From: Candidatus Versatilivorator sp.
GTDB lineage: Bacteria > Acidobacteriota > Terriglobia > Versatilivoradales > Versatilivoraceae
Direction: 5' to 3'
NCBI GenBank assembly: GCA_965207735.1
Contig: OZ242296.1
Coordinates: 1,120,001-1,184,000 of the forward strand
DNA: 64,000 bases
In this document: one piece after another, positions 1-64,000 of the stretch
How the letters are laid out: each line of letters opens with the position of its first letter
Position numbering within the stretch: position 1 is the first letter of the stretch
Program-made: the position numbers and the translations under genes
The notes under the pieces: generated by a model
Databases searched by the model: none
What the model was told of the DNA's origin: nothing
What the model saw: only the letters and a program-made list of their open reading frames with translations

Positions 1-354
1 GAGGACGCCAAAGAGAACGTGGCAACGAGAAACGCGCAGGGGCCATTTCCAGAGAGGGACACTGAAATAGACCCTTGGGTGGTTTTGGAGACGGATCCCC
101 GGGAGTTTTCAGTGTGTGAACGTGTTTCACACGGGGAAAAGGAGAAAGCTGTTTCATTTAAGCTGATGAAGAAGTCAATAAGAATCGACGGGTATTCACT
201 GTCTCCGATGGACGTGGTTCCCTACTACAATGAAAGAAGTGAAATCCGGTATCGGCTTGAGGACGCCAAGATTTCCGACTTTGTTATCGGCAACAATCTC
301 ATGCGATGGGAAGTGCTTCAGCAAGTGTTGGGTGACCTGTTCTTCTCCTTCTAA
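1..354 (+). CDS. Hypothetical protein, 3' part (frame open to window edge)
   Basis: Frame 1 is open from base 1 to TAA at 352-354; protein-like composition; no recognisable motif. Confidence 0.45.
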   Translation, partial: EDAKENVATRNAQGPFPERDTEIDPWVVLETDPREFSVCERVSHGEKEKAVSFKLMKKSIRIDGYSLSPMDVVPYYNERSEIRYRLEDAKISDFVIGNNLMRWEVLQQVLGDLFFSF

Positions 355-1180
355 GTAGCACTTATGGCGATATGGACTTCAGTCCCCGCCGAGGTCGCCG
401 CCAGCTTAGGTATGCGTCGGCCGCGCATCGATTGACGATTTTTGCCTCTGGGGGTCAGGGCGATGCCGTCGTATTGGTGACAGCGGATACATTCGAACGC
501 GAAGGAGCCAGATAGGTCTATGAAGCTTACAACAGGCCATAAGGGAGTGATCTCTCCCGCCAGGCGAAACGGCATGGGACTGATCTCTTTCCTTAACTGT
601 GGGGGCGTATCCGCCTGTAGTGAGTCCGCTAGACTTCCTGCCTGCGCCCGGCGTCAATCACCTGATACCGGATATCGAATACTGTGCGGCACTGGTCCCC
701 GCCGATGACCTGCTCGGCGAACCGATGCCTGAGGCCCGAGGTCCAGCCTGAACTGACAGTCCCGATGGCGTACATTCCGGCCGTTTTGGCCATGCCCGGA
801 AGAGTCATCGAACTCGGCTTTCTCATCGGCTCGGCCGCCTTCCCGCCAAGGATCACTGTGGAGGGAGCGCCCCTGTACCTTTCTGAGAAGGACCTTTCGC
901 AGATAATTGCGTAGAGGTTGGGCAGACCGTCTTCAGGCCGGGCGTGTTTCCATGGCCGGTCCATACGGTCCAACGGCATCCGATGTCGTCCATAAGTATC
1001 TGAATACTCAGTCACTTGTCCCCAACTAGGGCCTTGACTCATCCGATCCCAGCTCGATACCATCGCTGTTGCTTCCACAGCTTTGGAGAGGTGGAGGAGG
1101 CGGTTGTGAGGGCACCTCGCCGTCCGGGATTGCCCCCCCCATGCGGTCGCGTTGCTCGGAAGAGGAGAGAGCGGATCCAG

Positions 1181-1377
1181 GTGCGCCGCCGCGCCGTGCG
1201 AGGCGGGGACAGCGAGGCCGGCGCTGCACCGCGTAGTGCCGGGGAGCCAGCCTACCCAATGTAATACATTGGGGCTGGCGAGGGGCTCCGGCCCCTTCGA
1301 ACCCCGACCCCGGGGGAGTTCCCCCTGGCCCCCCAATCACCCCGCCCCCTTCCCCCTCTCCAGTTACGGAAACCTCG
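1181..1377. other. Candidate oriT/bom region of the ColE1-type mob cassette
   Basis: Immediately upstream of mobC; hairpin GCCAGC-cta-CCCAATGTA-A-TACATTGGG-GCTGGC (~1246-1279); minus strand has CTGGCT resembling the ColE1-family nic CTGG/CTTA; a second copy occurs at ~14632-15715. Confidence 0.6.
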
Positions 1378-1713
1378 ATGGCGCGAGAGGCGACAGCCAC
1401 GGTGCGGGTGTCGGCCGCCGAGCTGGCCGAGTGGCGCGGCAAGGCGCGGGCGGCCGGGGTGTCGCTGTCCGAGCTGCTGCGCCGGGCCATGGCGCGGACC
1501 CGGACCTGGACGGCTGCTGCTGCCGCCGTGGAGCGGGAGCGGACCCGGGAGCTGGCGCGGATCGGAAACAACCTGAACCAGATTGCGCGCTGGGCCAACA
1601 CCTACAAGCAGGGAGCCGAGGCAGTTGCCGTGGTGGCGCATCTGTCGGCCATCCAGCGGGCGCTCGATGCGCTGTCTGGAGTCCACAGGGGGAGAGAGAC
1701 CGATGCACGTTAA
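1378..1713 (+). CDS. mobC: Relaxosome accessory protein MobC/MbeC (ribbon-helix-helix)
   Basis: N-terminal RHH pattern (TVRVSAAELAEW..A..GVSLSELLR) and MobC signature ELARIGNNLNQIAR; overlaps the relaxase start. Confidence 0.9.
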   Translation: MAREATATVRVSAAELAEWRGKARAAGVSLSELLRRAMARTRTWTAAAAAVERERTRELARIGNNLNQIARWANTYKQGAEAVAVVAHLSAIQRALDALSGVHRGRETDAR

Positions 1714-3199
1714 GTTCCTCGCCCGGGGATCGGGATCGGCGGGGGCGGCGGCCGAGTACCTGCTGGAGGAGAGGAACGCGTCCGGGGAGGAGCGGGAAGA
1801 AGTCGAGGTGCTGCGGGGGGATCCGTGGCGGGTGGCGGAGGTGGCCGACAGCCTGGAGTTCGAGCACCGCTACACCTCGGGAGTGATCGCCTGGGCGCCG
1901 GAGGACGAGCCCAGCGATGACGAGATTGAGCAGACGCTGGATGAGTTCGAGCGCACGGCCTGGGCAGGGCTCGAGGAGGAGCGCTACGCCTGGTCGGCGG
2001 TGCTGCATCGGGAGACGGAAGGCGGCGTGCACGTGCATGTGCTGGCGGCGCGGTGTGATCTGGAGACCGGGAAGAGCCTGAATATCGCGCCGCCGGGATG
2101 GCAGAAGACCTTCGACGCGTTGCGGGACTCGCTCAATTACGAGCATGGGTGGAGCCGGCCGGACGATCCGGAGCGGGCGCGGGTGGTCCAGCCGGGGCAC
2201 CGGGCGGGGGTGGAGGCGACCCGGCTGCGGGCCGGACTTGCAGTCGAGCCCGAGCCGCGGGAGCTGATCCGGGACTACCTGGTTGAGAGGATCGAGAGCG
2301 AGGCCGTCCGGGACCGGGCCGGCGTTGTGGCGGCATTGCGGGAGGCGGGCCTGGAGGTGCCCCGCGAGGGGAAGCACTACATCACCGCTCGGGATCCGGA
2401 GAGCGGGTCCCGGTGGCGCTTGAAGGGGGCGATCTATGAAGCAGACTTCCAGCGCAGCCGGTTTGTCGGCCCGGCTGCGGCAGAAACTGGAGCAGGAGAG
2501 GCAAGAGATCGAGAGCGTGACCGGCAGCGAGCTGCGCAGGCTCGGAGAGAACTTGAGGCGCATCGCGAGCGAAGAGCGGCGTATCACCGAAGCCGCTACG
2601 GAGGAAGCGATCAGGCGGCTGCGCGGGATGTTGCTGTTGAGCTGGCTGCGGCCGCTGGTGATCGGAGTAGTGCTCTCGATCGGCATCTGCGTGGGGAGCT
2701 GGGGAACGATGCAGTGGTTGGGGCGGCAGATCCAGAGCCGGATAGAGACCAGGGCCTCCCTGGAGCTGGAGATCGAGCGGCAGCGGGAGACCGTGGAGCG
2801 GTTGAAGCAGAGCAGCTGGGGGATCCGGCTGCAGGAGTCTCCAAAGGGGCGGTTCGTGGTGCTGCCGCCGGGGACGCTGGACCATCCGCCCTGGAGAGTG
2901 GGCGGGAGGCCTGCCGTGAGGCTCTCGAAAAAGTGAGGGAGCTCTATGACCGAATTGGAACGGCAGTTGACGAAGGCCTTGCGAGAGTTGTCGGGGCAGT
3001 ACGAGCGGGAACAGAAGCAGCAGGCCGAGCGGGTCGAGGACTTGCGGCGGCAGGTCGAGCTGCTCGCAGGGCAAGTGCAGCTGTTGGCCCGGGACTACAG
3101 GAAGCTCGCCGGGACATTGCGCACTCACTGGAGGTGATGCGCCGGGCGGGGGAGGAGCGGTGGCGGGAGCGGAACCGAGGGATCGACCTTGGCCGCTAG
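1703..3199 (+). CDS. mobA: Relaxase, ColE1 MbeA/MobA-like (MOBP5-like) with 3H motif
   Basis: ATG at 1703: MHVKFLARGSGS..AEYLL (catalytic Tyr), YTSGVIAWA, LHRETEGGVHVHVL, DLETGKSLNIAPPGW, GWSRPDDPERAR. Confidence 0.9.
   Translation: MHVKFLARGSGSAGAAAEYLLEERNASGEEREEVEVLRGDPWRVAEVADSLEFEHRYTSGVIAWAPEDEPSDDEIEQTLDEFERTAWAGLEEERYAWSAVLHRETEGGVHVHVLAARCDLETGKSLNIAPPGWQKTFDALRDSLNYEHGWSRPDDPERARVVQPGHRAGVEATRLRAGLAVEPEPRELIRDYLVERIESEAVRDRAGVVAALREAGLEVPREGKHYITARDPESGSRWRLKGAIYEADFQRSRFVGPAAAETGAGEARDRERDRQRAAQARRELEAHRERRAAYHRSRYGGSDQAAARDVAVELAAAAGDRSSALDRHLRGELGNDAVVGAADPEPDRDQGLPGAGDRAAAGDRGAVEAEQLGDPAAGVSKGAVRGAAAGDAGPSALESGREACREALEKVRELYDRIGTAVDEGLARVVGAVRAGTEAAGRAGRGLAAAGRAARRASAAVGPGLQEARRDIAHSLEVMRRAGEERWRERNRGIDLGR
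2436..2936 (+). CDS. MbeB/MobB-like mobilisation protein nested in an alternative frame of the relaxase
   Basis: Coiled-coil N-terminus, one TM segment, C-terminal WGIRLQE..GRFVVLP; same nested position as ColE1 mbeB. Confidence 0.75.
   Translation: MKQTSSAAGLSARLRQKLEQERQEIESVTGSELRRLGENLRRIASEERRITEAATEEAIRRLRGMLLLSWLRPLVIGVVLSIGICVGSWGTMQWLGRQIQSRIETRASLELEIERQRETVERLKQSSWGIRLQESPKGRFVVLPPGTLDHPPWRVGGRPAVRLSKK
2946..3137 (+). CDS. MbeD/MobD-like protein nested within the relaxase gene
   Basis: MTELERQL..AL..L start typical of MbeD; short coiled coil directly after the mbeB-like ORF. Confidence 0.8.
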   Translation: MTELERQLTKALRELSGQYEREQKQQAERVEDLRRQVELLAGQVQLLARDYRKLAGTLRTHWR

Positions 3200-4431
3200 C
3201 TTCTCCGGGAGCGTACCGCATCCGACGATGCCCCTTGGGCCAGGTATCTCGCCCAATCGTCCATCAGGCGGCGCCGGCGCTCGAACAGGTCCGAGCGCCG
3301 GTAGGCGGCCTCGATCTGGTTGCGGACCTTGTGCGCCAGCGCCGCCTCCGCCACCTCTCGGGGATGATCCGTTTCCTCGGCCGCCCAGTCCCGAAACGAC
3401 GACCGGAACCCGTGGGGCACAGCCGCGATCTTCAACTCCCTGAGCAACTCCGACATCGCCGTGTTCCCGATCGGCTTTCCCCCTATGCTCGGAAACACCA
3501 GCGGGCTTCTGCGACCCAGCCTTCGCGCCTCAGCGAGAACCTCCAACGCACGCCCGCACAACGGCACCCGGTGCTCGCGGTTCCCCTTCGTGCGCGAGGC
3601 CGGAATGCTCCACACGCCCGCCTCCCGGTCGATCTCCTTCCAGGCCGCCCCACGGACCTCGCCCGAGCGTGCCGCCGTCAGCACCAGCAGCTCGAATGCC
3701 AGCTTCACTACCGGCCGCGCCTTCGACGCGCGCACCTTGCGGATCGCCTCCGCCACCTCACCATGCGGCAACGCCCGCATGTGACGCACGCCATTGCCCT
3801 GCAATCCCAGCACCGGGCCGATCCGGTCGCACGGGTTGTCGGGCCGCAGATCCATCGCCACTGCCCATTCCATGACCGCCCGGATGCGCTGGCGCAGTTT
3901 CCGGGCCGTCGCCGCCTTGCCGTGCCAGATCGGGGCCAGAATCCCGATCACGTCGGCGCTGGACACCTCGGAAACCGGCATCCCGCCGATGCGGGGCAAG
4001 GCGTGGCGCTTGAGGCTGCCCAGCCAGAGGTCGGCATGCTGGGGCGAACGCCAGCCCGGCCGCAGCTGCTTCCAGACCTGCCGGGTCGCGTCCGTGAAGG
4101 TGGGCGTCGACTCAGAGCGGCGCTTCTCCGACAGGGGATCGCCCCCCTCGCGGGCCAGCTTCCGGTTGGCGAAAGCCTTCTCCCGGGCTTCCTTCAGCGA
4201 AACCAGGGGGAAGCCGCCGAGCCCGAGCTCGGTGCGGCGGCCACGGATGGTGAGGCGCTGCACCCAGCCCCGGCTGCCCGTGGTTCGGACATCGAGATAG
4301 AGGCCCTGGCCGTCGCAGTAGCGTCCGGCGCGGCTGACGTTGCGCACGAAGGCGGGCGTGAGGTCGCTTTCGGGATGCTGGCCGCGCGGCTTGCGTTGCG
4401 GGGGGCGTTTGGCGAGTATCATACCCGCCAT
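3196..4431 (-). CDS. P4-like tyrosine integrase (int1, intact)
   Basis: Arm-binding N-terminus (DGQGLYL..WVQR..LGLGGFP.VSL.EAR), LTAARSGE, PHGFRSSFRDW, LAH, EAAY; likely start ATG 4431 or 4422. Confidence 0.95.
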   Translation of the reverse strand: MAGMILAKRPPQRKPRGQHPESDLTPAFVRNVSRAGRYCDGQGLYLDVRTTGSRGWVQRLTIRGRRTELGLGGFPLVSLKEAREKAFANRKLAREGGDPLSEKRRSESTPTFTDATRQVWKQLRPGWRSPQHADLWLGSLKRHALPRIGGMPVSEVSSADVIGILAPIWHGKAATARKLRQRIRAVMEWAVAMDLRPDNPCDRIGPVLGLQGNGVRHMRALPHGEVAEAIRKVRASKARPVVKLAFELLVLTAARSGEVRGAAWKEIDREAGVWSIPASRTKGNREHRVPLCGRALEVLAEARRLGRRSPLVFPSIGGKPIGNTAMSELLRELKIAAVPHGFRSSFRDWAAEETDHPREVAEAALAHKVRNQIEAAYRRSDLFERRRRLMDDWARYLAQGASSDAVRSRRS

Positions 4432-4948
4432 TATACCCCCATAAAATGATGGATGCAAGGGTACGGTGCGGACCGCTACGGGAAAAGGACGGATGCTCAA
4501 ATATAATTATAACTGGCAGTTATATAGACATTTATGGACATTACTGGACGTGGTTGGACGACCATCTCATTCTAAGTAAGGATTCCCTGCGGGAAGACGG
4601 AAGAGCCAATTTGGACCGAGATCGATAGGGAGGTGGTATGTTCCCAGAGAACCAGACCGGCTTTGAGGTCAGGGGTTCAATAGATTCTCGGCAGAACCTG
4701 TCCCACGACCAAGTAGTAGATTCAGGCTCGGATGGCCGAGAGGTGTCACTATGGGCGTGTAACCCTGGAGCTACCCCTGGCGATGAGTGGACAAATAAGC
4801 AAGAGCATTTATTGGCCAGCAGCGCGGGCGATGAGCGCGGGGTAAGTGGGGACGTTTCTCTTTGCGACAGTGATTAAAAAATGCTCATTCGTAGCGGAAG
4901 TTGAGGGGACGCAAGCCTGCCCGGCAAAGATCACGGATTGGGGGCAAC

Positions 4949-5503
4949 TTACTCGTCCAGCTCTTCAGCGAGCGCTTGGACTCCTTGTCGCTCAAGGATC
5001 CCCTTCAGCCTGGATCTTTCGACTCGGCGAGCTTGCATTTGTCCTGCAATGTGTCTTGAATAATCCAGCGTGTCAGGGCCCCAGCTTGAACGATCAGAGA
5101 ACAAGACATAGTCCAACGCCAAGTCGTAATCCACAGCGCTCCCATCCGCTGAAGGTATGCTCAGCTTTCCGTTCCAAGAAGCACCAGGAGCCAAACCCGA
5201 GTTCGATTCTTCAGGAACAACGACCACTTTTGACGACCTGCTGACCTCACTGCCGTCCTCTTTGAAGTGGCGGGAGGTTAAGACCCACGCAATCGCTACT
5301 TTGTGGGACAGGTTAGTTACCCGTAGGTCAACGGCAGCTCCACCTTCTGGGTGCACGACCGTGCCCAATTTGAGGTGTTGCAACGGCGCTGTCCTGGCCA
5401 CATTCGCCACTGTGGTGACGACGTTGCGGTCGCGGTTTATTTGACTAACAGCAATCGAGGCGCATGCCACGGCGATCATTGAGAAAAGTAGAACCTTACG
5501 CAT
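4949..5503 (-). CDS. Exported hypothetical protein
   Basis: GGAGGAG RBS, signal peptide MRKVLLFSMIAVACASIAVSQ, beta-rich body. Confidence 0.75.
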   Translation of the reverse strand: MRKVLLFSMIAVACASIAVSQINRDRNVVTTVANVARTAPLQHLKLGTVVHPEGGAAVDLRVTNLSHKVAIAWVLTSRHFKEDGSEVSRSSKVVVVPEESNSGLAPGASWNGKLSIPSADGSAVDYDLALDYVLFSDRSSWGPDTLDYSRHIAGQMQARRVERSRLKGILERQGVQALAEELDE

Positions 5504-5525
5504 TGCTCCTCCTCTTCGTCCTAAC

Positions 5526-6335
5526 CTAGTTTAACGGTTGTTTGAGGTTTCGATGCGCTTCCTGGAGCCTGGCGGCAAGTTTCTGCGCCTCGCCTATTTG
5601 CTCGGCGGTCATCCTTGGTCTGAGCTCGTCCTTCAGCTTGAATGCTCTCTCGTCACCCTGGGCGGCGGCAAGAATGAACCAGGTGTAGCCTTGCATGTAG
5701 TCCTCCGGAACTCCCTCGCCTTTGGCGTACATGTCGCCCAACTCGTATTGTGCACTGGCATAGCCCTGCTCAGCGGCCAGCCGATACCACTTCACCGCCT
5801 CTTGGTGATTCTCAAGCAGCCCTCTGCCGTAGCGGTACATGAAGCCCAAGGCTGTTTGAGCCCTGGCGTGTCTCTGTTCGGCGGCTTGGCGGACCCACTT
5901 CACCCCTTTCCTGCTGTCCTTCGATACCCCCTTGCCAAGGAAGTACATGTGCCCCAGGGCGGTTTGAGCTTCGGCATCTCCCTGCTCGGCCGCTTTCCGG
6001 TACCACGTCGCTGCTTCTTGGTCGTCCTTCGGCACTCCCTCGCCGACGCGGTGCATATGGCCGAGATGGAGCTGAGCCCTGGCGAATCCTTGTTCGGCGG
6101 CTTGGCGGATCCACGTCGCGGCTTCCACGAGGTTCTCTGCTACCCCTTCGCCCCTGGCGTACATGCGGCCGAGCGTGAATTGCGCACTGGAATCTCCTTG
6201 TTCAGCGGCCTGGCGCAACTTTGTAATCTCCTGGTCCTCGGCGAGCCCAGGGCGAAACCCGGCCAGAACGACCACGGCAGCAAAGACAAGTATCGCCTGC
6301 CGTCGGCAAGTATTTCGGTTGGTCGTGATTTCCAT
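5526..6335 (-). CDS. Sel1-like repeat protein, exported
   Basis: About five repeats of AAEQG.A.AQ..LG.MY..G.GV; N-terminal hydrophobic signal. Confidence 0.92.
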   Translation of the reverse strand: MEITTNRNTCRRQAILVFAAVVVLAGFRPGLAEDQEITKLRQAAEQGDSSAQFTLGRMYARGEGVAENLVEAATWIRQAAEQGFARAQLHLGHMHRVGEGVPKDDQEAATWYRKAAEQGDAEAQTALGHMYFLGKGVSKDSRKGVKWVRQAAEQRHARAQTALGFMYRYGRGLLENHQEAVKWYRLAAEQGYASAQYELGDMYAKGEGVPEDYMQGYTWFILAAAQGDERAFKLKDELRPRMTAEQIGEAQKLAARLQEAHRNLKQPLN

Positions 6336-6806
6336 CGCACACTCCCATAGCTTGTTCAAATCTGGGTCTCAATAACGTTTGAGACAACTCACTCAGCCAT
6401 GTTCTTCGGAGTTGTTCTGGCGAGTCGATCACGTTCGAATCGGAGGATTTCTTGAATGCGGTCCAGTCCCTTTTCGTTTGACTCTCTCAACAGAACTGCC
6501 CTGAAGCTGGCCACACTCAGCCGTCTCTGCATCACGACAAGTCCTGATTCGTTACCTGGACATCAATTTGACGGATCGGCGCCGGCATATTCAGGCGAAC
6601 GTCTCTCAGCTAAAATTCGACCTAAAGCTCCTGGGCGGGTCGAAATTCTCCCAAGCGGTCCTCCGCGTTCTCGATCAGGGAAATGAACGGGGAGAGCAGA
6701 CTAGGGGTTCGGCTCAAATGCTACGCATGAGGCGCCCGCCGTCGCTCTCCATACCTGAGTGCCAGTTCGTCCACGGCATTGGCTCCTCCTCAAGGCCAAT
6801 TCATCA

Positions 6807-9503
6807 TCAGTTCGCCGCCGACAACGTCACCAGGGATTCCTGCACCGTCTGACCCGGTGAAAGCTCGATCCGCTTCGAATCCTTTGTCAGGCTTCTCAGG
6901 TAGTCAGGATCCCACTCATTCCCGGTTTGGTGATCGACCAGGGCGCACACCAGATACTTCCCCGGGACCAGTCCTTCCAATGAATAATATCCGCTCTGGT
7001 CCGTCTGAGTTGTCCGGGTGAAGCGCGAGGGGTAATCCCTGCGTTGGAGGTCGGCGGAAAAGACCAGGACTGTCGCCCCCGTCGCCACTGCCCGCTCTTC
7101 CGCCTGTTCGACACGACCATTAATCCGAGCACCCTGGGACGAAATGTGAATCTCCATCCCATCCAGGCGGTCATTGCTTTTCAGCACTATCGGACGATCC
7201 GTGATGTCCTGACCGTCGACACGGATGGAGGAGATATAGTGATTCCCCGGAGGGAGCCTGACCATCAAGTGATAGGAGCCCTCGGGATGGTTCGCAATCT
7301 TAAAGGTGAGATCCTCTTCGATTGAGGCCCTGATGCCACCGAAGGACAGTCGATTGAGGTTATCCCTTGATGGGGACATACCTAACGAGATCCGGCGCCA
7401 ATCCAGGTCGGCCCGCTCACCGTCCACCAGGATTCTGCCGGTGATGTCGGTCCCCTTGGCAAGCATCAAGGTCAAGCCGCTCTGATCCTGGTCCACCACC
7501 TCCACGTCCGCAGTGGCCAGCTGCTGGTCCTCGCCGCTCCCCGAACGGGCGTAGAGACGATATCCGCCGGGAAGAAGACCCGAAACCTTGAATTGGCCCT
7601 TCAGATCCGTGGTCGTGTTCTGTCGCATCCCGATGTTGATTTCCTTGCCCGACTGCTTCATGGATACGATCCAAGCCGAATAAGCCGGCTTGCCTTCCGG
7701 CGTCAGCACCCGGCCGCTGACGCTGTAACTGGAACCCTCGATCACGGTGATATTGAAGCCTCCGGCTTCTTCTCCTGCAGTCATCTTGATCGTGGCTGCT
7801 TCCTCGACGCTCAGGACTCCAGGGTAGTAGGTCGGCGCGAACGACCGCATCGGTCTCCGCGAGTCGCCAAATAGGGGACGAGGGGACACTCGCAGGTAGT
7901 AGTCGCCAGGGGGGACGCCGAAGATGCGAAAGTACCCCCGGTCATCGGTCTCGTCGTGTCCGGAAGGCAGCAAGCGGTCCTTGCCTCCCAGGCTCCGCAT
8001 AACCCTCAAACGGACGGCAACCCGCTCCACAGGTTCCTTGTCCTGGTCCACCACCCTGCCTTCCACGACGCCGCCTCGGATGAGACTGAAGTCAATGTTC
8101 TCCACGACTTGTCCGGGACCGATCGTCAGCGCGGTACCGACACTGTCTATTCTCAAGCTATAGGCGGTCTTTTGGCCGTAGTTGCGGGGAAGGTAGCCGT
8201 GTCGGGTTGCCCTCAGGGTGTACTGACCCGGGTCAAGGTCTTTGAATGTGTACTGGCCGCTGCTATCGGTCCGTACGGTTCGGGGCGGGTCGTGACGGGG
8301 TGCGGTCTTCGAACGGAGCGAGAGTGTGGCTTTGGCCAACGGATGGCCACTGTCTTCTGCGACGACCTTTCCTTGGATCCCACCGGGAATTCGGTCCTCA
8401 GTTTCCAGACCGGGCGGCGTGCTCCAGGCAGCGTAGGCATCCCAGTTCACAAGGCCTGTGCCCACAGAGAAGATGGACAAACCCGCCACAAATCCAATTA
8501 TCAAGGCCCATTCAAGGACGCCGAGTTTTCGTGGCAGTCCGGTCGACAGGAGGTGGACCATCCGTCTTTTGAGGCTTGAACCGCCAATGGAAGAGGTTCC
8601 CACCAGCCGCTGTTCCACACACGCCCTGACAACCTTCAAGATTCCCGAGATGTAAGTTTCGGGGGATTGCCTGATCCGCAAGACTTCTTCATCGCAGGCC
8701 CGCTCCCGCTCCTCAAACAACTTCCTGTCGATGAGCCATACAAGGGGATAAAACCACAGCAGTGCAAAGATGACTTTTTGTAGAACGGCGGCGAGGTTGT
8801 CCCTGCGCTTCACATGAAGCAGCTCGTGGAGTATGACCGCTTCGAGTTCCTCATCGCTCAAGCGGCTTGCGGCTCCTTCAGGTAACAGAACCGTGGGTCT
8901 CCAAATACCCCAAAGTCCTGCTTCTGTGACTTTGTCTGAGACGAGGAGGACAACGTCCTGTTTCAACTGAAGCTGGGAGCGGACCCGCTTCAGGATCTCC
9001 GTTTCTCTCGAAGAGGCGATCCGGTGGCTGGTCCTAACGGCCCGAGCTAAACTCAGAGAGCCTTTGGCCCAGCGAACAACAAAGAACAGGAACCCCGCGA
9101 GCCAAGTCAGCGTGAGCGTGCAATAAAGTTCGTTGTGGGCGGCAGTGGATACAGGTTGAGCCACGGGCGGCGGACTCAGGAGCAATGGCCGGAGGATTTC
9201 ATAGACGGGTCTTGCCGGGGCGGAAGTTAACGCCCCGTGGTTTGTTTGTTCCAGGGGCGGAGGAGTTAATGCTGGTCCTTCACCAGGAATTTCCGATACC
9301 ATCCATACCAACAGGAAAGAGGGAACGACCAGCTTGACCGCAGCCAGCAGCCAGAACCAGTAGCGGGTGCTTGCCGGCGCTCGCTTGAGCAAGCGGATAC
9401 CCAAAGCCAGCAATCCAATAAAGAGCGCTGCCTCCCAAAGATGCACCACAAGGTTGGGCCATAGCCAAGAAGACCACTCTGACAGCCATGAATGCATGTT
9501 CAT
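6807..9503 (-). CDS. BlaR1/MecR1-like M56 metallopeptidase with C-terminal carboxypeptidase-regulatory-like beta-sandwich domains
   Basis: HELLHVKRRD zinc motif, ERERACDE, TM helices; repeated G.V.G.V.D..G.P / TD..G.Y.F..L.PG.Y domains; AGGAGG RBS before ATG 9503. Confidence 0.9.
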   Translation of the reverse strand: MNMHSWLSEWSSWLWPNLVVHLWEAALFIGLLALGIRLLKRAPASTRYWFWLLAAVKLVVPSFLLVWMVSEIPGEGPALTPPPLEQTNHGALTSAPARPVYEILRPLLLSPPPVAQPVSTAAHNELYCTLTLTWLAGFLFFVVRWAKGSLSLARAVRTSHRIASSRETEILKRVRSQLQLKQDVVLLVSDKVTEAGLWGIWRPTVLLPEGAASRLSDEELEAVILHELLHVKRRDNLAAVLQKVIFALLWFYPLVWLIDRKLFEERERACDEEVLRIRQSPETYISGILKVVRACVEQRLVGTSSIGGSSLKRRMVHLLSTGLPRKLGVLEWALIIGFVAGLSIFSVGTGLVNWDAYAAWSTPPGLETEDRIPGGIQGKVVAEDSGHPLAKATLSLRSKTAPRHDPPRTVRTDSSGQYTFKDLDPGQYTLRATRHGYLPRNYGQKTAYSLRIDSVGTALTIGPGQVVENIDFSLIRGGVVEGRVVDQDKEPVERVAVRLRVMRSLGGKDRLLPSGHDETDDRGYFRIFGVPPGDYYLRVSPRPLFGDSRRPMRSFAPTYYPGVLSVEEAATIKMTAGEEAGGFNITVIEGSSYSVSGRVLTPEGKPAYSAWIVSMKQSGKEINIGMRQNTTTDLKGQFKVSGLLPGGYRLYARSGSGEDQQLATADVEVVDQDQSGLTLMLAKGTDITGRILVDGERADLDWRRISLGMSPSRDNLNRLSFGGIRASIEEDLTFKIANHPEGSYHLMVRLPPGNHYISSIRVDGQDITDRPIVLKSNDRLDGMEIHISSQGARINGRVEQAEERAVATGATVLVFSADLQRRDYPSRFTRTTQTDQSGYYSLEGLVPGKYLVCALVDHQTGNEWDPDYLRSLTKDSKRIELSPGQTVQESLVTLSAAN

Positions 9504-9547
9504 GAGAGATTGTCCTCCTTTCCTGCTTGCCAACTCCTGCTCAGGAT

Positions 9548-9967
9548 TCACTCGGTTTTTGGATCCACAGCGGTGGTGCTGTCACGACGGGTCTTTCTTT
9601 TCCGGAGGATCCTTTCCAGGTCCCGCAGGTCATCCAGGGTCAGTTTGCCTGTATCCGCCAGATGGGACATCACAGGCTGGGGTGAACCGCTGAACAACTC
9701 CAGAAAATCGTCCACCAGACGGCGGTAGGCCTGCGCGCGTGTAATGACTGGGACAAAGACATAGGCATTCCCGATCTTTCGCTGTTTCCGCAGAGCTCCC
9801 TTTGCCTCCAGGCGTAAGACCAGCGTCTGGACCGTCGTATAGGCGAGAGTCTTCCTTACAGGGAGTTGCTCCAGTACTTCCCTGATGGATGCCCTGCCGA
9901 GATTCCAGAGCGCTTCCATCGCCTTGAGCTCAAGAGGCGACAGTTTGATATTGTTCCTCTGTGTCAA
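9548..9967 (-). CDS. BlaI/MecI/CopY family repressor
   Basis: LSPLELKAMEALW, LAYTTVQTLVLRLEAKG, FSGSPQPVMSHL; TTG start after AGGAGG; directly upstream of the M56 gene. Confidence 0.9.
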   Translation of the reverse strand: MTQRNNIKLSPLELKAMEALWNLGRASIREVLEQLPVRKTLAYTTVQTLVLRLEAKGALRKQRKIGNAYVFVPVITRAQAYRRLVDDFLELFSGSPQPVMSHLADTGKLTLDDLRDLERILRKRKTRRDSTTAVDPKTE

Positions 9968-9980
9968 GAAAACACCTCCT

Positions 9981-10622
9981 TCAACTATTATCGCTGAGAA
10001 CAGGACTCGTGTTGGTGATCGTGTAGTCTTCCGGAATCGCAAAGACCGACGCACTCGGTTCCCCCTGCCGGAAGTCGAAGAATTCCACGATCCGACGGGT
10101 CCCACCAGGAAGGGTGAAGTCTGTTTTGACGACAAGCTGCAGGTCCTCGGAAAACCAGGAGGACGAACCGGGCGCCAACTGGCCATTCACGAAGACCGGC
10201 TTGCCCACGCACTCCACGCCATTGATGACTCGTCTGCCCAGGGTTTCCGATTCCGGTGGAACCCTGTAGGGAGAGGGCAGGAGCGGAAGCGGCAACTTTC
10301 TCATGAGCCGTGCGGTCTTCCGATCATGATTGATGAGATACACGTTGCCGGTGGCGGCATCCTTGAAATGCGCTCGTCCCTTCGGCTGTCCATCCTCGAC
10401 GCTGATCCGGGACCTCATCTCCGAACCTAAAGAAGCACGAAACAGCACACCGTTGGCCTCTTCCAGCAGTTCCTCCGAACCATCCGGCAGCGTTCGATAA
10501 GTAAGCTCTTTGAATTGAGCTGTTACGGGGAGCCACTGTCCTCGCAGCATCAGGGGAACGGTCAACCCGAAAGCAAGTGTGACGCAAACCGGCAGCAATC
10601 GGCTATTTGTCTTCCTATTCAT
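9981..10622 (-). CDS. Exported hypothetical protein
   Basis: GGAGG RBS, signal-like N-terminus, LGRRVINGVEC.G and EPSASVFAIPEDY motifs. Confidence 0.7.
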   Translation of the reverse strand: MNRKTNSRLLPVCVTLAFGLTVPLMLRGQWLPVTAQFKELTYRTLPDGSEELLEEANGVLFRASLGSEMRSRISVEDGQPKGRAHFKDAATGNVYLINHDRKTARLMRKLPLPLLPSPYRVPPESETLGRRVINGVECVGKPVFVNGQLAPGSSSWFSEDLQLVVKTDFTLPGGTRRIVEFFDFRQGEPSASVFAIPEDYTITNTSPVLSDNS

Positions 10623-10959
10623 CGTTTCACCTCCAAAGGCTCTAACGTTCCCGATAGAGAGTGATCCGTAGTCCCAACAGCGACTGAAGGGAAAACTGAT
10701 TTTCAGAATAAGGAGCTTAATCTATAGTTGAACCATATTTATAACCTCAAATGTAGTATACGTCAATACTCTTCTACCGGTGCGACGATTTCAATTGTCC
10801 TTGATGGAACGATGCCCCTGGAAAAACACACGTCGTGTTGCAGGGAAAAGCAGTCTTCGCGAGTGGAGGGAGCGACCTTTTTTGTCCGTTGGTGCGGCAC
10901 GAAACGAGGTTAACCGGCGCACGTAATGGCGCATGACTAACCCCGCCTCCGGGTTTCGG

Positions 10960-11104
10960 TTCCCGCCAGTCAGGTAGCTTGACCAATCGTTCATGAGCCG
11001 GCGCCGGCGTTCGAACAGGTCCGAGCGGACATAGGCCGCCTCGACCCGGTTGCGAACCACATGCGCCAGGGCTGCCTCGATCACTTCCCGGGGATGGTCG
11101 GTCT
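10960..11104 (-). pseudogene. Orphan 3' fragment of a P4-like integrase starting at the TDHP codons
   Basis: KTDHPREVIEAALAHVVRNRVEAAYVRSDLFERRRRLMNDWSSYL; integrase similarity stops abruptly at GGGGATGGTCGGTCT (11090-11104). Confidence 0.85.
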
Positions 11105-11203
11105 TTAGCCACGCTCTAGCCACTCGAGGATACGGGTAACGGTCCTGTTCCCCGCAGACGGAGGAATGAATCGGAGCAAGAAACAGGCTCACCCAATGAC
11201 CGA

Positions 11204-11630
11204 GGAACGATCGACGATTTCCGCTTCTGGGGGTCAAGCAGGTGGCGTTAGATGGGCCGCCACCTTTCCGACGGGGGGGTGGCGGTCTAACATGGCGGTG
11301 ATCCTGATACGGACAACGCCTCTCTCTCAGAGGGCAGAGACCTCGCCGTTGTGGTTGGAGGCATTCCCGAAGCGCCGCACCGGACGCGGAACGACAAGCA
11401 TTTTCGGCGTCCGCTGTGGAAAAGCGAAGCGAGGCTGCGCTTCGCGGGTCCCCCTCCCGCCCGGCGTAACGGCGCGCCGCACGAGAGGGAAGAAAGTGGT
11501 GAGAGCGACCCCGCCCTTTTGACCGCTAGTGCACCACGGGGGCGGACAAAGGTGGCGGCCAAGGTGGCGGTCCTTTGCCCCCCGTGCGGGGAGGTCGCTC
11601 TCACCGCAGTCATCCCTGGCGGGAAGGCCG
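11204..11630 (+). repeat. Conserved non-coding module, copy C (CCGCCACC octamers, 13-bp inverted repeat)
   Basis: Colinear similarity to 13897-14317 (reverse) and to 20791-20889 plus 22592-22936; IR at 11498-11510/11593-11605. Confidence 0.75.
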
Positions 11631-11698
11631 GAAGGCGAAAGACCTGGACCCGGAATGTCCTGCTCAACCTGGATTTGATTGCCGCCGGACTTTGCGCT

Positions 11699-12979
11699 TA
11701 GTGCATCACTCCAAAAATGCGATGATGTATTCGGTCAGGCCTAGGCAGCGGCAGTGTGAACCTCCAGAGCTTGGATTTTTTTGAGAAGCTTGTGGAGGTG
11801 ACGGCGCGTGAACTTCCATTGGAAAGGACTGGCGGCCTGCTCGTAGTGCTGTTGAAATCGAAGGAGGCGATCGGCGATTTCAGCGGTGGATTCAAAGTGG
11901 TTGGGTGTGAGGACCTTTCTCTGAATCACCGAGAAATAGATTTCTATCTGGTTCAACCAACTGGCATGGACCGGCGTGTGAAGAGGAACAATGTTCGGCC
12001 ATTGGGCCATCAGCCGGCGGTTACTGCGCTGGCCCCGATGGGAGGAGCCGTTGTCCATGATCCAGAACACGCGGCGAGCCGAACGATAGGGTTCCTCGGA
12101 CATGACCTGGGAGACCAAACGCTGGAAGGGCGCAATGCCAGTGGTGTGCTCACATCGTCCGAAGATCCTGGCGCGCCGAACATCCCAGGCTGCCAAGTAG
12201 GCAAGGGCGCCGCGCCGGGCATAGGCATGTTCGACGCGCATGGCGTGGCGCGGCGCCGGAGGGAGGCTCGGATGTTCCCGCCGGCGGGCTTGGATGCTGG
12301 TCTTTTCGTCGGTCGACACCACGCAATCGGCATCGCTGAGGGGGCGTCCCTTCCAGATGCCTTCATAGAGATCCAAGATGGGGCCGGCCTTCTGGGCAAA
12401 GTGGGGATCTCGGGGAAAAATCCAGCTTCGGTGAAACCAAGGCCGAATCGCATCCTGTGACAACCATCGCCAGATCGTGGTCTCTCCGATCGAAGCGACC
12501 AGTCCCCGACCAATGACCTCACGCTGTATCTCCGCCATGCTGAAGCGGGACAGCGGCAGACCATAGGTATGAGGCAACTCACAGGCCAGCGACTTCACTT
12601 CAACGACCACTTCGGGGGGGAAAGCGAGGCGGCCGGCCTCTGCGGGGAGCCTCCTCCAACCCGGCCAGACGATATTGGAAGAAACGTTTGCGCCACTTAC
12701 ACACGATCTGGGCCGACGTATCCAGTCGGGTTGCGATGTCTTTGTTGTCGAATCCCTGGGAGGCGTAGAGAACGATCTTGGCCCTAATAACATCAATATA
12801 CGATGATGTATATTTACGCGCCTTTGCCTCCAGAATTCTTTTTTCGGAATCGGTAAGAATGATCCTGAATGGGCTTGTCTTTGGCATAGAATTCTCCCTC
12901 CCCTCGGGAAGAATCCTATCCCATTATGCTTAATACCGCCAGACTTATATATCATCGTATTTATGAAATGGACTACTTA
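11699..12979 (-). mobile_element. IS630-family insertion sequence
   Basis: Imperfect terminal IRs (CTTAGTGCATCACTCCAAAAATGCGATG vs CTAAGTAGTCCATTTCATAAATACGATG), TA at both ends, DDE transposase. Confidence 0.85.
11741..12887 (-). CDS. IS630 transposase in two frames, probably joined by frameshift at TTTCCCCCCC (~12614-12623)
   Basis: ORF A (12600-12887) is an HTH ending RRGRPPRF; ORF B has STDEKTSIQ, IMDNGSSH, SWLNQIEIYFS. Confidence 0.88.
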
Positions 12980-13003
12980 GCTCCCGCCTTGGTCGGCGCC
13001 TCC

Positions 13004-13173
13004 CTAATCTGCGGGTTGCGGATCGTCCCCCGGCTCTTGGGCCAGGTAACGTGCCCAGTCCTCCATCAGGACACGCCGGCGGTCGAACAGGTCGGAGCGG
13101 GCATAGGCCGCCTCGACCCGGTTGCGAACCACATGCGCCAGGGCCGCCTCGATCACCTCCCGGGGATGGTCGG
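13004..13173 (-). pseudogene. 3' part of split integrase int3, containing the catalytic His and Tyr
   Basis: DHPREVIEAALAHVVRNRVEAAYARSDLFDRRRVLMEDWARYLAQEPGDDPQPAD*; joins in frame to 24320-25394 through the shared 12-mer. Confidence 0.85.
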
Positions 13174-13257
13174 ACCGCTGAAAAATTTAGATAAAGTATT
13201 TATTACAATATACTTATACCTCATGGGCTGGCTTGTGGTCTCCCAATAGGTCACCCT
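13162..13257. other. Putative attL: core, AT-rich tract and arm-type site
   Basis: Core 13162-13173, AT-rich tract ~13180-13217, GTCTCCC and GTCACCC repeats at 13238 and 13250. Confidence 0.7.
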
Positions 13258-13582
13258 CTATCAAGGTGGTCTCGGAATCCGTTTTGGTGCAGAAAACCCG
13301 GGTAACTGTTCGGTCAAGCTGTGGGGTCCATCCGCCGTCCGGGGGAGGCGTAGCGAGCAGAACCGGCGGATCGCCCGTGATTGCAGGCACCTCCAACCTC
13401 GTCCGGATCCAAGCCAGCACGGCCTGACCGAACAGTTACAAAACCTAACAGCTGACGCTACCGGGGATTTGAGGTGAGGACGTACAATCGGATCAGATGA
13501 CCATACAGCGCTTCCGGGCCATGGGGAAGACCTATTCTCGATGAAGTGTTGGGCTTTCGGCCCGACTTCATTGAGCATCAGC

Positions 13583-13806
13583 CTAGCCGGGGTCCATCCA
13601 GGGATGGGTTCGAGGGGCGCGGGCCTGACCGGTGTCGGCCAGTTCATTCGCATCCGTGGGAGCGGCACCGCGCTCGCGGTCGAGGGCCTCATCAATGAGG
13701 GCGGCAGCCGGGAGCCGAGGTTGAGGTGCCGCCGGGTGCGGAGGCGCTGGAGGCGTTGACAGGTCTCGGAAGAGACGCGGATACGAAGTGGAACACGGTG
13801 CAACAT
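13583..13806 (-). pseudogene. Frameshifted RHH-like small gene remnant
   Basis: VPLRIRVSSETCQRLQRLR in one frame continues as AALIDEALDRE in another. Confidence 0.35.
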
Positions 13807-13896
13807 AAGATACACGACAACACATAAAGCAACAATCAGGTTACGAAGCTACACGGGGCGACACTCAACCACCATAAGCGCGCAACGGCGCTCGAT

Positions 13897-14317
13897 GGCC
13901 TTCCCGCCAGGGATCACTGTTGAGAGAGCGACCTCCCCAAAAGGGGGGCAAAGGGCCGACACCTTTGCCGACACCTTTTCCCGCGCCCGTGGCGCACCAG
14001 CGGGGAAAAAGGGGGGGTCGCTCTCTCCACCAGCACCCCTCTCGTGCGGCGCGCCGTTTCGCCGGGCGAGGGGGGGACACGCGAGGCGCAGCCTCGCTTC
14101 GCCTTTTCGCAGCGGACGCGGGAAATCCGTGTTGTTCCGCGTCTGATGAGGCGTTTCGGGAAAGTCACGAACCACAACGGCGAGGGAGCGCCCTCTGAGA
14201 GAAAGACGTTGTACGTAGCAGGATCTCCGACATGTTAGTCCGACACCCCCCCTTCGGAAAGGTGTCGGCCCATCTGACGACACCGCCTTGACCCCCAGAG
14301 TCGGAAATCGTCGATCA
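13897..14317 (-). repeat. Conserved non-coding module, copy B (CCGACACC octamers)
   Basis: Reverse homologue of 11204-11630; IR at 13922-13933/14016-14027; GGCCGACACCTTT at 13954 and its complement at 14258. Confidence 0.75.
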
Positions 14318-14631
14318 TTTCGCGGCCGGTGGAGGTTGGCGTTTCCTGGTCCCATTGGTCGATCTTCTCCATGACGACACTGAGGCCGGCGTGGCGTTCG
14401 ACGGTGTCCTGTCCCCTGAATCCGCGAGCTTTGCCGGGCAGGCTGGACTTTCTCACTCTCTGGCATACCAGAACTCCCCGAAACGCCTCCTGGACCGATT
14501 CCGCTCTCAGAGACCGCAGGTCTCGCCGCCTGTGGGGAAATCGGAATGGCCGGCCCCGACAGTGAACCGCACTGGGGCGTGGTCGCAATTCGGTCTCGGC
14601 CAACCGTCCCTCCACCTGCACCCCTCTCGCA

Positions 14632-15715
14632 CGGCGCGCCGCCGCGCGAGGCGGGGACAGCGGGGCCGGCGCCGCACCGCGTAGTGCCGGGGAGCCAGCC
14701 TACCCAAGTAGAGTCGAGGACTGGCGCGTTGACTATAGGGTCCGGTGGCTATTCCGTCGCTTTCGCTTCGGGCCTCAGTCCGGCTCCCCTATCACGTTTC
14801 CAGTCCCCGCTCTCCGAACCGGACGTGCGGTTTTCCCGCGTCTCGGCTCTCCAGTGGGATCATGCATCTCGCACACAGGTCCCCGGTCGCATTCGTGGAC
14901 GACTCCTGCGGGATTGGCACCCTCCCCTACTCCATCCACTTCCGCTCCCGGGTTGCCGCCAGGCCTGTTGACGCCCTGACGACGCCGGCGTCCTCCGCCG
15001 ACCCCTTCACTTTTGGATGTGATGCTTCCGGAGTCTCCGGTCCTTTTGCCGGGGTTTCAGGCTTTCGCCACTCCCGAGACCCTTCCCCCTTCGGTCACCG
15101 CTCCTCACCTGAGGCCCCTTCCCTCCACGGGCGTTACCCCGCTTCTCCAGTACTACAGGCCTCTCCGCCACCCTGCAGGCCCGGCCTGCCCCTCGCGGGG
15201 TCCCGGTTGATGTGTGCCACATCTCCCCCAGGGCTTCCCGTGTTGCCACCTTCTTCCCCTTCCATGCGTGCCAGCGTCATTACCCCGACGGAAACGGATC
15301 GGTGCCCGCGTCGCTCACTTCCCCATCCGCCAACGGCCTTCCCCTAATTACAGGAGGGTCGGCTTCCGTATCGCCCTGTTTCGAGGCCTGCTCGACGTTC
15401 ACTCGCGTTCCGGCCCGCATGGTCGCTGAACCGCCTCAGAGCGGCCCTTTGTCACCAGAGTGCTTCAGACCATTTCGTTACCTCCATGATCCGCCCTGGC
15501 TGCTACCAACCGGAGCGACAGTTGTTGGGCGGGGTTCGCACCCGCCGGAAGAAGGCGCCTTTCCACGGCGCACTGTAATACATTGGGGCTGGCGAGGGGC
15601 TCCGGCCCCTGCGAACCCCCGACCCGGCGGGAGCGCTCCCCTGGCCCCCCCATCACCCCCGCCGCTCCCTTCTCCCTCTCCCATGACGGAGGCCTCGATG
15701 GCGCCAGAAGCGACG
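14632..15715. other. Second oriT-like region interrupted by a group II intron and followed by a few-codon mobC stub
   Basis: 14632-14707 plus 15574-15715 closely match 1181-1395, including CCTCGATGGCG at the mobC start. Confidence 0.7.
14708..15573 (-). ncRNA. ORF-less group II intron (866 nt)
   Basis: 5' end GTGCG, 3' end CTCTAC; domain V GAGCCG-AGAC-GCGG-GAAAA-CCGC-AC-GTC-CGGTTC (~14816-14850); EBS1 UGUAAU (15347-15352) complementary to IBS1 AUUACA; precise insertion without target duplication compared with the empty site at 1259/1260. Confidence 0.92.
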
Positions 15716-15727
15716 GGGAAGTTTTCG

Positions 15728-16094
15728 ACCACAACGGCGAGGGGGGCGCCCTCTGAGAGAAAAGCGTTGGGGGTGGTGAAGTCACGCGCCACCCCTGTGC
15801 GCCACCAGGGCTTTTTGGGTGGCGCGTTGGTCCGACTCCACCGCCTTGACTCCCAGAGGCGGAAATCGTCGATCAGTCCTCGGCCGTTCGAGGCCGGGTT
15901 CTCCTGCTCCCATTGGACGATCTTCTCCATGACGACATCGACGCTGGCGTGGCGTTCGATGGTGTCCTGACCCCCCTGAATCCGCGAGATTTGCCGGGCA
16001 GGCTGCCATTTCCAAGCCCCTGGCATGCCAGAGCATCCCGGAACCCGTTCCTGGACCGATGTTCCTCTCAGGGACCGCAGGTCCCGCCGCCTGT
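15728..16094. repeat. Diverged direct repeat of 14171-14533 (GCGCCACC octamers)
   Basis: Shared blocks ACCACAACGGCGAGGG, CCGCCTTGAC.CCCAGAG, GATCTTCTCCATGACGAC, CTGAATCCGCGAG, GACCGCAGGTC. Confidence 0.8.
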
Positions 16095-16295
16095 CGCTCC
16101 CCTCGAAATATTCCCTGGCGCAAGGCCAACGCGCCGCTGGCGGTGCGAAGACCAATTACTGCCGTCGTTGCGGACGCCTGTGGTGAGCGGGCATTAGTCT
16201 GTATGATAGGCTCGTTCTCGTCGACGGACGTTCGCTCGCTCGTCATCAAAGTCGGTGAAGCGGCGGTCGCCACCTAGCTCTTCCACGTCTCAACG

Positions 16296-16868
16296 ATGCC
16301 AAAGCCACCGGGAGACAATTCCTCGCTTCGCGAACACTTCGCCTGGACCTATGGGACGCTCGCCATGGTCCACGCCGCTGTCAAGGACGGCAAGACCCGC
16401 TACAAGCCGGTGCACTTCATCATCCGCGGTCGGTTCCGGCACGGATTCCTGTCCGGCACAATGCGGATGCGCCCGCTGCACGACGACGAGAAGACCAAAA
16501 TCGCTCACGCGACAACGTGCTGCTACTGCGGTCGCGAGGCAAAGCTCTCATTGGATCATCTGATCCCTAAACTCAAGGGCGGACCCGACGCCGCCGACAA
16601 CATCACCTACGCATGCAGAAGCTGTAACTCGTCCAAGGGATCGAAGGACATGGTGCTCTGGCTCGTGTCGAAGGGCCGATTTCCTGCGATCCTGGTCCTT
16701 CGCCGGTACCTCAAGCTGGCGGCTCGCTGGTGCGAGGACGCGAAGCTAATGGAAGCGTCATGGGCTGACGTCCCTGACGCCTCACTGCCGTTCGACAAGC
16801 GGTCCCTAAGAGTTAAGTGGCCGGAACTGTCCGTACACCGGTTGTGGCCTGACCCGCCGGAGCCATGA
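16296..16868 (+). CDS. HNH endonuclease
   Basis: CCYCG..LSLDHLIP..GG.D..DN....CRSCNSSKG. Confidence 0.88.
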   Translation: MPKPPGDNSSLREHFAWTYGTLAMVHAAVKDGKTRYKPVHFIIRGRFRHGFLSGTMRMRPLHDDEKTKIAHATTCCYCGREAKLSLDHLIPKLKGGPDAADNITYACRSCNSSKGSKDMVLWLVSKGRFPAILVLRRYLKLAARWCEDAKLMEASWADVPDASLPFDKRSLRVKWPELSVHRLWPDPPEP

Positions 16869-17021
16869 GCCGTCGTCGGCGACTAGCGCCTGATGCTGCT
16901 GGACGACGTAGGGTTGATGGACGATGGTACTCGTCGCCGCAGGCAATCGGGTTCGACGAGCAGAGCTGTGGGGAGGACTTGCCGTGGCGCTCGTGCGACG
17001 CCACGGCGAACAATCGCCCCG

Positions 17022-17303
17022 TCATGCAGCACGTTCAGTTGTGCAAGCGTTGCTCCTCTGCTTGGCTCTACGGCCGTCGGTAACTCGTTCGTCGGTGAAC
17101 GGCCGGGACGAGACCCGGCAATTGAGCAGGGATTTAGCGCGTCGCCGGACGTAGAAGCGGTTGGCTCCCTGCAGGTAGAAGGCGAGCTGGTCTCGGGTGA
17201 ACAGGCCCGAGTGCAGGCCGACCAGCGTGATCCACTCGGCCTGTTGCCGGCGGAAGCCAAGAGGTTCCAGCAGTTTTTCGCGTCCCTTCAGGTGGGCAAT
17301 CAT
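17022..17303 (-). pseudogene. Probable truncated element-associated hypothetical protein
   Basis: Plausible N-terminus (MIAHLKGRE..LEPLG...QAEWITLVGLHSGLFTR.Q) that decays into low-quality sequence. Confidence 0.4.
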
Positions 17304-17781
17304 GGTTTCCCTGGTCCTGGTCCTGGTCCTTGTCCTGGGCGTGGGGCCTCCATGCCGGCAGACTCAAGCTTGCTGAAAGCTCTCAGCGTGTCGAAGAGGG
17401 CGGTGGTCCGAGTGTTGTCCCATGCTTGGAGACCGGCACACACACTCTCTCAGAGGTGCACCCCCCCTTCTGTGGAGTCGGTCCGTGGGGAGGTGAGCTA
17501 TATGAGGTTATCAGCTGGCCAGGACAAAGACGTGAAGCGGACGCGAGACAAGGACGGATGGTTTTCCATGAGGGGAGTTTTCTCCGGACAATGCGGACCG
17601 GAGCAAGAATTCCAGAAGACCTCCCCTCAGGCAAGGAAAACGTGCACGCCGCTTGCGGCGGAGTCGAATGCCCCCAACCCCCTCCCAAAACACAACGGAC
17701 AGAGATTTTGGACACCTCACGGGATTCACCTTACAATGGCTCCTGCGCTTTCCTGGAGAACAGGACCACATCGGCCGAAAA

Positions 17782-18474
17782 ATGGAAAAACGGAGGAGAT
17801 CCGGGATATTTGGCTGGAGTGCGTTCCACGGCTGGATGTCATTCGACAAGCTGGACGAGGGCGACGGCTTGACGAGAGCGTTCACGATCGGCTACCGCTT
17901 GACCGATGATCGCGACGACCCATGGACGGCTCGGTTCAATGCGTTCAAGGACAAGGAACGTGCGGCCCTCCGCGGCGCGGCGGCAATGATGCAGGATGCC
18001 GTCCCCGTTCTCGTCAGGGGTCTTGGACTCGAAATCTCGAAGACCGTCTTCATCCCGGCGTTATCATCAGGGGAGACGGTCGCGTCCCCCTCCGGCGTAT
18101 TGTGGCGCTTGACACAGCACTGCGCCAAATATGCGGCGGTGGAATTCTCGGGCGACAGGATCACGAAAAAGGCGCACGAGAAACTCCACATGTACTCCGA
18201 TGCTACCAGAAGGCGAGCTGTTCTTGCCGCCGCCGATTTCAGGTCGAAAGAGGTACACGCCGAAAACGTCCTGATTCTCGACGACTTCATCACACGCGGC
18301 ACCACAATGTCGCACATCGCAGGAGCCATTCTGAGACGGAATCGCGGGCTCAGGATCTTCGCCGTCGCGCTCGGAAAGACGGAACGTCGTAGCTACTGGC
18401 GGGGGTTCGGTAAAGAAATCTCGAATGAGCATGTCTCGCCTAAGTCGGGGAGGAGGTGGATGAATGCGACGTGA
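17782..18474 (+). CDS. Phosphoribosyltransferase-fold protein (ComF-like; resembles the ShosT PRTase domain)
   Basis: PRPP-binding loop NVLILDDFITRGTTM; overlaps the DprA-like gene start. Confidence 0.8.
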   Translation: MEKRRRSGIFGWSAFHGWMSFDKLDEGDGLTRAFTIGYRLTDDRDDPWTARFNAFKDKERAALRGAAAMMQDAVPVLVRGLGLEISKTVFIPALSSGETVASPSGVLWRLTQHCAKYAAVEFSGDRITKKAHEKLHMYSDATRRRAVLAAADFRSKEVHAENVLILDDFITRGTTMSHIAGAILRRNRGLRIFAVALGKTERRSYWRGFGKEISNEHVSPKSGRRWMNAT

Positions 18475-19459
18475 TTTAGCCGGCGCGTCACTGACCGCGG
18501 TCTCGATCCTCGCGCTCATGAAGCTTCAACGCATTGGGCGGAAGACAGCTCTGACGATTGTCGATCGACCGATCAACGAAACAGAACCCAGAAGCTGCCG
18601 CGAAGCCCTGCTGGACCGCATGGTCCGGGCGCGGCTGCCGCGTGTTCAGTCGGCAACAATCTCGGATGCCTGGATGAGAAGCGAGGAACAACTGAACCGA
18701 GGCTCCGAGTTCGGCGTGCACGCAATCTCATTCCACGATGAAGGGTATCCCACCCGTCTGCGGAAGATCCCCGATCCACCGGCCCTGCTGTTCGTGAAGG
18801 GGAACGCGCAGGGCATGAGCACGTCGCGAGCCCTGGCGGTAGTGGGAACCCGCAAGCCAACGCCGGACGGGAAGATGCTGGCTCTGAGATCGGGACGCAT
18901 AGCCGTTCAAAGCGGCTATGCGATCGTCAGCGGCCTCGCTCTTGGATGCGACACGTATGCGCACAAGGGGTGCCTCGAGGCGGAAGGCATCGGCGTAGCG
19001 GTTCTGGCCCACGGATTGGACAGAGTCTGTCCAGCTGCGAATCGCGATCTGGCGGATCGGCTCGTGGAAACCGGAGGCTGCCTGACGAGCGAGTACCCGG
19101 TGGGAATGACGCCGATACGCTCAGCGTTCGCCGATCGCGACCGTATTCAGAGCGGACTGTCCGATGGCGTGCTCGTCATCGAGACGGATATCAGGGGCGG
19201 GACGATGAACACCGTGCGCTCTGCCCTCAAACAGAAACGTGCGCTCGCGTGCATCCACCTCGACCACCTGGAACGCTTTTATTCGGAAGAGACGACCCGA
19301 GGCAATCGAAAACTCGTGCAGCAGGAGGACGCGCGGCCGATTGCGAATCGCACGGCACTCATCGAGTTCCTGAAGGATCTGCGGCAGCCGAATGCGCCGC
19401 AGCCTGATCCAGAGCCCGCGGACACCATCCGCGAGACTCAGATGTCGCTCGGGTTCTAA
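18464..19459 (+). CDS. DprA/Smf-family protein (ShosA-like)
   Basis: YPTRLRKIPDPPALLFVKG, AVVGTRKPT, IVSGLALGCDTYAH, SEYPVG, RDRIQSGLS. Confidence 0.92.
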   Translation: MRRDLAGASLTAVSILALMKLQRIGRKTALTIVDRPINETEPRSCREALLDRMVRARLPRVQSATISDAWMRSEEQLNRGSEFGVHAISFHDEGYPTRLRKIPDPPALLFVKGNAQGMSTSRALAVVGTRKPTPDGKMLALRSGRIAVQSGYAIVSGLALGCDTYAHKGCLEAEGIGVAVLAHGLDRVCPAANRDLADRLVETGGCLTSEYPVGMTPIRSAFADRDRIQSGLSDGVLVIETDIRGGTMNTVRSALKQKRALACIHLDHLERFYSEETTRGNRKLVQQEDARPIANRTALIEFLKDLRQPNAPQPDPEPADTIRETQMSLGF

Positions 19460-19460
19460 G

Positions 19461-19961
19461 GTGATCATCTTCGATTTCGATCTCACGCTCGTCGACACGA
19501 AGCCCGTTGAGGCACTGCGGGCGGCCCGAAAATGGAGATCGGTCCTGGATCGGGCACCGGCACTGAAAGTATATGACGGCGTGTACGAACTCCTCTTCGA
19601 CCTCGATGCCCGCGGCCAGACGCTTGCGATTGTCACAATGAGCCCGGACATGGTGCCTCGGGATTTCGTGCATCGTTACCGGTGGCCGATCGGCTTGGTG
19701 ATCGGTTACCACCAGGTGAGCAGGCGAAAGCCGAACCCGGAAGCGCTGATTCTGGCCATGCGCGAGGCTGGCGCCAAACAGAACGAGACGTTCCACATCG
19801 GGGATCAGCCCGAGGATACGGAAGCCGCCCGACGGGCTGGCATCGTCGCAATAGGGGCGGGGTGGGGATCGGTTGATATTGGACTTCTCAGAGCATCAAA
19901 TCCCGATTACCTGTTCACGTCAGTCCAAGAGTGCCGGGAATTCCTGTTGGCGGCCCTGTAG
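19461..19961 (+). CDS. HAD-superfamily hydrolase
   Basis: Motif I FDFDLTLVDT, IVT, KPNPE, IGDQPED; GTG start 1 nt after the DprA stop. Confidence 0.88.
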   Translation: MIIFDFDLTLVDTKPVEALRAARKWRSVLDRAPALKVYDGVYELLFDLDARGQTLAIVTMSPDMVPRDFVHRYRWPIGLVIGYHQVSRRKPNPEALILAMREAGAKQNETFHIGDQPEDTEAARRAGIVAIGAGWGSVDIGLLRASNPDYLFTSVQECREFLLAAL

Positions 19962-19964
19962 GCG

Positions 19965-20170
19965 CGTCACCGGCTTCCAGTCATTATCGCGGTTCCCGCG
20001 CCGCTCGAAGAAGGCATCCCTCGCTACGGGAAGGAGTAGATTGTCCGAGATTGCCGCGGTCTCCTCCCCCTCCCGCCAAGCCTGTTCCAAGATCCAGAGT
20101 TCGCCCGCGAGTGCCCTCCTCTCCTGTTCCAGATCAATAGGTTCCTCGACTGGATCATCCCATAGGAGAC
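19965..20170 (-). pseudogene. Possible C-terminal fragment of a hypothetical protein
   Basis: Helical, protein-like segment EQERRALAGELWILEQAWREGEETAAISDNLLLP with no credible start. Confidence 0.3.
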
Positions 20171-20889
20171 CCGTCCCATGCCGACACTTTCTCCATCCCG
20201 GCCCGACATGGTCCCTCTGGCCATCCTCGAAAATCACGTCGTTGTCGCCGCCGTCCGCTTCCGAGCCGGCTTGACGGGCTGCCTATCTCCGGTGGGACTG
20301 TTGTCTGGGCGCGCCCTGCACGGCTACGTTCGCACCGAAGGCCAGTCTGCCCGCTGGGGCCAGGTCTAGGGCATCGGCTGGGAACAGGCCGACGCGGCTG
20401 ACGCCGGAGGCGGAATTGCAACGCGACCAACAGAGAGGCGAAGACGATGAACAAACGGCATGGGAATTTAATTTGCCATACCCCAGCAGATGCTTCCTGT
20501 CGAGTTCCAAACAAAGGGGACTACAACCGAAAGTGGCGAGTCCCCTTATTGACGTTCGCGGGGCTTGTCGATCCAGCGCGGTATTTGGGAGGGAAACCGA
20601 ACTGGGCGCGGTCCTGGTCGCAATCGAGGGAGTGGTCAAGCTTGCCGAGCAGGTCGGCAGGAGGGTACTCCTTTTTCCATGAGGCCACCGAAGACCATGA
20701 GGCGGCGGGTGCAGCGTCGGGCCACAGGGGGGAAGGGAAGCGGAAGTGAAAGGACCGCCATCGAACGCCATGGCGGACTCGGCCGGAGCAGGAACGATCG
20801 ACAGACTCCGCCTCCGGGGGTCACGCCCGTGCCGTCGTATCGGTGGCCATCTTACAAAGGGGGGGTGGCTCACCGAGGTGGCTCACTAG

Positions 20890-22587
20890 CCCGCATTTCT
20901 CACCAGAGTTCGCACAGGAGCGGTAAAAGGGGCCATGGAGGCATTTGAGGCCGAGTTTAACAACGTTGGTGGCTGGATCGGTAGGCAAAGGCCAACAGCG
21001 GAGGCTTCTGAGGCTCTCCGAGGAACCTCAGGCGGCATTTTCCCTCGAAAACAGCGACACCTCTGCCATCGGGCCTGGTGGCCGCGTCTTCAAGGGCCAG
21101 GAGTGACGGTCGGGTCAGGGCACCTCAGGGCGGCAGGTGAGCCCAAGCGATGCGGAACTCCCTCTGGTAAGGACATCCGGAAGCCATGGCGACCTTGATG
21201 CGACGGACCGAGATGGTGACCTGAGCGCCGATCTTGAGCAGTTTGAGTCTGATGGAACCGACGGTGGCCCGGGCCAGGCAGGTGGATTGCAGCGCCCGCC
21301 GGCGCAAGCCCTCCACCAGCACATAGGCGAAAGAGGTCATCAGGAGCCGGAGCTGATTCGCCCGGAAGGAGTGGGTGGAGGTGCGATCGGCAAACAGGTC
21401 GAGTTGCTGCTCCTTGATGCGGTTTTCCATCTCACCGCGGGCACAGTAGATCTTCTCATAGAGGAACTGGGCGGGGTAGTCCTGGACCGACAGAGAGGTG
21501 ACGACGAAGCGGGGGTTGGGGCCGCGGGGCAGGACCTCGGCTTTGGCGACCAGGCGGCGCTCGTGGGACCAGCTCTTGTGAGTGCGGTAGGAGAGGTCGG
21601 TGAAGATCCGGGCGGGCTGCTGTTGCTGGTCTGAGAGGGCCTGGGCCTGAGCCAACTCGGGGGCGATGGCGTCTTGGAGGCGGGAGTTGCGGGCCAGGCC
21701 GAAGAGATAGTCGACCTGATGCTGCTCACACCACCCCATCAGCTCCTCACGGGCAAAGCCGGAGTCGGCCCGCAGCAGGATCTTGACCTGAGGCCAGACA
21801 CGCCGTAGGCGGGAGACGATGCGCTGGACCTGCTCCAGAGCGCCGGCGGAGGCATCGATGTTGGCGGGTCTGAGCAGGGCCGAGAGCAGATGGCGGCCCG
21901 AGAAGATGTAGAGGGGCAGGTAGCAGTAGCCTCGGTAGTAGCCGTGGAAGAAGCGGTCCTCTTGTTCCCCGTGGAGGGGATCGTCAGTGGCGTCGAGGTC
22001 GAGGATGATCTCATCGGGGGGTTGGGGATGGGCTTGCAGAAACAGTTTCACCAGGAGGGCTTGCAAGGCCTCGGGGTCGTGGTCAATCTTGTGGTAGCGG
22101 GTGGGGCCTTGGGTGGGGGCGTGTTCGAGTCGGTTGAGGGTGCTCTTGCCTGCCAGGGGAGGCGAGTCGCCACGACGGCCTTTCTCTGAAAACAAGGCCA
22201 TGAGGGGATCGTGACGGAGTTGGTCGTGGTCGATGAGATCCTCGTAGCCGAGGGCGATGCCACGGATGCGCTGAGCGATGAGGGTGCGCAGGCTGTATTG
22301 GGTCCGCTTGGGGTCGCGGTGATCGGTGAAACAGTCGGCCACCTGGTCGGAGAGAGATAAGCCCCGATCCACCCGGCGCAACAGCAGGGAGCCGGCATCG
22401 GAAGTGATGGGACCGCCGTCGAAATCAGCCACCACGCGGCGGCGGCCGTGGGGTTCAAACTCCAGGGGTTTGGTGTTACACTGTGTCGGCATCGGTTCTC
22501 CTTTAAGAATCTGGTTAACTCCTTAGACAAGAGTATTTTACCAGATTCCGAGAACCGATGCTTCCTACCTCTGGTGAGAAATGCGGG
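20890..22587 (-). mobile_element. IS1380-family insertion sequence
   Basis: Perfect 19-bp terminal IR CCCGCATTTCTCACCAGAG; CTAG target duplication at 20886-20889 and 22588-22591. Confidence 0.93.
21125..22492 (-). CDS. IS1380 transposase
   Basis: FDGGPITSDAG, LDLDATDDPLHGEQE, LRADSGF, Y.ARGEMENRIKEQQ. Confidence 0.95.
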   Translation of the reverse strand: MPTQCNTKPLEFEPHGRRRVVADFDGGPITSDAGSLLLRRVDRGLSLSDQVADCFTDHRDPKRTQYSLRTLIAQRIRGIALGYEDLIDHDQLRHDPLMALFSEKGRRGDSPPLAGKSTLNRLEHAPTQGPTRYHKIDHDPEALQALLVKLFLQAHPQPPDEIILDLDATDDPLHGEQEDRFFHGYYRGYCYLPLYIFSGRHLLSALLRPANIDASAGALEQVQRIVSRLRRVWPQVKILLRADSGFAREELMGWCEQHQVDYLFGLARNSRLQDAIAPELAQAQALSDQQQQPARIFTDLSYRTHKSWSHERRLVAKAEVLPRGPNPRFVVTSLSVQDYPAQFLYEKIYCARGEMENRIKEQQLDLFADRTSTHSFRANQLRLLMTSFAYVLVEGLRRRALQSTCLARATVGSIRLKLLKIGAQVTISVRRIKVAMASGCPYQREFRIAWAHLPP

Positions 22588-22996
22588 CTAGGTGGCTCAC
22601 GCTTTTGACCACCCCAACGCTCCTCTCTCAGTGGGCAAATTCCTCGCCGTTGTGGTCCAGGCTATGCCCGGGAATCCGCATTGGACAAGGGTTGGCACGG
22701 ATTCCCCAAATCCTCTGCGGTAAATCGCAATGCGGCGCCGCGCCACGGTGTCCCCGCCTCGCACGGCGCGGCGTGGCGCCGCACGGGAGGGGGAGGAAGT
22801 GGAGGGAGCGACCCCGGCTTTTTTGCCGCTGGTGCGGCACCGGGCAGGGGTAGGTGGTGCACGCCAAAATCCACCACCACCCCTCCCCTTTTCGGGGTCG
22901 CTCCCTCCACAGTGATCCCTGGCGGGAAGGCCGCCGTAGCGGTGACGAAGCCCGGATCGGAACACTGACCACAGGGGGAGCACGAGAGGGGCCAAC

Positions 22997-24166
22997 TCAG
23001 GCAGCGGCCGTTTTCCGGCCCGCGCCCAGGAATACCGCCCACTGCTCCATCAGGACGCGCCGGCGCTCGAACAGGTCCGAGCGGGCGTAGGCGGCTTCCA
23101 CTTGGTTGCGGACCACGTGCGACAACGCTGCCTCCATCACGGCATGGGGCGCATCGGTCTGCTCCCCCGCCCAGTCCCGGAACGAGGAGCGAAACCCATG
23201 CGGCACGGCCCCGATTCCCAGTTCCCGCAGCAGGGTGCTGAGATCGCGGTCCGGCAGTGGGCCACCGGCCGGAGTCGGAAACACCAGATTGGAAGATCTC
23301 TCGATCCGCCTCGCTTCAGCCAGAATCCTCCGCGCTCCCGTAGACAACGGGACCCGGTGCTCTCTCTGGTGCTTCATCCGTTCCGGGGGAACCGTCCACA
23401 CTCCCGCCTCCAGGTCGATCTCCGCCCAGCGCGCCCCGCGCATCTCCCCCGACCGGCACGCCGTCAGCACCAGGAACTCGAAGCCGAGCTTGACCCCCAC
23501 GTCTGCTTCCGATTGCCGCACTGTCCGGATCGCCCCGGCCACCTCCCCGTAGGGCAGCGCCTTGAAGTGGCGTTGGATGCCGCCCTGTTTCGGCAGCGCG
23601 GCCCCGAGCGCCTCCCCGGCCGGATTGTCCATCCGGTAGCCCTGGGCAATGGCCCACTTCATCACCGTGCCGATCCGTTGCCGCACCCGCCGGGCCGTTG
23701 CCTGCCTGGTGTTCCAGATCGGCGACAGCACAGCCATGACATCGGCCGTGGTGATCCCGTCCACCCGCATCCGGCCCAGCTTGGGGTAGACGTAGCTGCG
23801 CAGGCTGCCTTTCCACTGAGCGGCGTGATGGTCGCTTCTCCAGTTGGGCCGGTACATGGCGTAGACCTTGGCGGCGGCCTGCTCGAAGGTCGGGACGGAG
23901 TGGCGCCGGGAGGCCAGGGGATTGCCGCCGGAGCGGGCCAGCCGGCGGTTGGCGATGGCCCTCTCCCGGGCCTGGGCCAGCGTCACGAGCCGAAGAGAGC
24001 CGAGACCCAGCTCGCGGCGCTTGCCGTGGATGAAGAGCCGTTGGATCCATTGCTTGTATCCGGAGGGCTTGACCCGTAGGATCAAGCCATGCTCGTCCCA
24101 GTAGAGTCCGGGCTGCTCGACGGTGCGGACGAAGGCGGCGGAGAGTTTCTTGCGGTAACGAGTCAC
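22997..24166 (-). CDS. P4-like tyrosine integrase (int2, intact), integrase of the inserted element
   Basis: LTACRSGE, PHGFRSSFRDW, LSH, EAAY; arm-binding N-terminal domain. Confidence 0.95.
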   Translation of the reverse strand: MTRYRKKLSAAFVRTVEQPGLYWDEHGLILRVKPSGYKQWIQRLFIHGKRRELGLGSLRLVTLAQARERAIANRRLARSGGNPLASRRHSVPTFEQAAAKVYAMYRPNWRSDHHAAQWKGSLRSYVYPKLGRMRVDGITTADVMAVLSPIWNTRQATARRVRQRIGTVMKWAIAQGYRMDNPAGEALGAALPKQGGIQRHFKALPYGEVAGAIRTVRQSEADVGVKLGFEFLVLTACRSGEMRGARWAEIDLEAGVWTVPPERMKHQREHRVPLSTGARRILAEARRIERSSNLVFPTPAGGPLPDRDLSTLLRELGIGAVPHGFRSSFRDWAGEQTDAPHAVMEAALSHVVRNQVEAAYARSDLFERRRVLMEQWAVFLGAGRKTAAA

Positions 24167-24169
24167 CGG

Positions 24170-24331
24170 ATCACCCCCTAGAAAATCACCCTATAGATCA
24201 CCCTGAACGTCCAGGAACACCCTGGACATCAATAGACGCCAATATACCATAAGTGACTCATACAAGTCTACTTACAATACTTTAGTAGATGTCTCTGGAA
24301 CTTTCTGGACTCTGCACTGGGGGATGGTCGG
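24170..24331. other. Putative attR: arm-type repeats and core
   Basis: ATCACCC at 24170, 24185 and 24197; AT-rich TAAGT..ACTTA tract; core at 24320-24331. Confidence 0.7.
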
Positions 24332-25394
24332 TCTCTTCGGCCGCCCAGTCCCGGAAGCTGGAGCGGAAACCGTGCGGCACCGCCGCAACCCCAAGCTGGC
24401 GCAGCAGTCGGCGCACCGCGCTGTCATGCAGTGGCTTCCCGCCCCCATGGGTGAACACCAGCGGACCGGCTCCCCCTTCCAGTGCCTCCGCTGCTTCGAG
24501 AATCTCCAGGGCTCGGCCACACAGCGGCACGCGGTGCCGGCGGTTCGTCTTTGCCCGCTTGACCGGGACGATCCACACCCTCCCGTTGCGATCGATCTCC
24601 TCCCACTCGGCCCACCTCACCTCACTCCACCTGGCCGCCGTCAGCACCAGGAACTCAAGGGCCAACCTGGCGGCCGGCAATGCGGTCGATGCCCGCACCT
24701 TCCAGATCACCGCAGCCGCCTCCCGATGGGGCAAAGCCCGCATGTGCTCGGTCACGTCCTTTTGGGGACCCAGCACCGGTCCGATCCGGTCACAGGGGTT
24801 GTCGATGCGGAACTCCATGGTCACGGCCCATTCCAGAACCGCATGCAGGCGCTGGCGCACCCGCTTGGCCGTGGCTACCTTCCGGTGCCAGAGGGGCGTG
24901 AGGATCTCAAGCACGTCGGCACTGGTGACCTCGGAGACGGGCACCTTGCCGATGCGGGGAAAGACGAAGCGCCTCAAGCTCGACTGCCACTCCCGGGAAT
25001 GTCTCGGGTTCCGCCATCCGCCCCGCTTCTGTTCCAGCACACGCATGGCGGCTTGGGCGAAGGTGGGAATACCCTCGGCGCGCCGCTTCTCGGCAAGCGG
25101 GTCCCCGCCCGTTCGGGCGAGCTTTCGGTTCGCGAGCGCCTTCTCCCGGGCCTCGACCAGGGAAACGAGGGCAACGCTGCCGAGTCCGAGCTCACGGCGG
25201 CGGCCACGGATGAGGAGGCGTTGAATCCAGCTGCGTGTTCCGCTGGGCTGGACGAAGAGGTACAATCCGTTTCCATCAGCGTGTCTTCCGGGCGGAGCAG
25301 AGCGAATGAAAGCAGGAGAGAGAGCCTTATGGGGATGGCGGCCCTTGGGTTTCGTTTTAGGTAGCAGACGGGCTGTACGTGATCCAGTAATCAT
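24320..25394 (-). pseudogene. 5' part of split P4-like integrase int3 (lacks the C-terminal catalytic His and Tyr)
   Basis: Integrase sequence runs to PHGFRSSFRDWAAEETDHP, then 12 unrelated residues and a stop (ORF 24282-25394). Confidence 0.9.
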
Positions 25395-25798
25395 CCCCTT
25401 ATTATATGGGGGATGGTAATTGAGGTGGATTGCGAGGGATGTTTCGAGTCGGCCAAGCGATGGTTGAACTCAGATAAGGTAATGATAATAAATACGGTTA
25501 TAGACTGTAATGGAAGACATTAGACGTTGCTGGAATGTGGAAGGCTGTTGCTGCACAGGAAGCTGACCACCTGCCGATCGGGTGGGTGTGTGATGTCATC
25601 CAAGGGCTTGATTGCCGGTAGTCGGGAATCGTCGTTCAAGAAATGGTGATGGTCAAACTCAATGGGGTAAACACGCTTGCCCTGGAGCCCCCATACCAAA
25701 CCATCGGCCAATGATCCTGTCTATCCTGTGCATCGATGTTCAATGATGCGGCAAACCGAATTGGCGGGACAGGGGCCGGCCTGGTCTGGAATTACGGG

Positions 25799-26752
25799 TT
25801 AAACCTCGGTTGGCGGGTTGCCGTTCATGTCTTCGAACAGTGGTGTGCTCAGGTAGCGTTCCCCGGTGCTGGGCAGCACGGTTACGATCAGCTTTCCCTC
25901 GCTTTCCGCTCGCTTGCTCACCTCAACTGCCGCGTGAGCCGCGGCGCCGGAGGAGATTCCCACCAGCAGTCCCTCCTCCCTGATCAAGCGACGGGCCATG
26001 TGAAAGGCCTGCTCGTTGGTGACTCGGATCACCTCGTCGATCACTCCCCTGTTGAGAATGTCCGGAATAAAGCCGGCTCCGATACCCTGGATCTCGTGCC
26101 ACCCGGGGCTCCCGCCGGAGATTACCGCGGAATCCTCCGGTTCCACCGCGATGACTTGAAAGCCCGACTTCCGGGATTTGAGGATCTCTCCCACACCGGT
26201 GATGGTCCCGCCCGTGCCGACGCCGCCCACGAAGACATCGACCCTTCCCTCGGTATCGCTCCAAATCTCTTCGGCAGTGGTCTGGCGGTGAATCTTGGGA
26301 TTGGCCCGATTGCGGAACTGCTGGGGAATCCAGGAATTGGGAGTCTCGGCGGCGATCTTCTCCGCTGCCTTGATGGCGCCCTTCATCCCCTCAAGACCCG
26401 GAGTCAGGACCAGTTCCGCCCCGAAGGCCTTGAGCAGCGTGCGCCGTTCCATGCTCATGGTGTCGGGCATGGAAAGAATGAGCCGATACCCCTTTACCGC
26501 ACAGACGAAGGCCAGGGCGATTCCGGTATTGCCGCTGGTGGGCTCGATGATCACCGTGTCCTTGTCGATAACGCCCATCCTCTCGGCTTCATTGATCATG
26601 CTGATCCCGATACGATCCTTGACGCTCCCGGCCGGATTGTGAGATTCCAGCTTGGCCACCACCGTGGCCAGGGACCCGTCGGTCACTCGATTCAGGCGCA
26701 CCATGGGAGTGTTTCCCATCAGTTCCAGGACATTGCTTGCAATCCTCGCCAT
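25799..26752 (-). CDS. cysK: Cysteine synthase A
   Basis: [36 protein letters not shown]. Confidence 0.95.
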
Positions 26753-26761
26753 GGCGGTCTC

Positions 26762-27199
26762 CTAAATGTAGTACATGATCTGGGGGTCCAACTTCTTCCG
26801 TCTTTCACACACCTCTTCCACCGTGGTCGAACGAAGGACAGCCGAGGCATGTGCGTCAATTTCCGCCCAGAGATCTCTGAGAATTTTCCGGGTAGGATCC
26901 TGGTTCGCCCCCTCCCTCATGAAGACGTCGCTGCTGTCGATCGAACCCTCCAGCGCCCTCACCACCTGAAGCAGATTGATGTGACTGGCGGACCGAGCCA
27001 ACTTGTAGCCGCCTTGACGTCCCCGGCTGCTCTCGATCAGGCCGGCCTTCTTCAGCAACAGCAGCAGCTGATCCAGGTACTGTTTGGGAATGTTCTGTCG
27101 TTCGGCTATCTGGGCGCTCTGCACCGGAGCCTCGAGGGAATGCAGGGCCAGATCCATGATCGCCAACAAGCCATATTCACCTCTTGTGGACAATTTCAT
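26762..27199 (-). CDS. Rrf2-family regulator (CymR-like)
   Basis: MKLSTRGEYGL, IAERQNIP..YL.Q, S.RG..GGY.LA; no IscR cysteine triad; lies between cys genes. Confidence 0.9.
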   Translation of the reverse strand: MKLSTRGEYGLLAIMDLALHSLEAPVQSAQIAERQNIPKQYLDQLLLLLKKAGLIESSRGRQGGYKLARSASHINLLQVVRALEGSIDSSDVFMREGANQDPTRKILRDLWAEIDAHASAVLRSTTVEEVCERRKKLDPQIMYYI

Positions 27200-27309
27200 G
27201 ATCGACCGCCCGTCGGAAAAAAAGATGACTAAAATAATCCAGATACTTCATGTACTTGATTTCGACGTTTTCCGTCAACAATAATAGCAGACTAACTTAA
27301 AGAAAGCAC

Positions 27310-27361
27310 TTGACTTTTTAGGACACCACCATTATATTGACTATGTTTATTAAATTAGTCA
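27310..27361 (+). promoter_or_regulatory. Sigma70 promoter for cysHDN with an adjacent palindromic operator (candidate Rrf2 site)
   Basis: TTGACT-N17-TATATT (27310-27338); TGACTA-N12-TAGTCA (27338-27361). Confidence 0.6.
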
Positions 27362-27368
27362 TGTTTAC

Positions 27369-28118
27369 ATGAGATCCATGGTTGTTAACCCACCCAATGC
27401 CGGCGACATCACGCGGTGGCAGCAACAGCTTCGCTCGTCCTCTCCCGGCCAGATCCTGAAGTGGGCTCATCGCCGCTTCGATTCTCGGATGGTGTTCGCC
27501 ACGGCTCTAGGGCTGGAAGACCAGGTAATCACTCACTTCCTGGCCCAGGAGGCCCTTCCCGTCCGAATCGTCACGCTGGACACCGGCAGACTCTTTCCGG
27601 AAACCCTTCAACTGGTCGAAAGGACTGAAGAACGCTACCGGCTGAGAATCGAAACCTTTTTCCCCCGAACCGAAGAGGTGGAGGCCATGGTCCGTGACCA
27701 CGGCATCAACCTCTTCTACCGGAGCGTCGAGCTGAGACAGTTGTGCTGCAGCATCAGAAAGATCCACCCACTGAGGCGCGCGCTCCAGGGCATGGACGCC
27801 TGGATCTGCGGACTCAGGCGGCAGCAGTCTGTGACCCGCCGGGATGTGTATCCCGTCGAATGGGACGACAGCAACGGTCTGGTCAAGATCAATCCTCTTT
27901 GGGACTGGGAGGAGCCCCGGCTTTGGGAGGTCGTCAAGTCCAACCAGGTTCCCTACAATCCGTTGCACCAACAAGGCTTTCTGAGCATCGGCTGCGCCTG
28001 CTGCACCCGTGCCGTGGGTCCGGGAGAAGACCTGCGGGCCGGACGCTGGTGGTGGGAGCAACCTGAGCACAAGGAATGCGGACTGCACCGGCGTCCGAGC
28101 CCCGGGGCACAGGGGTGA
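27369..28118 (+). CDS. cysH: APS/PAPS reductase (Fe-S type)
   Basis: LDTGRL, CC..RK, SIGCACCT, GRW, ECGLH. Confidence 0.93.
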   Translation: MRSMVVNPPNAGDITRWQQQLRSSSPGQILKWAHRRFDSRMVFATALGLEDQVITHFLAQEALPVRIVTLDTGRLFPETLQLVERTEERYRLRIETFFPRTEEVEAMVRDHGINLFYRSVELRQLCCSIRKIHPLRRALQGMDAWICGLRRQQSVTRRDVYPVEWDDSNGLVKINPLWDWEEPRLWEVVKSNQVPYNPLHQQGFLSIGCACCTRAVGPGEDLRAGRWWWEQPEHKECGLHRRPSPGAQG

Positions 28119-28176
28119 ATCGGTGCTGACGATGCCATTCCCCTGCCGTCCGAGCTGGAGAAGCTGAACCGAAACC

Positions 28177-29082
28177 ATGGACAGCTACTATCTTTCGCAC
28201 CTGGACGCCCTGGAAGCCGAGGCCATCTATGTCATGCGTGAAGTGGCCGCGGAATTTGAGAGGCCGGTGCTGCTCTTTTCGGGCGGAAAGGATTCCATCT
28301 GCCTGTTGAGGCTGGCTGAAAAGGCCTTTCGCCCGGCTCACTTCCCCTTTCCTCTGCTGCACATCGATACCGGCCACAACTTTCCGGAAGTGATCGAGTT
28401 TCGTGACCGGAGGGTCAGGGAGCTCGGGGAGCGGCTGATCGTTCGGACCGTGGATGACGCCATCGAAGCCGGCATTGTCACTGAGCCCGGCGGTACCGAC
28501 AAGAGCCGCAACTGGCTGCAGATCCCGACACTGCTGCATGCTCTGGAAGAGTTCAAGTTCGACGCTGCCTTCGGGGGAGCGCGCCGTGACGAAGAAAAGT
28601 CCAGGGCCAAGGAAAGGTTCTTTTCGTTTCGTGACGAATTTGGGCAGTGGGACCCGCGCAACCAGCGGCCGGAACTCTGGAGCGTATACAACACCAGGAT
28701 CCACCCGGGTCAGCACATCCGGGTCTTCCCCTTGTCCAACTGGACCGAACTGGATGTCTGGCAATACATCGCCAGGGAGGAGCTGGAGATCCCGGGCATC
28801 TACTTCAGCCATCGGCGGGAGGTCTTCCGGCGGGACGGCTTGTGGATGAGCGCCTCCGAGCTGCTTCCGCTCAAGCGCGGTGAGGTGATCGAAACCCGGT
28901 CGATTCGTTTCAGGACGGTTGGGGACATCCTCTGCACGGCCGCCATTGAATCGCCCTGCTCCACGGTTCAGGAAATCATCGGAGAAATCGCTGCCCTCAA
29001 GGTGACGGAACGGGGTGCCCGGGCCGACGATCAAGTCTCCGAAACCTCCATGGAAGACCGCAAACGGGAGGGGTATTTCTAG
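28177..29082 (+). CDS. cysD: Sulfate adenylyltransferase subunit 2
   Basis: FSGGKDS, GGARRDEEKSRAKER, RVFPLSNWTE, KREGYF. Confidence 0.96.
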   Translation: MDSYYLSHLDALEAEAIYVMREVAAEFERPVLLFSGGKDSICLLRLAEKAFRPAHFPFPLLHIDTGHNFPEVIEFRDRRVRELGERLIVRTVDDAIEAGIVTEPGGTDKSRNWLQIPTLLHALEEFKFDAAFGGARRDEEKSRAKERFFSFRDEFGQWDPRNQRPELWSVYNTRIHPGQHIRVFPLSNWTELDVWQYIAREELEIPGIYFSHRREVFRRDGLWMSASELLPLKRGEVIETRSIRFRTVGDILCTAAIESPCSTVQEIIGEIAALKVTERGARADDQVSETSMEDRKREGYF

Positions 29083-30402
29083 GTGAATGCCCGAACCAGC
29101 AAGCCTCAGGCCGGCGTCCAATTGCTGCGGTTTACTACCTGTGGCAGCGTCGACGATGGGAAAAGCACTCTGATCGGCCGGCTGCTCCACGATTCCAAGT
29201 TGATCCTGGAAGATCAACTGGCCGCGCTGAAGCAGGCCAGCCTGATGCGGGGCGAATCGGAGGTCAACCTGGCCAACCTCACCGACGGCCTGCGGGCCGA
29301 GCGGGAGCAAGGCATCACCATCGACGTCGCCTACCGCTACTTCGCCACACCCCGCCGACGGTTCATCGTTGCAGACACGCCCGGTCACGTTCAGTACACC
29401 CGCAACATGGTGACCGGCGCCTCCACCAGCAGTCTGGCGCTGATTCTGGTGGACGCTCGCACGGGAATCATCGAACAGACCCGCAGACATGCCACCATCG
29501 CATCCCTGCTGGGTATTCCCCACCTGGTGCTCTGTGTCAACAAGATGGACCTGGTCGACTATTCAGAGGAGGTTTTCGAAGCCATTCGGCAGGACTTCAC
29601 CCGCTTCTCGACCCGCCTCAAGATCAAGGATGTCACCGTCATCCCCATGAGCGCCCTGGTAGGGGACAACGTGGTCGACCGCTCCTCCAACATGCCCTGG
29701 CATATGGGCGAGACGCTTCTTTCCTTTCTGGAGAGCGTTCACATCGCCAGCGACTGGAACATGCAGGATCCCCGCTTCCCAGTCCAATGGGTCATCCGCC
29801 CCCAATTTGGACGCTCCACCGATTACCGGGCCTTCGCCGGGCAGGTCGCCAGCGGGGTCTTCAGGATTGGGGACCGGGTAACCGTTCTTCCATCCGGAGG
29901 ACAATCCCGAATCCAGGACATTCAACTCATGAGCCGATCCCTGGAGGTCGCCCACGCCCCGATGTCGGCTTGCATCCTGCTGGAAGACACCATCGATGTC
30001 AGTCGAGGGGACCTAATCGTGGCCTCCGGCAATCTGCCCTATGTTGGCAAGGACCTGGAAGCCATGTGTTGCTGGATGGACGAGACACCCCTGCAGGTTG
30101 GCAAGAAATACCTGTTGAAGCACACCACTCACATCACCAAGGCCATGGTTCGCCACCTGCACTATCGCCTGGATATCAACCGTCTGGAGGAGGACTCGGC
30201 TCATGTGCTGAAACTCAACGAGATCGGACGAATCTCCCTCAAGACGGCCACTCCCCTGCTGTATGACCGCTATCACCGCAACCGCACCCTGGGTGGCTTC
30301 GTGCTGATCGACGAATCCACCCATGCGACCGTGGGTGCAGGCATGCTGGAGGAACCCGCCAAACCCACGCCCCTTCCGGAACGTGTCGACTATTCCATCT
30401 GA
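29083..30402 (+). CDS. cysN: Sulfate adenylyltransferase subunit 1 (GTPase)
   Basis: GSVDDGKSTLIGRL, EREQGITID, DTPGH, NKMD. Confidence 0.96.
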   Translation: MNARTSKPQAGVQLLRFTTCGSVDDGKSTLIGRLLHDSKLILEDQLAALKQASLMRGESEVNLANLTDGLRAEREQGITIDVAYRYFATPRRRFIVADTPGHVQYTRNMVTGASTSSLALILVDARTGIIEQTRRHATIASLLGIPHLVLCVNKMDLVDYSEEVFEAIRQDFTRFSTRLKIKDVTVIPMSALVGDNVVDRSSNMPWHMGETLLSFLESVHIASDWNMQDPRFPVQWVIRPQFGRSTDYRAFAGQVASGVFRIGDRVTVLPSGGQSRIQDIQLMSRSLEVAHAPMSACILLEDTIDVSRGDLIVASGNLPYVGKDLEAMCCWMDETPLQVGKKYLLKHTTHITKAMVRHLHYRLDINRLEEDSAHVLKLNEIGRISLKTATPLLYDRYHRNRTLGGFVLIDESTHATVGAGMLEEPAKPTPLPERVDYSI

Positions 30403-30493
30403 GCCGGCCCCACAATAATTAAGCAATCTCGAGGCTGGGAGGTTATATTAGGGGCTTCATTTCAGCCCGACGCGGCAAGAGAGGAAGCCATCC

Positions 30494-31246
30494 ATGAAAC
30501 TGGCCGGCAAGGCAGCACTCATTACCGGGGGCGGCACCGGGATCGGCAGAGCCATCGCTCTGCTGTTTGCCCGGGAGGGCGCAGCCGTTGCCATCAACTA
30601 TTCCAAGTCTGAGCGGGAGGCTTCCGAGACGGCTTCCGAGATCCGGAAATCCGGAGGGCGCAGCTTTCTGATTCGCACCGACGTCTCATCCGATTCCCAG
30701 GTCAGGCAGATGATGGAACGGGTCCATGGGGAATTCGGCGCCATCGATATTCTGATCAACAACGCCGGATTCACTCGCTTCATCAGCTTTGCGGACCTGG
30801 AGCAACTGACCGAGGACATCTGGGACAGCCTCTTCGCCGTAAATCTGAAGGGCACCTTCTTCTGCTGTCGTGCCGCGGCTCCCCTGATGCAAGCACAAGG
30901 CGGAGGACGCATCGTCAATATCGCCTCGGTGGCCGGAATCACCGGACAGGGCAGTTGCATTGCCTACTGTGCGTCCAAGGCCGGAGTCATCAGTCTGACC
31001 AAGTCTTTGGCTCGCGCCCTGGGTCCCGACGTCCTGGTGAATGCCGTGGCTCCGGCCCTCACCGAGACCCGCTGGCTGGACGGAGTGGCGCGAGCTCCGC
31101 AAATGCGAGAGAACTTTAAGAATGCCTCGGCTCTCAACCGTATGGGAACGGCCGAGGATGTCGCCGAGGTCACGCTTTCCATGGCAACCGATTGGAGCTT
31201 TGTCACCGGACAAACCGTGGTGGTGGACGGCGGCAGAATGCTCTGA
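30494..31246 (+). CDS. SDR-family oxidoreductase
   Basis: TGGGTGIG, NNAG, YCASK. Confidence 0.92.
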   Translation: MKLAGKAALITGGGTGIGRAIALLFAREGAAVAINYSKSEREASETASEIRKSGGRSFLIRTDVSSDSQVRQMMERVHGEFGAIDILINNAGFTRFISFADLEQLTEDIWDSLFAVNLKGTFFCCRAAAPLMQAQGGGRIVNIASVAGITGQGSCIAYCASKAGVISLTKSLARALGPDVLVNAVAPALTETRWLDGVARAPQMRENFKNASALNRMGTAEDVAEVTLSMATDWSFVTGQTVVVDGGRML

Positions 31247-31349
31247 CCTCACTTGCCGGGGCGGCCTCCCGCGACAGGACCCTGCGCGGGATCAGGCCCT
31301 CTGACCCTGTTTTTGGCGGGTGAGTTACCGCTTCCCTTCGCTGAACCTG

Positions 31350-32192
31350 ATGCGCGAACTGGCCAACGTCAACGGTGCCATCTGTGCCCTTGAGGATGCG
31401 GTCATCCCGGCGGAGGACCGCGGCTGCCTGTTCGGCGACGGGGTCTACGAGGTGGTGCGTGCCTATCAGGGCCGGCTCTGGGGGTTTCACCGACACTGGA
31501 AGCGATTACAGCGAAGCTTGAAGGAAATCGACCTCCAGCCCGCCAACCTGGAGGAGATTCGAGGTTGGATTGAGGAAACCTACCGTTCCAGCCAAATTCC
31601 CAACGCTACCGTCTACTTCCACCTGACCCGGGGAGCCAGTCCCAGGAGCCACGCCTGGAGCGACCCCTTGAAGCCCTCTTTCTTCATGAGCGTGCGCCCA
31701 TTTGTCGACAGGGCAATTGTGGCAGGGGTCAAGGTGCAGTCAGTCCCGGACCTGCGCTGGCGCCGGTGCGACATCAAGTCTCTCAACCTGCTGCCCAATG
31801 TGCTGGCCAAGCAGCAGGCTCGAAAGCTGGGAGCCTATGAAGCGCTGCTGGTGGACACTCAGGGAAATGTCACCGAGGGCAGTTCCTCGGCCGCCCTGGC
31901 GATACTCGACCGAACTATCGTCGCTCCCCCTCAGGCTCCGTCCATATTGCCAAGCATCACCCGGGAATATGTGGAGGAGATTGCAGCCGCGCTAAAGTTG
32001 GCCTTCCGGCAGCGATGGCTTTCTCTGGCGGAGTTCCGATCGGCCGGCGAAGCCTTTCTGGCCGGCACTTCAGACGAGATCACCGGCATTACCCACGTGG
32101 ATGGCCAAGCTGTGGGGACGGGTGAGGTCGGGCCATGGACCCGAGAAATCCTGAAGGCCTACCGGGAGCGCATTGAACGAGGGAATGACTGA
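31350..32192 (+). CDS. Class IV aminotransferase (D-amino acid aminotransferase-like)
   Basis: DRG.LFGDGVYE, RCDIKSLNLL, EGSSS, ILPSITR. Confidence 0.9.
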   Translation: MRELANVNGAICALEDAVIPAEDRGCLFGDGVYEVVRAYQGRLWGFHRHWKRLQRSLKEIDLQPANLEEIRGWIEETYRSSQIPNATVYFHLTRGASPRSHAWSDPLKPSFFMSVRPFVDRAIVAGVKVQSVPDLRWRRCDIKSLNLLPNVLAKQQARKLGAYEALLVDTQGNVTEGSSSAALAILDRTIVAPPQAPSILPSITREYVEEIAAALKLAFRQRWLSLAEFRSAGEAFLAGTSDEITGITHVDGQAVGTGEVGPWTREILKAYRERIERGND

Positions 32193-32241
32193 CAGCGGGT
32201 GTCGGAGCTGGTGCGAAACGCCTCCGCTCCAAACTTGAAAT

Positions 32242-33165
32242 TCAGTTGAGGGTGCTCGCGCGAGATGAACCGGGGGAAGGGGCGATCGGATCCCGGGAGG
32301 CCAGAAAGCTGGGGTAGTTTTCTGCGGAAACGACGATGGTCTTGGTCTTCCCCGCCTCACCCAACTGGCTGAATGCCCGATCGTTCACCCAGAGTTGAGT
32401 CCCCAGGGGATTGCCGAGCTTTACGCTCAGGGGCTGCCGCAGGGAAAAGCTCCTGGTCTCGTCAGACTGCAACATTCCGCTGAACAGCGTGTTTTCCCCG
32501 ACGCTGACCCGCACCCAGGCCCGCTCTCGAGCCGTGATGCGCAACCGCGGCTCGGCCGCCGCCACGGTCGTGGTTCCTGTTGGAGTTTCAGAGGACGGTC
32601 GGGGAGCCAGCTCTCCCAAGACACTCAAGCCAACCGAGCCACCCGCCGTTTTCACATCGACATGCTGCCCATTCTCGAGGGAAGCCCGCCCGGGCGTCAC
32701 GGTCTGGTCCTCTGAAACCTGCTCTGCTCCGGCGCGCTCGGGGACGGTCAAGGAAGCCTGGTCCGTCCTGGCGCGAACTTCGACGAAGTAAAAGATGATC
32801 AAGGCCCCGAGAAGAGCCACTGCGGAGGGTACCATGCTGGCGGACTTTGCACCTACGGCCCGGGCCTTTAATCGCGTGCCCAAGGATACCTTGGGTGTCT
32901 GCTGCGAACGGGAGCGCTGACCGGCAGACTTGAGCCGGTCCTCCACCAGCAGGCATTCCCGGACCGGTTTGTCCTCATCAATTCCCAAGTAGCGGGCGTA
33001 GCTTCGCACAAAGGACTGTCGAAATACGCCGGATGGCAGTCGGTCGAAGCGGTCGGCCTCCAGATAAGAGAGCAAACTGGTCCGGATCTTGGTTTCCCTG
33101 GCGATTTCCTCCAGGGTAATCCCTCTAAGTTCCCTCTCACGCTTAAGTTCGGCGCCCAATGACAC
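32242..33165 (-). CDS. RodZ-like HTH/TM/DUF4115 protein
   Basis: LG.ELKRERELRGITLEEIA.ETKI, FVRSYARYLG, one TM, C-terminal beta domain; start uncertain. Confidence 0.85.
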   Translation of the reverse strand: MSLGAELKRERELRGITLEEIARETKIRTSLLSYLEADRFDRLPSGVFRQSFVRSYARYLGIDEDKPVRECLLVEDRLKSAGQRSRSQQTPKVSLGTRLKARAVGAKSASMVPSAVALLGALIIFYFVEVRARTDQASLTVPERAGAEQVSEDQTVTPGRASLENGQHVDVKTAGGSVGLSVLGELAPRPSSETPTGTTTVAAAEPRLRITARERAWVRVSVGENTLFSGMLQSDETRSFSLRQPLSVKLGNPLGTQLWVNDRAFSQLGEAGKTKTIVVSAENYPSFLASRDPIAPSPGSSRASTLN

Positions 33166-33388
33166 GACGGGTCTCCCACAAGAAAAAAGGGCCAAAATAA
33201 TACGCCTCCGCCCGGTGTCTGTCAAGAATTTGAGGAATTTGAGGAAGCAATTGAATTTGCACGGGCTCTGGGTTTAGAATCGCTGAGTCTCTGAAAGATC
33301 AAGTCCTTGAAGCCTGCGACCCAAAGGCTCTCCAAAACTGGGACTCTTCGACGGCGTCGATACTTTGATCGGAATCCCGGCCACACCG

Positions 33389-34282
33389 ATGAACGCCTTA
33401 ACCCGACTTCTGCCGGCGGCGTCCCTGCTCTGCGGACTGTCCCTTACTGCCCCCGCGGCCCAAGTACCCAAGGTGAGGACGCTCAGAATAGACGTTCGTA
33501 TGGTCGAGGTCTATACCGCAGTCTTCGACCAGAGAGGCCGGTACGTTCCCGGGCTGGCGCCAGCCGACTTCGAAATCGAAGAGAACGGCCAGATCCAGTC
33601 CATCCAGGCCTTCGAGTCCCAAACCTCGGCCCTGACGATCGCGTTGCTGGTGGACACCACCGGAAGCATGCTGAAGCCGCTGCCTCACGTCAAGAACGCG
33701 GTGGCCGACCTGTTGACGGAAATCAAGCCCCAGGATCGCTTCGGTCTATTCGCCTTCAACAATCGGCTCCAGGTCCTGGTGCCGTTTACCAAGGACAGGC
33801 GCGCGGCCCTCCGAGCCCTGTTTCGAATGCGGGCCTCCGGAAGCACGGCTCTGTTCGATTCACTGGCCCAGTTGGCCCCTCATCTGGCCCGAGTGACCGG
33901 AAAGAAGGCCATCCTCCTCTTTACCGACGGTGAGGATACCAGCAGCGTCCTCTCCATGGAGGACTCGGTCAGAACCATCAAGCGGGTTGGAATTCCCATC
34001 TATACCGTTTTCCAGGGGCGGGCGCTCCAAAGCCAACTCCTGCTCGACCGGCTTACGGAGATTTCGGATGCGACCGGAGGCGTGGCTGTCAGGATCCGAC
34101 GGACCGAAGAAATCGGCCGGGTCTTCACCGAGATCGTCCAGGATCTTCAGCACCTCTATTTGCTCGGTTACTATCCTCCCGCCGAGATCGGCTCCAGCAA
34201 CGGAGGGTGGCGGAAGATCTCGGTGCGTGTCCCCCGGCACAAGGACTTCAGGGTGAGAGCCAAGGAAGGTTACCTGCCCTGA
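33389..34282 (+). CDS. VWA domain protein (acidobacterial type)
   Basis: DTTGSM MIDAS-like motif, TALFD, LFTDGED, TGG, Y.LGY.P, RAKEGY. Confidence 0.88.
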   Translation: MNALTRLLPAASLLCGLSLTAPAAQVPKVRTLRIDVRMVEVYTAVFDQRGRYVPGLAPADFEIEENGQIQSIQAFESQTSALTIALLVDTTGSMLKPLPHVKNAVADLLTEIKPQDRFGLFAFNNRLQVLVPFTKDRRAALRALFRMRASGSTALFDSLAQLAPHLARVTGKKAILLFTDGEDTSSVLSMEDSVRTIKRVGIPIYTVFQGRALQSQLLLDRLTEISDATGGVAVRIRRTEEIGRVFTEIVQDLQHLYLLGYYPPAEIGSSNGGWRKISVRVPRHKDFRVRAKEGYLP

Positions 34283-34423
34283 CCCCCCTTAAGGTCGAAT
34301 CGGGACCAAATTGCCGCTCGGGTTCCACCCGTTCCCCCGCAGCTACCGCGGTTGCCTTCGGTTGACCCGACACACCTTAAGTGATAGGTTCACCTTCACC
34401 AAGCTGACAGGAGAGTGCCGGCT

Positions 34424-34714
34424 ATGGCAGGCGAAGCTCTAGGAATGATTGAAACCAAGGGGTTTATCGGCGCCGTCGAGGCGGCGGACGCCATGGTGAA
34501 AGCAGCCAACGTCATTCTGGTCGGAAAAGAATATATTGGAGCCGGCTTCGTGACGGTGTGCGTGCGCGGGGATGTCGGGGCGGTCAAGGCCGCTACCGAT
34601 GCCGGGGCATCCGCGGCGCGGCGAGTCGGCGAACTGGTATCGGTGCACGTCATTCCCAGCCCCCACGCCGAAGCTGAAAAAAACATCCCCGGCACCGCCG
34701 GCAATTCCCGCTAA
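34424..34714 (+). CDS. Bacterial microcompartment hexameric shell protein (EutM/PduA-like)
   Basis: [37 protein letters not shown]. Confidence 0.95.
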
Positions 34715-34906
34715 GCCATCCAGGCGGCGCGGGACCCAACCGATGGCGGACCCGAAGGATCAACCCGCATCTCTCACCGGGTCGCCGGCGACATCATGAA
34801 AGACCGGTGGTTTTCAGTGCCTTACCGGCCCTGTTTCGAGGGCGTGCGGGTACGGACACCGACCCGTCGGAAGCTCTTCTGACCGACATCTCTGACCCCA
34901 CAGGCC

Positions 34907-36598
34907 ATGGATCGAGATCTTGAGTCCATACAGCAGGCCCGGTCACTGCTCGACAAGGCATTCCAAGCCCAGTCCCGCCTGGCTCAATTCTCCCAGGACC
35001 AGGTCGATTCCGTGGTACGACAAATGGCCGAGGCAGGACTGGGAGCCGCGGAGAAGCTTGCCCGCATGGCCGTGGAGGAAACCGGCTTCGGCAATGTTGC
35101 CGACAAGATCCTCAAGAACAAGTTCGGCTCCGAGTTTGTGCACGAGGCCATCAAGGACCTCAGAACGGTTGGCATCATAAGAGAGGTCAAAAGGAAGGGA
35201 ATCCTCGAGATCGCCTCGCCGGTGGGGGTCATTGCCGCGATTGTTCCGTCCACCAACCCGACTTCCACCACCATCAACAAGGCCTTGATTGCGCTCAAGG
35301 GCCGCAACACCATCGTTTTCAGCCCCCACCCCGCGGCTGCAGGCTGCATCCAGGAAGCCGGCAGAATCCTGTCGGAGGCCGCAACCGCGGCCGGTGCGCC
35401 CGAAGGAGCCATCGGGTGTCTGTCGCATTCCACCATCGAAGGCACCAGGGAGCTGATGAGCCACCGCAAGACCGCGCTGATCCTGGCGACAGGTGGACAC
35501 GGTCTTGTCAAGGCGGCCTACAGCGTAGGAAAGCCTGCCTTTGGGGTGGGTCCCGGAAACGTTCCCGCCTACGTCGAATCCTCGGCTGACATCCCTCAAG
35601 CCATTCAGAACATTTTTGCCGGCAAATGCTTTGACAACGGCACGCTCTGTTCTTCAGAGCAGGCCATTGTCACCGATGCCGCCATAAGGGATCGGGTAAT
35701 CGAAGAGATCAAGCACAACGGCGGCCACTTCCTGGACGAACAGGAGATTCAGGCGTTGGGCCAAGTGGTCGTCACGACCAAACGGACGGTGAACCCCAAG
35801 ATCGTCGGCAAGCCGGCAGCAACCATTGCCGCCCTGGCCGGGATCCGGATTCCGGAAGGCACCCGGGTCCTGGTAGCCCCGCTCTCGGGCGTCGGTCGGG
35901 ACTACCCCCTGTCCATGGAAAAGCTCTCTCCCATTCTGGCATTCTACGTGGAGAATAACTGGCAGGCGGCCTGTGATCGATGCATCGAGTTGATCAACTA
36001 CGGCGGGTTGGGACACACCCTGGCGATCCACTCCAAAAACGACGAGATCATTCGGCAATTCGGCCTGCAGAAACCCGTCTTTCGCATCGTCGTCAATACT
36101 CAGGCGGCCCTGGGAGCCGTCGGCTACACCACCCAACTCTTTCCGAGCATGACGCTGGGATGCGGATCCCTTGGCGGCAACATCACCTCCGACAACATTT
36201 CCCCGCTTCACCTGATCAATATCAAACGAGTGGCCTACGGCCGCACCCACCAGCAGGGGAACGAATCCTCCCGAGCCACTTCGACTCCGCGTGAGACAGA
36301 GCCCCCGATCAATCGTGGAGAGGTCTCGGCCCTGGTGGATCGCCTGCTGGCGGGCCGCCGGCTGGAATTCCACTCACCGCCCGAACCGGCACCACCGCCG
36401 CCCCGGCCCACGCCCCCCAGGCCCACACCCCCCGAGGCAACCCTGGATCCACCGGAAACGGCCAGCTTCGTTTGTGAGGAGGATATTCGACAGGCGTTGA
36501 AGGAAGACCGCAAGATTCACGTCAACGAAAAGTCCATCATCACCCCGGCCGCGCGCGATCTCGGAAACCAGAAGGGTGTTCTGGTCTACCTGGCATAA
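34907..36598 (+). CDS. CoA-acylating aldehyde dehydrogenase with C-terminal extension (BMC-type)
   Basis: PSTNPTST, ATGG, GVGPGN, FDNGTLCSSEQ, EKLSP, TLGCG; Pro-rich linker and C-terminal tail. Confidence 0.9.
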   Translation: MDRDLESIQQARSLLDKAFQAQSRLAQFSQDQVDSVVRQMAEAGLGAAEKLARMAVEETGFGNVADKILKNKFGSEFVHEAIKDLRTVGIIREVKRKGILEIASPVGVIAAIVPSTNPTSTTINKALIALKGRNTIVFSPHPAAAGCIQEAGRILSEAATAAGAPEGAIGCLSHSTIEGTRELMSHRKTALILATGGHGLVKAAYSVGKPAFGVGPGNVPAYVESSADIPQAIQNIFAGKCFDNGTLCSSEQAIVTDAAIRDRVIEEIKHNGGHFLDEQEIQALGQVVVTTKRTVNPKIVGKPAATIAALAGIRIPEGTRVLVAPLSGVGRDYPLSMEKLSPILAFYVENNWQAACDRCIELINYGGLGHTLAIHSKNDEIIRQFGLQKPVFRIVVNTQAALGAVGYTTQLFPSMTLGCGSLGGNITSDNISPLHLINIKRVAYGRTHQQGNESSRATSTPRETEPPINRGEVSALVDRLLAGRRLEFHSPPEPAPPPPRPTPPRPTPPEATLDPPETASFVCEEDIRQALKEDRKIHVNEKSIITPAARDLGNQKGVLVYLA

Positions 36599-36632
36599 AG
36601 GACAACTCATCTGCAGCAGTTTGCCTGCAACG

Positions 36633-38273
36633 TCAGACTGCCAACTTCCATCCCAGAAAGGTGGCCAACCTGTAGAGCTTTGACTGCCTGATCGCCGCCA
36701 GCTTCAAACGAGCCTGCCGCACCTCCGCATTCACCTGCCGCACCTCCGCATCCAACCGAAGCGCCCACTCCGTCCGATCCTCAAATTCGGACTGGAGCTT
36801 CAGTTGTGCTTGGTCCCTCGCCGTCAGTTGGCTGGACAATTCCTTTGCCCAACGAGTGCGATCCTCAAACTCGGATTGGAGATCCCCTAGAGCCTTGCCT
36901 TTTGCTTCCAGTCGGCGCGACAATTCCTCCGTCCATCGGCTGCGTTCCTCGAATTCAGTTTGAAGCTTGCCTAAAGCCCTTTCACTTACTTCCAATTGGC
37001 GGGACAAAGCCTCCACCCAACGGCTGCGCTCCTCAAATTCAGTTTGAAGCTTGCCTAGAGCCTTGTCTTTTGCTTCCAGTCGGCGCGACAATTCCTCCGC
37101 CCATCGGCTGCGTTCCTCGAATTCAGTTTGAAGCTTGCCTAAAGCCCTTTCACTTACTTCCAATTGGCGGGACAAAGCCTCCACCCAACGGCTGCGCTCC
37201 TCAAATTCAGTTTGAAGCTTGCCTAGAGCCTTGTCTTTTGCTTCCAGTCGGCGCGACAATTCCTCCGCCCATCGGCTGCGTTCCTCGAATTCAGTTTGAA
37301 GCTTGCCTAAAGCCCTTTCACTTACTTCCAATTGGCGGGACAAAGCCTCCACCCGACGGCTGCGCTCCTCAAATTCCGCGCGCAGCAGCGTCAGTCCGTC
37401 GTCCCTCGACTTGACTTGCCGGTTCAATTCCAGCGCCCAACCGGTACGCTCCTCGTACTCCCCCTGAAGCCGGGTCAGAGCGCTGTCCAGCTTGGCGACT
37501 TCCAATTCCAACCGCTCAATGTCTTGCTGGCGTTCCCTCAGAAGGTTGCCGCTACCGGGCAATAGACAATAGTTTCCCGCCGGGGGTTGATCGTTTCGAC
37601 CATGGGTGCAAACACCCACAAGAAAGTTGGACGTGGCTTGCAAATCAACCATTTCCTCCTGTAGGAAGGCGGTCACCTCCTGGAAGAGAGTTGGATTGGC
37701 AATAATCAGACCCGCAATATGATTCTGGAAATAGATCTCCACGCAACTGAAAACCGACTTCAAGAAGGTATTGAACTCCTGGAAGTCGAACTCGCGGGTA
37801 TGAAATGGATTCGTCTGGTTGCTCTCCTGGCTATAGAAGATTCGATTGGGTGTGGAAATGACCGTCAGCCCATTCGGTTTAAGCACACGGTTAACCTCGT
37901 GCAAATGGGCTAGTTGTCCATGCAGATGTTCGATCAGCTCAAAACTGACCACCACGTCGACGCTGTCGCTGGCCAGGGGTAAACCGCGGCTGTCGCCAAC
38001 CAACATCTCAATATTGTCCCCGGCGTATTCTTCATTGGCGTAGCGAACAGCTTCTTCAGAAAGGTCAATGGCAACCACCGAACTTGCCTTTTCCGCCAGG
38101 ATTTTCGAGCCATAGCCCACGCCGGAACCAATGTCCAAAACCACTTTGCCCTTTACCAGAAGTTGTGCGAACCTGTAGCGGCAAATGTGCTCGTTAAGCA
38201 GGTCGGCATTCACCTTTCCGGGTATGATTCTCTCGCCTGTAAACTCCATCTTTTCACCATTCGTCCAGATCAC
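36633..38273 (-). CDS. Class I SAM methyltransferase with a long 28-aa-repeat coiled coil
   Basis: FTGER, VLDIGSGVGYG, FELIEH, STPN; about nine 28-aa repeats. Confidence 0.88.
   Translation of the reverse strand: MIWTNGEKMEFTGERIIPGKVNADLLNEHICRYRFAQLLVKGKVVLDIGSGVGYGSKILAEKASSVVAIDLSEEAVRYANEEYAGDNIEMLVGDSRGLPLASDSVDVVVSFELIEHLHGQLAHLHEVNRVLKPNGLTVISTPNRIFYSQESNQTNPFHTREFDFQEFNTFLKSVFSCVEIYFQNHIAGLIIANPTLFQEVTAFLQEEMVDLQATSNFLVGVCTHGRNDQPPAGNYCLLPGSGNLLRERQQDIERLELEVAKLDSALTRLQGEYEERTGWALELNRQVKSRDDGLTLLRAEFEERSRRVEALSRQLEVSERALGKLQTEFEERSRWAEELSRRLEAKDKALGKLQTEFEERSRWVEALSRQLEVSERALGKLQTEFEERSRWAEELSRRLEAKDKALGKLQTEFEERSRWVEALSRQLEVSERALGKLQTEFEERSRWTEELSRRLEAKGKALGDLQSEFEDRTRWAKELSSQLTARDQAQLKLQSEFEDRTEWALRLDAEVRQVNAEVRQARLKLAAIRQSKLYRLATFLGWKLAV
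36870..37375. repeat. Near-perfect intragenic tandem repeat, 168-bp period (2 x 84 bp), 3 copies
   Basis: AAAGCCCTTTCACTTACTTCC recurs at 36973, 37141 and 37309. Confidence 0.92.
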
Positions 38274-41200
38274 AACTCTTCAATCCTCATCCATTGCACC
38301 GCACACCCCAGAGTTCGATTATCGGAGGACACCCCGGCTGAACTAGGGTTCCAAATGGGATGCACCCGCATGCGAATCGTCGGCACTTTCCAGTCAAGTG
38401 CTTTGCCTGAAATGGAGAACGTGTAATTCCGGAATTGGTCTCGTACTCCGATCAATTCTAGAGTGTTCAGTTTCACGTCATTGATCCAAACCGTGAGGAA
38501 TTGTCGGAATCGGGGATCCGGATTCGACTTGACCGCCCGGATTACAAGCCGATAGTCATTACCTGGATCCAGCGACACCGGCCAAACCAAGCTTGGGTCA
38601 ACGCCCGACCAAGAATACCCGGCAGCCTCCGCCGGATAGAAATTAGTCCGTTCTATTTTCCGGCTCTCGGCACCGAACTCCACCTGATACGCACGGGCCC
38701 CACCTAACGGAACCGCCGATTGTAGCCTGATGCTATCCAGCATAAAACCCAGGTTGCGTGAATCCCCGCCAATTCCAAGGGCCGATGGGTTAAAGGTCTG
38801 CGATCGAAACTCCACCAGATTTCTCTGCCCTTGAGCTAACTGGGCACGGTTGATCAGGATGTTGTAGTCGCTGAATCCCGGGGACAACCGTAAGGGTCCC
38901 AAATCATGACCGTTCAGGCCGACTCTGATCGGAGATTCGGTTGCTGCACCGATGTCCGGGCGAGCCAGCCGTGCGATCAGAACCGCCGGGTAAGTGGCAT
39001 CGATTTCGGGCATCTCTACCGAAGCATCCCCCCGGCTCCATCGGAAAGTATTGCCGCCTGCCCCAAGTTCCGGTTGATAAAACCCCTTGGACGCATAGCC
39101 GAAGCTGGAGTGTCGATTAAGGGCATGGTAGGGCAAGGAGCCCTCCTGTCCCCGAGGTTTGACCTCGTAGAGCTGAAGACTATAGTGCACTTCTTGCAAT
39201 TTCTCCGGTAGGCGCTCATAGGTCCTTTCCACCAGTCGACTAGTGAAATGAAATCGCTCGTTGTGCTCGAAAATGTACTTGGAACTCTCCAGGGAGGTCC
39301 ACTCGTCGCAGGAAATGAGGAAGACTCTCTTCTTTTCGGCCAGAAATTCCCCGACCACCCGCTCAAACGAGACAGGATCCGGCTTATTGTGGGCAAGAGA
39401 AAATACCGACTGCCCGAACAGGGTTCTCAGCGGACCGAGGAAAAACGGCTGAGCTCGGCCGTACTCGAATAGGATCACATCCGCTTCTGCCGTCCGGCTG
39501 GCCAGTAATGCCATCTGCGCCCAGCTCCCTCCGAGCTCCGCTTGGCGGAAAAAGGGCCAGGCCGCTACCGTTTGCGTGGCAATCATGGCCATTAGCAAGC
39601 CCACTCCGCAAACCCGAAGCAGTAATCGGCGAGAGGCGGAACGAGCCAATACCCACGGGTGAGTGAAACTGAATCGATGCAAGCGCTGGATCACCAGGCC
39701 CGCCAGGATGAGTAACGCCGGAATCGCGATCTCGGCGTAACGGCGGATGACCCAGTAGTTGTCGGGATAGGCGCGAGACTTGTAGCCGTAGAACAGCAGG
39801 AAGGCAGCCAGCAACAGCAAGAAGGGCAAGGGGCGAACCTGTCCTTTCAATACGATCTGCCGCAGTGCCAGGATAAACCCAAGACATCCCAGGCCAAGAC
39901 CCAGGGGAGTGAGATACCAGCCCAGTCGAACCAGATTCAACTCATCGTAATAGGGAATGGTTCCCTGATGGGGGGGCGAAAGCGGCAGCAGGTCGGCACC
40001 CGAAGCCATCATGGGGCGGAGAAAATATCCATAGGCAAACGCGACAATCACCAATCCAGAGAGGCTCACAAAAGCAACCCGGCGTCGGATCGCGGGGTCT
40101 TCCAGCAAGCTGGATTTGGGAAACCATCGCTCCCAACAGATTCTAAAAAAGCCGATCAGTCGCTTGGAAGACCACGCCACGGCCATCGCCGACAAGGCTA
40201 GCGCAACCAGCCAACCCCATTGGCGTTCAAGGAAGGAAGGCACGCCCTGGTTGTGCAAAATGGCCAGCACATAGGGATAGGCAAAGAGGGCGATGTGGGC
40301 TAGGGAATAAGCGAGACCGATGGCCAAACCTGCCGCGACTTGTCGGACCGGCAAGCCGACCCGCCACTTGGGCACCAACCACACCAGAAACAGGAACAAC
40401 GACACTGCCAGAATCGCCAGCACGGAGTCAATTCGTACCATCAGGCTCAATCCGAACACCAATCCCGACAGAAAGCCCAGACCACCCTGACGGCGGGAGA
40501 GGGTCAGGGTCAGCATCCAGACCCCGGCCAGCAGCAGGACCTGGGCCAAGGTCTCGCTGAAGGGGCTTCGCACCAACCATATCTGACCCAGGTTCAGGCA
40601 AAGTAAGGTGGAGGCCATCAACCCGATTGTCCTGGACCGAAAAATCTCAACGGCCAGTGCAACCAACAGCACGAGGCTCAGCAAACCCAGGATGACATTG
40701 AAACCGAACAGTCCGTCGAACCTCCAGAGTTTGAATGCCAGGGACAGCCAGAGCGGAAACAGGTGTAGATACTGCGGCAACATTTCCCCGGTCTCCGCAT
40801 CCAGCAGCGAAAAACCCGGCACGGCTTCCAGGTAAAGCGCATTTTCAAGAAGGACCGGCAGGAACAGTTTCTGCCGGTCCTTATCAAAATCCTGGAAGTC
40901 TGGATCGATAAAACGCAAACCCTGCTCTTGAGCCAAACGTACCGCAATGTTGACATGTTCCCCGGGATCTCTTTGGCTGGCAATATATTCGGCAGTCTTT
41001 CCGAAGGTGAAAAAACCCAGCACCAGGACGCCTGCCAGCCACAGATCACTCCACCCGAGTCGCGGCCACTTCCTGATCGGCAGGCGCCACTGCAAATTCC
41101 CCGACCGCAACAGGAGGCCAAAACAAACCAGGCTGTAGACCGCCAGCAGCAGAAACAAGTAGCGAATTCGACCCACACCCAGTTGCGCGCTCAGAATGAG

Positions 41201-41419
41201 AAAACAGGAGGTCACGATCAATCCGCAGACAGTGCTGAGAAGCACGGGGCCAGTCAGGATCTTGAACAGGGTGACTCGAGTGCCGGACGTTGCACCGGAA
41301 ATGGCGGGGTCGTGAAGCCGGCCAACCGCGAGCCTGTAGGTCAGCCAGCCGCTGACGCCAAACAGACCGGCGAATTGAAGCAGCAGCGAGTAGTCCTTCC
41401 AGCCGGGTACAAAATCCAT
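38270..41419 (-). CDS. Large polytopic membrane protein, probable GT-C glycosyltransferase with extracellular beta domains
   Basis: Many TM helices, DPGEH loop, PFSE, RID; C-terminal repeats ending D.R.LG; glycan-locus context. Confidence 0.7.
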   Translation of the reverse strand: MDFVPGWKDYSLLLQFAGLFGVSGWLTYRLAVGRLHDPAISGATSGTRVTLFKILTGPVLLSTVCGLIVTSCFLILSAQLGVGRIRYLFLLLAVYSLVCFGLLLRSGNLQWRLPIRKWPRLGWSDLWLAGVLVLGFFTFGKTAEYIASQRDPGEHVNIAVRLAQEQGLRFIDPDFQDFDKDRQKLFLPVLLENALYLEAVPGFSLLDAETGEMLPQYLHLFPLWLSLAFKLWRFDGLFGFNVILGLLSLVLLVALAVEIFRSRTIGLMASTLLCLNLGQIWLVRSPFSETLAQVLLLAGVWMLTLTLSRRQGGLGFLSGLVFGLSLMVRIDSVLAILAVSLFLFLVWLVPKWRVGLPVRQVAAGLAIGLAYSLAHIALFAYPYVLAILHNQGVPSFLERQWGWLVALALSAMAVAWSSKRLIGFFRICWERWFPKSSLLEDPAIRRRVAFVSLSGLVIVAFAYGYFLRPMMASGADLLPLSPPHQGTIPYYDELNLVRLGWYLTPLGLGLGCLGFILALRQIVLKGQVRPLPFLLLLAAFLLFYGYKSRAYPDNYWVIRRYAEIAIPALLILAGLVIQRLHRFSFTHPWVLARSASRRLLLRVCGVGLLMAMIATQTVAAWPFFRQAELGGSWAQMALLASRTAEADVILFEYGRAQPFFLGPLRTLFGQSVFSLAHNKPDPVSFERVVGEFLAEKKRVFLISCDEWTSLESSKYIFEHNERFHFTSRLVERTYERLPEKLQEVHYSLQLYEVKPRGQEGSLPYHALNRHSSFGYASKGFYQPELGAGGNTFRWSRGDASVEMPEIDATYPAVLIARLARPDIGAATESPIRVGLNGHDLGPLRLSPGFSDYNILINRAQLAQGQRNLVEFRSQTFNPSALGIGGDSRNLGFMLDSIRLQSAVPLGGARAYQVEFGAESRKIERTNFYPAEAAGYSWSGVDPSLVWPVSLDPGNDYRLVIRAVKSNPDPRFRQFLTVWINDVKLNTLELIGVRDQFRNYTFSISGKALDWKVPTIRMRVHPIWNPSSAGVSSDNRTLGCAVQWMRIEEL

Positions 41420-41457
41420 GGGAGTTCCTGTTGCCGCCCTCGTGTTACCGGGATCGG

Positions 41458-42447
41458 TCAGCCAAATAGGGGATTGCGGTGCCAGTTCAGCGCGGTCGCA
41501 ATGATGTCGTCCAGGCAGCCGTGTTTCGGGGTCCAGGAAAGAACCCTGGAGGCTTCGGAGGCATCTGCCACCAGGGTCGAAGGGTCTCCGGTCCGCCGCG
41601 GGCCTTCCTTGACAGGCACCACCCTGCCCGAAAGCCGTGCGACCGCCGCAACGATCTGTCTCACCGAGTGTCCCCGTCCCGTCCCCAAGTTCAGCGCAAC
41701 ATTCCTGCCGCCTTCCAACAGATAGCGCAGCGCCAACACGTGGGCCTCAGCCAGATCCGAAACGTGGACATAGTCCCGAACCGCCGTACCGTCGGGAGTT
41801 GCGTAGTCCGTCCCGAAAATCTCAAAACGGCTCCGATCCCCCAGGGCAGATGCTACGGCCAGAGGAATCACGTGAGTTTCGGGTCGATGGCTTTCGCCGA
41901 TCTCGCCGTCCGGGTCGGCCCCGGCGGCATTGAAGTACCTCAGGCAGACGTAGCCGATGCCATAGGCCATGCCGAAGTCCCGCAGCATGTGCTCAACGAC
42001 CAGCTTGCTCACCCCGTAGGGCGTGATCGGAACCTTGGCCTGAGTCTCCGGGATCGGAACCTTCCCGGATACTCCGTAAATGGCGCAACTGCTGGAAAAG
42101 ACAATGGACCCTATGCCCCGATCCAGCATTCCCTTCAGAAGGTTCAGGCTTCCCACCAGGTTGTTGTGGTAGTACCTGGCGGGATCGGTCACCGACTCGC
42201 CAACGTCACACAGGTCTGCAAGGTGCATGACCCCGACGGGCCGGTGCTGCTCGATCACTGCTTTCAATCCAGCCTCATCGGTCAGATCAACCCTTTCGAG
42301 CGGTCCCCACTTCACGGCCGATGCATGTCCACGGGAGAGGCAGTCCACCGCTACCGGACTGAATCCCTCGGCTGCCAGCGACTTGCAGACATGACTGCCG
42401 ACATAGCCGGCTCCACCGGTGACCAGAATGGTTTGCCCCAGGACCAC
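41458..42447 (-). CDS. galE: UDP-glucose 4-epimerase
   Basis: TGGAGYVGSH, YGVSK, LRYFNAAGA, DGTAVRDYVHV. Confidence 0.92.
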   Translation of the reverse strand: MVLGQTILVTGGAGYVGSHVCKSLAAEGFSPVAVDCLSRGHASAVKWGPLERVDLTDEAGLKAVIEQHRPVGVMHLADLCDVGESVTDPARYYHNNLVGSLNLLKGMLDRGIGSIVFSSSCAIYGVSGKVPIPETQAKVPITPYGVSKLVVEHMLRDFGMAYGIGYVCLRYFNAAGADPDGEIGESHRPETHVIPLAVASALGDRSRFEIFGTDYATPDGTAVRDYVHVSDLAEAHVLALRYLLEGGRNVALNLGTGRGHSVRQIVAAVARLSGRVVPVKEGPRRTGDPSTLVADASEASRVLSWTPKHGCLDDIIATALNWHRNPLFG

Positions 42448-42726
42448 GCGTTCCTTCCCACGAGGGCCAGATCAACAGCCCGCTTACGGAGCCGCTGCCC
42501 CTGATGGCCCCATTCCGGCTAATTCAATCAGAAAACGCCGATTGCCGCAATTGAGGGAGACGGCTCGCCAACCCGTTGCCTTGCTTGTGAGGACGTTCTA
42601 CAATGCGCCTCGCGCCGATCGTTTGCCTCCTCGGATTTACACCGGCAGCGGGTTCAATGCTGCAGCGATGTTCAACAAGATTATATTCCTTCCCTTGCGG
42701 CCCCTCCGGCATCCCGGCTTCGCGCC

Positions 42727-43491
42727 ATGACATCTGCCACCACGCTTTCTGTCATTGTTCCCGTTTACAATGAACAGTCTCTGGTCCAGGACAGTCTCTC
42801 CCGTTTGCGGGTCTTGGAAGACAGCCCGCTCCTGAGTTCGATCCGGGTGATCGTGGTGGACGACGGTTCCCGGGATCAAACCCCGATGGTTCTGCAACAG
42901 TTTCAGCAATCTCTGGATGGAGAGGACTGGGGAGAAAAATTTATCTGGAAGTTTGTCCGCCACCCAAAGAATTACGGCAAGGGGAGCGCCCTGAGAACAG
43001 GGTTGACCCTTGCAGACAGCGACCTCACCGTCTGCCAGGATGCTGACCTCGAATACCATCCTCAAGATCTTCTCGGCATGGTTCCCTGTTTCCTGAAGGG
43101 AAACGTGGATGCCGTCTTCGGGTCGCGGTTCCACCGTTCAGTGCCACGTCCCAGGGGACTTTCCCCGCATCGGATGGTCAACGGTTTGCTCACCGCGTTT
43201 TCCAACCTGGTCAGCCGACTGAACCTCTCCGATATGGAAACCTGCTACAAGATGGTTCGCACCGACCTTCTCAAGAGCATCCCGCTGGAGAGCACCGATT
43301 TCCGGATCGAACCCGAGCTCACCATCAAATTGGCCAAACGAGGGGCCCGCCTGCTGGAAGTCCCCATCGGATATTCGGGCAGGACCTATCAAGAGGGGAA
43401 AAAGATCGGTTGGACGGATGGCCTCAAAGCCATGCTGGCGATTTTCAAGTTTGCCCTATCGAACCGAATCGACCGCAAAGCCGACCTGTAG
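42727..43491 (+). CDS. GT2 glycosyltransferase (polyprenol-phosphate GT-like)
   Basis: VPVYNE, DDGSRD, QDADLEY, DMETCYK, EGKKIGW.DG. Confidence 0.9.
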   Translation: MTSATTLSVIVPVYNEQSLVQDSLSRLRVLEDSPLLSSIRVIVVDDGSRDQTPMVLQQFQQSLDGEDWGEKFIWKFVRHPKNYGKGSALRTGLTLADSDLTVCQDADLEYHPQDLLGMVPCFLKGNVDAVFGSRFHRSVPRPRGLSPHRMVNGLLTAFSNLVSRLNLSDMETCYKMVRTDLLKSIPLESTDFRIEPELTIKLAKRGARLLEVPIGYSGRTYQEGKKIGWTDGLKAMLAIFKFALSNRIDRKADL

Positions 43492-43521
43492 GCCCGGGTT
43501 TCAGTCTGCAGGCTTCTCGGC

Positions 43522-44919
43522 CTACTCGACCTTGGTAAAAACGATGGCTCCCCGGTGAAGCTTCGCAAAGTTCTCTATCTGCTCTCCGGACTGCAAGACG
43601 CCGCCCGGCAGGAGATAGAGTGTCTGATGGCTCAGATAGACATCGTCGAGGCCTTCGCCCAGCGGATCTGCAGTGCTTGGCGTGGGAACCCGGCGGTAGG
43701 CGATCAGGACTCTGGTGCCAGGGGGGACATCCGCGAATCGCTCGATCCTATGTCCAGACAGAATCTTGCCACCGGGATAGAGGTAGTAGGTGAATGAGGA
43801 GTTGTGAAGGACGTTGGCGATCTTCCAGGGCGACATGCCCTCGCCGACAACAGGAAGCAACACCTCCGCCCGGTCGGCGCTGACCACCTTGTCCTCGTCC
43901 ACTCCCAACTCGACCAGGGTGCCTGAAGGAATGTCGGACCAGTCCTGGATTTCGTGACCGCGCAGCGAGCGACCGTCCGGGAAACGATAGAGCGTCGTGG
44001 CCGCCTTGTATTGGCGCCCGGCGATTTTCCAGGCCGTCCGGCGGGCCGTGATGGTGTTCTTTCTTGAGGGATCAGCCGGCGCCGGTTTCAAGGTGCCGTT
44101 GATTCGGCCTTTTTCAGCCTTCCGGGCTGCTGTCTCCAAGCTGTCCTTGTCCTCCCCTTTTTCATCTTTTCGGGCTGGCAGCGCCGAGCTACCGTTGTCC
44201 TCCCGCTTTACATTTTTCCGGGACGGCCTCGCCGGCGCCTTCGGTGGCGACTTCTGAGCCACTTGGACCGGATCGGGAACAGGGCCGACTCTTCCGGCGA
44301 CCACATCCGGGTCGCGGGAGTAGGCATCGGTCAAGCCAGCCCGTCTACGGTCAAAGTTATCGGCGCCCGGATCTCTCTTCCTGCCGCGTAGCTTCTTCCT
44401 GTGGAACCGATTCGGTTTGGAATAAGCGATCCGGTAGTGTTCCAGGACATCCCGGTCTTTCACCCGATACCGTTTTTGCAGGATTCTCAGCAATTCCTTC
44501 AAAGACCGGTACTGCCGGTCCGTAAAGGGCACGTTATGGTATCCCTCCAGCTCGATCCCGATCGAGTGGTCGCTGAGCCCATTCAGCCCGTTCCACATGC
44601 TCACGCCGGCGTGGTTCGCCCGGTACTTGGGATCCAGGATCCGGTAGACGGTGCCGTTCTTGGCGATGAGGTAGTGGGCGTGCCCACCCCTGCTGACGTA
44701 CCGACGTCGTCGCACCTTGCCGCGGGACAGGGTTCTCAAGGAACTGGGCAGACTGCCTTCGGTGGAGTGAATGATGATATGGCGGGTACTCTTGCGCGAG
44801 CGCTTGGCGAAGCGGGGATTCAGCTTTTTCTGATAGTCAATGATCTTGAGCGCCGCCAGATCGGTGGCGGAAAACCCAAGCAGCGCCGTGGTCAGGGCAA
44901 CGATGAACAATCGACTCAT
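43522..44919 (-). CDS. N-acetylmuramoyl-L-alanine amidase (Amidase_2) with repeated C-terminal modules
   Basis: IIHSTE, AHYLI, HAG, SIGIELEG; signal peptide. Confidence 0.85.
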   Translation of the reverse strand: MSRLFIVALTTALLGFSATDLAALKIIDYQKKLNPRFAKRSRKSTRHIIIHSTEGSLPSSLRTLSRGKVRRRRYVSRGGHAHYLIAKNGTVYRILDPKYRANHAGVSMWNGLNGLSDHSIGIELEGYHNVPFTDRQYRSLKELLRILQKRYRVKDRDVLEHYRIAYSKPNRFHRKKLRGRKRDPGADNFDRRRAGLTDAYSRDPDVVAGRVGPVPDPVQVAQKSPPKAPARPSRKNVKREDNGSSALPARKDEKGEDKDSLETAARKAEKGRINGTLKPAPADPSRKNTITARRTAWKIAGRQYKAATTLYRFPDGRSLRGHEIQDWSDIPSGTLVELGVDEDKVVSADRAEVLLPVVGEGMSPWKIANVLHNSSFTYYLYPGGKILSGHRIERFADVPPGTRVLIAYRRVPTPSTADPLGEGLDDVYLSHQTLYLLPGGVLQSGEQIENFAKLHRGAIVFTKVE

Positions 44920-45122
44920 GGATGCGGGATCTCGAGTTCCACCTCTATCAGGAGTGGGGCGAAGTGATCCCCCCCCTACAACTTGTGGCTATATTCTCCC
45001 CAATCCGTCTGGAAGGCAAGCGAATTCGAGGCACCCGGCGGCTGCCGACAAACTTCGGCCACTGGGTAAGCCCGCAATTATCTCCGGGGCACTGATGGGA
45101 CTTTATGGCTTAAGGAAGGAGT

Positions 45123-45156
45123 GCGGCTTGCCCGGTGGGAAAACCGGGCAAGCCGC
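45123..45156. terminator. Stem-loop downstream of glnA
   Basis: 14-bp perfect stem GCGGCTTGCCCGGT/ACCGGGCAAGCCGC; weak U-tract. Confidence 0.55.
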
Positions 45157-45170
45157 TTCTTCGACCGGAG

Positions 45171-46589
45171 TCAGATGTCGAAGTACAAGGCAAACTCGTG
45201 GGGATGGGGCCGCAGTCGCATGGCGTCGACCTCATGGGTTCGCTTGTAGTCGATCCAGGTTTCGATCACATCCTTGGTGAAGACGTCTCCCTTGAGAAGG
45301 AAGTCATGGTCGTCTTCCAGCGCATCGAGAACATCCTCCAGGCTGCCGGGAGTCGACTTCACGTTGGCGGCTTCTGCCGGGCCCAGGTCATAGAGGTCCT
45401 TGTCAATGGGGTCGGGAGGAGTAATCTTGTTCTGGACCCCGTCCAGGCCTGCCATCAACAGGGCTGCAAAGGCCAGGTACCCGTTGCAGGAGGGATCCGG
45501 GAAACGGGTCTCCACCCGCTTGGCTTTCTCGCTACGGGAATAGGCGGGGATTCTGACCGCGGCGCTGCGGTTGCGCTGGGAATAAATGAGGTTGATGGGC
45601 GCCTCATATCCCGGAACCAGGCGACGGTAGGAATTGGTGGTCGGCGCGCAGAAACCCAGCAGGGCGGGCGTATGCTTGAGAATTCCTCCGATGTAGTAGA
45701 TGGCCGTCTTGCTCAGGTCCGCGTAACCGCCGGGCTCGTAAAAGACATTCTTCCCCGCCTTCCATAGACTGGTGTGGATGTGCATGCCCGACCCGTTGTC
45801 CTGAAAGATCGGCTTGGGCATCAAGGTAACGGTCTTTCCATGCCGGCGCCCCACGTTCTTGATGATGTATTTGTACTTCAGAAACTTGTCCGCCATGCTG
45901 GTCAGGGTGTCGAACCGCATGTCGATTTCGCACTGTCCTGCCGTGCCCACCTCGTGGTGGTGAACCTCCACCTGCACCCCGACTTCTTCCAGCAACAGAA
46001 CCATTTCGCTGCGAATGTCCTGAAGGCTGTCCATGGGAGGAACGGGGAAGTAGCCCTCCTTGTAGCGGGGCTTGTAGCCCAGGTTGGGGTTCTCCTCTTT
46101 TCCGGAATTCCAGAATCCCTCCTTGGAATCCAAGTAGTAGTAGCCGTAGTTATAGGACTGATCGAAACGAATATCGTCCAGAACGAAAAACTCCGGCTCG
46201 GGACCAAAGTAGGCGGTGTCGCCGATCCCCGTCGATTGCAGGTAATTTTCAGCCTTTTGGGCTATGTGGCGCGGGTCTCTGGTATAGGACTGGAGCGTTA
46301 TCGGATCCTTGACATTGCAGATGATGTTGAGGGTCGGGACAGAGGTGAAGGGATCCTTGAATGCCGTGGAGGCGTCCGGGATGAGGATCATGTCGCTCTC
46401 CTGGATCTCCTGGAATCCACGGATGCTCGATCCGTCAAATCCCACGCCCTCCTCGAACATCTCCTCCTCGACCTCCTTGGATGAGATTGAAAAGTGCTGC
46501 CACAGGCCGGGCAAGTCCACAAAACGCAGGTCAACCATCTTGATGCCTTCGTCGTCGACGAACTTCAAGAGCTCTCTAGGGTTCATCAT
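45171..46589 (-). CDS. glnA: Glutamine synthetase type I
   Basis: [38 protein letters not shown] adenylylation site. Confidence 0.97.
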
Positions 46590-46785
46590 TTACTCCTTAG
46601 CGTTCAGGGGTGAAACGTCGTTGGTTGAACTTTCGGCTGGGGGAGTGGGTGGTGCTGCGGAAGAACACTACGCGACGCTGCGTAGGCCCCAATGAACCTT
46701 CATCATGCGGCTTTGCATGAGCCCGAAAAAACAGAAATCTTAAGCAGAAACGGCCGGGTTGTCAAGAGGCAATGCACCGGCGCGT

Positions 46786-47289
46786 TCAGACCGAGAAGGT
46801 CGCTTTGACATGCTCCGACTTGGTCCGGATCTTGTCGGCCAAAGCCCGCTTGTGCCCGGCCAGGCGGTCGGCCAGCGCGGCATCGGAAGTAGCCAGGATC
46901 TGAGCGGCGAAGATAGCCGCATTGACCGCACCGGACTTTCCCACACCCATGGTGCCGACCGGTACGCCTCCCGGCATCTGAACCGTGGCCAGCAGGGCAT
47001 CGAAGCCGGCCAGCGGGCTGCTGTCCACCGGCACCCCTATCACCGGAAGAACCGTTTCGGCGGCGGTGACTCCCGCCAGGTGAGCAGCCCCTCCCGCGCC
47101 GGCGATAATGCACTTCAGACCCCTTTCTGCGGCGGTTCGGGCATACTCCGAAGCCCTGTCCGGAGAACGATGGGCGGAGCAGATATCGATCTCGAATGGA
47201 ATGCCGAACTCCTTGAGTTGCCTGGCAGCTTCTCCCATGATGTTCAGGTCCGAGTCACTACCCATGATGATGCCGACGACCGGTTCCAT
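46786..47289 (-). CDS. purE: N5-CAIR mutase
   Basis: IIMGSDSD, SAHRSP, AGAGGAAHL, QMPGGVPV. Confidence 0.95.
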   Translation of the reverse strand: MEPVVGIIMGSDSDLNIMGEAARQLKEFGIPFEIDICSAHRSPDRASEYARTAAERGLKCIIAGAGGAAHLAGVTAAETVLPVIGVPVDSSPLAGFDALLATVQMPGGVPVGTMGVGKSGAVNAAIFAAQILATSDAALADRLAGHKRALADKIRTKSEHVKATFSV

Positions 47290-47387
47290 AATGACACCCT
47301 CCAAGTTTGATCCAGGTTTGATTTGTCAACAACAGTGCGTCCACTCACAGGTCCAGGGCCTGACTGCAGGCTGCCGCCAACACCCCA

Positions 47388-48662
47388 CTAATTCAACCCC
47401 TGCCTCCCGATATCGGTCCGAAAATGCAAGGGTTCGAACCGCACCCTATCGAGGGCGCGGTAGACCCGGGCAATCGCGGAAGGGAGATCCCTGTCCTTGG
47501 CAGTGACTCCCAGGACGCGTCCTCCGGCGGTTACCAGCTGTCCGTCCTGCAACCGCGTGCCGGCGTGGAACACCGTGACTTGCCCCACGGCCTCGGCCTC
47601 GCCAACCCCTCGAATCGGCTTGCCGGTCGGGTATTTTCCGGGGTAACCGCCCGAGGCCATCACCACGCAGACACTGGAGGCTGAATCCCACCGCAACCGC
47701 ACCTCATTCAGGTTCCGTCCCTGGATGGCCTGCAGCACCTCCACCAGATCGTTCTCCAGTCGAAACAGAACCGGCTGAGCCTCGGGATCGCCCAAGCGGA
47801 CATTGTACTCCAGCACCTTGATGCCGTCGGGCGTCAGCATCAGGCCGACATAGAGAATCCCCCGGAAGGGGGTTCCCTCGGCCGCCATGCCCCGGATGGT
47901 CGGCCCGACAATGGCTTGAACGACCTCTCTCTGCTCCTCTGAGGAGAGGATTCCATCGGCCGAATAGGCCCCCATGCCGCCGGTGTTCGGACCGCGATCC
48001 TGGTCGAATGCCCTCTTGTGGTCCTGGGAAGGGACCATGGGCAGGAAATGCTCCCCATCGGAGAAAACCAGGAAAGAGGCTTCGCGGCCCTTCAGACACT
48101 CCTCCAGCAGGACTCTCTCCCCGGCCTCGCCAAAGAGGCGCTGGAGCATCATCCTCTCCACCACCGATTCCGCCTGTTGCCGATCCTCGGCAATGACCAC
48201 ACCCTTCCCCGCCGCCAGGCCGTCTGCCTTGATGACCAGCGGAAAGCCGAGTTCGGCCCGGCGAATGGATTCCATGGCATCCTCAAGAGAATCGCAGACC
48301 ACGCAGGCCGCGGTCGGTACCTGGTGCCGCTTCATGAAATCCTTGGCGAAAATCTTGCTCCCCTCCAGACGGGCGGCGGCGGAGCCGGGTCCGATGATGG
48401 AGAGCCCCTGGGACTGGAAGCGATCCACGATGCCCAGGACCAGGGGCTGTTCCGGGCCGACAACGGTAAGATCGATGGAGCGATCGAGAGCGAATCGGGT
48501 CAACCCCGGCAGGTTGTCCGCCGCCAAGGGTACGTTTTCGGCAATGGAAGCCGTCCCACCATTTCCTGGTGCGCAGAAGATCTTGTCAACCCGGGGCGAA
48601 CGACTGATTTTCCAGGCAAGCGCATGCTCGCGCCCACCCGAACCAATGATGAGTACTTTCAT
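47388..48662 (-). CDS. purD: Phosphoribosylamine-glycine ligase
   Basis: GSGGREHA, KADGLAAGKGV, QDHKR, GPNTGGMG, RLGDPE. Confidence 0.97.
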   Translation of the reverse strand: MKVLIIGSGGREHALAWKISRSPRVDKIFCAPGNGGTASIAENVPLAADNLPGLTRFALDRSIDLTVVGPEQPLVLGIVDRFQSQGLSIIGPGSAAARLEGSKIFAKDFMKRHQVPTAACVVCDSLEDAMESIRRAELGFPLVIKADGLAAGKGVVIAEDRQQAESVVERMMLQRLFGEAGERVLLEECLKGREASFLVFSDGEHFLPMVPSQDHKRAFDQDRGPNTGGMGAYSADGILSSEEQREVVQAIVGPTIRGMAAEGTPFRGILYVGLMLTPDGIKVLEYNVRLGDPEAQPVLFRLENDLVEVLQAIQGRNLNEVRLRWDSASSVCVVMASGGYPGKYPTGKPIRGVGEAEAVGQVTVFHAGTRLQDGQLVTAGGRVLGVTAKDRDLPSAIARVYRALDRVRFEPLHFRTDIGRQGLN

Positions 48663-48778
48663 CTTGTTTCAGACAAGTCCCGCCCCCGCCCTAGTGTGCG
48701 GATCATGCATAGAGTGAAACAATCGGAAATCGACCATCCCTTCGCGAACTTGATACCCCGTCGCGGCCAACCTCAGCG

Positions 48779-48820
48779 CCTTCGTGTCCCTTCGTCGTTC
48801 TTCGTGCCCCTTCGTGGATT
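48779..48820. repeat. Short CTTCGT(G) tandem array
   Basis: ccttcgtgtc-ccttcgtcgt-tcttcgtgcc-ccttcgtgga in the larE-purD intergenic region. Confidence 0.5.
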
Positions 48821-48859
48821 TCTTTTTTCTTTTGTCTTTTGTCGGTTGTTTCAGGCAGG

Positions 48860-49723
48860 TCATTGTGACGGATGCAGGGGCAGAACCTCGTTGAGAGCGC
48901 CCGAGCGGTAACCCTCAAGATCGAGAGTAATGAACTTGAAGCCCAGGGCCTTGAACTCCTTGGTCAACAGGGCAGCCATCCCCACGTCCAGGGCCCGGGG
49001 CAACTCTTCCGGGGCGAACTCCAACCGGACCAGGGCTTCGTGATACCGTACCCGAAAAACCCTGAACCCGAAGTGTCGCAGGATCTCTTCGCCGCGCTCC
49101 ACCAGCGACAGCTTCTCCGGGGTAATCGAAGTGCCGTAGGGAAACCGGGAGGAGAGACAGGGCAATGCGGGCTTGTTCCAGGTCGGCAGGCCAGCCCGCC
49201 TGGACAGCTCCCGGATCTCGACCTTGTTCATTTCGGCGTCCGAGAGAGGACTGCAGACCAGGTATTCCTCGGCGGCGCGCCGTCCCGGCCGAAAATCGCC
49301 GCGGTCGTCCCGGTTGGTTCCGTCGACCACCGCCCGGAAGCCTCTTTGGCGGGCCATCGCCTGCAGCTTGGAAAACAGCTCGCTCTTGCAGAAATAACAG
49401 CGATCCGGCGAGTTCTCCCGGTATCGGGAATCCTCCACTTCGTCGGTGAAGATCTCGAGGTGGCGAAGATTAAAGCGAGAGGCGAACTGGGTCGTTTCCT
49501 TCCTTTGATAGGCGGGATAGGAAGGGCTGACGGCAGTCACGCAGAGCGCCTCGTCACCCAGAACCCGATTGGCCATGTAGGCCAGGTAGGCGCTGTCCAC
49601 CCCTCCGCTGAAGCCCACCACCACTGACTCCAGCCCCCTCAGAATCTCCTCGAGTCGCCGTTCCTTGGCGGTCACCTCGGGGCTGGTCAAGACCTCGGCT
49701 GTTCCCATGATTGGCTCGGTCAC
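48860..49723 (-). CDS. larE: LarE-family PP-loop sulfur transferase
   Basis: FSGGVDS, RCYFCK, DGTN.DD..DFRPG, PCLSSRFPYG. Confidence 0.88.
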   Translation of the reverse strand: MTEPIMGTAEVLTSPEVTAKERRLEEILRGLESVVVGFSGGVDSAYLAYMANRVLGDEALCVTAVSPSYPAYQRKETTQFASRFNLRHLEIFTDEVEDSRYRENSPDRCYFCKSELFSKLQAMARQRGFRAVVDGTNRDDRGDFRPGRRAAEEYLVCSPLSDAEMNKVEIRELSRRAGLPTWNKPALPCLSSRFPYGTSITPEKLSLVERGEEILRHFGFRVFRVRYHEALVRLEFAPEELPRALDVGMAALLTKEFKALGFKFITLDLEGYRSGALNEVLPLHPSQ

Positions 49724-49762
49724 CGGCCACCCATGCGGGAAGGCCGGTATTCGGCGATTCGG

Positions 49763-50812
49763 CTACAGAAGTCGTAAAACGGATTCTAGCACGTCGATTG
49801 ACCGCCTGTACTCGGCAATCTCGACGTGCTCCCGCGGCGTATGGTCCAGGCTGGAATCGCCGGGACCATAGGCCACCATGGGGCACTTCCAGAACGGCGC
49901 CACCACGTTCATGTCGGCGGTCCCCGTCTTCAGCTTGAACTTCGGGCGACCCTCAAAACCGCGGATCGATCTGAGGAACGACCTGACCAGCGGGTTTGAC
50001 TTGTCCCGCCTCACCGCGGCCTCCCGTCCCGAATAAGAGACTTCGGCCGGTTGGGCCGTCCGCAGGAGAAAATCTTCCAGGGATTGCAGAGAAAAACCCA
50101 CGGGGATGCGGAACCCCAGTCTCAAGTCGACGGTTTCATGGATGCCGTCGCTGCTGGAGTTGAAGGAGCGCAGCGATGCCTGCAGACTGCCGAAGAGCGA
50201 TGTCCCCGCATTGAACCCGTCACACCAGCGCCTGACCCCGGACCAGTAGTCAACCGCCAGCTCACAGGCCGGTCGCTCCCGTCCGGCCGTGTGACTGAGC
50301 GGGACCTGCAGCCGATAGTCCACCAGCAGTCGGCCCTTGTACCCCAGGGTCACCGCGTTCCAGCCGCTGGGTTCGCCGATCACGCAAAAGTCGGGTGGAT
50401 CCAGGTCCGATAGCGCTTGCCGCGCACCCCGAGAGGTGGCCGACTCTTCCTCCACGGCGCCCACGATCACGATCTTTTTCCCCTGGCCGTCGAGTTCCCC
50501 CAGCAAGCGACGAGTCGACGCGATGAAGCAGGCCATCGGACCCTTGGCGTCCACCGAGCCCCTTCCATAGATTCGGCCGTTTTCGATCTTGACGGGAAGA
50601 TCCCCCGCTACCGTATCGATATGGCCCAGCAGCACAATGGTCCTGGGCCCGTCCCCGGCGATTCCAATGGCGTTGCTCACCCCATCCAGGTAGGAGCGAA
50701 ACCCCATGGAGGTCATGGTGTCGACCAGAAAGCCGGCCAGGCGGGATTCCTGACCGGACGGACTGGGGATCCTCAACATCTGCTGCAATAACTGCAGTTC
50801 CGGATCGGCCAT
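49763..50812 (-). CDS. lysK: [LysW]-lysine/ornithine hydrolase (M20)
   Basis: LLGHIDTV, GRGSVDAKG, VEEE, GEPSGW, LGYKG, KTGTADMN, YGPGDSSLDHTP.EH. Confidence 0.85.
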   Translation of the reverse strand: MADPELQLLQQMLRIPSPSGQESRLAGFLVDTMTSMGFRSYLDGVSNAIGIAGDGPRTIVLLGHIDTVAGDLPVKIENGRIYGRGSVDAKGPMACFIASTRRLLGELDGQGKKIVIVGAVEEESATSRGARQALSDLDPPDFCVIGEPSGWNAVTLGYKGRLLVDYRLQVPLSHTAGRERPACELAVDYWSGVRRWCDGFNAGTSLFGSLQASLRSFNSSSDGIHETVDLRLGFRIPVGFSLQSLEDFLLRTAQPAEVSYSGREAAVRRDKSNPLVRSFLRSIRGFEGRPKFKLKTGTADMNVVAPFWKCPMVAYGPGDSSLDHTPREHVEIAEYRRSIDVLESVLRLL

Positions 50813-50889
50813 GTCTTTTCTAGTGGTTCGTCTTTAATGACGATTGGGTGTTTTGCTCTCGAATGATCCGCACGGCAGGACGGGGGCGA

Positions 50890-50924
50890 CACTCTCCACT
50901 CTCCACTCTCCACTCTCCACTCTC
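50890..50924. repeat. (CACTCTC)5 simple sequence repeat
   Basis: Five perfect heptamer copies between lysJ and lysK. Confidence 0.9.
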
Positions 50925-50996
50925 CCCTTGCCGGAAACACCCCTGTTTCACCGTGAATGATCCGCCTCGTCGCATGCGGAGCGGCTAGCCCGACAA

Positions 50997-52172
50997 CTAC
51001 TTCAAAACCTCAGCCGTCAGTTCAACCACTCGATCCAGGTCCTCCTCGTCAATGACCAGGGGAGGCAAAAAGCGAATCACCGTCGGGCCGGCGGCCAGTG
51101 CCAGCACTCCTCGTTCCATGAGCTTGAGGATGTACGGCCCGCTCTTCTCCTTGAGTTCAATTCCAACCATCAATCCCAGTCCTCTCACCTCGCGAATTCG
51201 AGGGGAAGCAATGGATCTCAATCGCCGCATGAAATGGGTTCCGAGCCTGTGGGCCCGCTGCGGCAGCTGGAATTCCTCCAAATAGCGCATGGCCGCGTTG
51301 GCGGCGGCACAGGCCAGTGGATTCCCTCCAAAGGTGGAGCTGTGGGCCAGCTTGAAGAGGCGGGAGGCCACCTCCTGGCTCATTCCGGTGGCTCCGACGG
51401 GAAGCCCCCCGCCCATGGACTTGGCCAGGCAGAACAGATCGGGGAACAGATCGAAGTACTCGGAGGCGAACATGCGGCCGGTTCGTCCGAATCCTGTCTG
51501 CACTTCGTCGACGATCAACATGGCCCCGGTTTCGTTGCAGCGATCCTGCACATCCAGCAGGAAATCCAAAGTGCCCGGCCGAACGCCCCCCTCTCCCTGG
51601 ACGACCTCCACCAGGAACGCCGCCGTACGTTGGCTGACGGCGTCGCAGGCTCGTTGCCGGTGGTTGAAGGGAACGTGGGTGAACCCCGGGACCAGGGGCT
51701 CGAATGGGACTCGATAGTCCTTGCTCCAGGTGGCGCTCAGGGCCCCGAAGGTCTTGCCGTGAAACCCGCGCATGGCGGCCACGATCTCCTGGCGTCCGGT
51801 CGCCAGCCGGGCAAATTTCAAGGCGACCTCTACGGCCTCCGAGCCGGAGTTGCACAAAAAGAACCGTTGGATGCTGCTGGGCGTGAGCCGCTCCAGATTC
51901 TCCAGAAGCCGCGCCCTCTCCCGGTGATAAAAGAGCTCGCCGCACACCAGCAGCTTCTCGGTTTGATCCCGAATGGCCTGGTTCACATAGGGATTTGCGT
52001 GGCCCAGGTTGGCCGCCCCCTGTCCGCCCACGCAATCGATGAACTCCTTGCCCTCCGCGTCCCACAGTCGAGCTCCCTGTCCCCGAACCAATTCCAGGTT
52101 GCGCTTGTAGTAGGTGCCCGCCCCCAGTTGTTCTTCCAGATGTTTGGTAGCATCTCTTACGGAATCGGTCAT
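50997..52172 (-). CDS. lysJ: [LysW]-aminoadipate semialdehyde / acetylornithine-type transaminase (class III)
   Basis: CNSGSEA, FHGKT.GALSATW, QGEGG, DEVQTG, AKS, STFGG; adjacent to lysK. Confidence 0.82.
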
Positions 52173-52202
52173 TTCAACGGACCTCCTCTAAAACAAAGCC
52201 TC

Positions 52203-52391
52203 TTACCGGGGGGTCTTCAACGCCTTCGCTTCCTCGAAATGACGGACGGCGCTTTCGAACTTGTCGCGGCAACCGGGATTGCAGAACCCCACGACTTGGC
52301 CGTCGTATTCGGTGAGGGAATCGGCCTGCACCGGCTTGCCGGACCAGGGACAGGTCTCATTGATGCAATCGAAAATGTCGAGCGCGCCCAT
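52203..52391 (-). CDS. Small YHS-like Cys-motif protein
   Basis: CINETCPWSGKPV...VGFCNPGCRDKF; GGAAG RBS-like. Confidence 0.7.
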   Translation of the reverse strand: MGALDIFDCINETCPWSGKPVQADSLTEYDGQVVGFCNPGCRDKFESAVRHFEEAKALKTPR

Positions 52392-52415
52392 GGTGCTTCC
52401 TTTGAGAAATGGGAA

Positions 52416-53447
52416 TTAAATCTGCGGTGTCGCCACCAGAGCCCTCTGAAAGAATTCCTCGATCCGGTCCATGACTTCCCTCTCGCTCCGGGATTCATAG
52501 ATGGCCTTGCGGAGAGCGGCGCCGCGGGGAATGGCGTGGGTAAACCAGGAAGCAAACTGCTTCATTTTTCCAATGGCTCCCGGCGTTTCCTCTTCGAACA
52601 GCAGTGAAAAGTAGCGCTTGATCAGATCGTATTTGTGGCCGATGTCCGGGAGGGTCGCCGGCATCCCGCATTCGGTCTCGCCGATCTGACGGAAGATCCA
52701 GGGGTTGGTCAAGGCTCCCCGTCCAACCATGACTCCATCGCATCCGGTCTCTTTCCGCATCCGCATGGCGTCAGCCGCTGTGACGATGTCCCCGTTGCCG
52801 ATGACGGGAATCTTGAGGTGGGCCTTCAGGCGGGCGATGATACGCCAGTCGGCCTTTCCCGAAAATCCCTGGACGCGGGTTCGCGGGTGCAGGGTGATGG
52901 CCTCGACACCCAGGTCCTGGGCCATTTGACCCACCTCCAGAGCCACGATCTCCGACTCGCTCCAACCGGAGCGGATCTTGATGGTGAAAGGAATCCTCGC
53001 CGCCGACCGTATCTCCTTGAGGATTCTCTCCAGCAGCCTGGGCTCCCGCAGCAGGGCCGATCCCCCGCAAGCCTTCACGACCTTCTTGGCCGGGCAGCCC
53101 AGGTTCAGATCGATGGCGTCGAAGCCCAGGTCCTCCACCATGCGGGTGGCTTCCGCCAGTCGGCCGGGATCCGATCCAAACAGCTGGGCGGTGACCGGAC
53201 GCTCCTCCTCGTGGTAGAACAGCATCCTCCTGCTCTTCACCGAGTTCCGTGTAAGACCCTCGGCGCTGGTAAACTCGGTCATCACCAGGCCACAACCGCC
53301 CAAGCGCTTGATGAGGCGGCGAAAAACGCTGTCGGTCAAGCCGGCCATGGGTGAGAGGAAGGTTGCCGGGCTCACCGCGATATTTCGAATGTTCAGGATC
53401 GAGGCCTGTTCGGCAAGTATCATCGGCGGAGTCGCGCAGAAGCGCAA
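52416..53447 (-). CDS. dusB: tRNA-dihydrouridine synthase
   Basis: SPMAG, NLGCP, KIRSGW, HPRTR, NGDI, GRG...NPW. Confidence 0.9.
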   Translation of the reverse strand: MRFCATPPMILAEQASILNIRNIAVSPATFLSPMAGLTDSVFRRLIKRLGGCGLVMTEFTSAEGLTRNSVKSRRMLFYHEEERPVTAQLFGSDPGRLAEATRMVEDLGFDAIDLNLGCPAKKVVKACGGSALLREPRLLERILKEIRSAARIPFTIKIRSGWSESEIVALEVGQMAQDLGVEAITLHPRTRVQGFSGKADWRIIARLKAHLKIPVIGNGDIVTAADAMRMRKETGCDGVMVGRGALTNPWIFRQIGETECGMPATLPDIGHKYDLIKRYFSLLFEEETPGAIGKMKQFASWFTHAIPRGAALRKAIYESRSEREVMDRIEEFFQRALVATPQI

Positions 53448-53599
53448 TCAACTGTTTTCCGGGAAGCAGGGTCTTTTTCGGCCAAAGCACTCGGCGGGCC
53501 TATTGCGCCATTTTACACTGTGCAACTCCCCAATTTCTCGCCGGCTTGACGGATACATCGCGAAAAACAGTAAACGCGAACACAGGCCGGCGCCATGGT

Positions 53600-54409
53600 T
53601 CACCGGGCCGGCCCCGTTCCGGAGCACCTGCCCAACCGGAGCCGGTGCTTCCACAGGAACTTGAGCAGGCTGAGCAAGTGATGCCGCTTGGCGCCCAACC
53701 TCCATCCCTTGGCGCTGTCCCTGCGATGGCCGTGCACCATGCGGGCGGCCGGATTGTAGAGGACCGTCCAGCCCCGCCCCCACATGCGCTTGCACAGGTC
53801 CACATCCTCGAAATAGAGAAAGAAACGCTCGTCCAGGAGAGCATTCGATTCCGTGGCTTCCCTCCGCACCAACATGGCGGCTCCCAGCCCCCAGTCCACC
53901 GCAGACAGGCTCCGGTGGTCCCAGTCGGCCATCAAATGGCGCTGCAGCCTGGAATGATTCCTCCAGAGACGCTGAAAAGGGGCGCGCCGCAGCAGCAGAG
54001 TGGCAAGGGTGTAAAAACGCCGGCAGGAGTGCTGCAGGCTGCCGTCCGGACTGTCGAGCCTCGGCAACACCACACCCGCATCGGGGTGCTGCTCCAGGGT
54101 ATGCGCCAGGATCTCCACCGCTCCGGCCTCGACGCGCACGTCGGGATTCAAGAGCAGCAGAAACGGCCCCCGGGCTAGACGATACCCCTGATTGACGGCA
54201 GCGGCAAATCCAAGGTTGGACCGGTTCTGAATCACATGCGTCCGAGGCAATTCCAGGGCTGAGATGGGAGACAGATCTTCAGGGCGGTCGTTGTTGATCA
54301 CGAAGATCTCGTAGTCCAGCTGCCCTGCATTCCGGACCACGCTACCAAGACAGGAAGCGAGTTCCCGCCCGGACCGGTAGTTGACGATAACGATCGACAC
54401 CCGGCTCAT
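53600..54409 (-). CDS. GT2 glycosyltransferase (rhamnosyltransferase-like)
   Basis: NLGFAAAVN, LLNPD, DERFFLYFEDVDLC. Confidence 0.9.
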   Translation of the reverse strand: MSRVSIVIVNYRSGRELASCLGSVVRNAGQLDYEIFVINNDRPEDLSPISALELPRTHVIQNRSNLGFAAAVNQGYRLARGPFLLLLNPDVRVEAGAVEILAHTLEQHPDAGVVLPRLDSPDGSLQHSCRRFYTLATLLLRRAPFQRLWRNHSRLQRHLMADWDHRSLSAVDWGLGAAMLVRREATESNALLDERFFLYFEDVDLCKRMWGRGWTVLYNPAARMVHGHRRDSAKGWRLGAKRHHLLSLLKFLWKHRLRLGRCSGTGPAR

Positions 54410-57400
54410 CTAGTGTCCTGTCTCAGGAGTTCGAGACAGCTCTGCATAGTGCTGCTCGTAGTCGACGGCAAAGCGGGGAGAACTGTATTCGCCCTCCACC
54501 CTGGCCCGGGCATTGTCCCCCAATTGGCGGCGCTTGAGGGGGTCTCTCAGCAGTTCCAGGGTGTAGTGGCGGAACTCGGCAGTGGAATCGGCAACCATCA
54601 GTTCCCGATCATGTTGGAAACCATATCCGTCCAGGCAGAGCCGGGTCGCCACCACGGCTTTGCCCATGGCCATGGCCTCCAGAAGCTTGCCCCGAAGTCC
54701 GGCTCCGCTGACGATGGGAGCGATGAATACGGCGTGGCTGGAGAGCAGGGGGCGCAAGTCCTCCACTCTTTCCACAAAATCGACCCGGCCCTTCCGGCTG
54801 TGTGCCAGGAGATGGGCAGGCGCCGATCGTCCGACGACGGTAAGAGTGGCATTGGGGGCGCCTTCCAGAATCCCCGGCCAGATTTCCCGGAAGAAATAGG
54901 ACATTCCCTGCACGTTGGGCGGGTGCTTGAAGAAACCCACGAAAATCAGGCTCTCCGGACGCTCCGGGACATCCGGCCTGACCCGAAAGAAGTCCACGTC
55001 CACGCCGCTTCGGGCCAGGCAGGGGCGAGCCACCTTCAGCTGCCGGCTCAGGTAGTCCCGGTCGACGGTCGAAAGGGCGACCACTGACCGGACTCTGCGG
55101 CAAAGCCGTCGTTCATAGACCCGCATCAGCCGCCATTTGAGGAAGGTCGAAATCTTCTGACCCCAGGTTGCGGCCCTACGGAAGAGGCGCTCGTAGACCA
55201 GGCTCAGAACTTCGTGGTGGGTGAGCAGGCTGGGATAGCGACGAAGGTCGGGGATGAAATTCAAGGTATGCAGGTACTCACACTGCACCAGATCGTAGTC
55301 TCCGGTTCTCAACTGGTTGCGCACCTCTCTGCGCATCATCAGGCAAGCATGAACCACTGCCAGCAGCTTCGAGAATAGAAAGGCGCTCTTGAGCTCCCGG
55401 TGGTAGGGGTAGAGCGTGATGGTTCGAACCTCCTTGCAATACTGCTTCAAACGATCGACATGAGATTGATCCTGACTGGTTTCGATAAAGGAGAGCAGCG
55501 TGATCTCATTACGTGCCGACAGTTCCTTGAGCAGGTTCACCAGAATCCAGGAGCCATCCACACCCAACCGGGGAAGCCGTTTGGAGACCACCAGGATCTT
55601 GCGGGAATCTGCCGACCGGTCCCCGTTGGAGAGATACCGGTGCCGGTAAAAGAACCAATGGTGGATGGCGGCAATAGCCTCCTGATCCGACAGACGTCTT
55701 GGCGGCGGGCTGGCCAAACGGTTCCAGACCACCTGCGGGACCTTGAACAGCGCACCGGCAAAGGCTCTCAGGATGCCGAGACGGCCGCGGCTGAAATCGA
55801 GCAGGAATCGGAAGGGCAACTTCAGCAGGTGGCTTAAGAACAGTCCGACCGACGTCACATTGTTCCAGAACAGCACAAACAGATTCCGGGCGATCAGGTA
55901 GTCGATCCTGGAATTTCCCATCTCGATGGCGTTGGTGCTGCGATGCTTGTGGACCACTCGGCTGGCCGGGCAGAAAAGCACGCGGTATCCGGACTTCCAG
56001 GCTCGATAGGACAGGTCGGCGTCTTCCACGTAGGCGGGATTGTAAATTTCGCTGAAACCGCCCAGTTCGAGGAACTTTTGCCTGTCGTAAGCGCTGGAGC
56101 CGCCATGGGCATAAAAGGCCGGAACGTAATGTCGCGTCTCGTCGGCCGCGGCGGGCTGGCTGTGTCCGACGTGCATGCACCCGAACATTATCATCCCAAA
56201 CGTCTTGCCTGTTTCCAGGCGGGTCTGTCCGGATTCATAGTTGAAAATCTGCGACGTGACCGCAAACACGTCGGGCCGTTCAAACCCCTGGAGCAGGGGA
56301 GCCAGAAATCCGGGTTGGACAATCACGTCGTTATTCAGCAGGACGACGACCTCGTTGCGGGCGCACTTTACCCCGATGTTGTTGGCTCGACTGAAGCGAT
56401 AGTTCTTTTTCAGCTCTATCAGCCGAATGTTACGGTAGTGCGTGCGCACGTAATCCTGTGTGCCGTCGGTGCTTCCATTGTCCACCAGAATGATTTCGTG
56501 GTCACCGCCGTCACGGCGGACCGCTTCGACCAGCGCGTCCAGAGCCTCCTTGAGAATCTCGCGCTTGTTCCAGGTCAAGACGATCAGGGAGGCCCGGCGG
56601 CGACCCGAACCCGGGCTCTCGGCGCCAGTCGCCGGTCGCCGGTGCGGGTCGACCAGGTTCTGATAGATATGCTCGACTTGGCGAACCATCAGCGACTTGT
56701 CGAACCGGCGATGCACCAGGTCGCGCCCGTTTGCCCCCATTCTTCGACGCGCCCCGGGGTCCCGAACCAGTCGGACCACGGCCGAAGCCACCGCCTGCGA
56801 GTCGGCGGGAGGGATCAGCAACCCCGTGTGCTCGTCCGCCACCGCCTCCGGGGTTCCGCTGACCGACGTAGCCACCACCGGCAATCCCACAGCCATGGCC
56901 TCGAGTATGGAAAGCGGGAGACCCTCATAGAGCGACGTGAGCAGAAAGATGTCCAGAGCGGAGAGAATCTCGGGGATGTCCTCCCGAGCGCCGGCGAAGG
57001 TGACATAGGGCTCCAGCCCCAGGCGGCGTACTCGATCGGCGAGCCTGGCCTGAGTCGGACCTTCCCCGATGAACAGAAAACGAGTTTGAGGACAGGACTT
57101 CAATATGGTCGGGATCGCGTCCACCGTATACTGGTGGCCCTTCTGAAAGTTGAAGCGCGCCACCGTGCCGACCAGCGTCTGTTCCGGACCGATTCCAAGG
57201 CTCTGGCGAATGGCTCTTCTGCCCGTCTCGGAAAAGGCAAATTTATTCACATCGATCCCGTTGAGGATCAACTTCAGCCGGTAGGAATGCACCCGGTAAT
57301 CCTGAATCAGTAGCTGCTTGTTGGCCTGAGACACGGGAATGGTGTAGTCCAGGCAGAAGGTCATGACTCGCTTGACGAGCTTCTTGGTACGCACGCCGGC

Positions 57401-57790
57401 GCGTTTCCCGATGGCCAACTGAAGGTCGAGGTGCTCAGTCGCCAACCTCCAGGGCACCCGGCTGAAATAAGCCGCCAGAATTGGAACGAAGCAGCTAAAG
57501 GTATTGTTCAGGTTGAAGTGAACGATGGTGGGCTGCTGCCGCCGGAAGTAGCGATAGCATTCCAGAAAGACCTTGAGGGGCGACCGGTTGGCGCTGTCCA
57601 CCTCATCGACGCAGATGCCTCGCTCATCAAAAAACCGCGCCAGTGGAGCCATCTGAGGGAGGGGAGAAAGCGCCACCCGAAACTGGTATTCCTGTTGGGG
57701 AATTTCCGGAACGAGCAGCTTGAGGTAGGCTTCGGCGCCACCCAGGAAGACGGCGTCGCAGAAGTAAACCACCTTGTAGGGTGTCTCCAT
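54410..57790 (-). CDS. Trimodular glycosyltransferase GT4-GT2-GT4
   Basis: EGLPLSILEAMA (GT4), LLNND / YVEDADL (GT2), KLLEAMAMG (GT4). Confidence 0.9.
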   Translation of the reverse strand: METPYKVVYFCDAVFLGGAEAYLKLLVPEIPQQEYQFRVALSPLPQMAPLARFFDERGICVDEVDSANRSPLKVFLECYRYFRRQQPTIVHFNLNNTFSCFVPILAAYFSRVPWRLATEHLDLQLAIGKRAGVRTKKLVKRVMTFCLDYTIPVSQANKQLLIQDYRVHSYRLKLILNGIDVNKFAFSETGRRAIRQSLGIGPEQTLVGTVARFNFQKGHQYTVDAIPTILKSCPQTRFLFIGEGPTQARLADRVRRLGLEPYVTFAGAREDIPEILSALDIFLLTSLYEGLPLSILEAMAVGLPVVATSVSGTPEAVADEHTGLLIPPADSQAVASAVVRLVRDPGARRRMGANGRDLVHRRFDKSLMVRQVEHIYQNLVDPHRRPATGAESPGSGRRRASLIVLTWNKREILKEALDALVEAVRRDGGDHEIILVDNGSTDGTQDYVRTHYRNIRLIELKKNYRFSRANNIGVKCARNEVVVLLNNDVIVQPGFLAPLLQGFERPDVFAVTSQIFNYESGQTRLETGKTFGMIMFGCMHVGHSQPAAADETRHYVPAFYAHGGSSAYDRQKFLELGGFSEIYNPAYVEDADLSYRAWKSGYRVLFCPASRVVHKHRSTNAIEMGNSRIDYLIARNLFVLFWNNVTSVGLFLSHLLKLPFRFLLDFSRGRLGILRAFAGALFKVPQVVWNRLASPPPRRLSDQEAIAAIHHWFFYRHRYLSNGDRSADSRKILVVSKRLPRLGVDGSWILVNLLKELSARNEITLLSFIETSQDQSHVDRLKQYCKEVRTITLYPYHRELKSAFLFSKLLAVVHACLMMRREVRNQLRTGDYDLVQCEYLHTLNFIPDLRRYPSLLTHHEVLSLVYERLFRRAATWGQKISTFLKWRLMRVYERRLCRRVRSVVALSTVDRDYLSRQLKVARPCLARSGVDVDFFRVRPDVPERPESLIFVGFFKHPPNVQGMSYFFREIWPGILEGAPNATLTVVGRSAPAHLLAHSRKGRVDFVERVEDLRPLLSSHAVFIAPIVSGAGLRGKLLEAMAMGKAVVATRLCLDGYGFQHDRELMVADSTAEFRHYTLELLRDPLKRRQLGDNARARVEGEYSSPRFAVDYEQHYAELSRTPETGH

Positions 57791-58138
57791 GGACCGCCAC
57801 CGGACTTGCCGGAAACAAACGAAAAAAGACAAAAAAGATTTATCCACGAAGGGGCACTAAGGCGCTGAGGTTAACCGCGACGGGGTGCCAAGGTCGCGAA
57901 GGGATGGTCGATTCCCTTCTTTTCTCGGCGCCAATCCCCGGGAATTATACAGCACTGTAGAAAAGGGCAACAACTTGGATATACTCCGTTGGGACTAGCC
58001 GCCGGGACAATGTCCCTGGCGGCGGGAGCTGATTCCCCACGGCCGCAAATCGACGCCTGCCGGAGGGCCGGCGTTCGCTTGTACGACTGACGAACCTTCA
58101 ATCAGCTTCGGACTCTTCCATCCCATTCCGGCAATTCC

Positions 58139-59632
58139 ATGGCCGAAGTTCACCCGGTGTCCGCCAAGACCATGCAGGGCGCCTCGCTCATGCTTCTGCG
58201 TATGGCGGCCATGTATCCTATCCTTTTCCTGGGTGAAGTCTGGCTGGCGCGGCTGCTGGATCCCCAGGATTTCGGCATCGTCGCCATGGGCAGCTTCGTC
58301 ACCGTGACCCTGGCCGCGGTCCTCGAGGTGGGTCTGGTGGCTGCCCTCATACAGCGGCCCGAGCCGCCCTCCCGGGATGAATTCCGGACATTCTTCTCCT
58401 TGCAGCTCCTGGTGATCTCCGCCCTGGTCCTGGGCCTGTTCCTGGGGGCTCCCCGGCTGCTGGGCTGGCTCGGCCTCGATTCGGGCGCCCGCTGGATACT
58501 GCTTGCCCTGTTGCCATGTCCCTGGATCAGCGGTCTGGGAGCCATGTCCTGCGTTCGTCTGGACAGGAACCTGCGCTACGGCGTGTTCGCCAGAATGGAC
58601 GTGCTGAGAGTGCTTACCTATGTCGGTATTGCCCTGCCCCTGGCATTTTGGGGGTGGGGCGTCTGGAGCCTGGTGGTCGCGATTGTTGCCGGCACGGCAG
58701 TGCGAAGCGCGGTGGCCTTTCAGGCTGCCCCATGGCCGATTGGAATTCGCCTGCGGTTTTCGGGAATGGGGAACACTTTACGGTCCGGCGCCCTTTTTCA
58801 GGCCTCGACGCTCACCTCCCTCTTTCGCGACCATATTCCGGTGTTGCTGGCCGGTCCCCGATTCGGTCCGCAGGCAGTCGGTTATCTGAATTGGGCCAAG
58901 AACATGACGTTCTACAGCAGCCAAGCTGTTACCCAGGCGGTATCCCGAGTTACCTTTCCCTCCGTGTCGCGTATCCAGCAGGACCCGCAGGCGGTCCGAG
59001 GGATGGTCCAGACCACTCTCAAGTATGTCAACCTCTTGACCTTCCCCTGCATTCTGATCTTTGCAGCCTTGATCCCCGAGTTCGTGCAAGTGGTTTTTAC
59101 CTCCAAATGGGCTCCGGCCATTCCGGCCTTTTACTATTATTCGATCCGAATGCTTGGATCCAACATCAGCACTCTTTATATTGCGGTGTTGAACGGTCTG
59201 GGAAGGGTTGAGATCTCCCTGCGGATCCTGACCTGGTGGACGGTTCTGGACTGGGTCCTGGCTTTGGCGCTCTGTTCCTGGTTCGGATTCACAGGGGTAG
59301 CCATGGCTTATGCCATCAGCGTGATTCCCATTGCAGCCTGGCTGGTAATCCAACTGAACAAGCTGGTGGAGGTGGACTTTCTGCGGAGTTTCGTCTTCCC
59401 GTTGGCCGTCAGCAGTGTGGCGGCCACCGCTGTCTGGCTGGCAAAGAGCGGCAGCCAGGCCTCCTGGCTGACCCTTTCCGGATGGATCGCCGGCGGGCTG
59501 GTCTTCTATATCCTGTTGTTGCTGCTGAGCGCAGGGCGATCTCTGCTCAGCGACATTCGACTGTTTCTGACAACCCTGGCCCGGGGGGGAAGTCGGGATT
59601 ACGATTCGCGGCACGAACCGGTCGGGACCTGA
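58139..59632 (+). CDS. Wzx/MOP oligosaccharide flippase
   Basis: LARLL.P.DFG; about 12-14 TM helices. Confidence 0.88.
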   Translation: MAEVHPVSAKTMQGASLMLLRMAAMYPILFLGEVWLARLLDPQDFGIVAMGSFVTVTLAAVLEVGLVAALIQRPEPPSRDEFRTFFSLQLLVISALVLGLFLGAPRLLGWLGLDSGARWILLALLPCPWISGLGAMSCVRLDRNLRYGVFARMDVLRVLTYVGIALPLAFWGWGVWSLVVAIVAGTAVRSAVAFQAAPWPIGIRLRFSGMGNTLRSGALFQASTLTSLFRDHIPVLLAGPRFGPQAVGYLNWAKNMTFYSSQAVTQAVSRVTFPSVSRIQQDPQAVRGMVQTTLKYVNLLTFPCILIFAALIPEFVQVVFTSKWAPAIPAFYYYSIRMLGSNISTLYIAVLNGLGRVEISLRILTWWTVLDWVLALALCSWFGFTGVAMAYAISVIPIAAWLVIQLNKLVEVDFLRSFVFPLAVSSVAATAVWLAKSGSQASWLTLSGWIAGGLVFYILLLLLSAGRSLLSDIRLFLTTLARGGSRDYDSRHEPVGT

Positions 59633-59675
59633 TTCGACTGCCGGTTAGTCCAAACAGACACGTTCAAACGATTCC

Positions 59676-61028
59676 ATGCATAGAGTCCTTCAAGTTTCCC
59701 TGTGGCTTACCCGATGGAGCGAGCGGTGGATGCCCAGCGCATTCTCAATCGCCGCCGGACTCACCCTGATCGTGTTCCTGGCAGGCTGGCTCGCAGGAGA
59801 AGCCTCCTTGCTGGACTGCATCCGGTACTGGGGGGATGGATTCTGGGTCCTGCTCGAGTTTGGCATGCAGATGTGCCTGATGCTGGTGGCCGGCTATCTG
59901 CTGGCCTCATCCCCCCTGGTGGGACGCCTGTTGAACCTGCTGACGTCGCAATTTCAGACTCCCCGGAATGCCATCGCCGGCCTGGCGCTGCTCTCCATGT
60001 CCTTGAGCTGGATCAACTGGGCGCTGGGAATCGTGGGTGGAGCCGTGCTGGCTCGCCTGTTCGCCCGGAAGATCCCCCAGCTCGACCTGCGTCTGATCGT
60101 TGCCGTGGCCTACCTGGGCCTGGGGTGCACCTGGCACGCGGGCCTTTCGGCCTCGGCACCACTGCTTGTCGCGACTCCGGGACATTTCCTGGAGGATGAG
60201 ATCGGGTTGATTCCCACCCACTTGACGATCTTTCACCCCTTCAACCTGCTCTTGACCGTGGTTGTCCTGATCAGCCTCACATTCCTGGTCTGGCAATTGG
60301 CCCGCTGGACACCGCTCTCCCCGTCGCAAGCCCACGCCCAGCGAGCCCGCCTGGGGGGCGACCAATCCCCCAAGGCGGCCGTGGCCGGAAGCGGCAGGCG
60401 GCTTTCCCTGGCATCCATACTGGACCGGGGCTATTGGCTCAACGGGTTGCTGGGTGCCTGCGGCCTAGCCTGGGTGGTGACGACCTGGTTGGACAACCAG
60501 CTCCAGGTAACCTTCAACAGCATCAATTTCCTGCTGCTGTTCCTCGGAATTGCGCTGCATCCCAACCCCGACTCGGTCAGCCGCTCGGCCAAGGAGGCGG
60601 TCTCCTTCGTTCACGGGATCATTCTGCAGTTTCCCTTCTATGCGGGCATGTTCGGCATCATGAAAGGCACCGGGCTCTCGGCGGTCCTGGGGAAGACCTT
60701 TGTCTCGATTGCCTCAGCCAGGACACTGCCTCTGCTGGTCTACTGGTACTCGGGCATCGTGAACTACTTTGTGCCTTCCGGGGGGTCCAAGTGGGCCATA
60801 GAGGCACCCTACCTGGTGGCGGCTGCCGAGAACCTGGGCGTTCCCATCCACCAGGTGGTTCTGGCCTATGCCTGGGGAGACATGGCCACCAACCTGCTTC
60901 ACCCCTTCTGGGCACTACCTCTCATTACCGCGACCGGTCTGGAGTTTCGGGAGATCCTGGGGTACGGCATCGTCATTTTTTGCTCCTACGTCAGCCTGGT
61001 GAGCCTTGCCATCTGGTTTTTCCTCTAA
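59676..61028 (+). CDS. atoE: Short-chain fatty acid transporter, AtoE family
   Basis: FGMQM, GLSASAPL, QFPFYAG, FVPSGG.KW, AWGD..TNL..PFWALP. Confidence 0.88.
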   Translation: MHRVLQVSLWLTRWSERWMPSAFSIAAGLTLIVFLAGWLAGEASLLDCIRYWGDGFWVLLEFGMQMCLMLVAGYLLASSPLVGRLLNLLTSQFQTPRNAIAGLALLSMSLSWINWALGIVGGAVLARLFARKIPQLDLRLIVAVAYLGLGCTWHAGLSASAPLLVATPGHFLEDEIGLIPTHLTIFHPFNLLLTVVVLISLTFLVWQLARWTPLSPSQAHAQRARLGGDQSPKAAVAGSGRRLSLASILDRGYWLNGLLGACGLAWVVTTWLDNQLQVTFNSINFLLLFLGIALHPNPDSVSRSAKEAVSFVHGIILQFPFYAGMFGIMKGTGLSAVLGKTFVSIASARTLPLLVYWYSGIVNYFVPSGGSKWAIEAPYLVAAAENLGVPIHQVVLAYAWGDMATNLLHPFWALPLITATGLEFREILGYGIVIFCSYVSLVSLAIWFFL

Positions 61029-61177
61029 GCCGGTGTTCCATGGCGGGAACATTAAACCGCATCGCTCACCAAGTCGCTGGATTTACAATGAAAGGCCATT
61101 TATTTTCAGCAACTTGTTGCATGCCTTGCGGTGACACACGGTGCTGGGCGCGCCCTGCGAAAAATACGGGTTAACCG

Positions 61178-61687
61178 GTGGGGACCGAAAACTCCATTAA
61201 CAACTCCGAAACCGACGGCTCGGTGTCCCGGCGCTATCCCTCTGCTCCCGTCTGCGCCGTCGGCGCCCTGATCTATCGAGGAAGCCGGATACTGCTGGCG
61301 CGGCGAGGGAAGGCCCCTTCCCTGGGGAAATGGTCGGTCCCCGGTGGACGTTTGCGCCTCGGAGAGACCCTGGAAGCTGCCGTCGTCCGGGAAACCCGGG
61401 AGGAAACCTGCCTGGTGGTCCGTCCATTGAAAATCGGCAAGGTGGTGGAACATCTCCTGAGGGATGAGCAGGGGGACATCGAGTACCACTACGTGATTGT
61501 CGACTATGTCTGCCGGATCGTTGACGGCTCGCCGCAGCCTGCCAGCGATGTCAGCGAAGTGCGGTTCGTGGAGATTTCCGAGCTATCCCAATGGGACATG
61601 ACCGAAGGCACGGCTCAAGTCATTCAAGAGGTTTTTGAACGCACCATCCGGACGGATGAAACCTCGAATCCCCTAAACTCCTGGTGA
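61178..61687 (+). CDS. Nudix hydrolase
   Basis: Nudix box GGRLRLGETLEAAVVRETREET. Confidence 0.9.
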   Translation: MGTENSINNSETDGSVSRRYPSAPVCAVGALIYRGSRILLARRGKAPSLGKWSVPGGRLRLGETLEAAVVRETREETCLVVRPLKIGKVVEHLLRDEQGDIEYHYVIVDYVCRIVDGSPQPASDVSEVRFVEISELSQWDMTEGTAQVIQEVFERTIRTDETSNPLNSW

Positions 61688-61697
61688 GCAATGCGGG

Positions 61698-63596
61698 TTA
61701 AGCGTCGGGGATGCTTGGAGAAGGAAACGCTTCAGCGGCTTCTTGGCGGGTCGCCTGACGAACGAACTCAATCCAGATGGGAAGGGCTGCCCTGCCTCCC
61801 GTCTCCCCTCTGCCCAGCGACCGCTTCTGATCGAAACCCACCCAGACTCCACAAGTGAGGCTGGGGGTGAGACCAATGAACCAGGCGTCGGTGTAGTCGT
61901 TGGTTGTCCCCGTCTTGCCCGCGACCGCCCGGTTGAGGGCGCGCGCCCGACGGGCCGTTCCCTCTGAAACCACGCTCTGCAGGAGGGCCACCATGGTTCT
62001 GGCGGTCTCCGGGGAAACTACGTCGCTCACCTCCGCCAGTTGCTCCTCTTGGGTTGCCCCCTCGTAATCGGTTACTTTCCGCAGGTAACGGGGTGTCACC
62101 CGAACCCCATCGTTTCCGAAGGCGCTGTAAGCCGAAGTCATTTCGAGCAGTGTCACCTCGGCGGCGCCAAGCGCCACCGGCAAATAGGGAACCAGAGCTG
62201 GACTGGTGATGCCGAATCGCCGGGCGGTCCGGAGCACCTTTTCAATACCGAATCGGTTCGCCAACCTGACTGCCGGGACATTGCGGGAGCGGGCGAATGC
62301 CCGTCTCAAAGGTATCGGGCCTTCAAACTTTCCATCGTAATTGCGGGGACTCCAAGGTGCGCCGCTATCGGGAAAGCTGATAGGAGCATCCTCAATCAGA
62401 TCCTCCGGCGTCATGCCCTCTTCCAAGGCGAGCGTGTAGACAAAGGGCTTGAAGGCGGAACCGGGTTGGCGGTAGGCCTGAGTGGCACGATTGAACTTGC
62501 TCTGCCCAAAATCACGTCCGCCCACCATGGCCTTGATTTCTCCACTGGCGTTGTCAATGGCCACGAGCGCTCCCTGCACCCTCGGCCTGACATTGGTTTC
62601 CACGCCTCTCCAGCCGTGCCTCCGATCATAGGCCTCCAAGCCATCTGCCAGTGCCTGAACGGCGGCCGCCTGCATTTCCAGGTTCAGGCTGGTATAGGCT
62701 CTCAAGCCTCTCTGGCTGACGGTCTGGAACCCGTAGGTTTCCGCCAGGTATTTTCGAACCTCCTCGGCGAAATAGGGAGCCAGCTCGCTTTCCCGGGAGG
62801 CAATGCGCAGCCCCAGCGGCTCCCGGCTGGCCGCCTCCGCCTTTTCCCGGGCGATCTTCCCCTCGGCCACCATTCGCCGCAGCACGTAGTTGCGGCGGAC
62901 GGTCACCCTTTCCTCCATTTGCATGGGAGACCCCAGGTGGGCGATTGCCGGAAGCGCGGCCAGCACCGCAATCCGATCCAGACTCAAGTCCTTCAGCCTC
63001 TTGCTGAAATAGAATCGAGCCGCCGCCTCGAATCCGAAGGTGCGGTGCCCCAGGGGCACCTGATTACTGTAGAGCGTGAGAATCTGCGCCTTGGTGTAGA
63101 AGCGTTCAATTTGAATGGAAAAGAGAAACTCCTGAAACTTTCGCTTGAAGCTCTTTTCGGCGGTCAGGAAACAGAGCCGACTCAACTGCTGGGTGATTGT
63201 GCTGGTGCCCCGGATCCTCCCACCTCCCATGGCCGCCTTGACCACGGCTCGAGCAACTCCGGCCACATCCACTCCCCAGTGCCACTCGAAGTTCTTGTCC
63301 TCGGTAGCGATGAGGGCATCGCGAAGCAGTTCCGGGATTTCCTCGTAGCTGACGACCACGCGGCGCTCCAGTGCAAAGGACCCGATGGTCCTTCCATCGT
63401 CCGAATAGAGTTCGGTGATGACGTTGGGACGGTAGTCCTGGAGCTCCTGGACTCGTGGCAGATCGCTCTTGTAAACGATCAGCAACCCGCTGAGCGCGCC
63501 GATTGCAATCGACATCAACAACATGAAGGCGAAGATCAGTCGGCCAAAAACACGACGGTCTCGGAAACGGAAGGAAAAGGAGGCTGGAAGCGGCAT
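61698..63596 (-). CDS. Penicillin-binding protein 1A family
   Basis: Transglycosylase EDKNF, STITQQL, KRK.QE; transpeptidase SAFK, SRN, KTG. Confidence 0.93.
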   Translation of the reverse strand: MPLPASFSFRFRDRRVFGRLIFAFMLLMSIAIGALSGLLIVYKSDLPRVQELQDYRPNVITELYSDDGRTIGSFALERRVVVSYEEIPELLRDALIATEDKNFEWHWGVDVAGVARAVVKAAMGGGRIRGTSTITQQLSRLCFLTAEKSFKRKFQEFLFSIQIERFYTKAQILTLYSNQVPLGHRTFGFEAAARFYFSKRLKDLSLDRIAVLAALPAIAHLGSPMQMEERVTVRRNYVLRRMVAEGKIAREKAEAASREPLGLRIASRESELAPYFAEEVRKYLAETYGFQTVSQRGLRAYTSLNLEMQAAAVQALADGLEAYDRRHGWRGVETNVRPRVQGALVAIDNASGEIKAMVGGRDFGQSKFNRATQAYRQPGSAFKPFVYTLALEEGMTPEDLIEDAPISFPDSGAPWSPRNYDGKFEGPIPLRRAFARSRNVPAVRLANRFGIEKVLRTARRFGITSPALVPYLPVALGAAEVTLLEMTSAYSAFGNDGVRVTPRYLRKVTDYEGATQEEQLAEVSDVVSPETARTMVALLQSVVSEGTARRARALNRAVAGKTGTTNDYTDAWFIGLTPSLTCGVWVGFDQKRSLGRGETGGRAALPIWIEFVRQATRQEAAEAFPSPSIPDA

Positions 63597-63762
63597 TGGA
63601 ATTTGGAAATTCCGCGCAGGACAATGCCAGAAGATAACAGACCCTGGCGTCTTGTCTCAGAAATAAGATTACCATCTCCGATGGAGGTTCCGCAGAGAAA
63701 GGCTCGGTTGGTCATTGATGGAACATGGACGCCGGATGTTATGGCCGGCAACTAATGGTTAT

Positions 63763-63793
63763 TTGACAGACACACGCTCAGATATTATATAGT
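63763..63793 (+). promoter_or_regulatory. Possible sigma70 promoter of dnaK
   Basis: TTGACA at 63763 followed by an AT-rich TATTATATAGT; the -10 register is ambiguous. Confidence 0.4.
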
Positions 63794-63856
63794 TTCCCGC
63801 TTGCGCAATCTGTCTGGAAAGTGCACTAAGTTACTGATTTTACAAATTGTCGTTGA

Positions 63857-64000
<144 letters not shown>

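Follow-up and report, generated by a model that had tools for sequence, protein, structure and literature searches.

A repeated module downstream of an unannotated gene: a probable origin of transfer in Candidatus Versatilivorator

The window considered here, a stretch of 64,000 nucleotides from Candidatus Versatilivorator sp. (contig OZ242296.1, positions 1,120,001 to 1,184,000), contains several copies of a module of about 430 bases, in which short repeats change from one copy to the next. What does such a module do, and which protein reads its repeats? An earlier note on this DNA had proposed an iteron-type replication origin of the phage P4 kind or, as a second option, a structured RNA.

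Module copies and nested elements in the window

The positions and strands given in the earlier note for three colinear copies, here called A, B and C, were borne out, and the smaller fragments were recovered with nhmmer. Pairwise identity is 84% between A and B, 69% between A and C, and 71% between B and C. The genome has 46 full copies, besides the split copy C and the fragments. The module and its parts in the window are as follows.

11204-11630, plus strand: module copy A, with a decayed 3′ end of gene X, including a stop, at 11156-11281
11257-11298 and 11551-11570, plus strand: three 5′ repeats and two loop repeats of copy A
11498-11605, plus strand: core inverted repeat of copy A, a candidate region for nicking, with arms at 11498-11510 and 11593-11605
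11612-11627, plus strand: tail of copy A
13897-14317, minus strand: module copy B, with 5′ repeats at 14227-14268, loop repeats at 13956-13975 and tail at 13899-13914
14016-14027 and 13922-13933, minus strand: inverted-repeat arms of copy B
14247-14408, minus strand: open X remnant running into copy B, the last ~54 codons, 59% identical to X residues 275-328
20791-22936, plus strand: module copy C, in two pieces (20791-20889 and 22592-22936)
22799-22816 and 22893-22910, plus strand: inverted-repeat arms of copy C, with its tail at 22915-22930
20890-22587, minus strand: IS1380-family element at the third 5′ repeat of copy C, with a 4-bp target duplication
15714-15966, minus strand: 5′ half of a fourth copy, D, with an X 3′ remnant at 15811-15966 and three repeats at 15786-15825
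17067-17294, minus strand: X fragment, residues 21-95 of the winged-helix part, helix type QGANRFYVRR
14607-14687, minus strand: middle part of a module (profile positions 262-347), broken off at the left arm and joined to sequence homologous to 1180-1400
10861-10951, plus strand: fragment bearing the left arm of the core inverted repeat (nhmmer)
409-482, plus strand: fragment of the module 5′ part, the X-coding tail (nhmmer)
835-874, minus strand: fragment with right arm and tail (nhmmer)

The earlier note had seen no conserved reading frame in the module. The first ~110 nt, however, code for the 3′ end of an unannotated gene of about 330 codons, which we call X and which lies directly upstream; the codon-position signal in this part is slight, with variabilities of 0.14/0.16/0.20 at the three positions versus 0.20/0.18/0.19 past the stop. 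A decayed gene, which the note had named as the finding that would speak against its reading, is thus present in the first ~110 nt only, and was rejected as a full explanation because coding is confined to that part. A transposon end or MITE was likewise rejected, as the flanks of the module are X tails and att junctions. ARAGORN finds no tRNA in the window. The tail of the module contains a purine run resembling a Shine-Dalgarno sequence.

The integrative elements of the window have the following parts.

3196-4500, minus strand: integrase of the subfamily that inserts into module tails
4582-4598, plus strand: attR of a 13.2-kb element, whose core is a module tail
13162-24331, minus strand: integrative element of 11,158 bp, with copies B, D and C, the X fragment and an integrase of its own
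22997-24166, minus strand: the element's own tyrosine integrase, of P4 type and convergent on copy C
24282-25394, minus strand: older P4-type integrase, interrupted at 24320

The 11,158-bp element has a 12-bp direct repeat at its bounds and is inserted in frame in the older integrase gene, whose displaced 3′ end lies at 13040-13173, followed by an IS630 and then by copy A. The joint 13161-24320 is present in contigs of three runs, where intact paralogous integrases could give the same joint. The attL that matches the attR listed above is a cut module tail at G000:1111385, to the left of the window. Four attL/attR pairs split the module tail, into which one integrase subfamily inserts; a second subfamily inserts into integrase genes, and the two together build the nested array of the window. 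Nearly all module copies lie near integrase genes or integrase remnants.

Gene X and its neighbourhood

Five places in the genome carry an intact X, and tblastn picks up the gene upstream of most module copies, the majority of which retain just its tail. The view that no cognate gene is visible in the window has to be amended, since a fragment of X lies there at 17067-17294. In 73 of 128 X loci the gene is located between virB6/8 and virD4, and in 23 it is beside an integrase. Complete elements, with gene order read from Pfam matches in loci L059, L060, L066, L068, L074 and others, have the order virB2-B4-B9-B10-B5-B6-B8, X, module, virD4, virB11; the genome's own integrative and conjugative element (ICE) at 1.84-1.87 Mb has the same virB-X-module-virD4 arrangement, and also has genes for a primase-helicase and for a primase of RepB type. 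Between virB8 and X, uncharacterised genes are present in some elements. Small elements have the order integrase, X, module, and no virD4. No other relaxase family was found in the genome's ICE, and a genome-wide search for five relaxase families gave a MOBP gene in the window as its sole match.

The inverted repeats, for which the earlier note claimed perfect complementarity, are exact in all three of copies A, B and C. A perfect inverted repeat lies downstream of X in 125 of 158 loci, versus 5 of 160 upstream; the corresponding controls are 0 of 183 inside X and 16 of 2000 random windows. The X system is found in Acidobacteriota and Gemmatimonadota, and the family comprises 1,642 clusters at 50% identity; no relatives were found in the viral contigs and the plasmid collection searched. 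A literature search, with most subscription papers outside its scope, returned no paper on the X family or on the module.

Searches of X against Pfam, NCBIfam and PDB sequences gave no significant family, and PHROGs no convincing match. The predicted structure (pLDDT 88.7) has an N-terminal domain at residues ~30-110 that resembles a MarR/ArsR-like winged helix (Z 6-6.8). Its C-terminal domain is best matched by the PD-(D/E)XK nuclease SdaI (Z 7.3, under 8; rmsd 4.2 over 125 aligned residues), followed by NucS (Z 6.9, rmsd 3.1, 102 aligned). Foldseek of the model against the PDB returned nothing at E≤0.001; the ESM Atlas gave unnamed clusters only, the nearest named one being DUF5697 at 0.86, a lead only, whose profile matched nowhere. 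In BFVD a structural match was obtained to gp146 of Bacillus phage G (E 4e-4). The Replic_Relax profile PF13814 matches none of 29 X proteins and nothing in this genome; distant X relatives are nonetheless colinear with Replic_Relax proteins in HHalign (68.6%, E 4.6e-5, 198 columns), a probability that is 34% for the whole X family and 1-11% under other alignments. On the basis of the models, X is predicted to resemble MOBC relaxases, in which a winged helix is joined to a restriction-nuclease-like domain.

Repeats and the recognition helix

By comparison of loci, the module consists of three to five short repeats with one or two more in a hairpin loop, and these change in concert; the five repeats of a module vary together. 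Repeats were taken by reading aligned sites, as an automatic 6-mer finder was too noisy. In 25 loci, within-module site pairs are identical in 160 of 246 cases, versus a fraction of 0.093 when shuffled; in a second set of 38 loci the figures are 174 of 223 versus 0.21.

The earlier note held that each copy repeats its own octamer, usually in both orientations. This is true of A and B, each with four exact occurrences of its octamer, in both orientations, and no occurrence of the three others, but copy C holds three in a single orientation only; the fragment at 15.7 kb also holds three. The octamers are not copy-specific, as had been stated, but type-specific: the type of C occurs in 24 of 47 genome copies and that of B in 4. 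In this genus the loop repeat is often unlike the 5′ array. In copy C the two carry different words, and in terms of crude classes they agree in just 16 of 47 genome copies. The repeat type of copy C is that found behind X with helix GYAKSSANRF, of which there are four intact genes in the genome, and the type of copy A is also found behind an intact X with helix RLAPRTARDF (locus L018); no intact X cognate to copy B was found among the loci read.

When the columns of X are ranked by how well they track the repeat triplet, the top three of 155 are positions 5, 8 and 3 of the predicted recognition helix of the winged-helix domain. None of 3000 permutations equalled the top column score, and overall X identity has no relation to the triplet (r = −0.02, 25 loci). 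The column scan of the second set is confounded by kinship (r = 0.37), with columns outside the helix close behind in score. A tree-based test of the helix rule, which was chosen on those same data, gave 4.7 of 5 pairs pointing the same way (p = 0.0625). Exceptions to the link are loci L277, L008 and L097. Overall, the alignments indicate that the repeats track the predicted recognition helix of X.

A probable transfer origin, and the alternatives

We consider it probable, at roughly two chances in three, that a conjugation system uses the module as its origin of transfer (oriT), with X, encoded directly upstream, as the predicted relaxase. The context is that of an oriT, since the module lies beside a candidate relaxase gene and the coupling-protein genes of a type IV secretion system, and so, as judged from sequence, is the architecture, a conserved inverted repeat with repeats that appear tied to their cognate protein. 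X would bind the short repeats and nick the DNA within or close to the conserved inverted repeat, which lies 150-250 bp from them; export of the nicked strand would then fall to VirD4. Integrase-only elements, among them those in the window, would rely on an X of matching helix for mobilisation in trans. The dozens of module copies across the genome appear to be the work of small hitchhiking elements.

The alternative that fares best, although we regard it as unlikely, is that X binds DNA without cutting it, being catalytically dead or an accessory protein, that the module is an operator or relaxosome scaffold before virD4, and that an unrecognised enzyme does the nicking. The catalytic Glu column of the MOBC motif PD...E-x-D holds Tyr196 in 112 of 118 close and 41 of 55 far relatives; the PD aspartate is present in 47 of 55 far relatives, while 81 of 118 close ones, the clade that includes this genome, have Leu. 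With the nuclease triad thus incomplete, X may not cut. In ICEs, moreover, the module directly precedes virD4 and its tail has the purine run mentioned above; also in line with this alternative are the genes between virB8 and X in some elements. Against this, the nuclease-like domain is retained in relatives at 25-30% identity together with the polar residues R116, R127, D132, E146, K149 and D198, the last of them at the MOBC motif itself, and the small elements of integrase, X and module have no virD4 to regulate.

Slightly less likely is the replication origin of the earlier note, with X as the initiator that maintains excised circles. Phage P4 ori and crr carry short iteron repeats in both orientations; the module is similar in this respect, has P4-type integrases nearby, and in some copies holds a similar word. 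Members of Replic_Relax are annotated for replication as well as relaxation, and no further replication gene is apparent in the elements made up of integrase, X and module. Unlike in P4, however, no alpha-type primase-helicase accompanies the small elements, the protein that tracks the repeats is X and not a primase, and the context is conjugation. The module is GC-rich from end to end and lacks an AT-rich unwinding region, the ICE has primase genes of its own, the plasmid collection holds no relative of X, and 46 chromosomal copies, if live, would need silencing. The iteron-like, element-specific character of the repeats stands, in the form of concerted variation that tracks a cognate protein; since X occupies the relaxase position of virB/virD4 operons, a transfer origin is likelier than a P4-type replication origin. 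Relaxases can also initiate rolling-circle replication, according to PMC5714925, so that the two roles can coexist.

A structured non-coding RNA that pairs with targets through its repeats, in the manner of the C4 antisense and phage P4 CI RNAs, is an improbable reading of the module. The folds are stable (z = −2.8 to −7.3 against 25 dinucleotide shuffles), stem changes are compensatory, as judged by our own pair counts, and one 5′ hairpin requires G·U pairs on the top strand. The two strands fold about equally, however, and the repeats track a protein helix. Rfam gave no match on the module at E≤1 (a scan of 1-30000 gave group II intron hits only) and the core inverted repeat has no strand bias of G·T wobble (8 top versus 10 bottom among 1272 pairs), for which reasons the RNA option is disfavoured. 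Least probable of all is that the module is an attachment site whose repeats are arm-type sites of the neighbouring integrases: integrases are close to nearly all copies and one subfamily recombines within the module tail, but modules of at least five repeat types accompany nine integrases whose arm domains are near-identical (at least 94% pairwise, mean 97%), in ICEs a long distance separates module and integrase, and the actual att arms are AT-rich and located upstream of the integrase genes.

The transfer-origin reading can be compared with known systems. In work by Francia from 2002 and 2013, the nic site of pAD1 reportedly lies inside a large inverted repeat, and the repeats are said to set plasmid specificity. 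The systems of pAD1 oriT2/TraX of Enterococcus faecalis and CloDF13 MobC likewise combine a winged helix with a restriction-nuclease-like domain, have binding repeats away from the cut site, and have the gene beside a VirD4-type coupling protein (PMC12857230, PMC5714925, PMC5704250); the five direct repeats bound by TraX, which shares the two domains predicted for X, are 70-120 bp away from nic (PMC12857230). Unlike TraX and MobC, X has neither the Replic_Relax profile match nor the PD...ExD motif. In the X module, unlike in pAD1, direct repeats occur together with inverted ones, and one or two of them sit in a hairpin loop. The repeat types linked to helix variants number more than a dozen, and the conjugation system that X serves is of the Gram-negative VirB type and belongs to Acidobacteriota and Gemmatimonadota.

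For pWBG749 of Staphylococcus aureus, PMC8136818 describes several oriT subtypes, a specificity of SmpO that one residue switches and that has switched repeatedly in the tree, and oriT mimics on elements that lack a relaxase. There the reader is a small separate accessory protein, whereas here it would be a predicted domain of the candidate relaxase, and the mimics would be chromosomal integrase elements. PMC5704250 describes relaxase-less mobilisable genomic islands moved in trans and, in Streptococcus agalactiae, IME_oriT elements whose tyrosine integrases insert them specifically into the oriT of conjugative elements. If the module is an oriT, the att core of the tail-inserting elements lies inside an oriT as well; here, however, insertion is into the tail just past the inverted repeat rather than at a mapped nic site, a further module copy often arrives with the inserted element, and the second subfamily hits integrase genes.

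A wider interpretation, to which we give somewhat less than even odds, is that X represents a large unrecognised relaxase family in which the metal-binding Glu of MOBC is replaced by Tyr, perhaps with a different nicking chemistry; that three residues of one helix form a code for the central triplet of the oriT repeat; and that, within single genomes of sponge-associated bacteria, there is competition among more than a dozen specificity groups with their hitchhikers. How a MOBC relaxase acts when bound away from its cut site is described as open in PMC12857230. Many conjugation clusters in Acidobacteriota and Gemmatimonadota seem relaxase-less by standard profiles; if X is a relaxase and the module an oriT, those elements and the integrase-only islands would become recognisable as one transfer network. 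From the link between helix and triplet one can predict the islands that a given X would move, and the one to three substitutions that would switch it; the family would offer a natural series for studying the evolution of transfer specificity and a relaxase bound far from the site that it cuts.

The module and gene X

The earlier note placed copies A, B and C of the ~430-bp module, the IS1380 split of C, the fragments and all three inverted repeats correctly. The features concerned are:

11204-11630 (+), module copy A
13897-14317 (-), module copy B
15714-15966 (-), partial copy D
17067-17294, fragment of gene X, winged-helix part
20791-22936 (+), module copy C

A profile built from the copies recovers 46 full-length modules and ~40 partial matches in the genome (5.26 Mb). 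The octamers, which had been taken as marks of single copies, instead mark types: that of C, the commonest in the genome, is present in 24/47 copies and that of B in 4/47, the type classes being crude regular expressions with ~3 rows mis-parsed. With copy A as query, a DNA search gives matches in 13/13 same-genus genomes and 0/27 others; the nearest named records are Candidatus Versatilivorator. The module is a real, conserved cis element. It is not non-coding throughout, as had been proposed, since its first ~110 bases are coding: translation upstream of all the copies reveals a shared frame, which belongs to the 3' end of X, a gene of ~330 aa. Five intact X genes are found in the source genome, four of them of C's helix type, and a 3' remnant stands upstream of most other copies. 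Relatives of X number 1,988 at 90% clustering and 1,642 at 50%, and X is present in 31/301 genomes sampled from the phylum; Pfam, PHROG and NCBIfam searches returned no significant family, and a literature search found no paper on X or the module.

In the structure model of X (pLDDT 88.7), residues ~30-110 match MarR/ArsR winged helices. The C-terminal domain folded alone has its best matches in SdaI, NucS, AF1548, XisH and FokI, with Z of 5.9-7.3, below the trust threshold of the tool. Alignment to Replic_Relax proteins (PF13814, described as a MobC relaxase profile, PMC5357655) runs end to end for distant X relatives with 68.6% probability, as compared with 34% for the whole family and 1-11% for other alignment pairs. 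In this alignment Tyr196 takes the position of the catalytic Glu, Asp198 is kept, and only the distant relatives still have the PD aspartate. X thus resembles the MOBC class in layout, without formal membership.

In distant genomes X is part of a VirB-type operon with the order virB2, B4, B9, B10, VirB5-like, B6, B8, X, gap, virD4, virB11, and in the conjugative element (ICE) at 1.84-1.87 Mb of the source genome a full module lies between X and virD4. Among the 128 of 183 distinct X loci that have enough flank (close kin included), X is located between virB6/8 and virD4 in 73, next to virD4 only in 10, virB only in 6, an integrase in 23, and none of these in 16. A scan of the ICE proteins revealed no other relaxase family; a genome-wide search for five relaxase families matched only the MOBP gene of the window, the one canonical relaxase found (MbeA-like, with a ColE1-like mobC, 1378-3199 (+), within a 13.2-kb element in a module tail).

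Among the X loci (L numbers), L069, L070, L071, L073, L074 and L076 (distant, soil-type) have a small ~100-aa gene between inverted repeat and virD4 and no tail motif. L062, L063 and L064 are X relatives flanked by metabolic genes, without the inverted repeat, possibly domesticated or stranded. Genes of a defence type are frequent cargo of elements with X or the module (L027, L061, L068, L290, L291), namely restriction-modification of type I and MmeI-like kinds, Mrr, AbiEii-like ATPases, a CBASS-like set, HicB and ArdC.

Core inverted repeat and repeat code

X is followed by a perfect inverted repeat (9 bp or longer, centred on the motif GCGACC/GGTCGC) in 125 of the 158 loci that offer 600 bp downstream, among them relatives only 25-30% identical; the same search gives 5/160 in upstream windows, 0/183 in X genes and 16/2000 in random windows. 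Many of the 33 remaining loci show one or two mismatches. In 106 distinct arm pairs, 1227/1272 core positions form Watson-Crick pairs, and four positions vary among several pair types. The module has no match in Rfam. G·T wobble is nearly equal on the two strands (top 8, bottom 10), a pattern more in keeping with a palindrome in DNA than with a stem in RNA. Separately, the module middle shares a ~40-nt GC-rich hairpin stretch (1180-1228, 14607-14687, 22742-22800) with the sequence that precedes the MOBP mobC; this stretch might serve as a signal for single-strand priming, and a RepB-type primase is among the genes of the ICE.

In 25 loci of one clade each module contains five aligned TG-NNN-CA sites, whose triplet is identical in 160/246 within-module pairs (0.093 when shuffled among modules, maximum 0.163 in 5000). 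Once overall identity is removed, the three of 155 variable X columns that track the triplet most closely all fall in the predicted recognition helix (positions 5, 8 and 3); 0/3000 label permutations reach the top score, a test that ignores kinship, although the triplet does not follow overall identity (r = -0.02). Mean identity is 25% at the variable helix positions and 72% in the rest of X; L246 and L283 differ in both helix and triplet, although the rest of X is 92% identical between them. Lys at position 5 accompanies a middle C in 12/12 loci, other residues in 1/13, a rule picked after the data were seen and reaching only p = 0.0625 in a tree-based pair test. Concerted sites also appear in 38 other loci (174/223 vs 0.21), seven of which have a tie between two triplets. 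There a middle C accompanies Arg at position 5 in 4/4 loci, which come from about two lineages, and other residues in 0/34; the column scan of this set is confounded by kinship. Read by eye, the repeat of C pairs with helix GYAKSSANRF and that of A with RLAPRTARDF in the window's genus, where L008 and L097 break the pairing and no cognate was found for copy B. The loop repeat in this genus is frequently unlike the 5' array, perhaps through recombination or through adjustment to a helper.

Integration sites

The 26 long integrase genes of the genome form subfamilies with differing targets. Four of these integrases target the module tail (attL/attR 639340/636443, 1016823/1013926, 2496212/2498925 and 1111385/1124582), and the sequence beyond attR 1013926 continues like that of the sister copy without an insertion. 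Another subfamily targets integrase genes. Integrases and neighbouring elements of the window are:

3196-4500, integrase of pair 1111385/1124582
5526-10000 (-), between integrase elements: Sel1-repeat gene and BlaI/BlaR-like pair (penicillinase repressor; M56 peptidase fused to carboxypeptidase-regulatory repeats)
13162-24331, 11,158-bp element carrying B, D and C, splitting integrase 24282-25394 in frame
14708-15574 (-), ORF-less group II intron (Rfam D1-D4, domain V-VI matches) in a copy of pre-mobC region 1180-1400; empty site ~1258
16296-19961 (+), cargo of the 11-kb element: HNH nuclease, unannotated gene, DprA-like gene, HAD hydrolase; possibly a defence cassette

The displaced end of the split integrase adjoins IS630 and copy A. 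The joint 13161-24320 is present in contigs of three runs, though intact paralogues could also yield it; the intron-free joint 14707-15574 is likewise found in contigs of three runs. Because nine integrases with near-identical arm domains adjoin at least five repeat types, the repeats are not integrase arm sites.

All tails used as integration sites in the source genome (4/4) have a short core form, while most intact tails carry one extra base (by eye, ~30 vs 4 short), which could be integrase escape or an excision scar. Three further subfamilies, defined from integrase 5' flanks, use short non-tRNA sites, one a REP-like palindrome.

A putative transfer origin

The module is most likely the transfer origin (oriT) of a conjugation system that is MOBC-like but distinct. 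What the comparisons show is the gene order, the tie between inverted repeat and X, the concerted variation of the repeats and its association with the helix, and where the elements integrate. X would bind the module repeats, nick in or near the inverted repeat and pass the nicked strand to VirD4, and elements without X would be carried along by an X whose helix matches; the chief reservation is that X may not cut. TraX, described as the relaxase of pAD1 (PMC7117660), similarly combines a winged helix with a restriction-nuclease-like domain, and is reported to bind a set of five direct repeats, which lie 70-120 bp away from nic (PMC12857230, PMC5714925). Mobilisable elements having their own VirD4 are described as encoding MobC, and the same source describes insertion into oriT sites (IME_oriT) (PMC5704250). 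SmpO/oriT subtypes with mimics, as presented in PMC8136818, are a precedent for specificity switching. The link between the X helix and the repeats would amount to a testable protein-DNA code.

Follow-up and report, generated by a model that had tools for sequence, protein, structure and literature searches.

The 64,000-nucleotide stretch of Candidatus Versatilivorator sp. DNA analyzed here (the window) contains an element located inside the gene of a sister integrase, int3, an observation that was confirmed. We judge it reasonably probable (roughly 0.6) that this interval is an integrative element that ends at the TDHP core of high-copy sister integrases (family A), likely placed there through site-specific recombination by its integrase, int2, and likely a passenger of the sister elements.

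The split integrase gene and the int2 element

Both junctions of the 11.2-kb interval carry the 12-bp core GGGGATGGTCGG (13162-13173 and 24320-24331), as an earlier note on this sequence had claimed, and only these 12 bp are common to the two. The attL core (24320..24331, minus strand CCGACCATCCCC) forms codons T-D-H-P of int3 and likely contains CCGACCA as the 7-bp overlap; the attR core (13162..13173, minus strand) is the same 12 bp, with the int3 C-terminus next. The int3 ORF (24282-25394, minus strand) runs to ...RDWAAEETDHP, followed by 12 residues encoded by the element end. The N-terminal 358 codons of this resident family-A integrase (24320..25394, minus strand) encode the arm, core-binding and R-K-HxxR part, and the C-terminal part (13004..13161, minus strand) encodes the last His and the Tyr nucleophile, the piece at 13004-13173 containing REVIEAALAH...EAAYARSD. 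Joined in silico by script, the two halves give an in-frame protein of 410 aa, as long as an intact paralogue encoded by this genome and in agreement with the ~410 aa expected earlier; an alignment of int1, int2 and joined int3 likewise bears out that the break parts HGFR from the last His and Tyr. In silico removal of the elements also rejoins the frames at loci L024 and L054, not at L061, and no replacement 3′ end for the split integrase is present in the int2 element.

The int2 gene (22997..24166, minus strand), intact as the earlier note had it, encodes a 389-aa tyrosine integrase with Pfam domains PF13356 (E 2.6e-15; formerly DUF4102), PF22022 (E 2.1e-27) and PF00589 (E 3.4e-14). It thereby combines the N-terminal arm-binding, core-binding and catalytic domains that define IntSXT/P4-like integrases, and the alignment shows the full R-K-HxxR-H-Y set; its own gene has TDAP instead and the core is absent. 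The left end of the element (24167..24319, minus strand) holds three arm-type repeats, the expected motif at 24194 and two extra copies within 24168-24192, together with a candidate promoter (24270-24241) directed towards int2; no terminator was found in it. The right end (13174..13300, minus strand) carries the other expected arm-type motif at 13247-13257, and ends homologous to it occur in 6 other genomes.

A conserved non-coding block (22592..22933) lies 3′ of the integrase in both element types and resumes at about 20790-20885, past an IS1380-family element within the int2 element (20886..22591, minus strand). By its position, this block is a candidate replication origin. A conserved protein beside it has no Pfam, NCBIfam or Atlas family, and its model (pLDDT 80) has no PDB match at E <= 0.001; structure comparison gave weak winged-helix and nuclease hints. 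Cargo genes on the plus strand encode an HNH endonuclease (16296..16868) and, at 17653..19961, a PRTase-like protein (ShosT; weak, E 1e-5), DprA/ShosA (E 1.7e-67) and a HAD hydrolase. A candidate oriT-like sequence (14632..15714), labelled from its position, is 90-92% identical to DNA upstream of mobC (window 1184-1316) and has an ORF-less group II intron inserted into it (14708-15573, minus strand); oriT-like DNA was found in 8 of 11 int2 elements. None of these 11 matched the relaxase and mobC queries from the window, a single query family with which the L026 and L054 elements were covered in part. No excisionase was identified among the segments common to int2 elements, and no AlpA, primase, capsid or packaging genes were found among the 10 interval ORFs scanned in Pfam.

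The left end of the resident element (25395..25560, minus strand) carries the core CTGTGCAGCA at about 25549-25558, a second copy of which, beyond the window at about 1103190 on C1 of G000 (the genome of the window), marks the right end; the resident thus spans about 42 kb and still has both ends. Just beyond the int3 C-terminus lies an IS630-family element (11699..12979, minus strand; ends approximate). One of the repeated relic modules of the resident family (10960..11170, minus strand) consists of a degenerate type I-E CRISPR repeat and spacer, the same core, and a second integrase C-terminus (about 10960-11103). This second C-terminus was ruled out as the direct partner of int3, its left side being a CRISPR-spacer relic spread genome-wide. 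Pairing of N- and C-terminal halves by identity is uninformative because the C-terminus is too conserved.

Recurrence at the TDHP core

The int2 clade is tight and its element is hosted by sponge-dwelling bacteria. Mapping the flanks of int2 homologues, a check proposed in the earlier note, placed all 13 left junctions at the TDHP core, in 8 of the 14 genomes of the genus. A further left end with a deleted junction was seen at G010:C223. Right ends (n = 22) lead into an integrase C-terminus in 14 cases and do not in three, the remaining five being truncated. Both ends were mapped for 11 elements, with sizes of 4.6-26 kb, and a second int2 element lies in the same genome at C1:4237358-4263480. 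These elements carry their own integrase between attL/attR direct repeats, as integrative mobilizable elements (IMEs) do. Insertion is always in the orientation of the split gene, and the L026 site was found empty in another genome (L282).

G000 contains 21 copies of the 14-bp target against 0.7 expected, all of them in family A; together with the recurrence in 7 other genomes, this argues that the junction pattern is not due to chance. Among 10 attL/attR pairs that were scored, 9 have the identical overlap variant on both sides (permutation p 0.001), and the three closest int2 proteins have three different overlap variants. In a quick version of the tree, with the int1 row left out, split residents are scattered over different family-A branches. 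By context, the 13 insertions lie in five long integrase frames, five short family relics, two unclassified flanks and one SSF transporter gene. The claim that a stretch of sister integrases serves as attB stands as far as the ends repeatedly fall at the TDHP codons; long frames are split by no more than 5 of the 13 insertions, so the target is better described as a short sequence used wherever it is present.

A metagenome scan returned no full-length int2-clade locus, the top full-length matches being 70-71% identical; one 93% fragment without a left end (L177) was seen. Public contigs contain joints that skip 13161-24320, with short sides or 90% likeness, which are uninformative on excision because intact paralogues yield an identical joint. 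No attP joint was present among the public-contig matches listed.

A neighbouring integrase clade splits mobC of other elements, at mobC codons 3-5, so the int2 lineage seems to be drawn to mobile-element backbones; some outgroup members (L045, L046) lie in chromosomal genes. Self-avoidance as an int2 adaptation was ruled out, as TDAP is common to the mobC-targeting clade. Insertion in CRISPR repeats is known from a streptococcal prophage. It is also described for a Tn7-like family in the available part of PMC11837452; the int2 elements resemble such inserters in that the local type I-E repeat opens with 12 bp that are 1-2 bases away from their core variants, repeat/integrase hybrids joining exactly at this core-like start, and differ in that a CRISPR repeat is present at 0 of 17 readable right junctions.

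Proposed mechanism and alternative explanations

For placement by int2, we infer that the integrase would bind the GGGTGAYC arm repeats and exchange strands across an overlap of roughly 7 bp, C[CG]GA[CT]CA, which normally has to be identical in attP and attB. The overlap varies at two positions, the wobble bases of the codons for Thr and Asp, so element variants would track synonymous target variants. Insertion is predicted to yield a truncated integrase product of 360-370 aa without the tyrosine, and resident transcription would run into int2, since it sits 154 bp downstream with no terminator. With no relaxase found in it, the element would travel in cis with a resident excised by intact paralogues, or by int3 restored once the int2 element excises, or in trans via its oriT-like sequence. 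Counting against this reading, 8 of 13 insertions lie outside long integrase frames. We tentatively suggest, as a possibility of lesser weight, that the lineage as a whole is specialized on integrative-element backbones, with switches between the integrase gene, mobC and the origin region as targets; the int2 branch would deprive a sister integrase of its catalytic tyrosine, couple its own excision to resident induction by read-through, track synonymous codons by overlap variants and, via type I-E CRISPR repeats and relic sites, have shuffled integrase C-termini across the family.

It is rather unlikely that nesting is not adaptive and that a short int2 site consensus merely happens to match 20-40 copies plus relics per genome. 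Such an explanation would fit the five of 13 insertions that lie in dead relics and the one in the SSF transporter gene. It would also fit that a single one of the 23 near-full-length family-A genes of G000 is occupied, and that family A is abundant because it inserts in REP-like repeats; however, the sister clade too hits a backbone gene of other elements, the overlap variants fit the synonymous variants of the target, and the 14-mer is absent from G000 outside family A, on which the int2 lineage thus depends.

The earlier note also proposed that insertion immobilizes the resident until the invader excises, to which blocking of resident att sites by the tyrosine-less protein could perhaps be added. 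The break does remove the last His and Tyr, five long integrase frames are split, the predicted truncated product keeps its DNA-binding domains, and the same logic has been proposed for helper-embedded PICIs (HE-PICIs; Tommasini et al. 2023, PMC10111431). We nevertheless find such a lock doubtful and unlikely. Neither end of the 42-kb resident has been lost, and it could likely be excised in trans by four intact paralogues that fall in the same target and end-core class and are 85-90% identical to int3 over 357 residues; one intact paralogue lies at G000:C1:5052591-5053823. Near-full-length sister integrases besides int3 number 22 in G000, and 15 of these genes lack the 14-mer. Escape selection in family A was set aside, as D, H or P is altered in 5 of 22 genes, numbers too small to test. 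Misassembly among repeats, or homology-driven int2/int3 recombination, is highly improbable: near-identical repeats are plentiful in the genome and neither window junction is bridged among the public-contig matches listed, but the sequence shared at the junctions is limited to 12 bp, the same end structures occur in 7 other assemblies with differing flanks and cargo, and a contig from run X2 reads across the left junction in a copy that is 95% identical.

Relation to known elements and meaning

SSV1- and pTN3-type elements split their own integrase gene upon integration. The int2 element likewise splits an integrase gene through site-specific integration, however int2 itself stays whole, with TDAP and no core, and attP lies outside its own gene. 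Precise removal restores the reading frame, in silico, as in regulated gene integrity elements. In the available part of PMC8138268, the IntSXT subgroup that includes P4 shares the Arm-DNA-bind_3, Phage_int_M and Phage_integrase domains of int2, but IntSXT clusters lie at the flanks of conserved host genes, whereas the int2 clade inserts inside a paralogous integrase.

Like int2 elements, HE-PICIs (PMC10111431) rely on a P4/PICI-type clade of tyrosine integrases that tends to target genes of a different mobile element. The two also have in common disruptive and co-oriented insertion, an attP without replacement sequence, occasional off-target chromosomal sites and a proposed read-through from the host element. 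The int2 element differs in that it inserts into the catalytic domain of a related integrase instead of a prophage late gene, its host is a non-phage integrative element, no capsid, primase or AlpA gene was found among the 10 ORFs scanned in the window element, and its excision is a prediction from sequence. Some IMEs target conserved ICE sites, namely the oriT nic site and VirD4, Maff2 and SNF2 genes (PMC5704250, partial text); they too are non-autonomous, disrupt a conserved site of another element and may travel in cis or in trans, but the hosts of int2 elements are small and without a conjugation system, and no relaxase was found in the int2 elements. An integrase gene is not among the targets in that part of PMC5704250, and the available portions of PMC12084326, PMC13626063 and PMC12884075 hold nothing on integrase-gene targets. 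No such target was found in print, and TIGER target lists (Mageeney et al. 2020) or supplements may hold one.

The closest known kinds are HE-PICIs and IMEs in ICE genes, and the present case adds the integrase active site to the places in a mobile element that another one exploits. A recombination assay is simple to design, given 13 insertions found in nature, attP and attB sequences that can be reconstructed and three overlap variants that occur naturally, and the mobC sister clade makes it testable how integrase clades keep their mobile-element tropism while the core sequence changes. Many orphan integrase tails in these genomes are explained as scars at one site, and a gene annotated as a truncated integrase can be a reversible interruption.

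Insertion at the TDHP core

The 12-bp core lies at both 13162-13173 and 24320-24331 of the window, and the arm-type motifs start where the earlier note placed them (13247 and 24194); all its other coordinates are borne out too. As that note had claimed, int2, the integrase gene of the inserted element (22997-24166, minus strand), is complete, and int3, the integrase gene of the resident element, is broken at its TDHP codons; the arm, central and partial catalytic domains are followed by 12 foreign residues after TDHP. Joining the int3 halves in silico produces a protein of 410 aa, the last His and Tyr of which are carried by the distal piece, and this is also the length of one intact paralogue elsewhere in the genome (G000, one contig of 5.26 Mb). 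Candidatus Versatilivorator is a sponge-dwelling genus, consistent with one sponge metagenome row among the matches.

The int2 left end is confined to the genus in a DNA search of 41 genomes. The junction pattern has 33 matches in 14 genomes of the genus, 13 of which coincide with int2 left ends spread over 8 genomes; the remaining 20 have core mismatches and no left-end match in the 41-genome search. Mapping the flanks of int2 homologues, the check proposed in the earlier note, placed 13/13 left junctions at the core. The claim of insertion into split sister integrases held for five of these, in which the frame of a family-A integrase (the int1/int3 type) runs to TDHP (the window, L024, L048, L054 and L061); the split gene of L048 is without its N-terminal half, and a single nucleotide is deleted at the core in L061. 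In the other eight, the left flank is a CRISPR-spacer relic (L022, L068 and L026), a short VPHG-to-TDHP relic (the second G000 copy and L021), an SSF transporter gene (L027/L106) or a sequence outside these classes (L025 and L023). The L026 site is found in unoccupied form in another genome (L282).

The right-end set comprises 19 ends from a search of ten genomes and three in G000. An integrase C-terminus directly follows 14 of the 22, five stop short of the core, and three are without a C-terminus: one abuts the transporter, L107 is cut by an IS, and the second G000 copy meets an IS-like remnant of 570 bp. Eleven int2 elements were mapped at both ends, ranging from 4.6 to 26 kb with differing cargo. 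A quick tree recovers the int2 proteins as a clade (11 rows, SH-aLRT 100), and likewise family A (99). The four split residents included in it occupy different branches of family A, a pattern in favor of separate insertions. We regard it as highly probable that the TDHP codons of a sister integrase are a real, site-specific target.

The two variable core positions correspond to codon wobble bases, one for Thr and one for Asp. The same variant occurs at both element junctions in 9/10 scored pairs (permutation p 0.001; L061 excluded), yet three different variants accompany the three most closely related int2 proteins. This fits an overlap of about 7 bp that would normally require a match; occasional mismatched events (L054) may let an element switch variant. 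The int2 gene itself encodes TDAP in place of TDHP, without the core, as does the wider clade for TDAP. The int2 element, which is unlike SSV1, supplies no replacement 3' end for its target, with which it is co-oriented in every case. A promoter-like site is directed toward int2, and a search for a terminator between int3 and int2 found none. In L277 and L278, an intact integrase of family A is accompanied by cargo, an int2-type right end, the core and a further C-terminus of an integrase; from this arrangement, these loci look like a repaired resident minus int2, or a derivative bringing a replacement 3' end.

Target family, relics and element contents

Besides int3, G000 contains 22 near-full-length family-A integrases and many fragments, and the set also includes internally deleted copies. 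The ends of family-A elements are conserved, and their insertion sites are dispersed repeats; genome-wide, these sites comprise two or three classes of REP-like repeats (e.g., C1:4232540-4276948), a targeting that likely explains the family's copy number. The resident element that carries int3 totals about 42 kb, with its left core at window ~25549-25558 and an identical 10-bp core at G000:C1 ~1103190. Nested within it, the int1 element (window 1378-4500) encodes mobC and a MobA/VirD2-like relaxase; with these genes as queries, it was the sole match in G000. The 14-mer G[AT]C[CG]GA[CT]CATCCCC occurs 21 times in G000, against 0.7 expected from base composition, with 21/21 falling in genes or relics of family A or at int2 junctions, and is present in only 7/22 near-full-length family-A genes. 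A less strict 12-mer gives 38 matches, and 24 belong to family A.

Many orphan integrase C-termini start precisely at the core. In one common scar type, a type I-E CRISPR repeat is followed by a 31-32-nt spacer, the core at the expected start of the next repeat, and an integrase C-terminus (window 11104-11170; G000:C1 1939543, 3846287, 3850344, 4586612 and others; L022, L026 and L282). True arrays of this repeat in the genus have a 61-bp period and lie near Cas7 (one in G005). The simplest reading of these scars would be past recombination between a CRISPR repeat and a TDHP site. As the relics hold two different spacer sets, the join probably formed twice or more. No CRISPR array was found to contain an int2 element.

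The int2 elements have in common their left and right ends, int2, a non-coding block that is conserved, and an oriT-like sequence; no excisionase was identified among the segments common to the elements examined. The block is a candidate origin and the oriT-like sequence a candidate oriT, both named from position. OriT-like DNA was matched in 8/11 elements, and the window's own relaxase and mobC, used as queries, had no match in the 11. The window copy is 90-92% identical to DNA upstream of the int1-element mobC and is interrupted by a group II intron. This ORF-less intron (Rfam RF02003; 14708-15573, minus strand) has 28 further near-full copies in G000 at ~90% identity. Cargo in the window includes an HNH nuclease, IS1380 and a ShosTA-like trio (17653-19961; PRTase-like, DprA/ShosA and HAD hydrolase), a candidate defence module. 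A conserved 331-aa protein (L240:1633-2628; 1988 homologues) matched no known family and is a candidate replication initiator; its gene lies between the integrase and the origin-like block, with window remnants at 17022-17303, 15478-16155 and 14235-14621. The second int2 element encodes a 1486-aa protein, which matches reverse transcriptase weakly, and a 1658-aa nuclease-helicase-methylase (L241:4664-9124 and 9373-14349).

Passenger, sink or lock

We favor the int2 element being a passenger of sister elements, at a probability of roughly 0.6. That the site is a neutral sink is possible but a good deal less probable. The earlier note had proposed a lock, whereby insertion immobilizes the resident until the invader excises, which we consider unlikely: int3 has four intact paralogues of the resident's end-core class, with 85-90% identity to it over 357 residues, making complementation in trans likely on sequence grounds; only 1/23 near-full-length family-A genes in G000 is occupied; and a lock would require an inhibitory truncated int3 product. 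An artefact is very improbable.

Known systems and the wider clade

The int2 element works like HE-PICIs, but is not one, its target being other than a phage late gene (PMC10111431). Some IMEs are described as inserting in ICE oriT, VirD4, Maff2 or SNF2 genes; the int2 element works like these, yet no relaxase was found with the window's genes as queries, so it is not a member (PMC5704250). The int2 integrase fits the IntSXT/P4 subgroup as outlined in PMC8138268. A literature search, with most subscription papers outside its reach, found no element targeting another element's integrase gene.

The quick tree places int2 in a 30-row clade (support 99). A 13-row branch of Gemmatimonadota and gammaproteobacterial bins has 70-72% identity to int2, and its members interrupt mobC of oriT-mobC-relaxase operons at codons 3-5 (L033, L034, L037, L039, L040, L043 and L044; left 9835, right e.g. 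L033:13712). Both ends were mapped in seven loci, right flanks were confirmed as NikA/MobC in three, and mobC lies at one or both junctions in 10/13 rows, several of them near-identical. The insertion sites of L030 and L031 resemble the origin-like block; L030/L213 and L031/L205 form a further branch with core CGATAGC, whose right-flank motif is like that block in resemblance only. L053 is presumably inserted in an apparent transposase remnant, and L045 and L046 in chromosomal genes. Across the wider clade, mobile-element backbones are thus a frequent but not a universal target.

Follow-up and report, generated by a model that had tools for sequence, protein, structure and literature searches.

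An ORF-less group II intron in an oriT-like hairpin of Candidatus Versatilivorator, with a targeting domain probably acquired by recombination

The stretch of DNA analyzed here (the window) comprises 64,000 nucleotides of Candidatus Versatilivorator sp. (assembly GCA_965207735.1, contig OZ242296.1, positions 1,120,001 to 1,184,000 of the forward strand); the source genome, G000, is a single contig of 5.26 Mb. Near its start, the window carries a mobilization module that adjoins an integrase gene and is preceded by an oriT-like hairpin, and about 13 kb further on an intron without an ORF lies in a second copy of this hairpin (Table 1). Island cargo in between includes a Sel1-repeat gene (5526-6359) and a BlaR1-like M56 peptidase that has carboxypeptidase-regulatory repeats and adjoins a BlaI-type repressor (6807-10186). 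An imperfect direct repeat of approximately 260 nt (14273-14533 and 15831-16094, 81-84% alike) brackets the filled oriT unit, which suggests tandem accretion of island remnants.

Table 1. Positions in the window of the intron, its target and the associated genes
Feature	Position	Strand	Remarks
Empty oriT-like site	1246..1299	-	Long hairpin at 1246-1279, with the target junction at 1259/1260 and the nic predicted at 1246/1247
mobC (PF05713, NikA-like)	1378..1713	+	Sole intact copy found in the genome
MOBP5-type relaxase	1703..3199	+	HxH rather than HEN motif; sole copy found in the genome
P4-type tyrosine integrase	3196..4500	-	Adjoins the mob module; domain search
3' exon	14632..14707	-	Contains the proximal hairpin arm of the oriT; nic CTGG^CT predicted between 14695 and 14694 by ColE1 analogy
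ORF-less group IIB intron	14708..15573	-	GUGCG...AC, 866 nt; flank comparison, Rfam
Long domain VI	14708..14815	-	Predicted bulged branch A at 14714; folding
Domain V	14816..14849	-	AGC triad and AC bulge; Rfam alignment, folding
Shrunken domain IV	14850..15110	-	Keeps a remnant of the IEP N-terminus, in register, at 15066-15028
Crossover zone (intron nt 398-411)	15163..15176	-	Informative sites switch from RT-encoding sibling to ORF-less lineage
Intron 5' part (nt 1-400)	15174..15573	-	Domains I-II by inference; 98.5% identity to RT-encoding oriT sibling G000:C1:4589468
Inferred EBS3 (A294)	15280	-	Pairs with T, +1 of the 3' exon
EBS1 UGUAAU, d3 loop	15347..15352	-	6/6 pairs with IBS1 ATTACA
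EBS2 position UACGGA	15365..15370	-	3/6 pairs with CCAATG, as read from the sequence
5' exon	15574..15715	-	Comprises IBS1 (15574-15579), the distal hairpin arm of the oriT, a small GC hairpin and about 6 truncated-mobC codons (+)
IS1380-family element	20890..22587	-	The 28 sister ORF-less introns target such terminal repeats; here, neither end is filled

An earlier note on this DNA had described a group II intron without a reverse transcriptase (RT) ORF, inserted exactly at a target that is also present empty in the window, and had cited its termini, a canonical domain V and a UGUAAU motif complementary to the last six bases of the 5' exon; each of these features was borne out. The empty-site sequence CCTACCCAA/TGTAATACATTGGGG is located at 1251-1274, and the flanks 14699-14707 and 15574-15588 reproduce it with 866 nt in between and no duplication; to one side, likeness between the filled and the empty site extends for approximately 75 nt, and to the other for 140 nt. 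Read on the minus strand, the insert begins with GTGCG and ends with AC, in agreement with the group II ends GUGYG and AY. The covariance models proposed in the note gave a domain I match to group-II-D1D4-4 (RF02003; 77 bits, gathering score 49), a partial match to RF02005 (31.1 bits) and a match of domains V-VI to Intron_gpII that lies slightly below its gathering score (36.4 bits against 40, E 3.4e-5) and in whose alignment domain VI carries a long insertion. Domain V, its AC bulge and the bulged A seven bases before the end fold as expected. The UGUAAU motif occupies the d3 loop, and position 294, which we read as EBS3, mostly covaries with the +1 base across the intron family, with exceptions. 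At the EBS2 position, the IS-targeting type of this family forms all six pairs (UGCGGG with CCCGCA), whereas the oriT-type copy forms three. Class C (IIC), with its short EBS1, missing EBS2 region and sites downstream of terminator stem-loops, was ruled out by the six-base EBS1, the presence of an EBS2 region and the insertion inside a hairpin arm; the long domain VI and the CUCGACUCUAC end resemble those described for class F.

No Pfam match was obtained in the four ORFs searched that overlap the insert, and no sigma-70-like promoter was found near the intron. The ESLKPRQKDRRLRK stretch (15066-15028), in which the earlier note saw a possible vestige of an intron-encoded protein (IEP) N-terminus, begins at intron nt 508, the very coordinate that KGLTGSERVRKLQT, at the N-terminus of its IEP, has in the RT-encoding sibling. 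In this region, the DNA alignment with the sibling stays in register for approximately 135 nt, with 1 of 200 shuffles scoring equally; a tblastn search of the IEP against domain IV gave no significant protein match. Given the shared coordinate, the alignment in register and the shuffles, the reading as a vestige is reasonable.

The mobilization module next to the empty site resembles that of ColE1. MobC shares 38% identity with ColE1 MbeC over 98 columns and 35% with its pAsal1 counterpart; the relaxase shares 33% with MbeA over 292 columns and 42% with the pAsal1 protein, and it matches the MbeA model NF047848 with an E value of 2.9e-29, below the model cut-off. Similarity searches with the relaxase return mobilizable ColE1-like plasmids; its closest relative (97%) belongs to Candidatus Versatilivoraceae, and most others come from metagenome-assembled genomes (MAGs) of Gemmatimonadota and Acidobacteriota. 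The empty site lies approximately 120 nt upstream of mobC and the relaxase gene, and on the strand opposite the mob genes it presents, in order, a small hairpin, GCCAGCC, an inner palindrome and GTAGGCTGG^CT. This frame is also present in pAsal1 and other plasmids, and ColE1 shares the CTGG^CT context, which we take to be the ColE1 nic and from which, by analogy, the nic position is predicted here. Among 80 relaxase loci, 67 had a scored mobC together with 300 nt upstream, and in 59 of these the antisense strand upstream of mobC contained GCCAG...GCTGG^CY (controls, 0); a looser version of the motif was present in four of five plasmid stretches, and blastn of the oriT against plasmids produced short, weak matches only. 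The accessible sections of PMC9282650, PMC5935869 and PMC12857230 do not print the ColE1 nic sequence. With the motif upstream of mobC at most of these loci, the hairpin, which the earlier note had called oriT-like, is very likely an origin of transfer of the ColE1/MOBP5 kind.

Against a single mobC-relaxase pair, G000 contains 21 such oriT-like sites, of which 3 are filled, 12 are empty with an exact IBS1 and the other 6 show a loop variant disrupting IBS1. Twenty of the 21 lack an intact adjoining mobC or relaxase gene, and many lie beside pieces of P4-type integrases; these 20 copies are likely a family of non-autonomous mobilizable islands that use the single relaxase in trans. Matching empty sites also occur in two further genomes, G026 (12) and G027 (8). 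In the filled copy, the intron lies in the 3' arm of the hairpin, on the strand predicted to be nicked and 13 nt ahead of the predicted nic, and it destroys the long hairpin (folding z of -4.1 for the empty hairpin and -0.04 for the filled junction). A rescue hairpin between the intron 3' end and the remaining arm was ruled out, the pairing being no better than that of shuffles. The filled copy is without mobC and relaxase in cis and keeps about six mobC codons.

The three filled sites of G000 are occupied at the same base by the ORF-less copy of the window, by an RT-encoding sibling and by a 117-nt remnant (G000:C1:4260992-4261108), which still lies in an oriT, keeps both intron ends with a 3' end of the ORF-less type and was formed by deletion at a short GGA/CGGA microhomology. 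Across the genus, the 3' junction is present in 2 of 14 genomes, and in G023 a 1921-nt intron of the same targeting type, with a damaged ORF, occupies this base as a fourth insertion. Likeness among the four filled sites amounts to 70-93% in the flanks and to 95-100% in the shared intron parts; since the flanks differ more than the introns, the four insertions are independent, and the homing to a non-coding transfer origin that the earlier note had proposed is accordingly recurrent. EBS3 in the G023 copy is still a G facing T, whereas A is found in each of the two intact G000 copies, a difference suggestive of a stepwise adaptation to this site.

Assembled reads are in line with this recurrence. 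In run X8, a 129-nt contig bridges the ORF-less 3' end and the oriT exon (55 and 74 nt on either side, 3 differences); run X7, whose bridging contig has 30 flank letters, looks like the same data set filed twice, and the two were counted once. Contigs of the DNA-like runs X1 and X4 contain the joined 14707/15574 form, which the many empty origins explain, and the assembled contigs of RNA run X13 include intron-like sequences and no exon joint. A chance junction was ruled out by its identical occurrence three times in G000 and once in another species, and an assembly chimera by the differences of this copy from both parents and the return of the junction at a second locus and in another run. 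The sequence ATTACA/T occurs 78 times in G000 and 15 times in an oriT, and all three insertions are in an oriT (approximately 0.006 in a simple draw). Sites therefore appear to be selected beyond EBS1 and EBS3, for which IEP contacts, the purging of insertions in genes or the relaxosome could be responsible.

The genome holds 29 complete ORF-less copies of this intron family and, among the RT-encoding relatives that the earlier note had suggested looking for, 15 copies, one of which is frameshifted, in addition to fragments. The sibling IEP (455-459 aa) passes TIGR04416 and stops after the maturase region, so that the endonuclease domain is absent. Three targeting types can be distinguished. 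Type A (loop UGAGAAAU) occupies terminal repeats of IS1380-family elements and of their miniatures, with 28 ORF-less copies and one full copy; of the ORF-less ones, 22 are identical and the remainder at least 99.6% alike, in different flanks. Type B (loop UGUCUUUA) comprises 13 full copies, most of which lie in a dispersed CACGAAG repeat. Type C (loop UGUAAUUA) consists of the copy at 14708-15573, the full copy at 4589468 and, as judged by its flanks, the remnant at 4261108, all three at one base of one hairpin. A common target for the other copies, on which the homing proposal of the earlier note depended, thus holds for the three G000 copies at the oriT base but not for most of the family, which resides in IS1380 ends or the other dispersed repeat.

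Several further elements were observed alongside this family. The type B target is an A-rich dispersed repeat with tandem CACGAAG units (ATCCACGAAGGGGCACGAAG...) at more than 200 sites in G000, and it also takes IS1380 insertions. A fourth intron type (loop UGUUAAUA) was present in sequences of other species, L130, L139, L140, L143, L160, L173 and L175, with two head-to-tail copies in L140; its target, CCCATCTTTAACA, is probably another IS terminal repeat. Two RT genes of approximately 320 aa in G000 (C1:3462635-3463159 and 4583245-4583715) are unrelated to the intron family; a distance of 6 kb separates the latter gene and the full copy of type C.

The intron in the window is a mosaic. Up to nt 398, its informative sites agree with the full type C copy, and from nt 411 onwards with the ORF-less type: identity to the RT-encoding sibling is 98.5% over nt 1-400 and 74.3% over domains V-VI, against 86.0% and 98.2%, respectively, to the ORF-less IS type. 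The exact donor of the 3' half was not found among the copies compared, local IS-type copies reaching 94.5% and a G027 copy 95.1%. Sampling of the genus covered 61 stretches from its other genomes, against 88 intron starts listed for these genomes, and the trees were built from 36 distinct complete introns among 68 parsed rows after partial, nested and unparsed rows had been dropped. In the tree of the 5' part, the copy of the window and the full type C copy group as a pair (100/98), and both main clades contain ORF-less copies; in the tree of domains V-VI, every ORF-less copy belongs to a single clade from which all full copies are separate (100/100). The two halves conflict with full support, which indicates that across the genus one ORF-less chassis carries targeting domains of types A, B and C. 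It is therefore likely, from these comparisons, that the intron acquired its oriT target by recombination, that is, by a domain swap, with the direction of transfer deduced from the same data.

We consider it probable that the element at 14708-15573 is an ORF-less intron at an oriT of the ColE1/MOBP5 type that gained its target from an RT-encoding sibling by recombination and moves by fork-dependent retrohoming with a borrowed RT. Starting from what is directly seen, namely the anatomy, the EBS1 and EBS3 match, the recurrence at one base, the mosaic and the RT siblings without an endonuclease domain, the course of events might be as follows. A full-length lineage would have moved from another dispersed repeat to the oriT hairpin through two EBS1 changes and then the change of EBS3 from G to A, and its domains I-II would have been taken over by the ORF-less chassis, with the crossover at nt 398-411. 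Read-through transcription would be followed by splicing with the sibling IEP; the lariat would then reverse-splice into the ATTACA/T strand, most likely when this strand is exposed at a replication fork, and the nascent strand would prime cDNA synthesis. The landing site offered by the oriT would be multicopy and non-essential, on integrase-linked islands that may now and then bring the intron to a new cell. As the hairpin is split 13 nt from the predicted nic, the oriT is probably weakened.

The strand bias of the sister types bears on this route. Filled type A sites lie on the lagging-strand template in 26 of 30 cases, compared with 43 of 124 empty sites (p 2.4e-7, origin placed at dnaA); the counts are 24 of 30 and 46 of 124 with the origin placed by skew, and 18 of 21 and 23 of 72 in unambiguous regions. 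The corresponding figures are 10 or 11 of 13 for type B and 2 or 3 of 3 for type C, in which three copies are too few to reveal a bias of their own (Fisher p 0.5-1). The cumulative GC skew of G000 has its minimum at 4.51 Mb, with dnaA at 3.54 Mb and a flat stretch from 2.75 to 4.5 Mb, a shape that suggests recent inversions. We count the identity or near-identity of the 28 ORF-less sisters in different flanks as evidence of mobility in trans. According to the accessible text of PMC4615759, the endonuclease-minus introns RmInt1 and RmInt2 likewise prefer the lagging-strand template.

The earlier note had suggested that the intron possibly exploits nicked or single-stranded DNA at the oriT, a suggestion that our results do not support. 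MobC and the relaxase might melt the oriT, or the T-strand might be single-stranded during mobilization, so that the intron reverse-splices into the trailing end of the T-strand and is copied in complementary-strand synthesis, possibly in the recipient. It is true that all four insertions, 13 nt away from the predicted nic, are on the strand expected to be nicked, with an IEP lacking an endonuclease domain and with the oriT preferred over 63 other ATTACA/T sites despite poor EBS2 pairing; in addition, a relaxase stimulates Ll.LtrB retrotransposition, as stated in the part of PMC4256276 that was available. However, the choice of strand is already explained by EBS1 alone, the opposite strand reading AATACA with one mismatch. 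The predicted nic lies within the 3' exon on the intron's own strand, where its 3'-OH cannot prime cDNA synthesis, and this is the wrong strand for the published model, in which, according to the same excerpt of PMC4256276, the relaxase helps through off-target nicks on the bottom strand, from which priming takes place. Moreover, the sister types follow the replication fork as ordinary endonuclease-minus introns do, the profile search of G000 gave neither a coupling protein (PF02534) nor a VirB4-type ATPase (PF03135), and G023, despite its filled site, gave no match to the 1703-3199 relaxase. Together, the strand bias, the EBS1-based choice of strand and these negative searches favor fork-dependent retrohoming in trans. 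The weak EBS2 and a choice of sites narrower than EBS1 and EBS3 predict leave some room for help from the relaxosome, which we nevertheless regard as unlikely. We are similarly doubtful of an extended form of this idea, in which a lineage specialized on the oriT would take the MOBP5 strand as opened or transferred by the relaxosome, would ride the trailing end of the T-strand by virtue of its place 13 nt before the nic and would pass this address to a protein-less passenger through the swap of domain I.

Conversion in place would dispense with the mobility of the ORF-less copy altogether: a full-length intron would have homed to the oriT and then recombined with an ORF-less copy, leaving a stranded relic that was never itself mobile. 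The single intact ORF-less oriT copy in G000 does lie within a decayed island with a truncated mobC, and the empty twin site 13 kb away stays unfilled. Nevertheless, we find this course quite improbable, as the same ORF-less 3' end recurs in the 117-nt remnant at a second site with different flanks and in an allele with other bases in run X8, a second crossover would have to fall within approximately 11 shared terminal bases, and domain V and the branch site are intact. Still harder to credit is that the hairpin is not an oriT and represents instead an att arm, or a mobC promoter or operator, of the integrase islands. Such a reading would suit the 20 of 21 copies that lie near integrase pieces without an intact mobC or relaxase gene alongside, and the position of the nic is a prediction by analogy; yet the motif tracks the relaxase family, replicating plasmids such as pAsal1 included, aligns with the ColE1 CTGG^CT context and shares with ColE1 its location on the strand opposite to that of the mob genes. 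An ORF-less intron that homes in trans to an oriT at the replication fork therefore remains our preferred explanation.

For a wider view, 401 genomes of the phylum were scanned with a loose junction pattern; 10 matches lay outside G000, compared with 7 for reversed-pattern controls, and none had domain V upstream. Metagenome scans produced 0 matches to the 5' junction and 15 to the loose 3' junction, none with domain V; four more relaxase-bearing genomes yielded two matches, both in a tandem repeat; and 3 of the 80 relaxase loci held intron DNA, none of it in an oriT. Homing to the oriT is thus confined to one genus among the sequences searched. A related 1988-nt RT-encoding intron lies on the sense strand inside a MOBP5-family relaxase gene of a Longimicrobiales MAG (L079:3680-5667), with an EBS1 GGUAGU that matches ACTACC; the same mob module has therefore been struck in its gene by one lineage and in its origin by another.

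It is established that ORF-less introns can be moved by sibling IEPs and retargeted into mobile DNA (PMC2882425, available sections). The TeI3 introns of Thermosynechococcus elongatus, as described in the same sections (Mohr et al. 2010, PMC2882425), resemble the present family in their many ORF-less copies beside ORF-containing ones, their families with different EBS sets, the mobilization of ORF-less copies by a sibling IEP, insertion into other mobile elements and ORF remnants in domain IV; the oriT type itself has one intact ORF-less copy and one remnant, and its sisters 28 copies. In the TeI3 families, however, a single ORF deletion was followed by divergence through EBS change, and the IEPs contain an endonuclease domain, whereas here one ORF-less 3' chassis is joined to several types of domain I, the IEP lacks that domain and one target is oriT-like. 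RmInt1 and RmInt2 of Sinorhizobium meliloti share with the present introns an endonuclease-minus IEP, the lagging-template bias, tolerance of EBS2 mismatches, partly exchangeable IEPs and, comparable with the 28 sister copies, IS inverted repeats as a multicopy target, but they are described as class D introns that contain an ORF and target IS elements rather than a transfer origin (PMC4615759, in part). Bacterial endonuclease-minus introns of class F and of the g1-g6 groups likewise combine a IIB-type RNA with an RT/maturase without an endonuclease domain (Toro and Martinez-Abarca 2013, PMC3552965, in part). Ll.LtrB in the pRS01 relaxase gene is also a group II intron tied to a mobilization region (Novikova et al. 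2014, PMC4256276, in part); unlike the present intron, which occupies a non-coding origin on the predicted nicked (top) strand, it is a IIA intron with an endonuclease and lies inside the relaxase coding sequence. The target region has its counterparts in the mbeC-mbeA-oriT arrangement of ColE1/MOBP5 and in Aeromonas pAsal1, with homologous proteins, a mobC that overlaps the relaxase start and a hairpin with CTGG^CT on the strand opposite the mob genes; it differs from both in being chromosomal and integrase-linked, in its HxH motif in place of HEN and in the 20 further oriT-like copies without a relaxase.

Among the matches listed in open-licence full texts, supplements apart, we found no report of a group II intron inserted in an oriT, although tables of intron databases could list one; natural swapping of domain I, or chimeric or mosaic introns, likewise went unreported in the open-licence full texts searched. 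The contexts given in the available part of a 2025 introduction (PMC12584367) are IS, transposon, plasmid, terminator and start/stop codon, with no mention of oriT, and the word oriT is absent from a neighborhood survey (PMC7306698). A non-coding origin of transfer would thus be a new class of target beside IS elements, terminators, start and stop codons and relaxase genes. If the route through the replication fork is correct, the biology amounts to a neat variation on hiding in mobile DNA and not to a new mechanism. The mosaic offers a clean natural case of retargeting by exchange of a whole targeting domain, with one ORF-less chassis at three addresses in one genus. The 866-nt RNA, a sibling IEP, one relaxase and both empty and filled origins in one genome form a compact set with which to probe whether a relaxosome helps or blocks retrohoming, the question raised by the work on Ll.LtrB.
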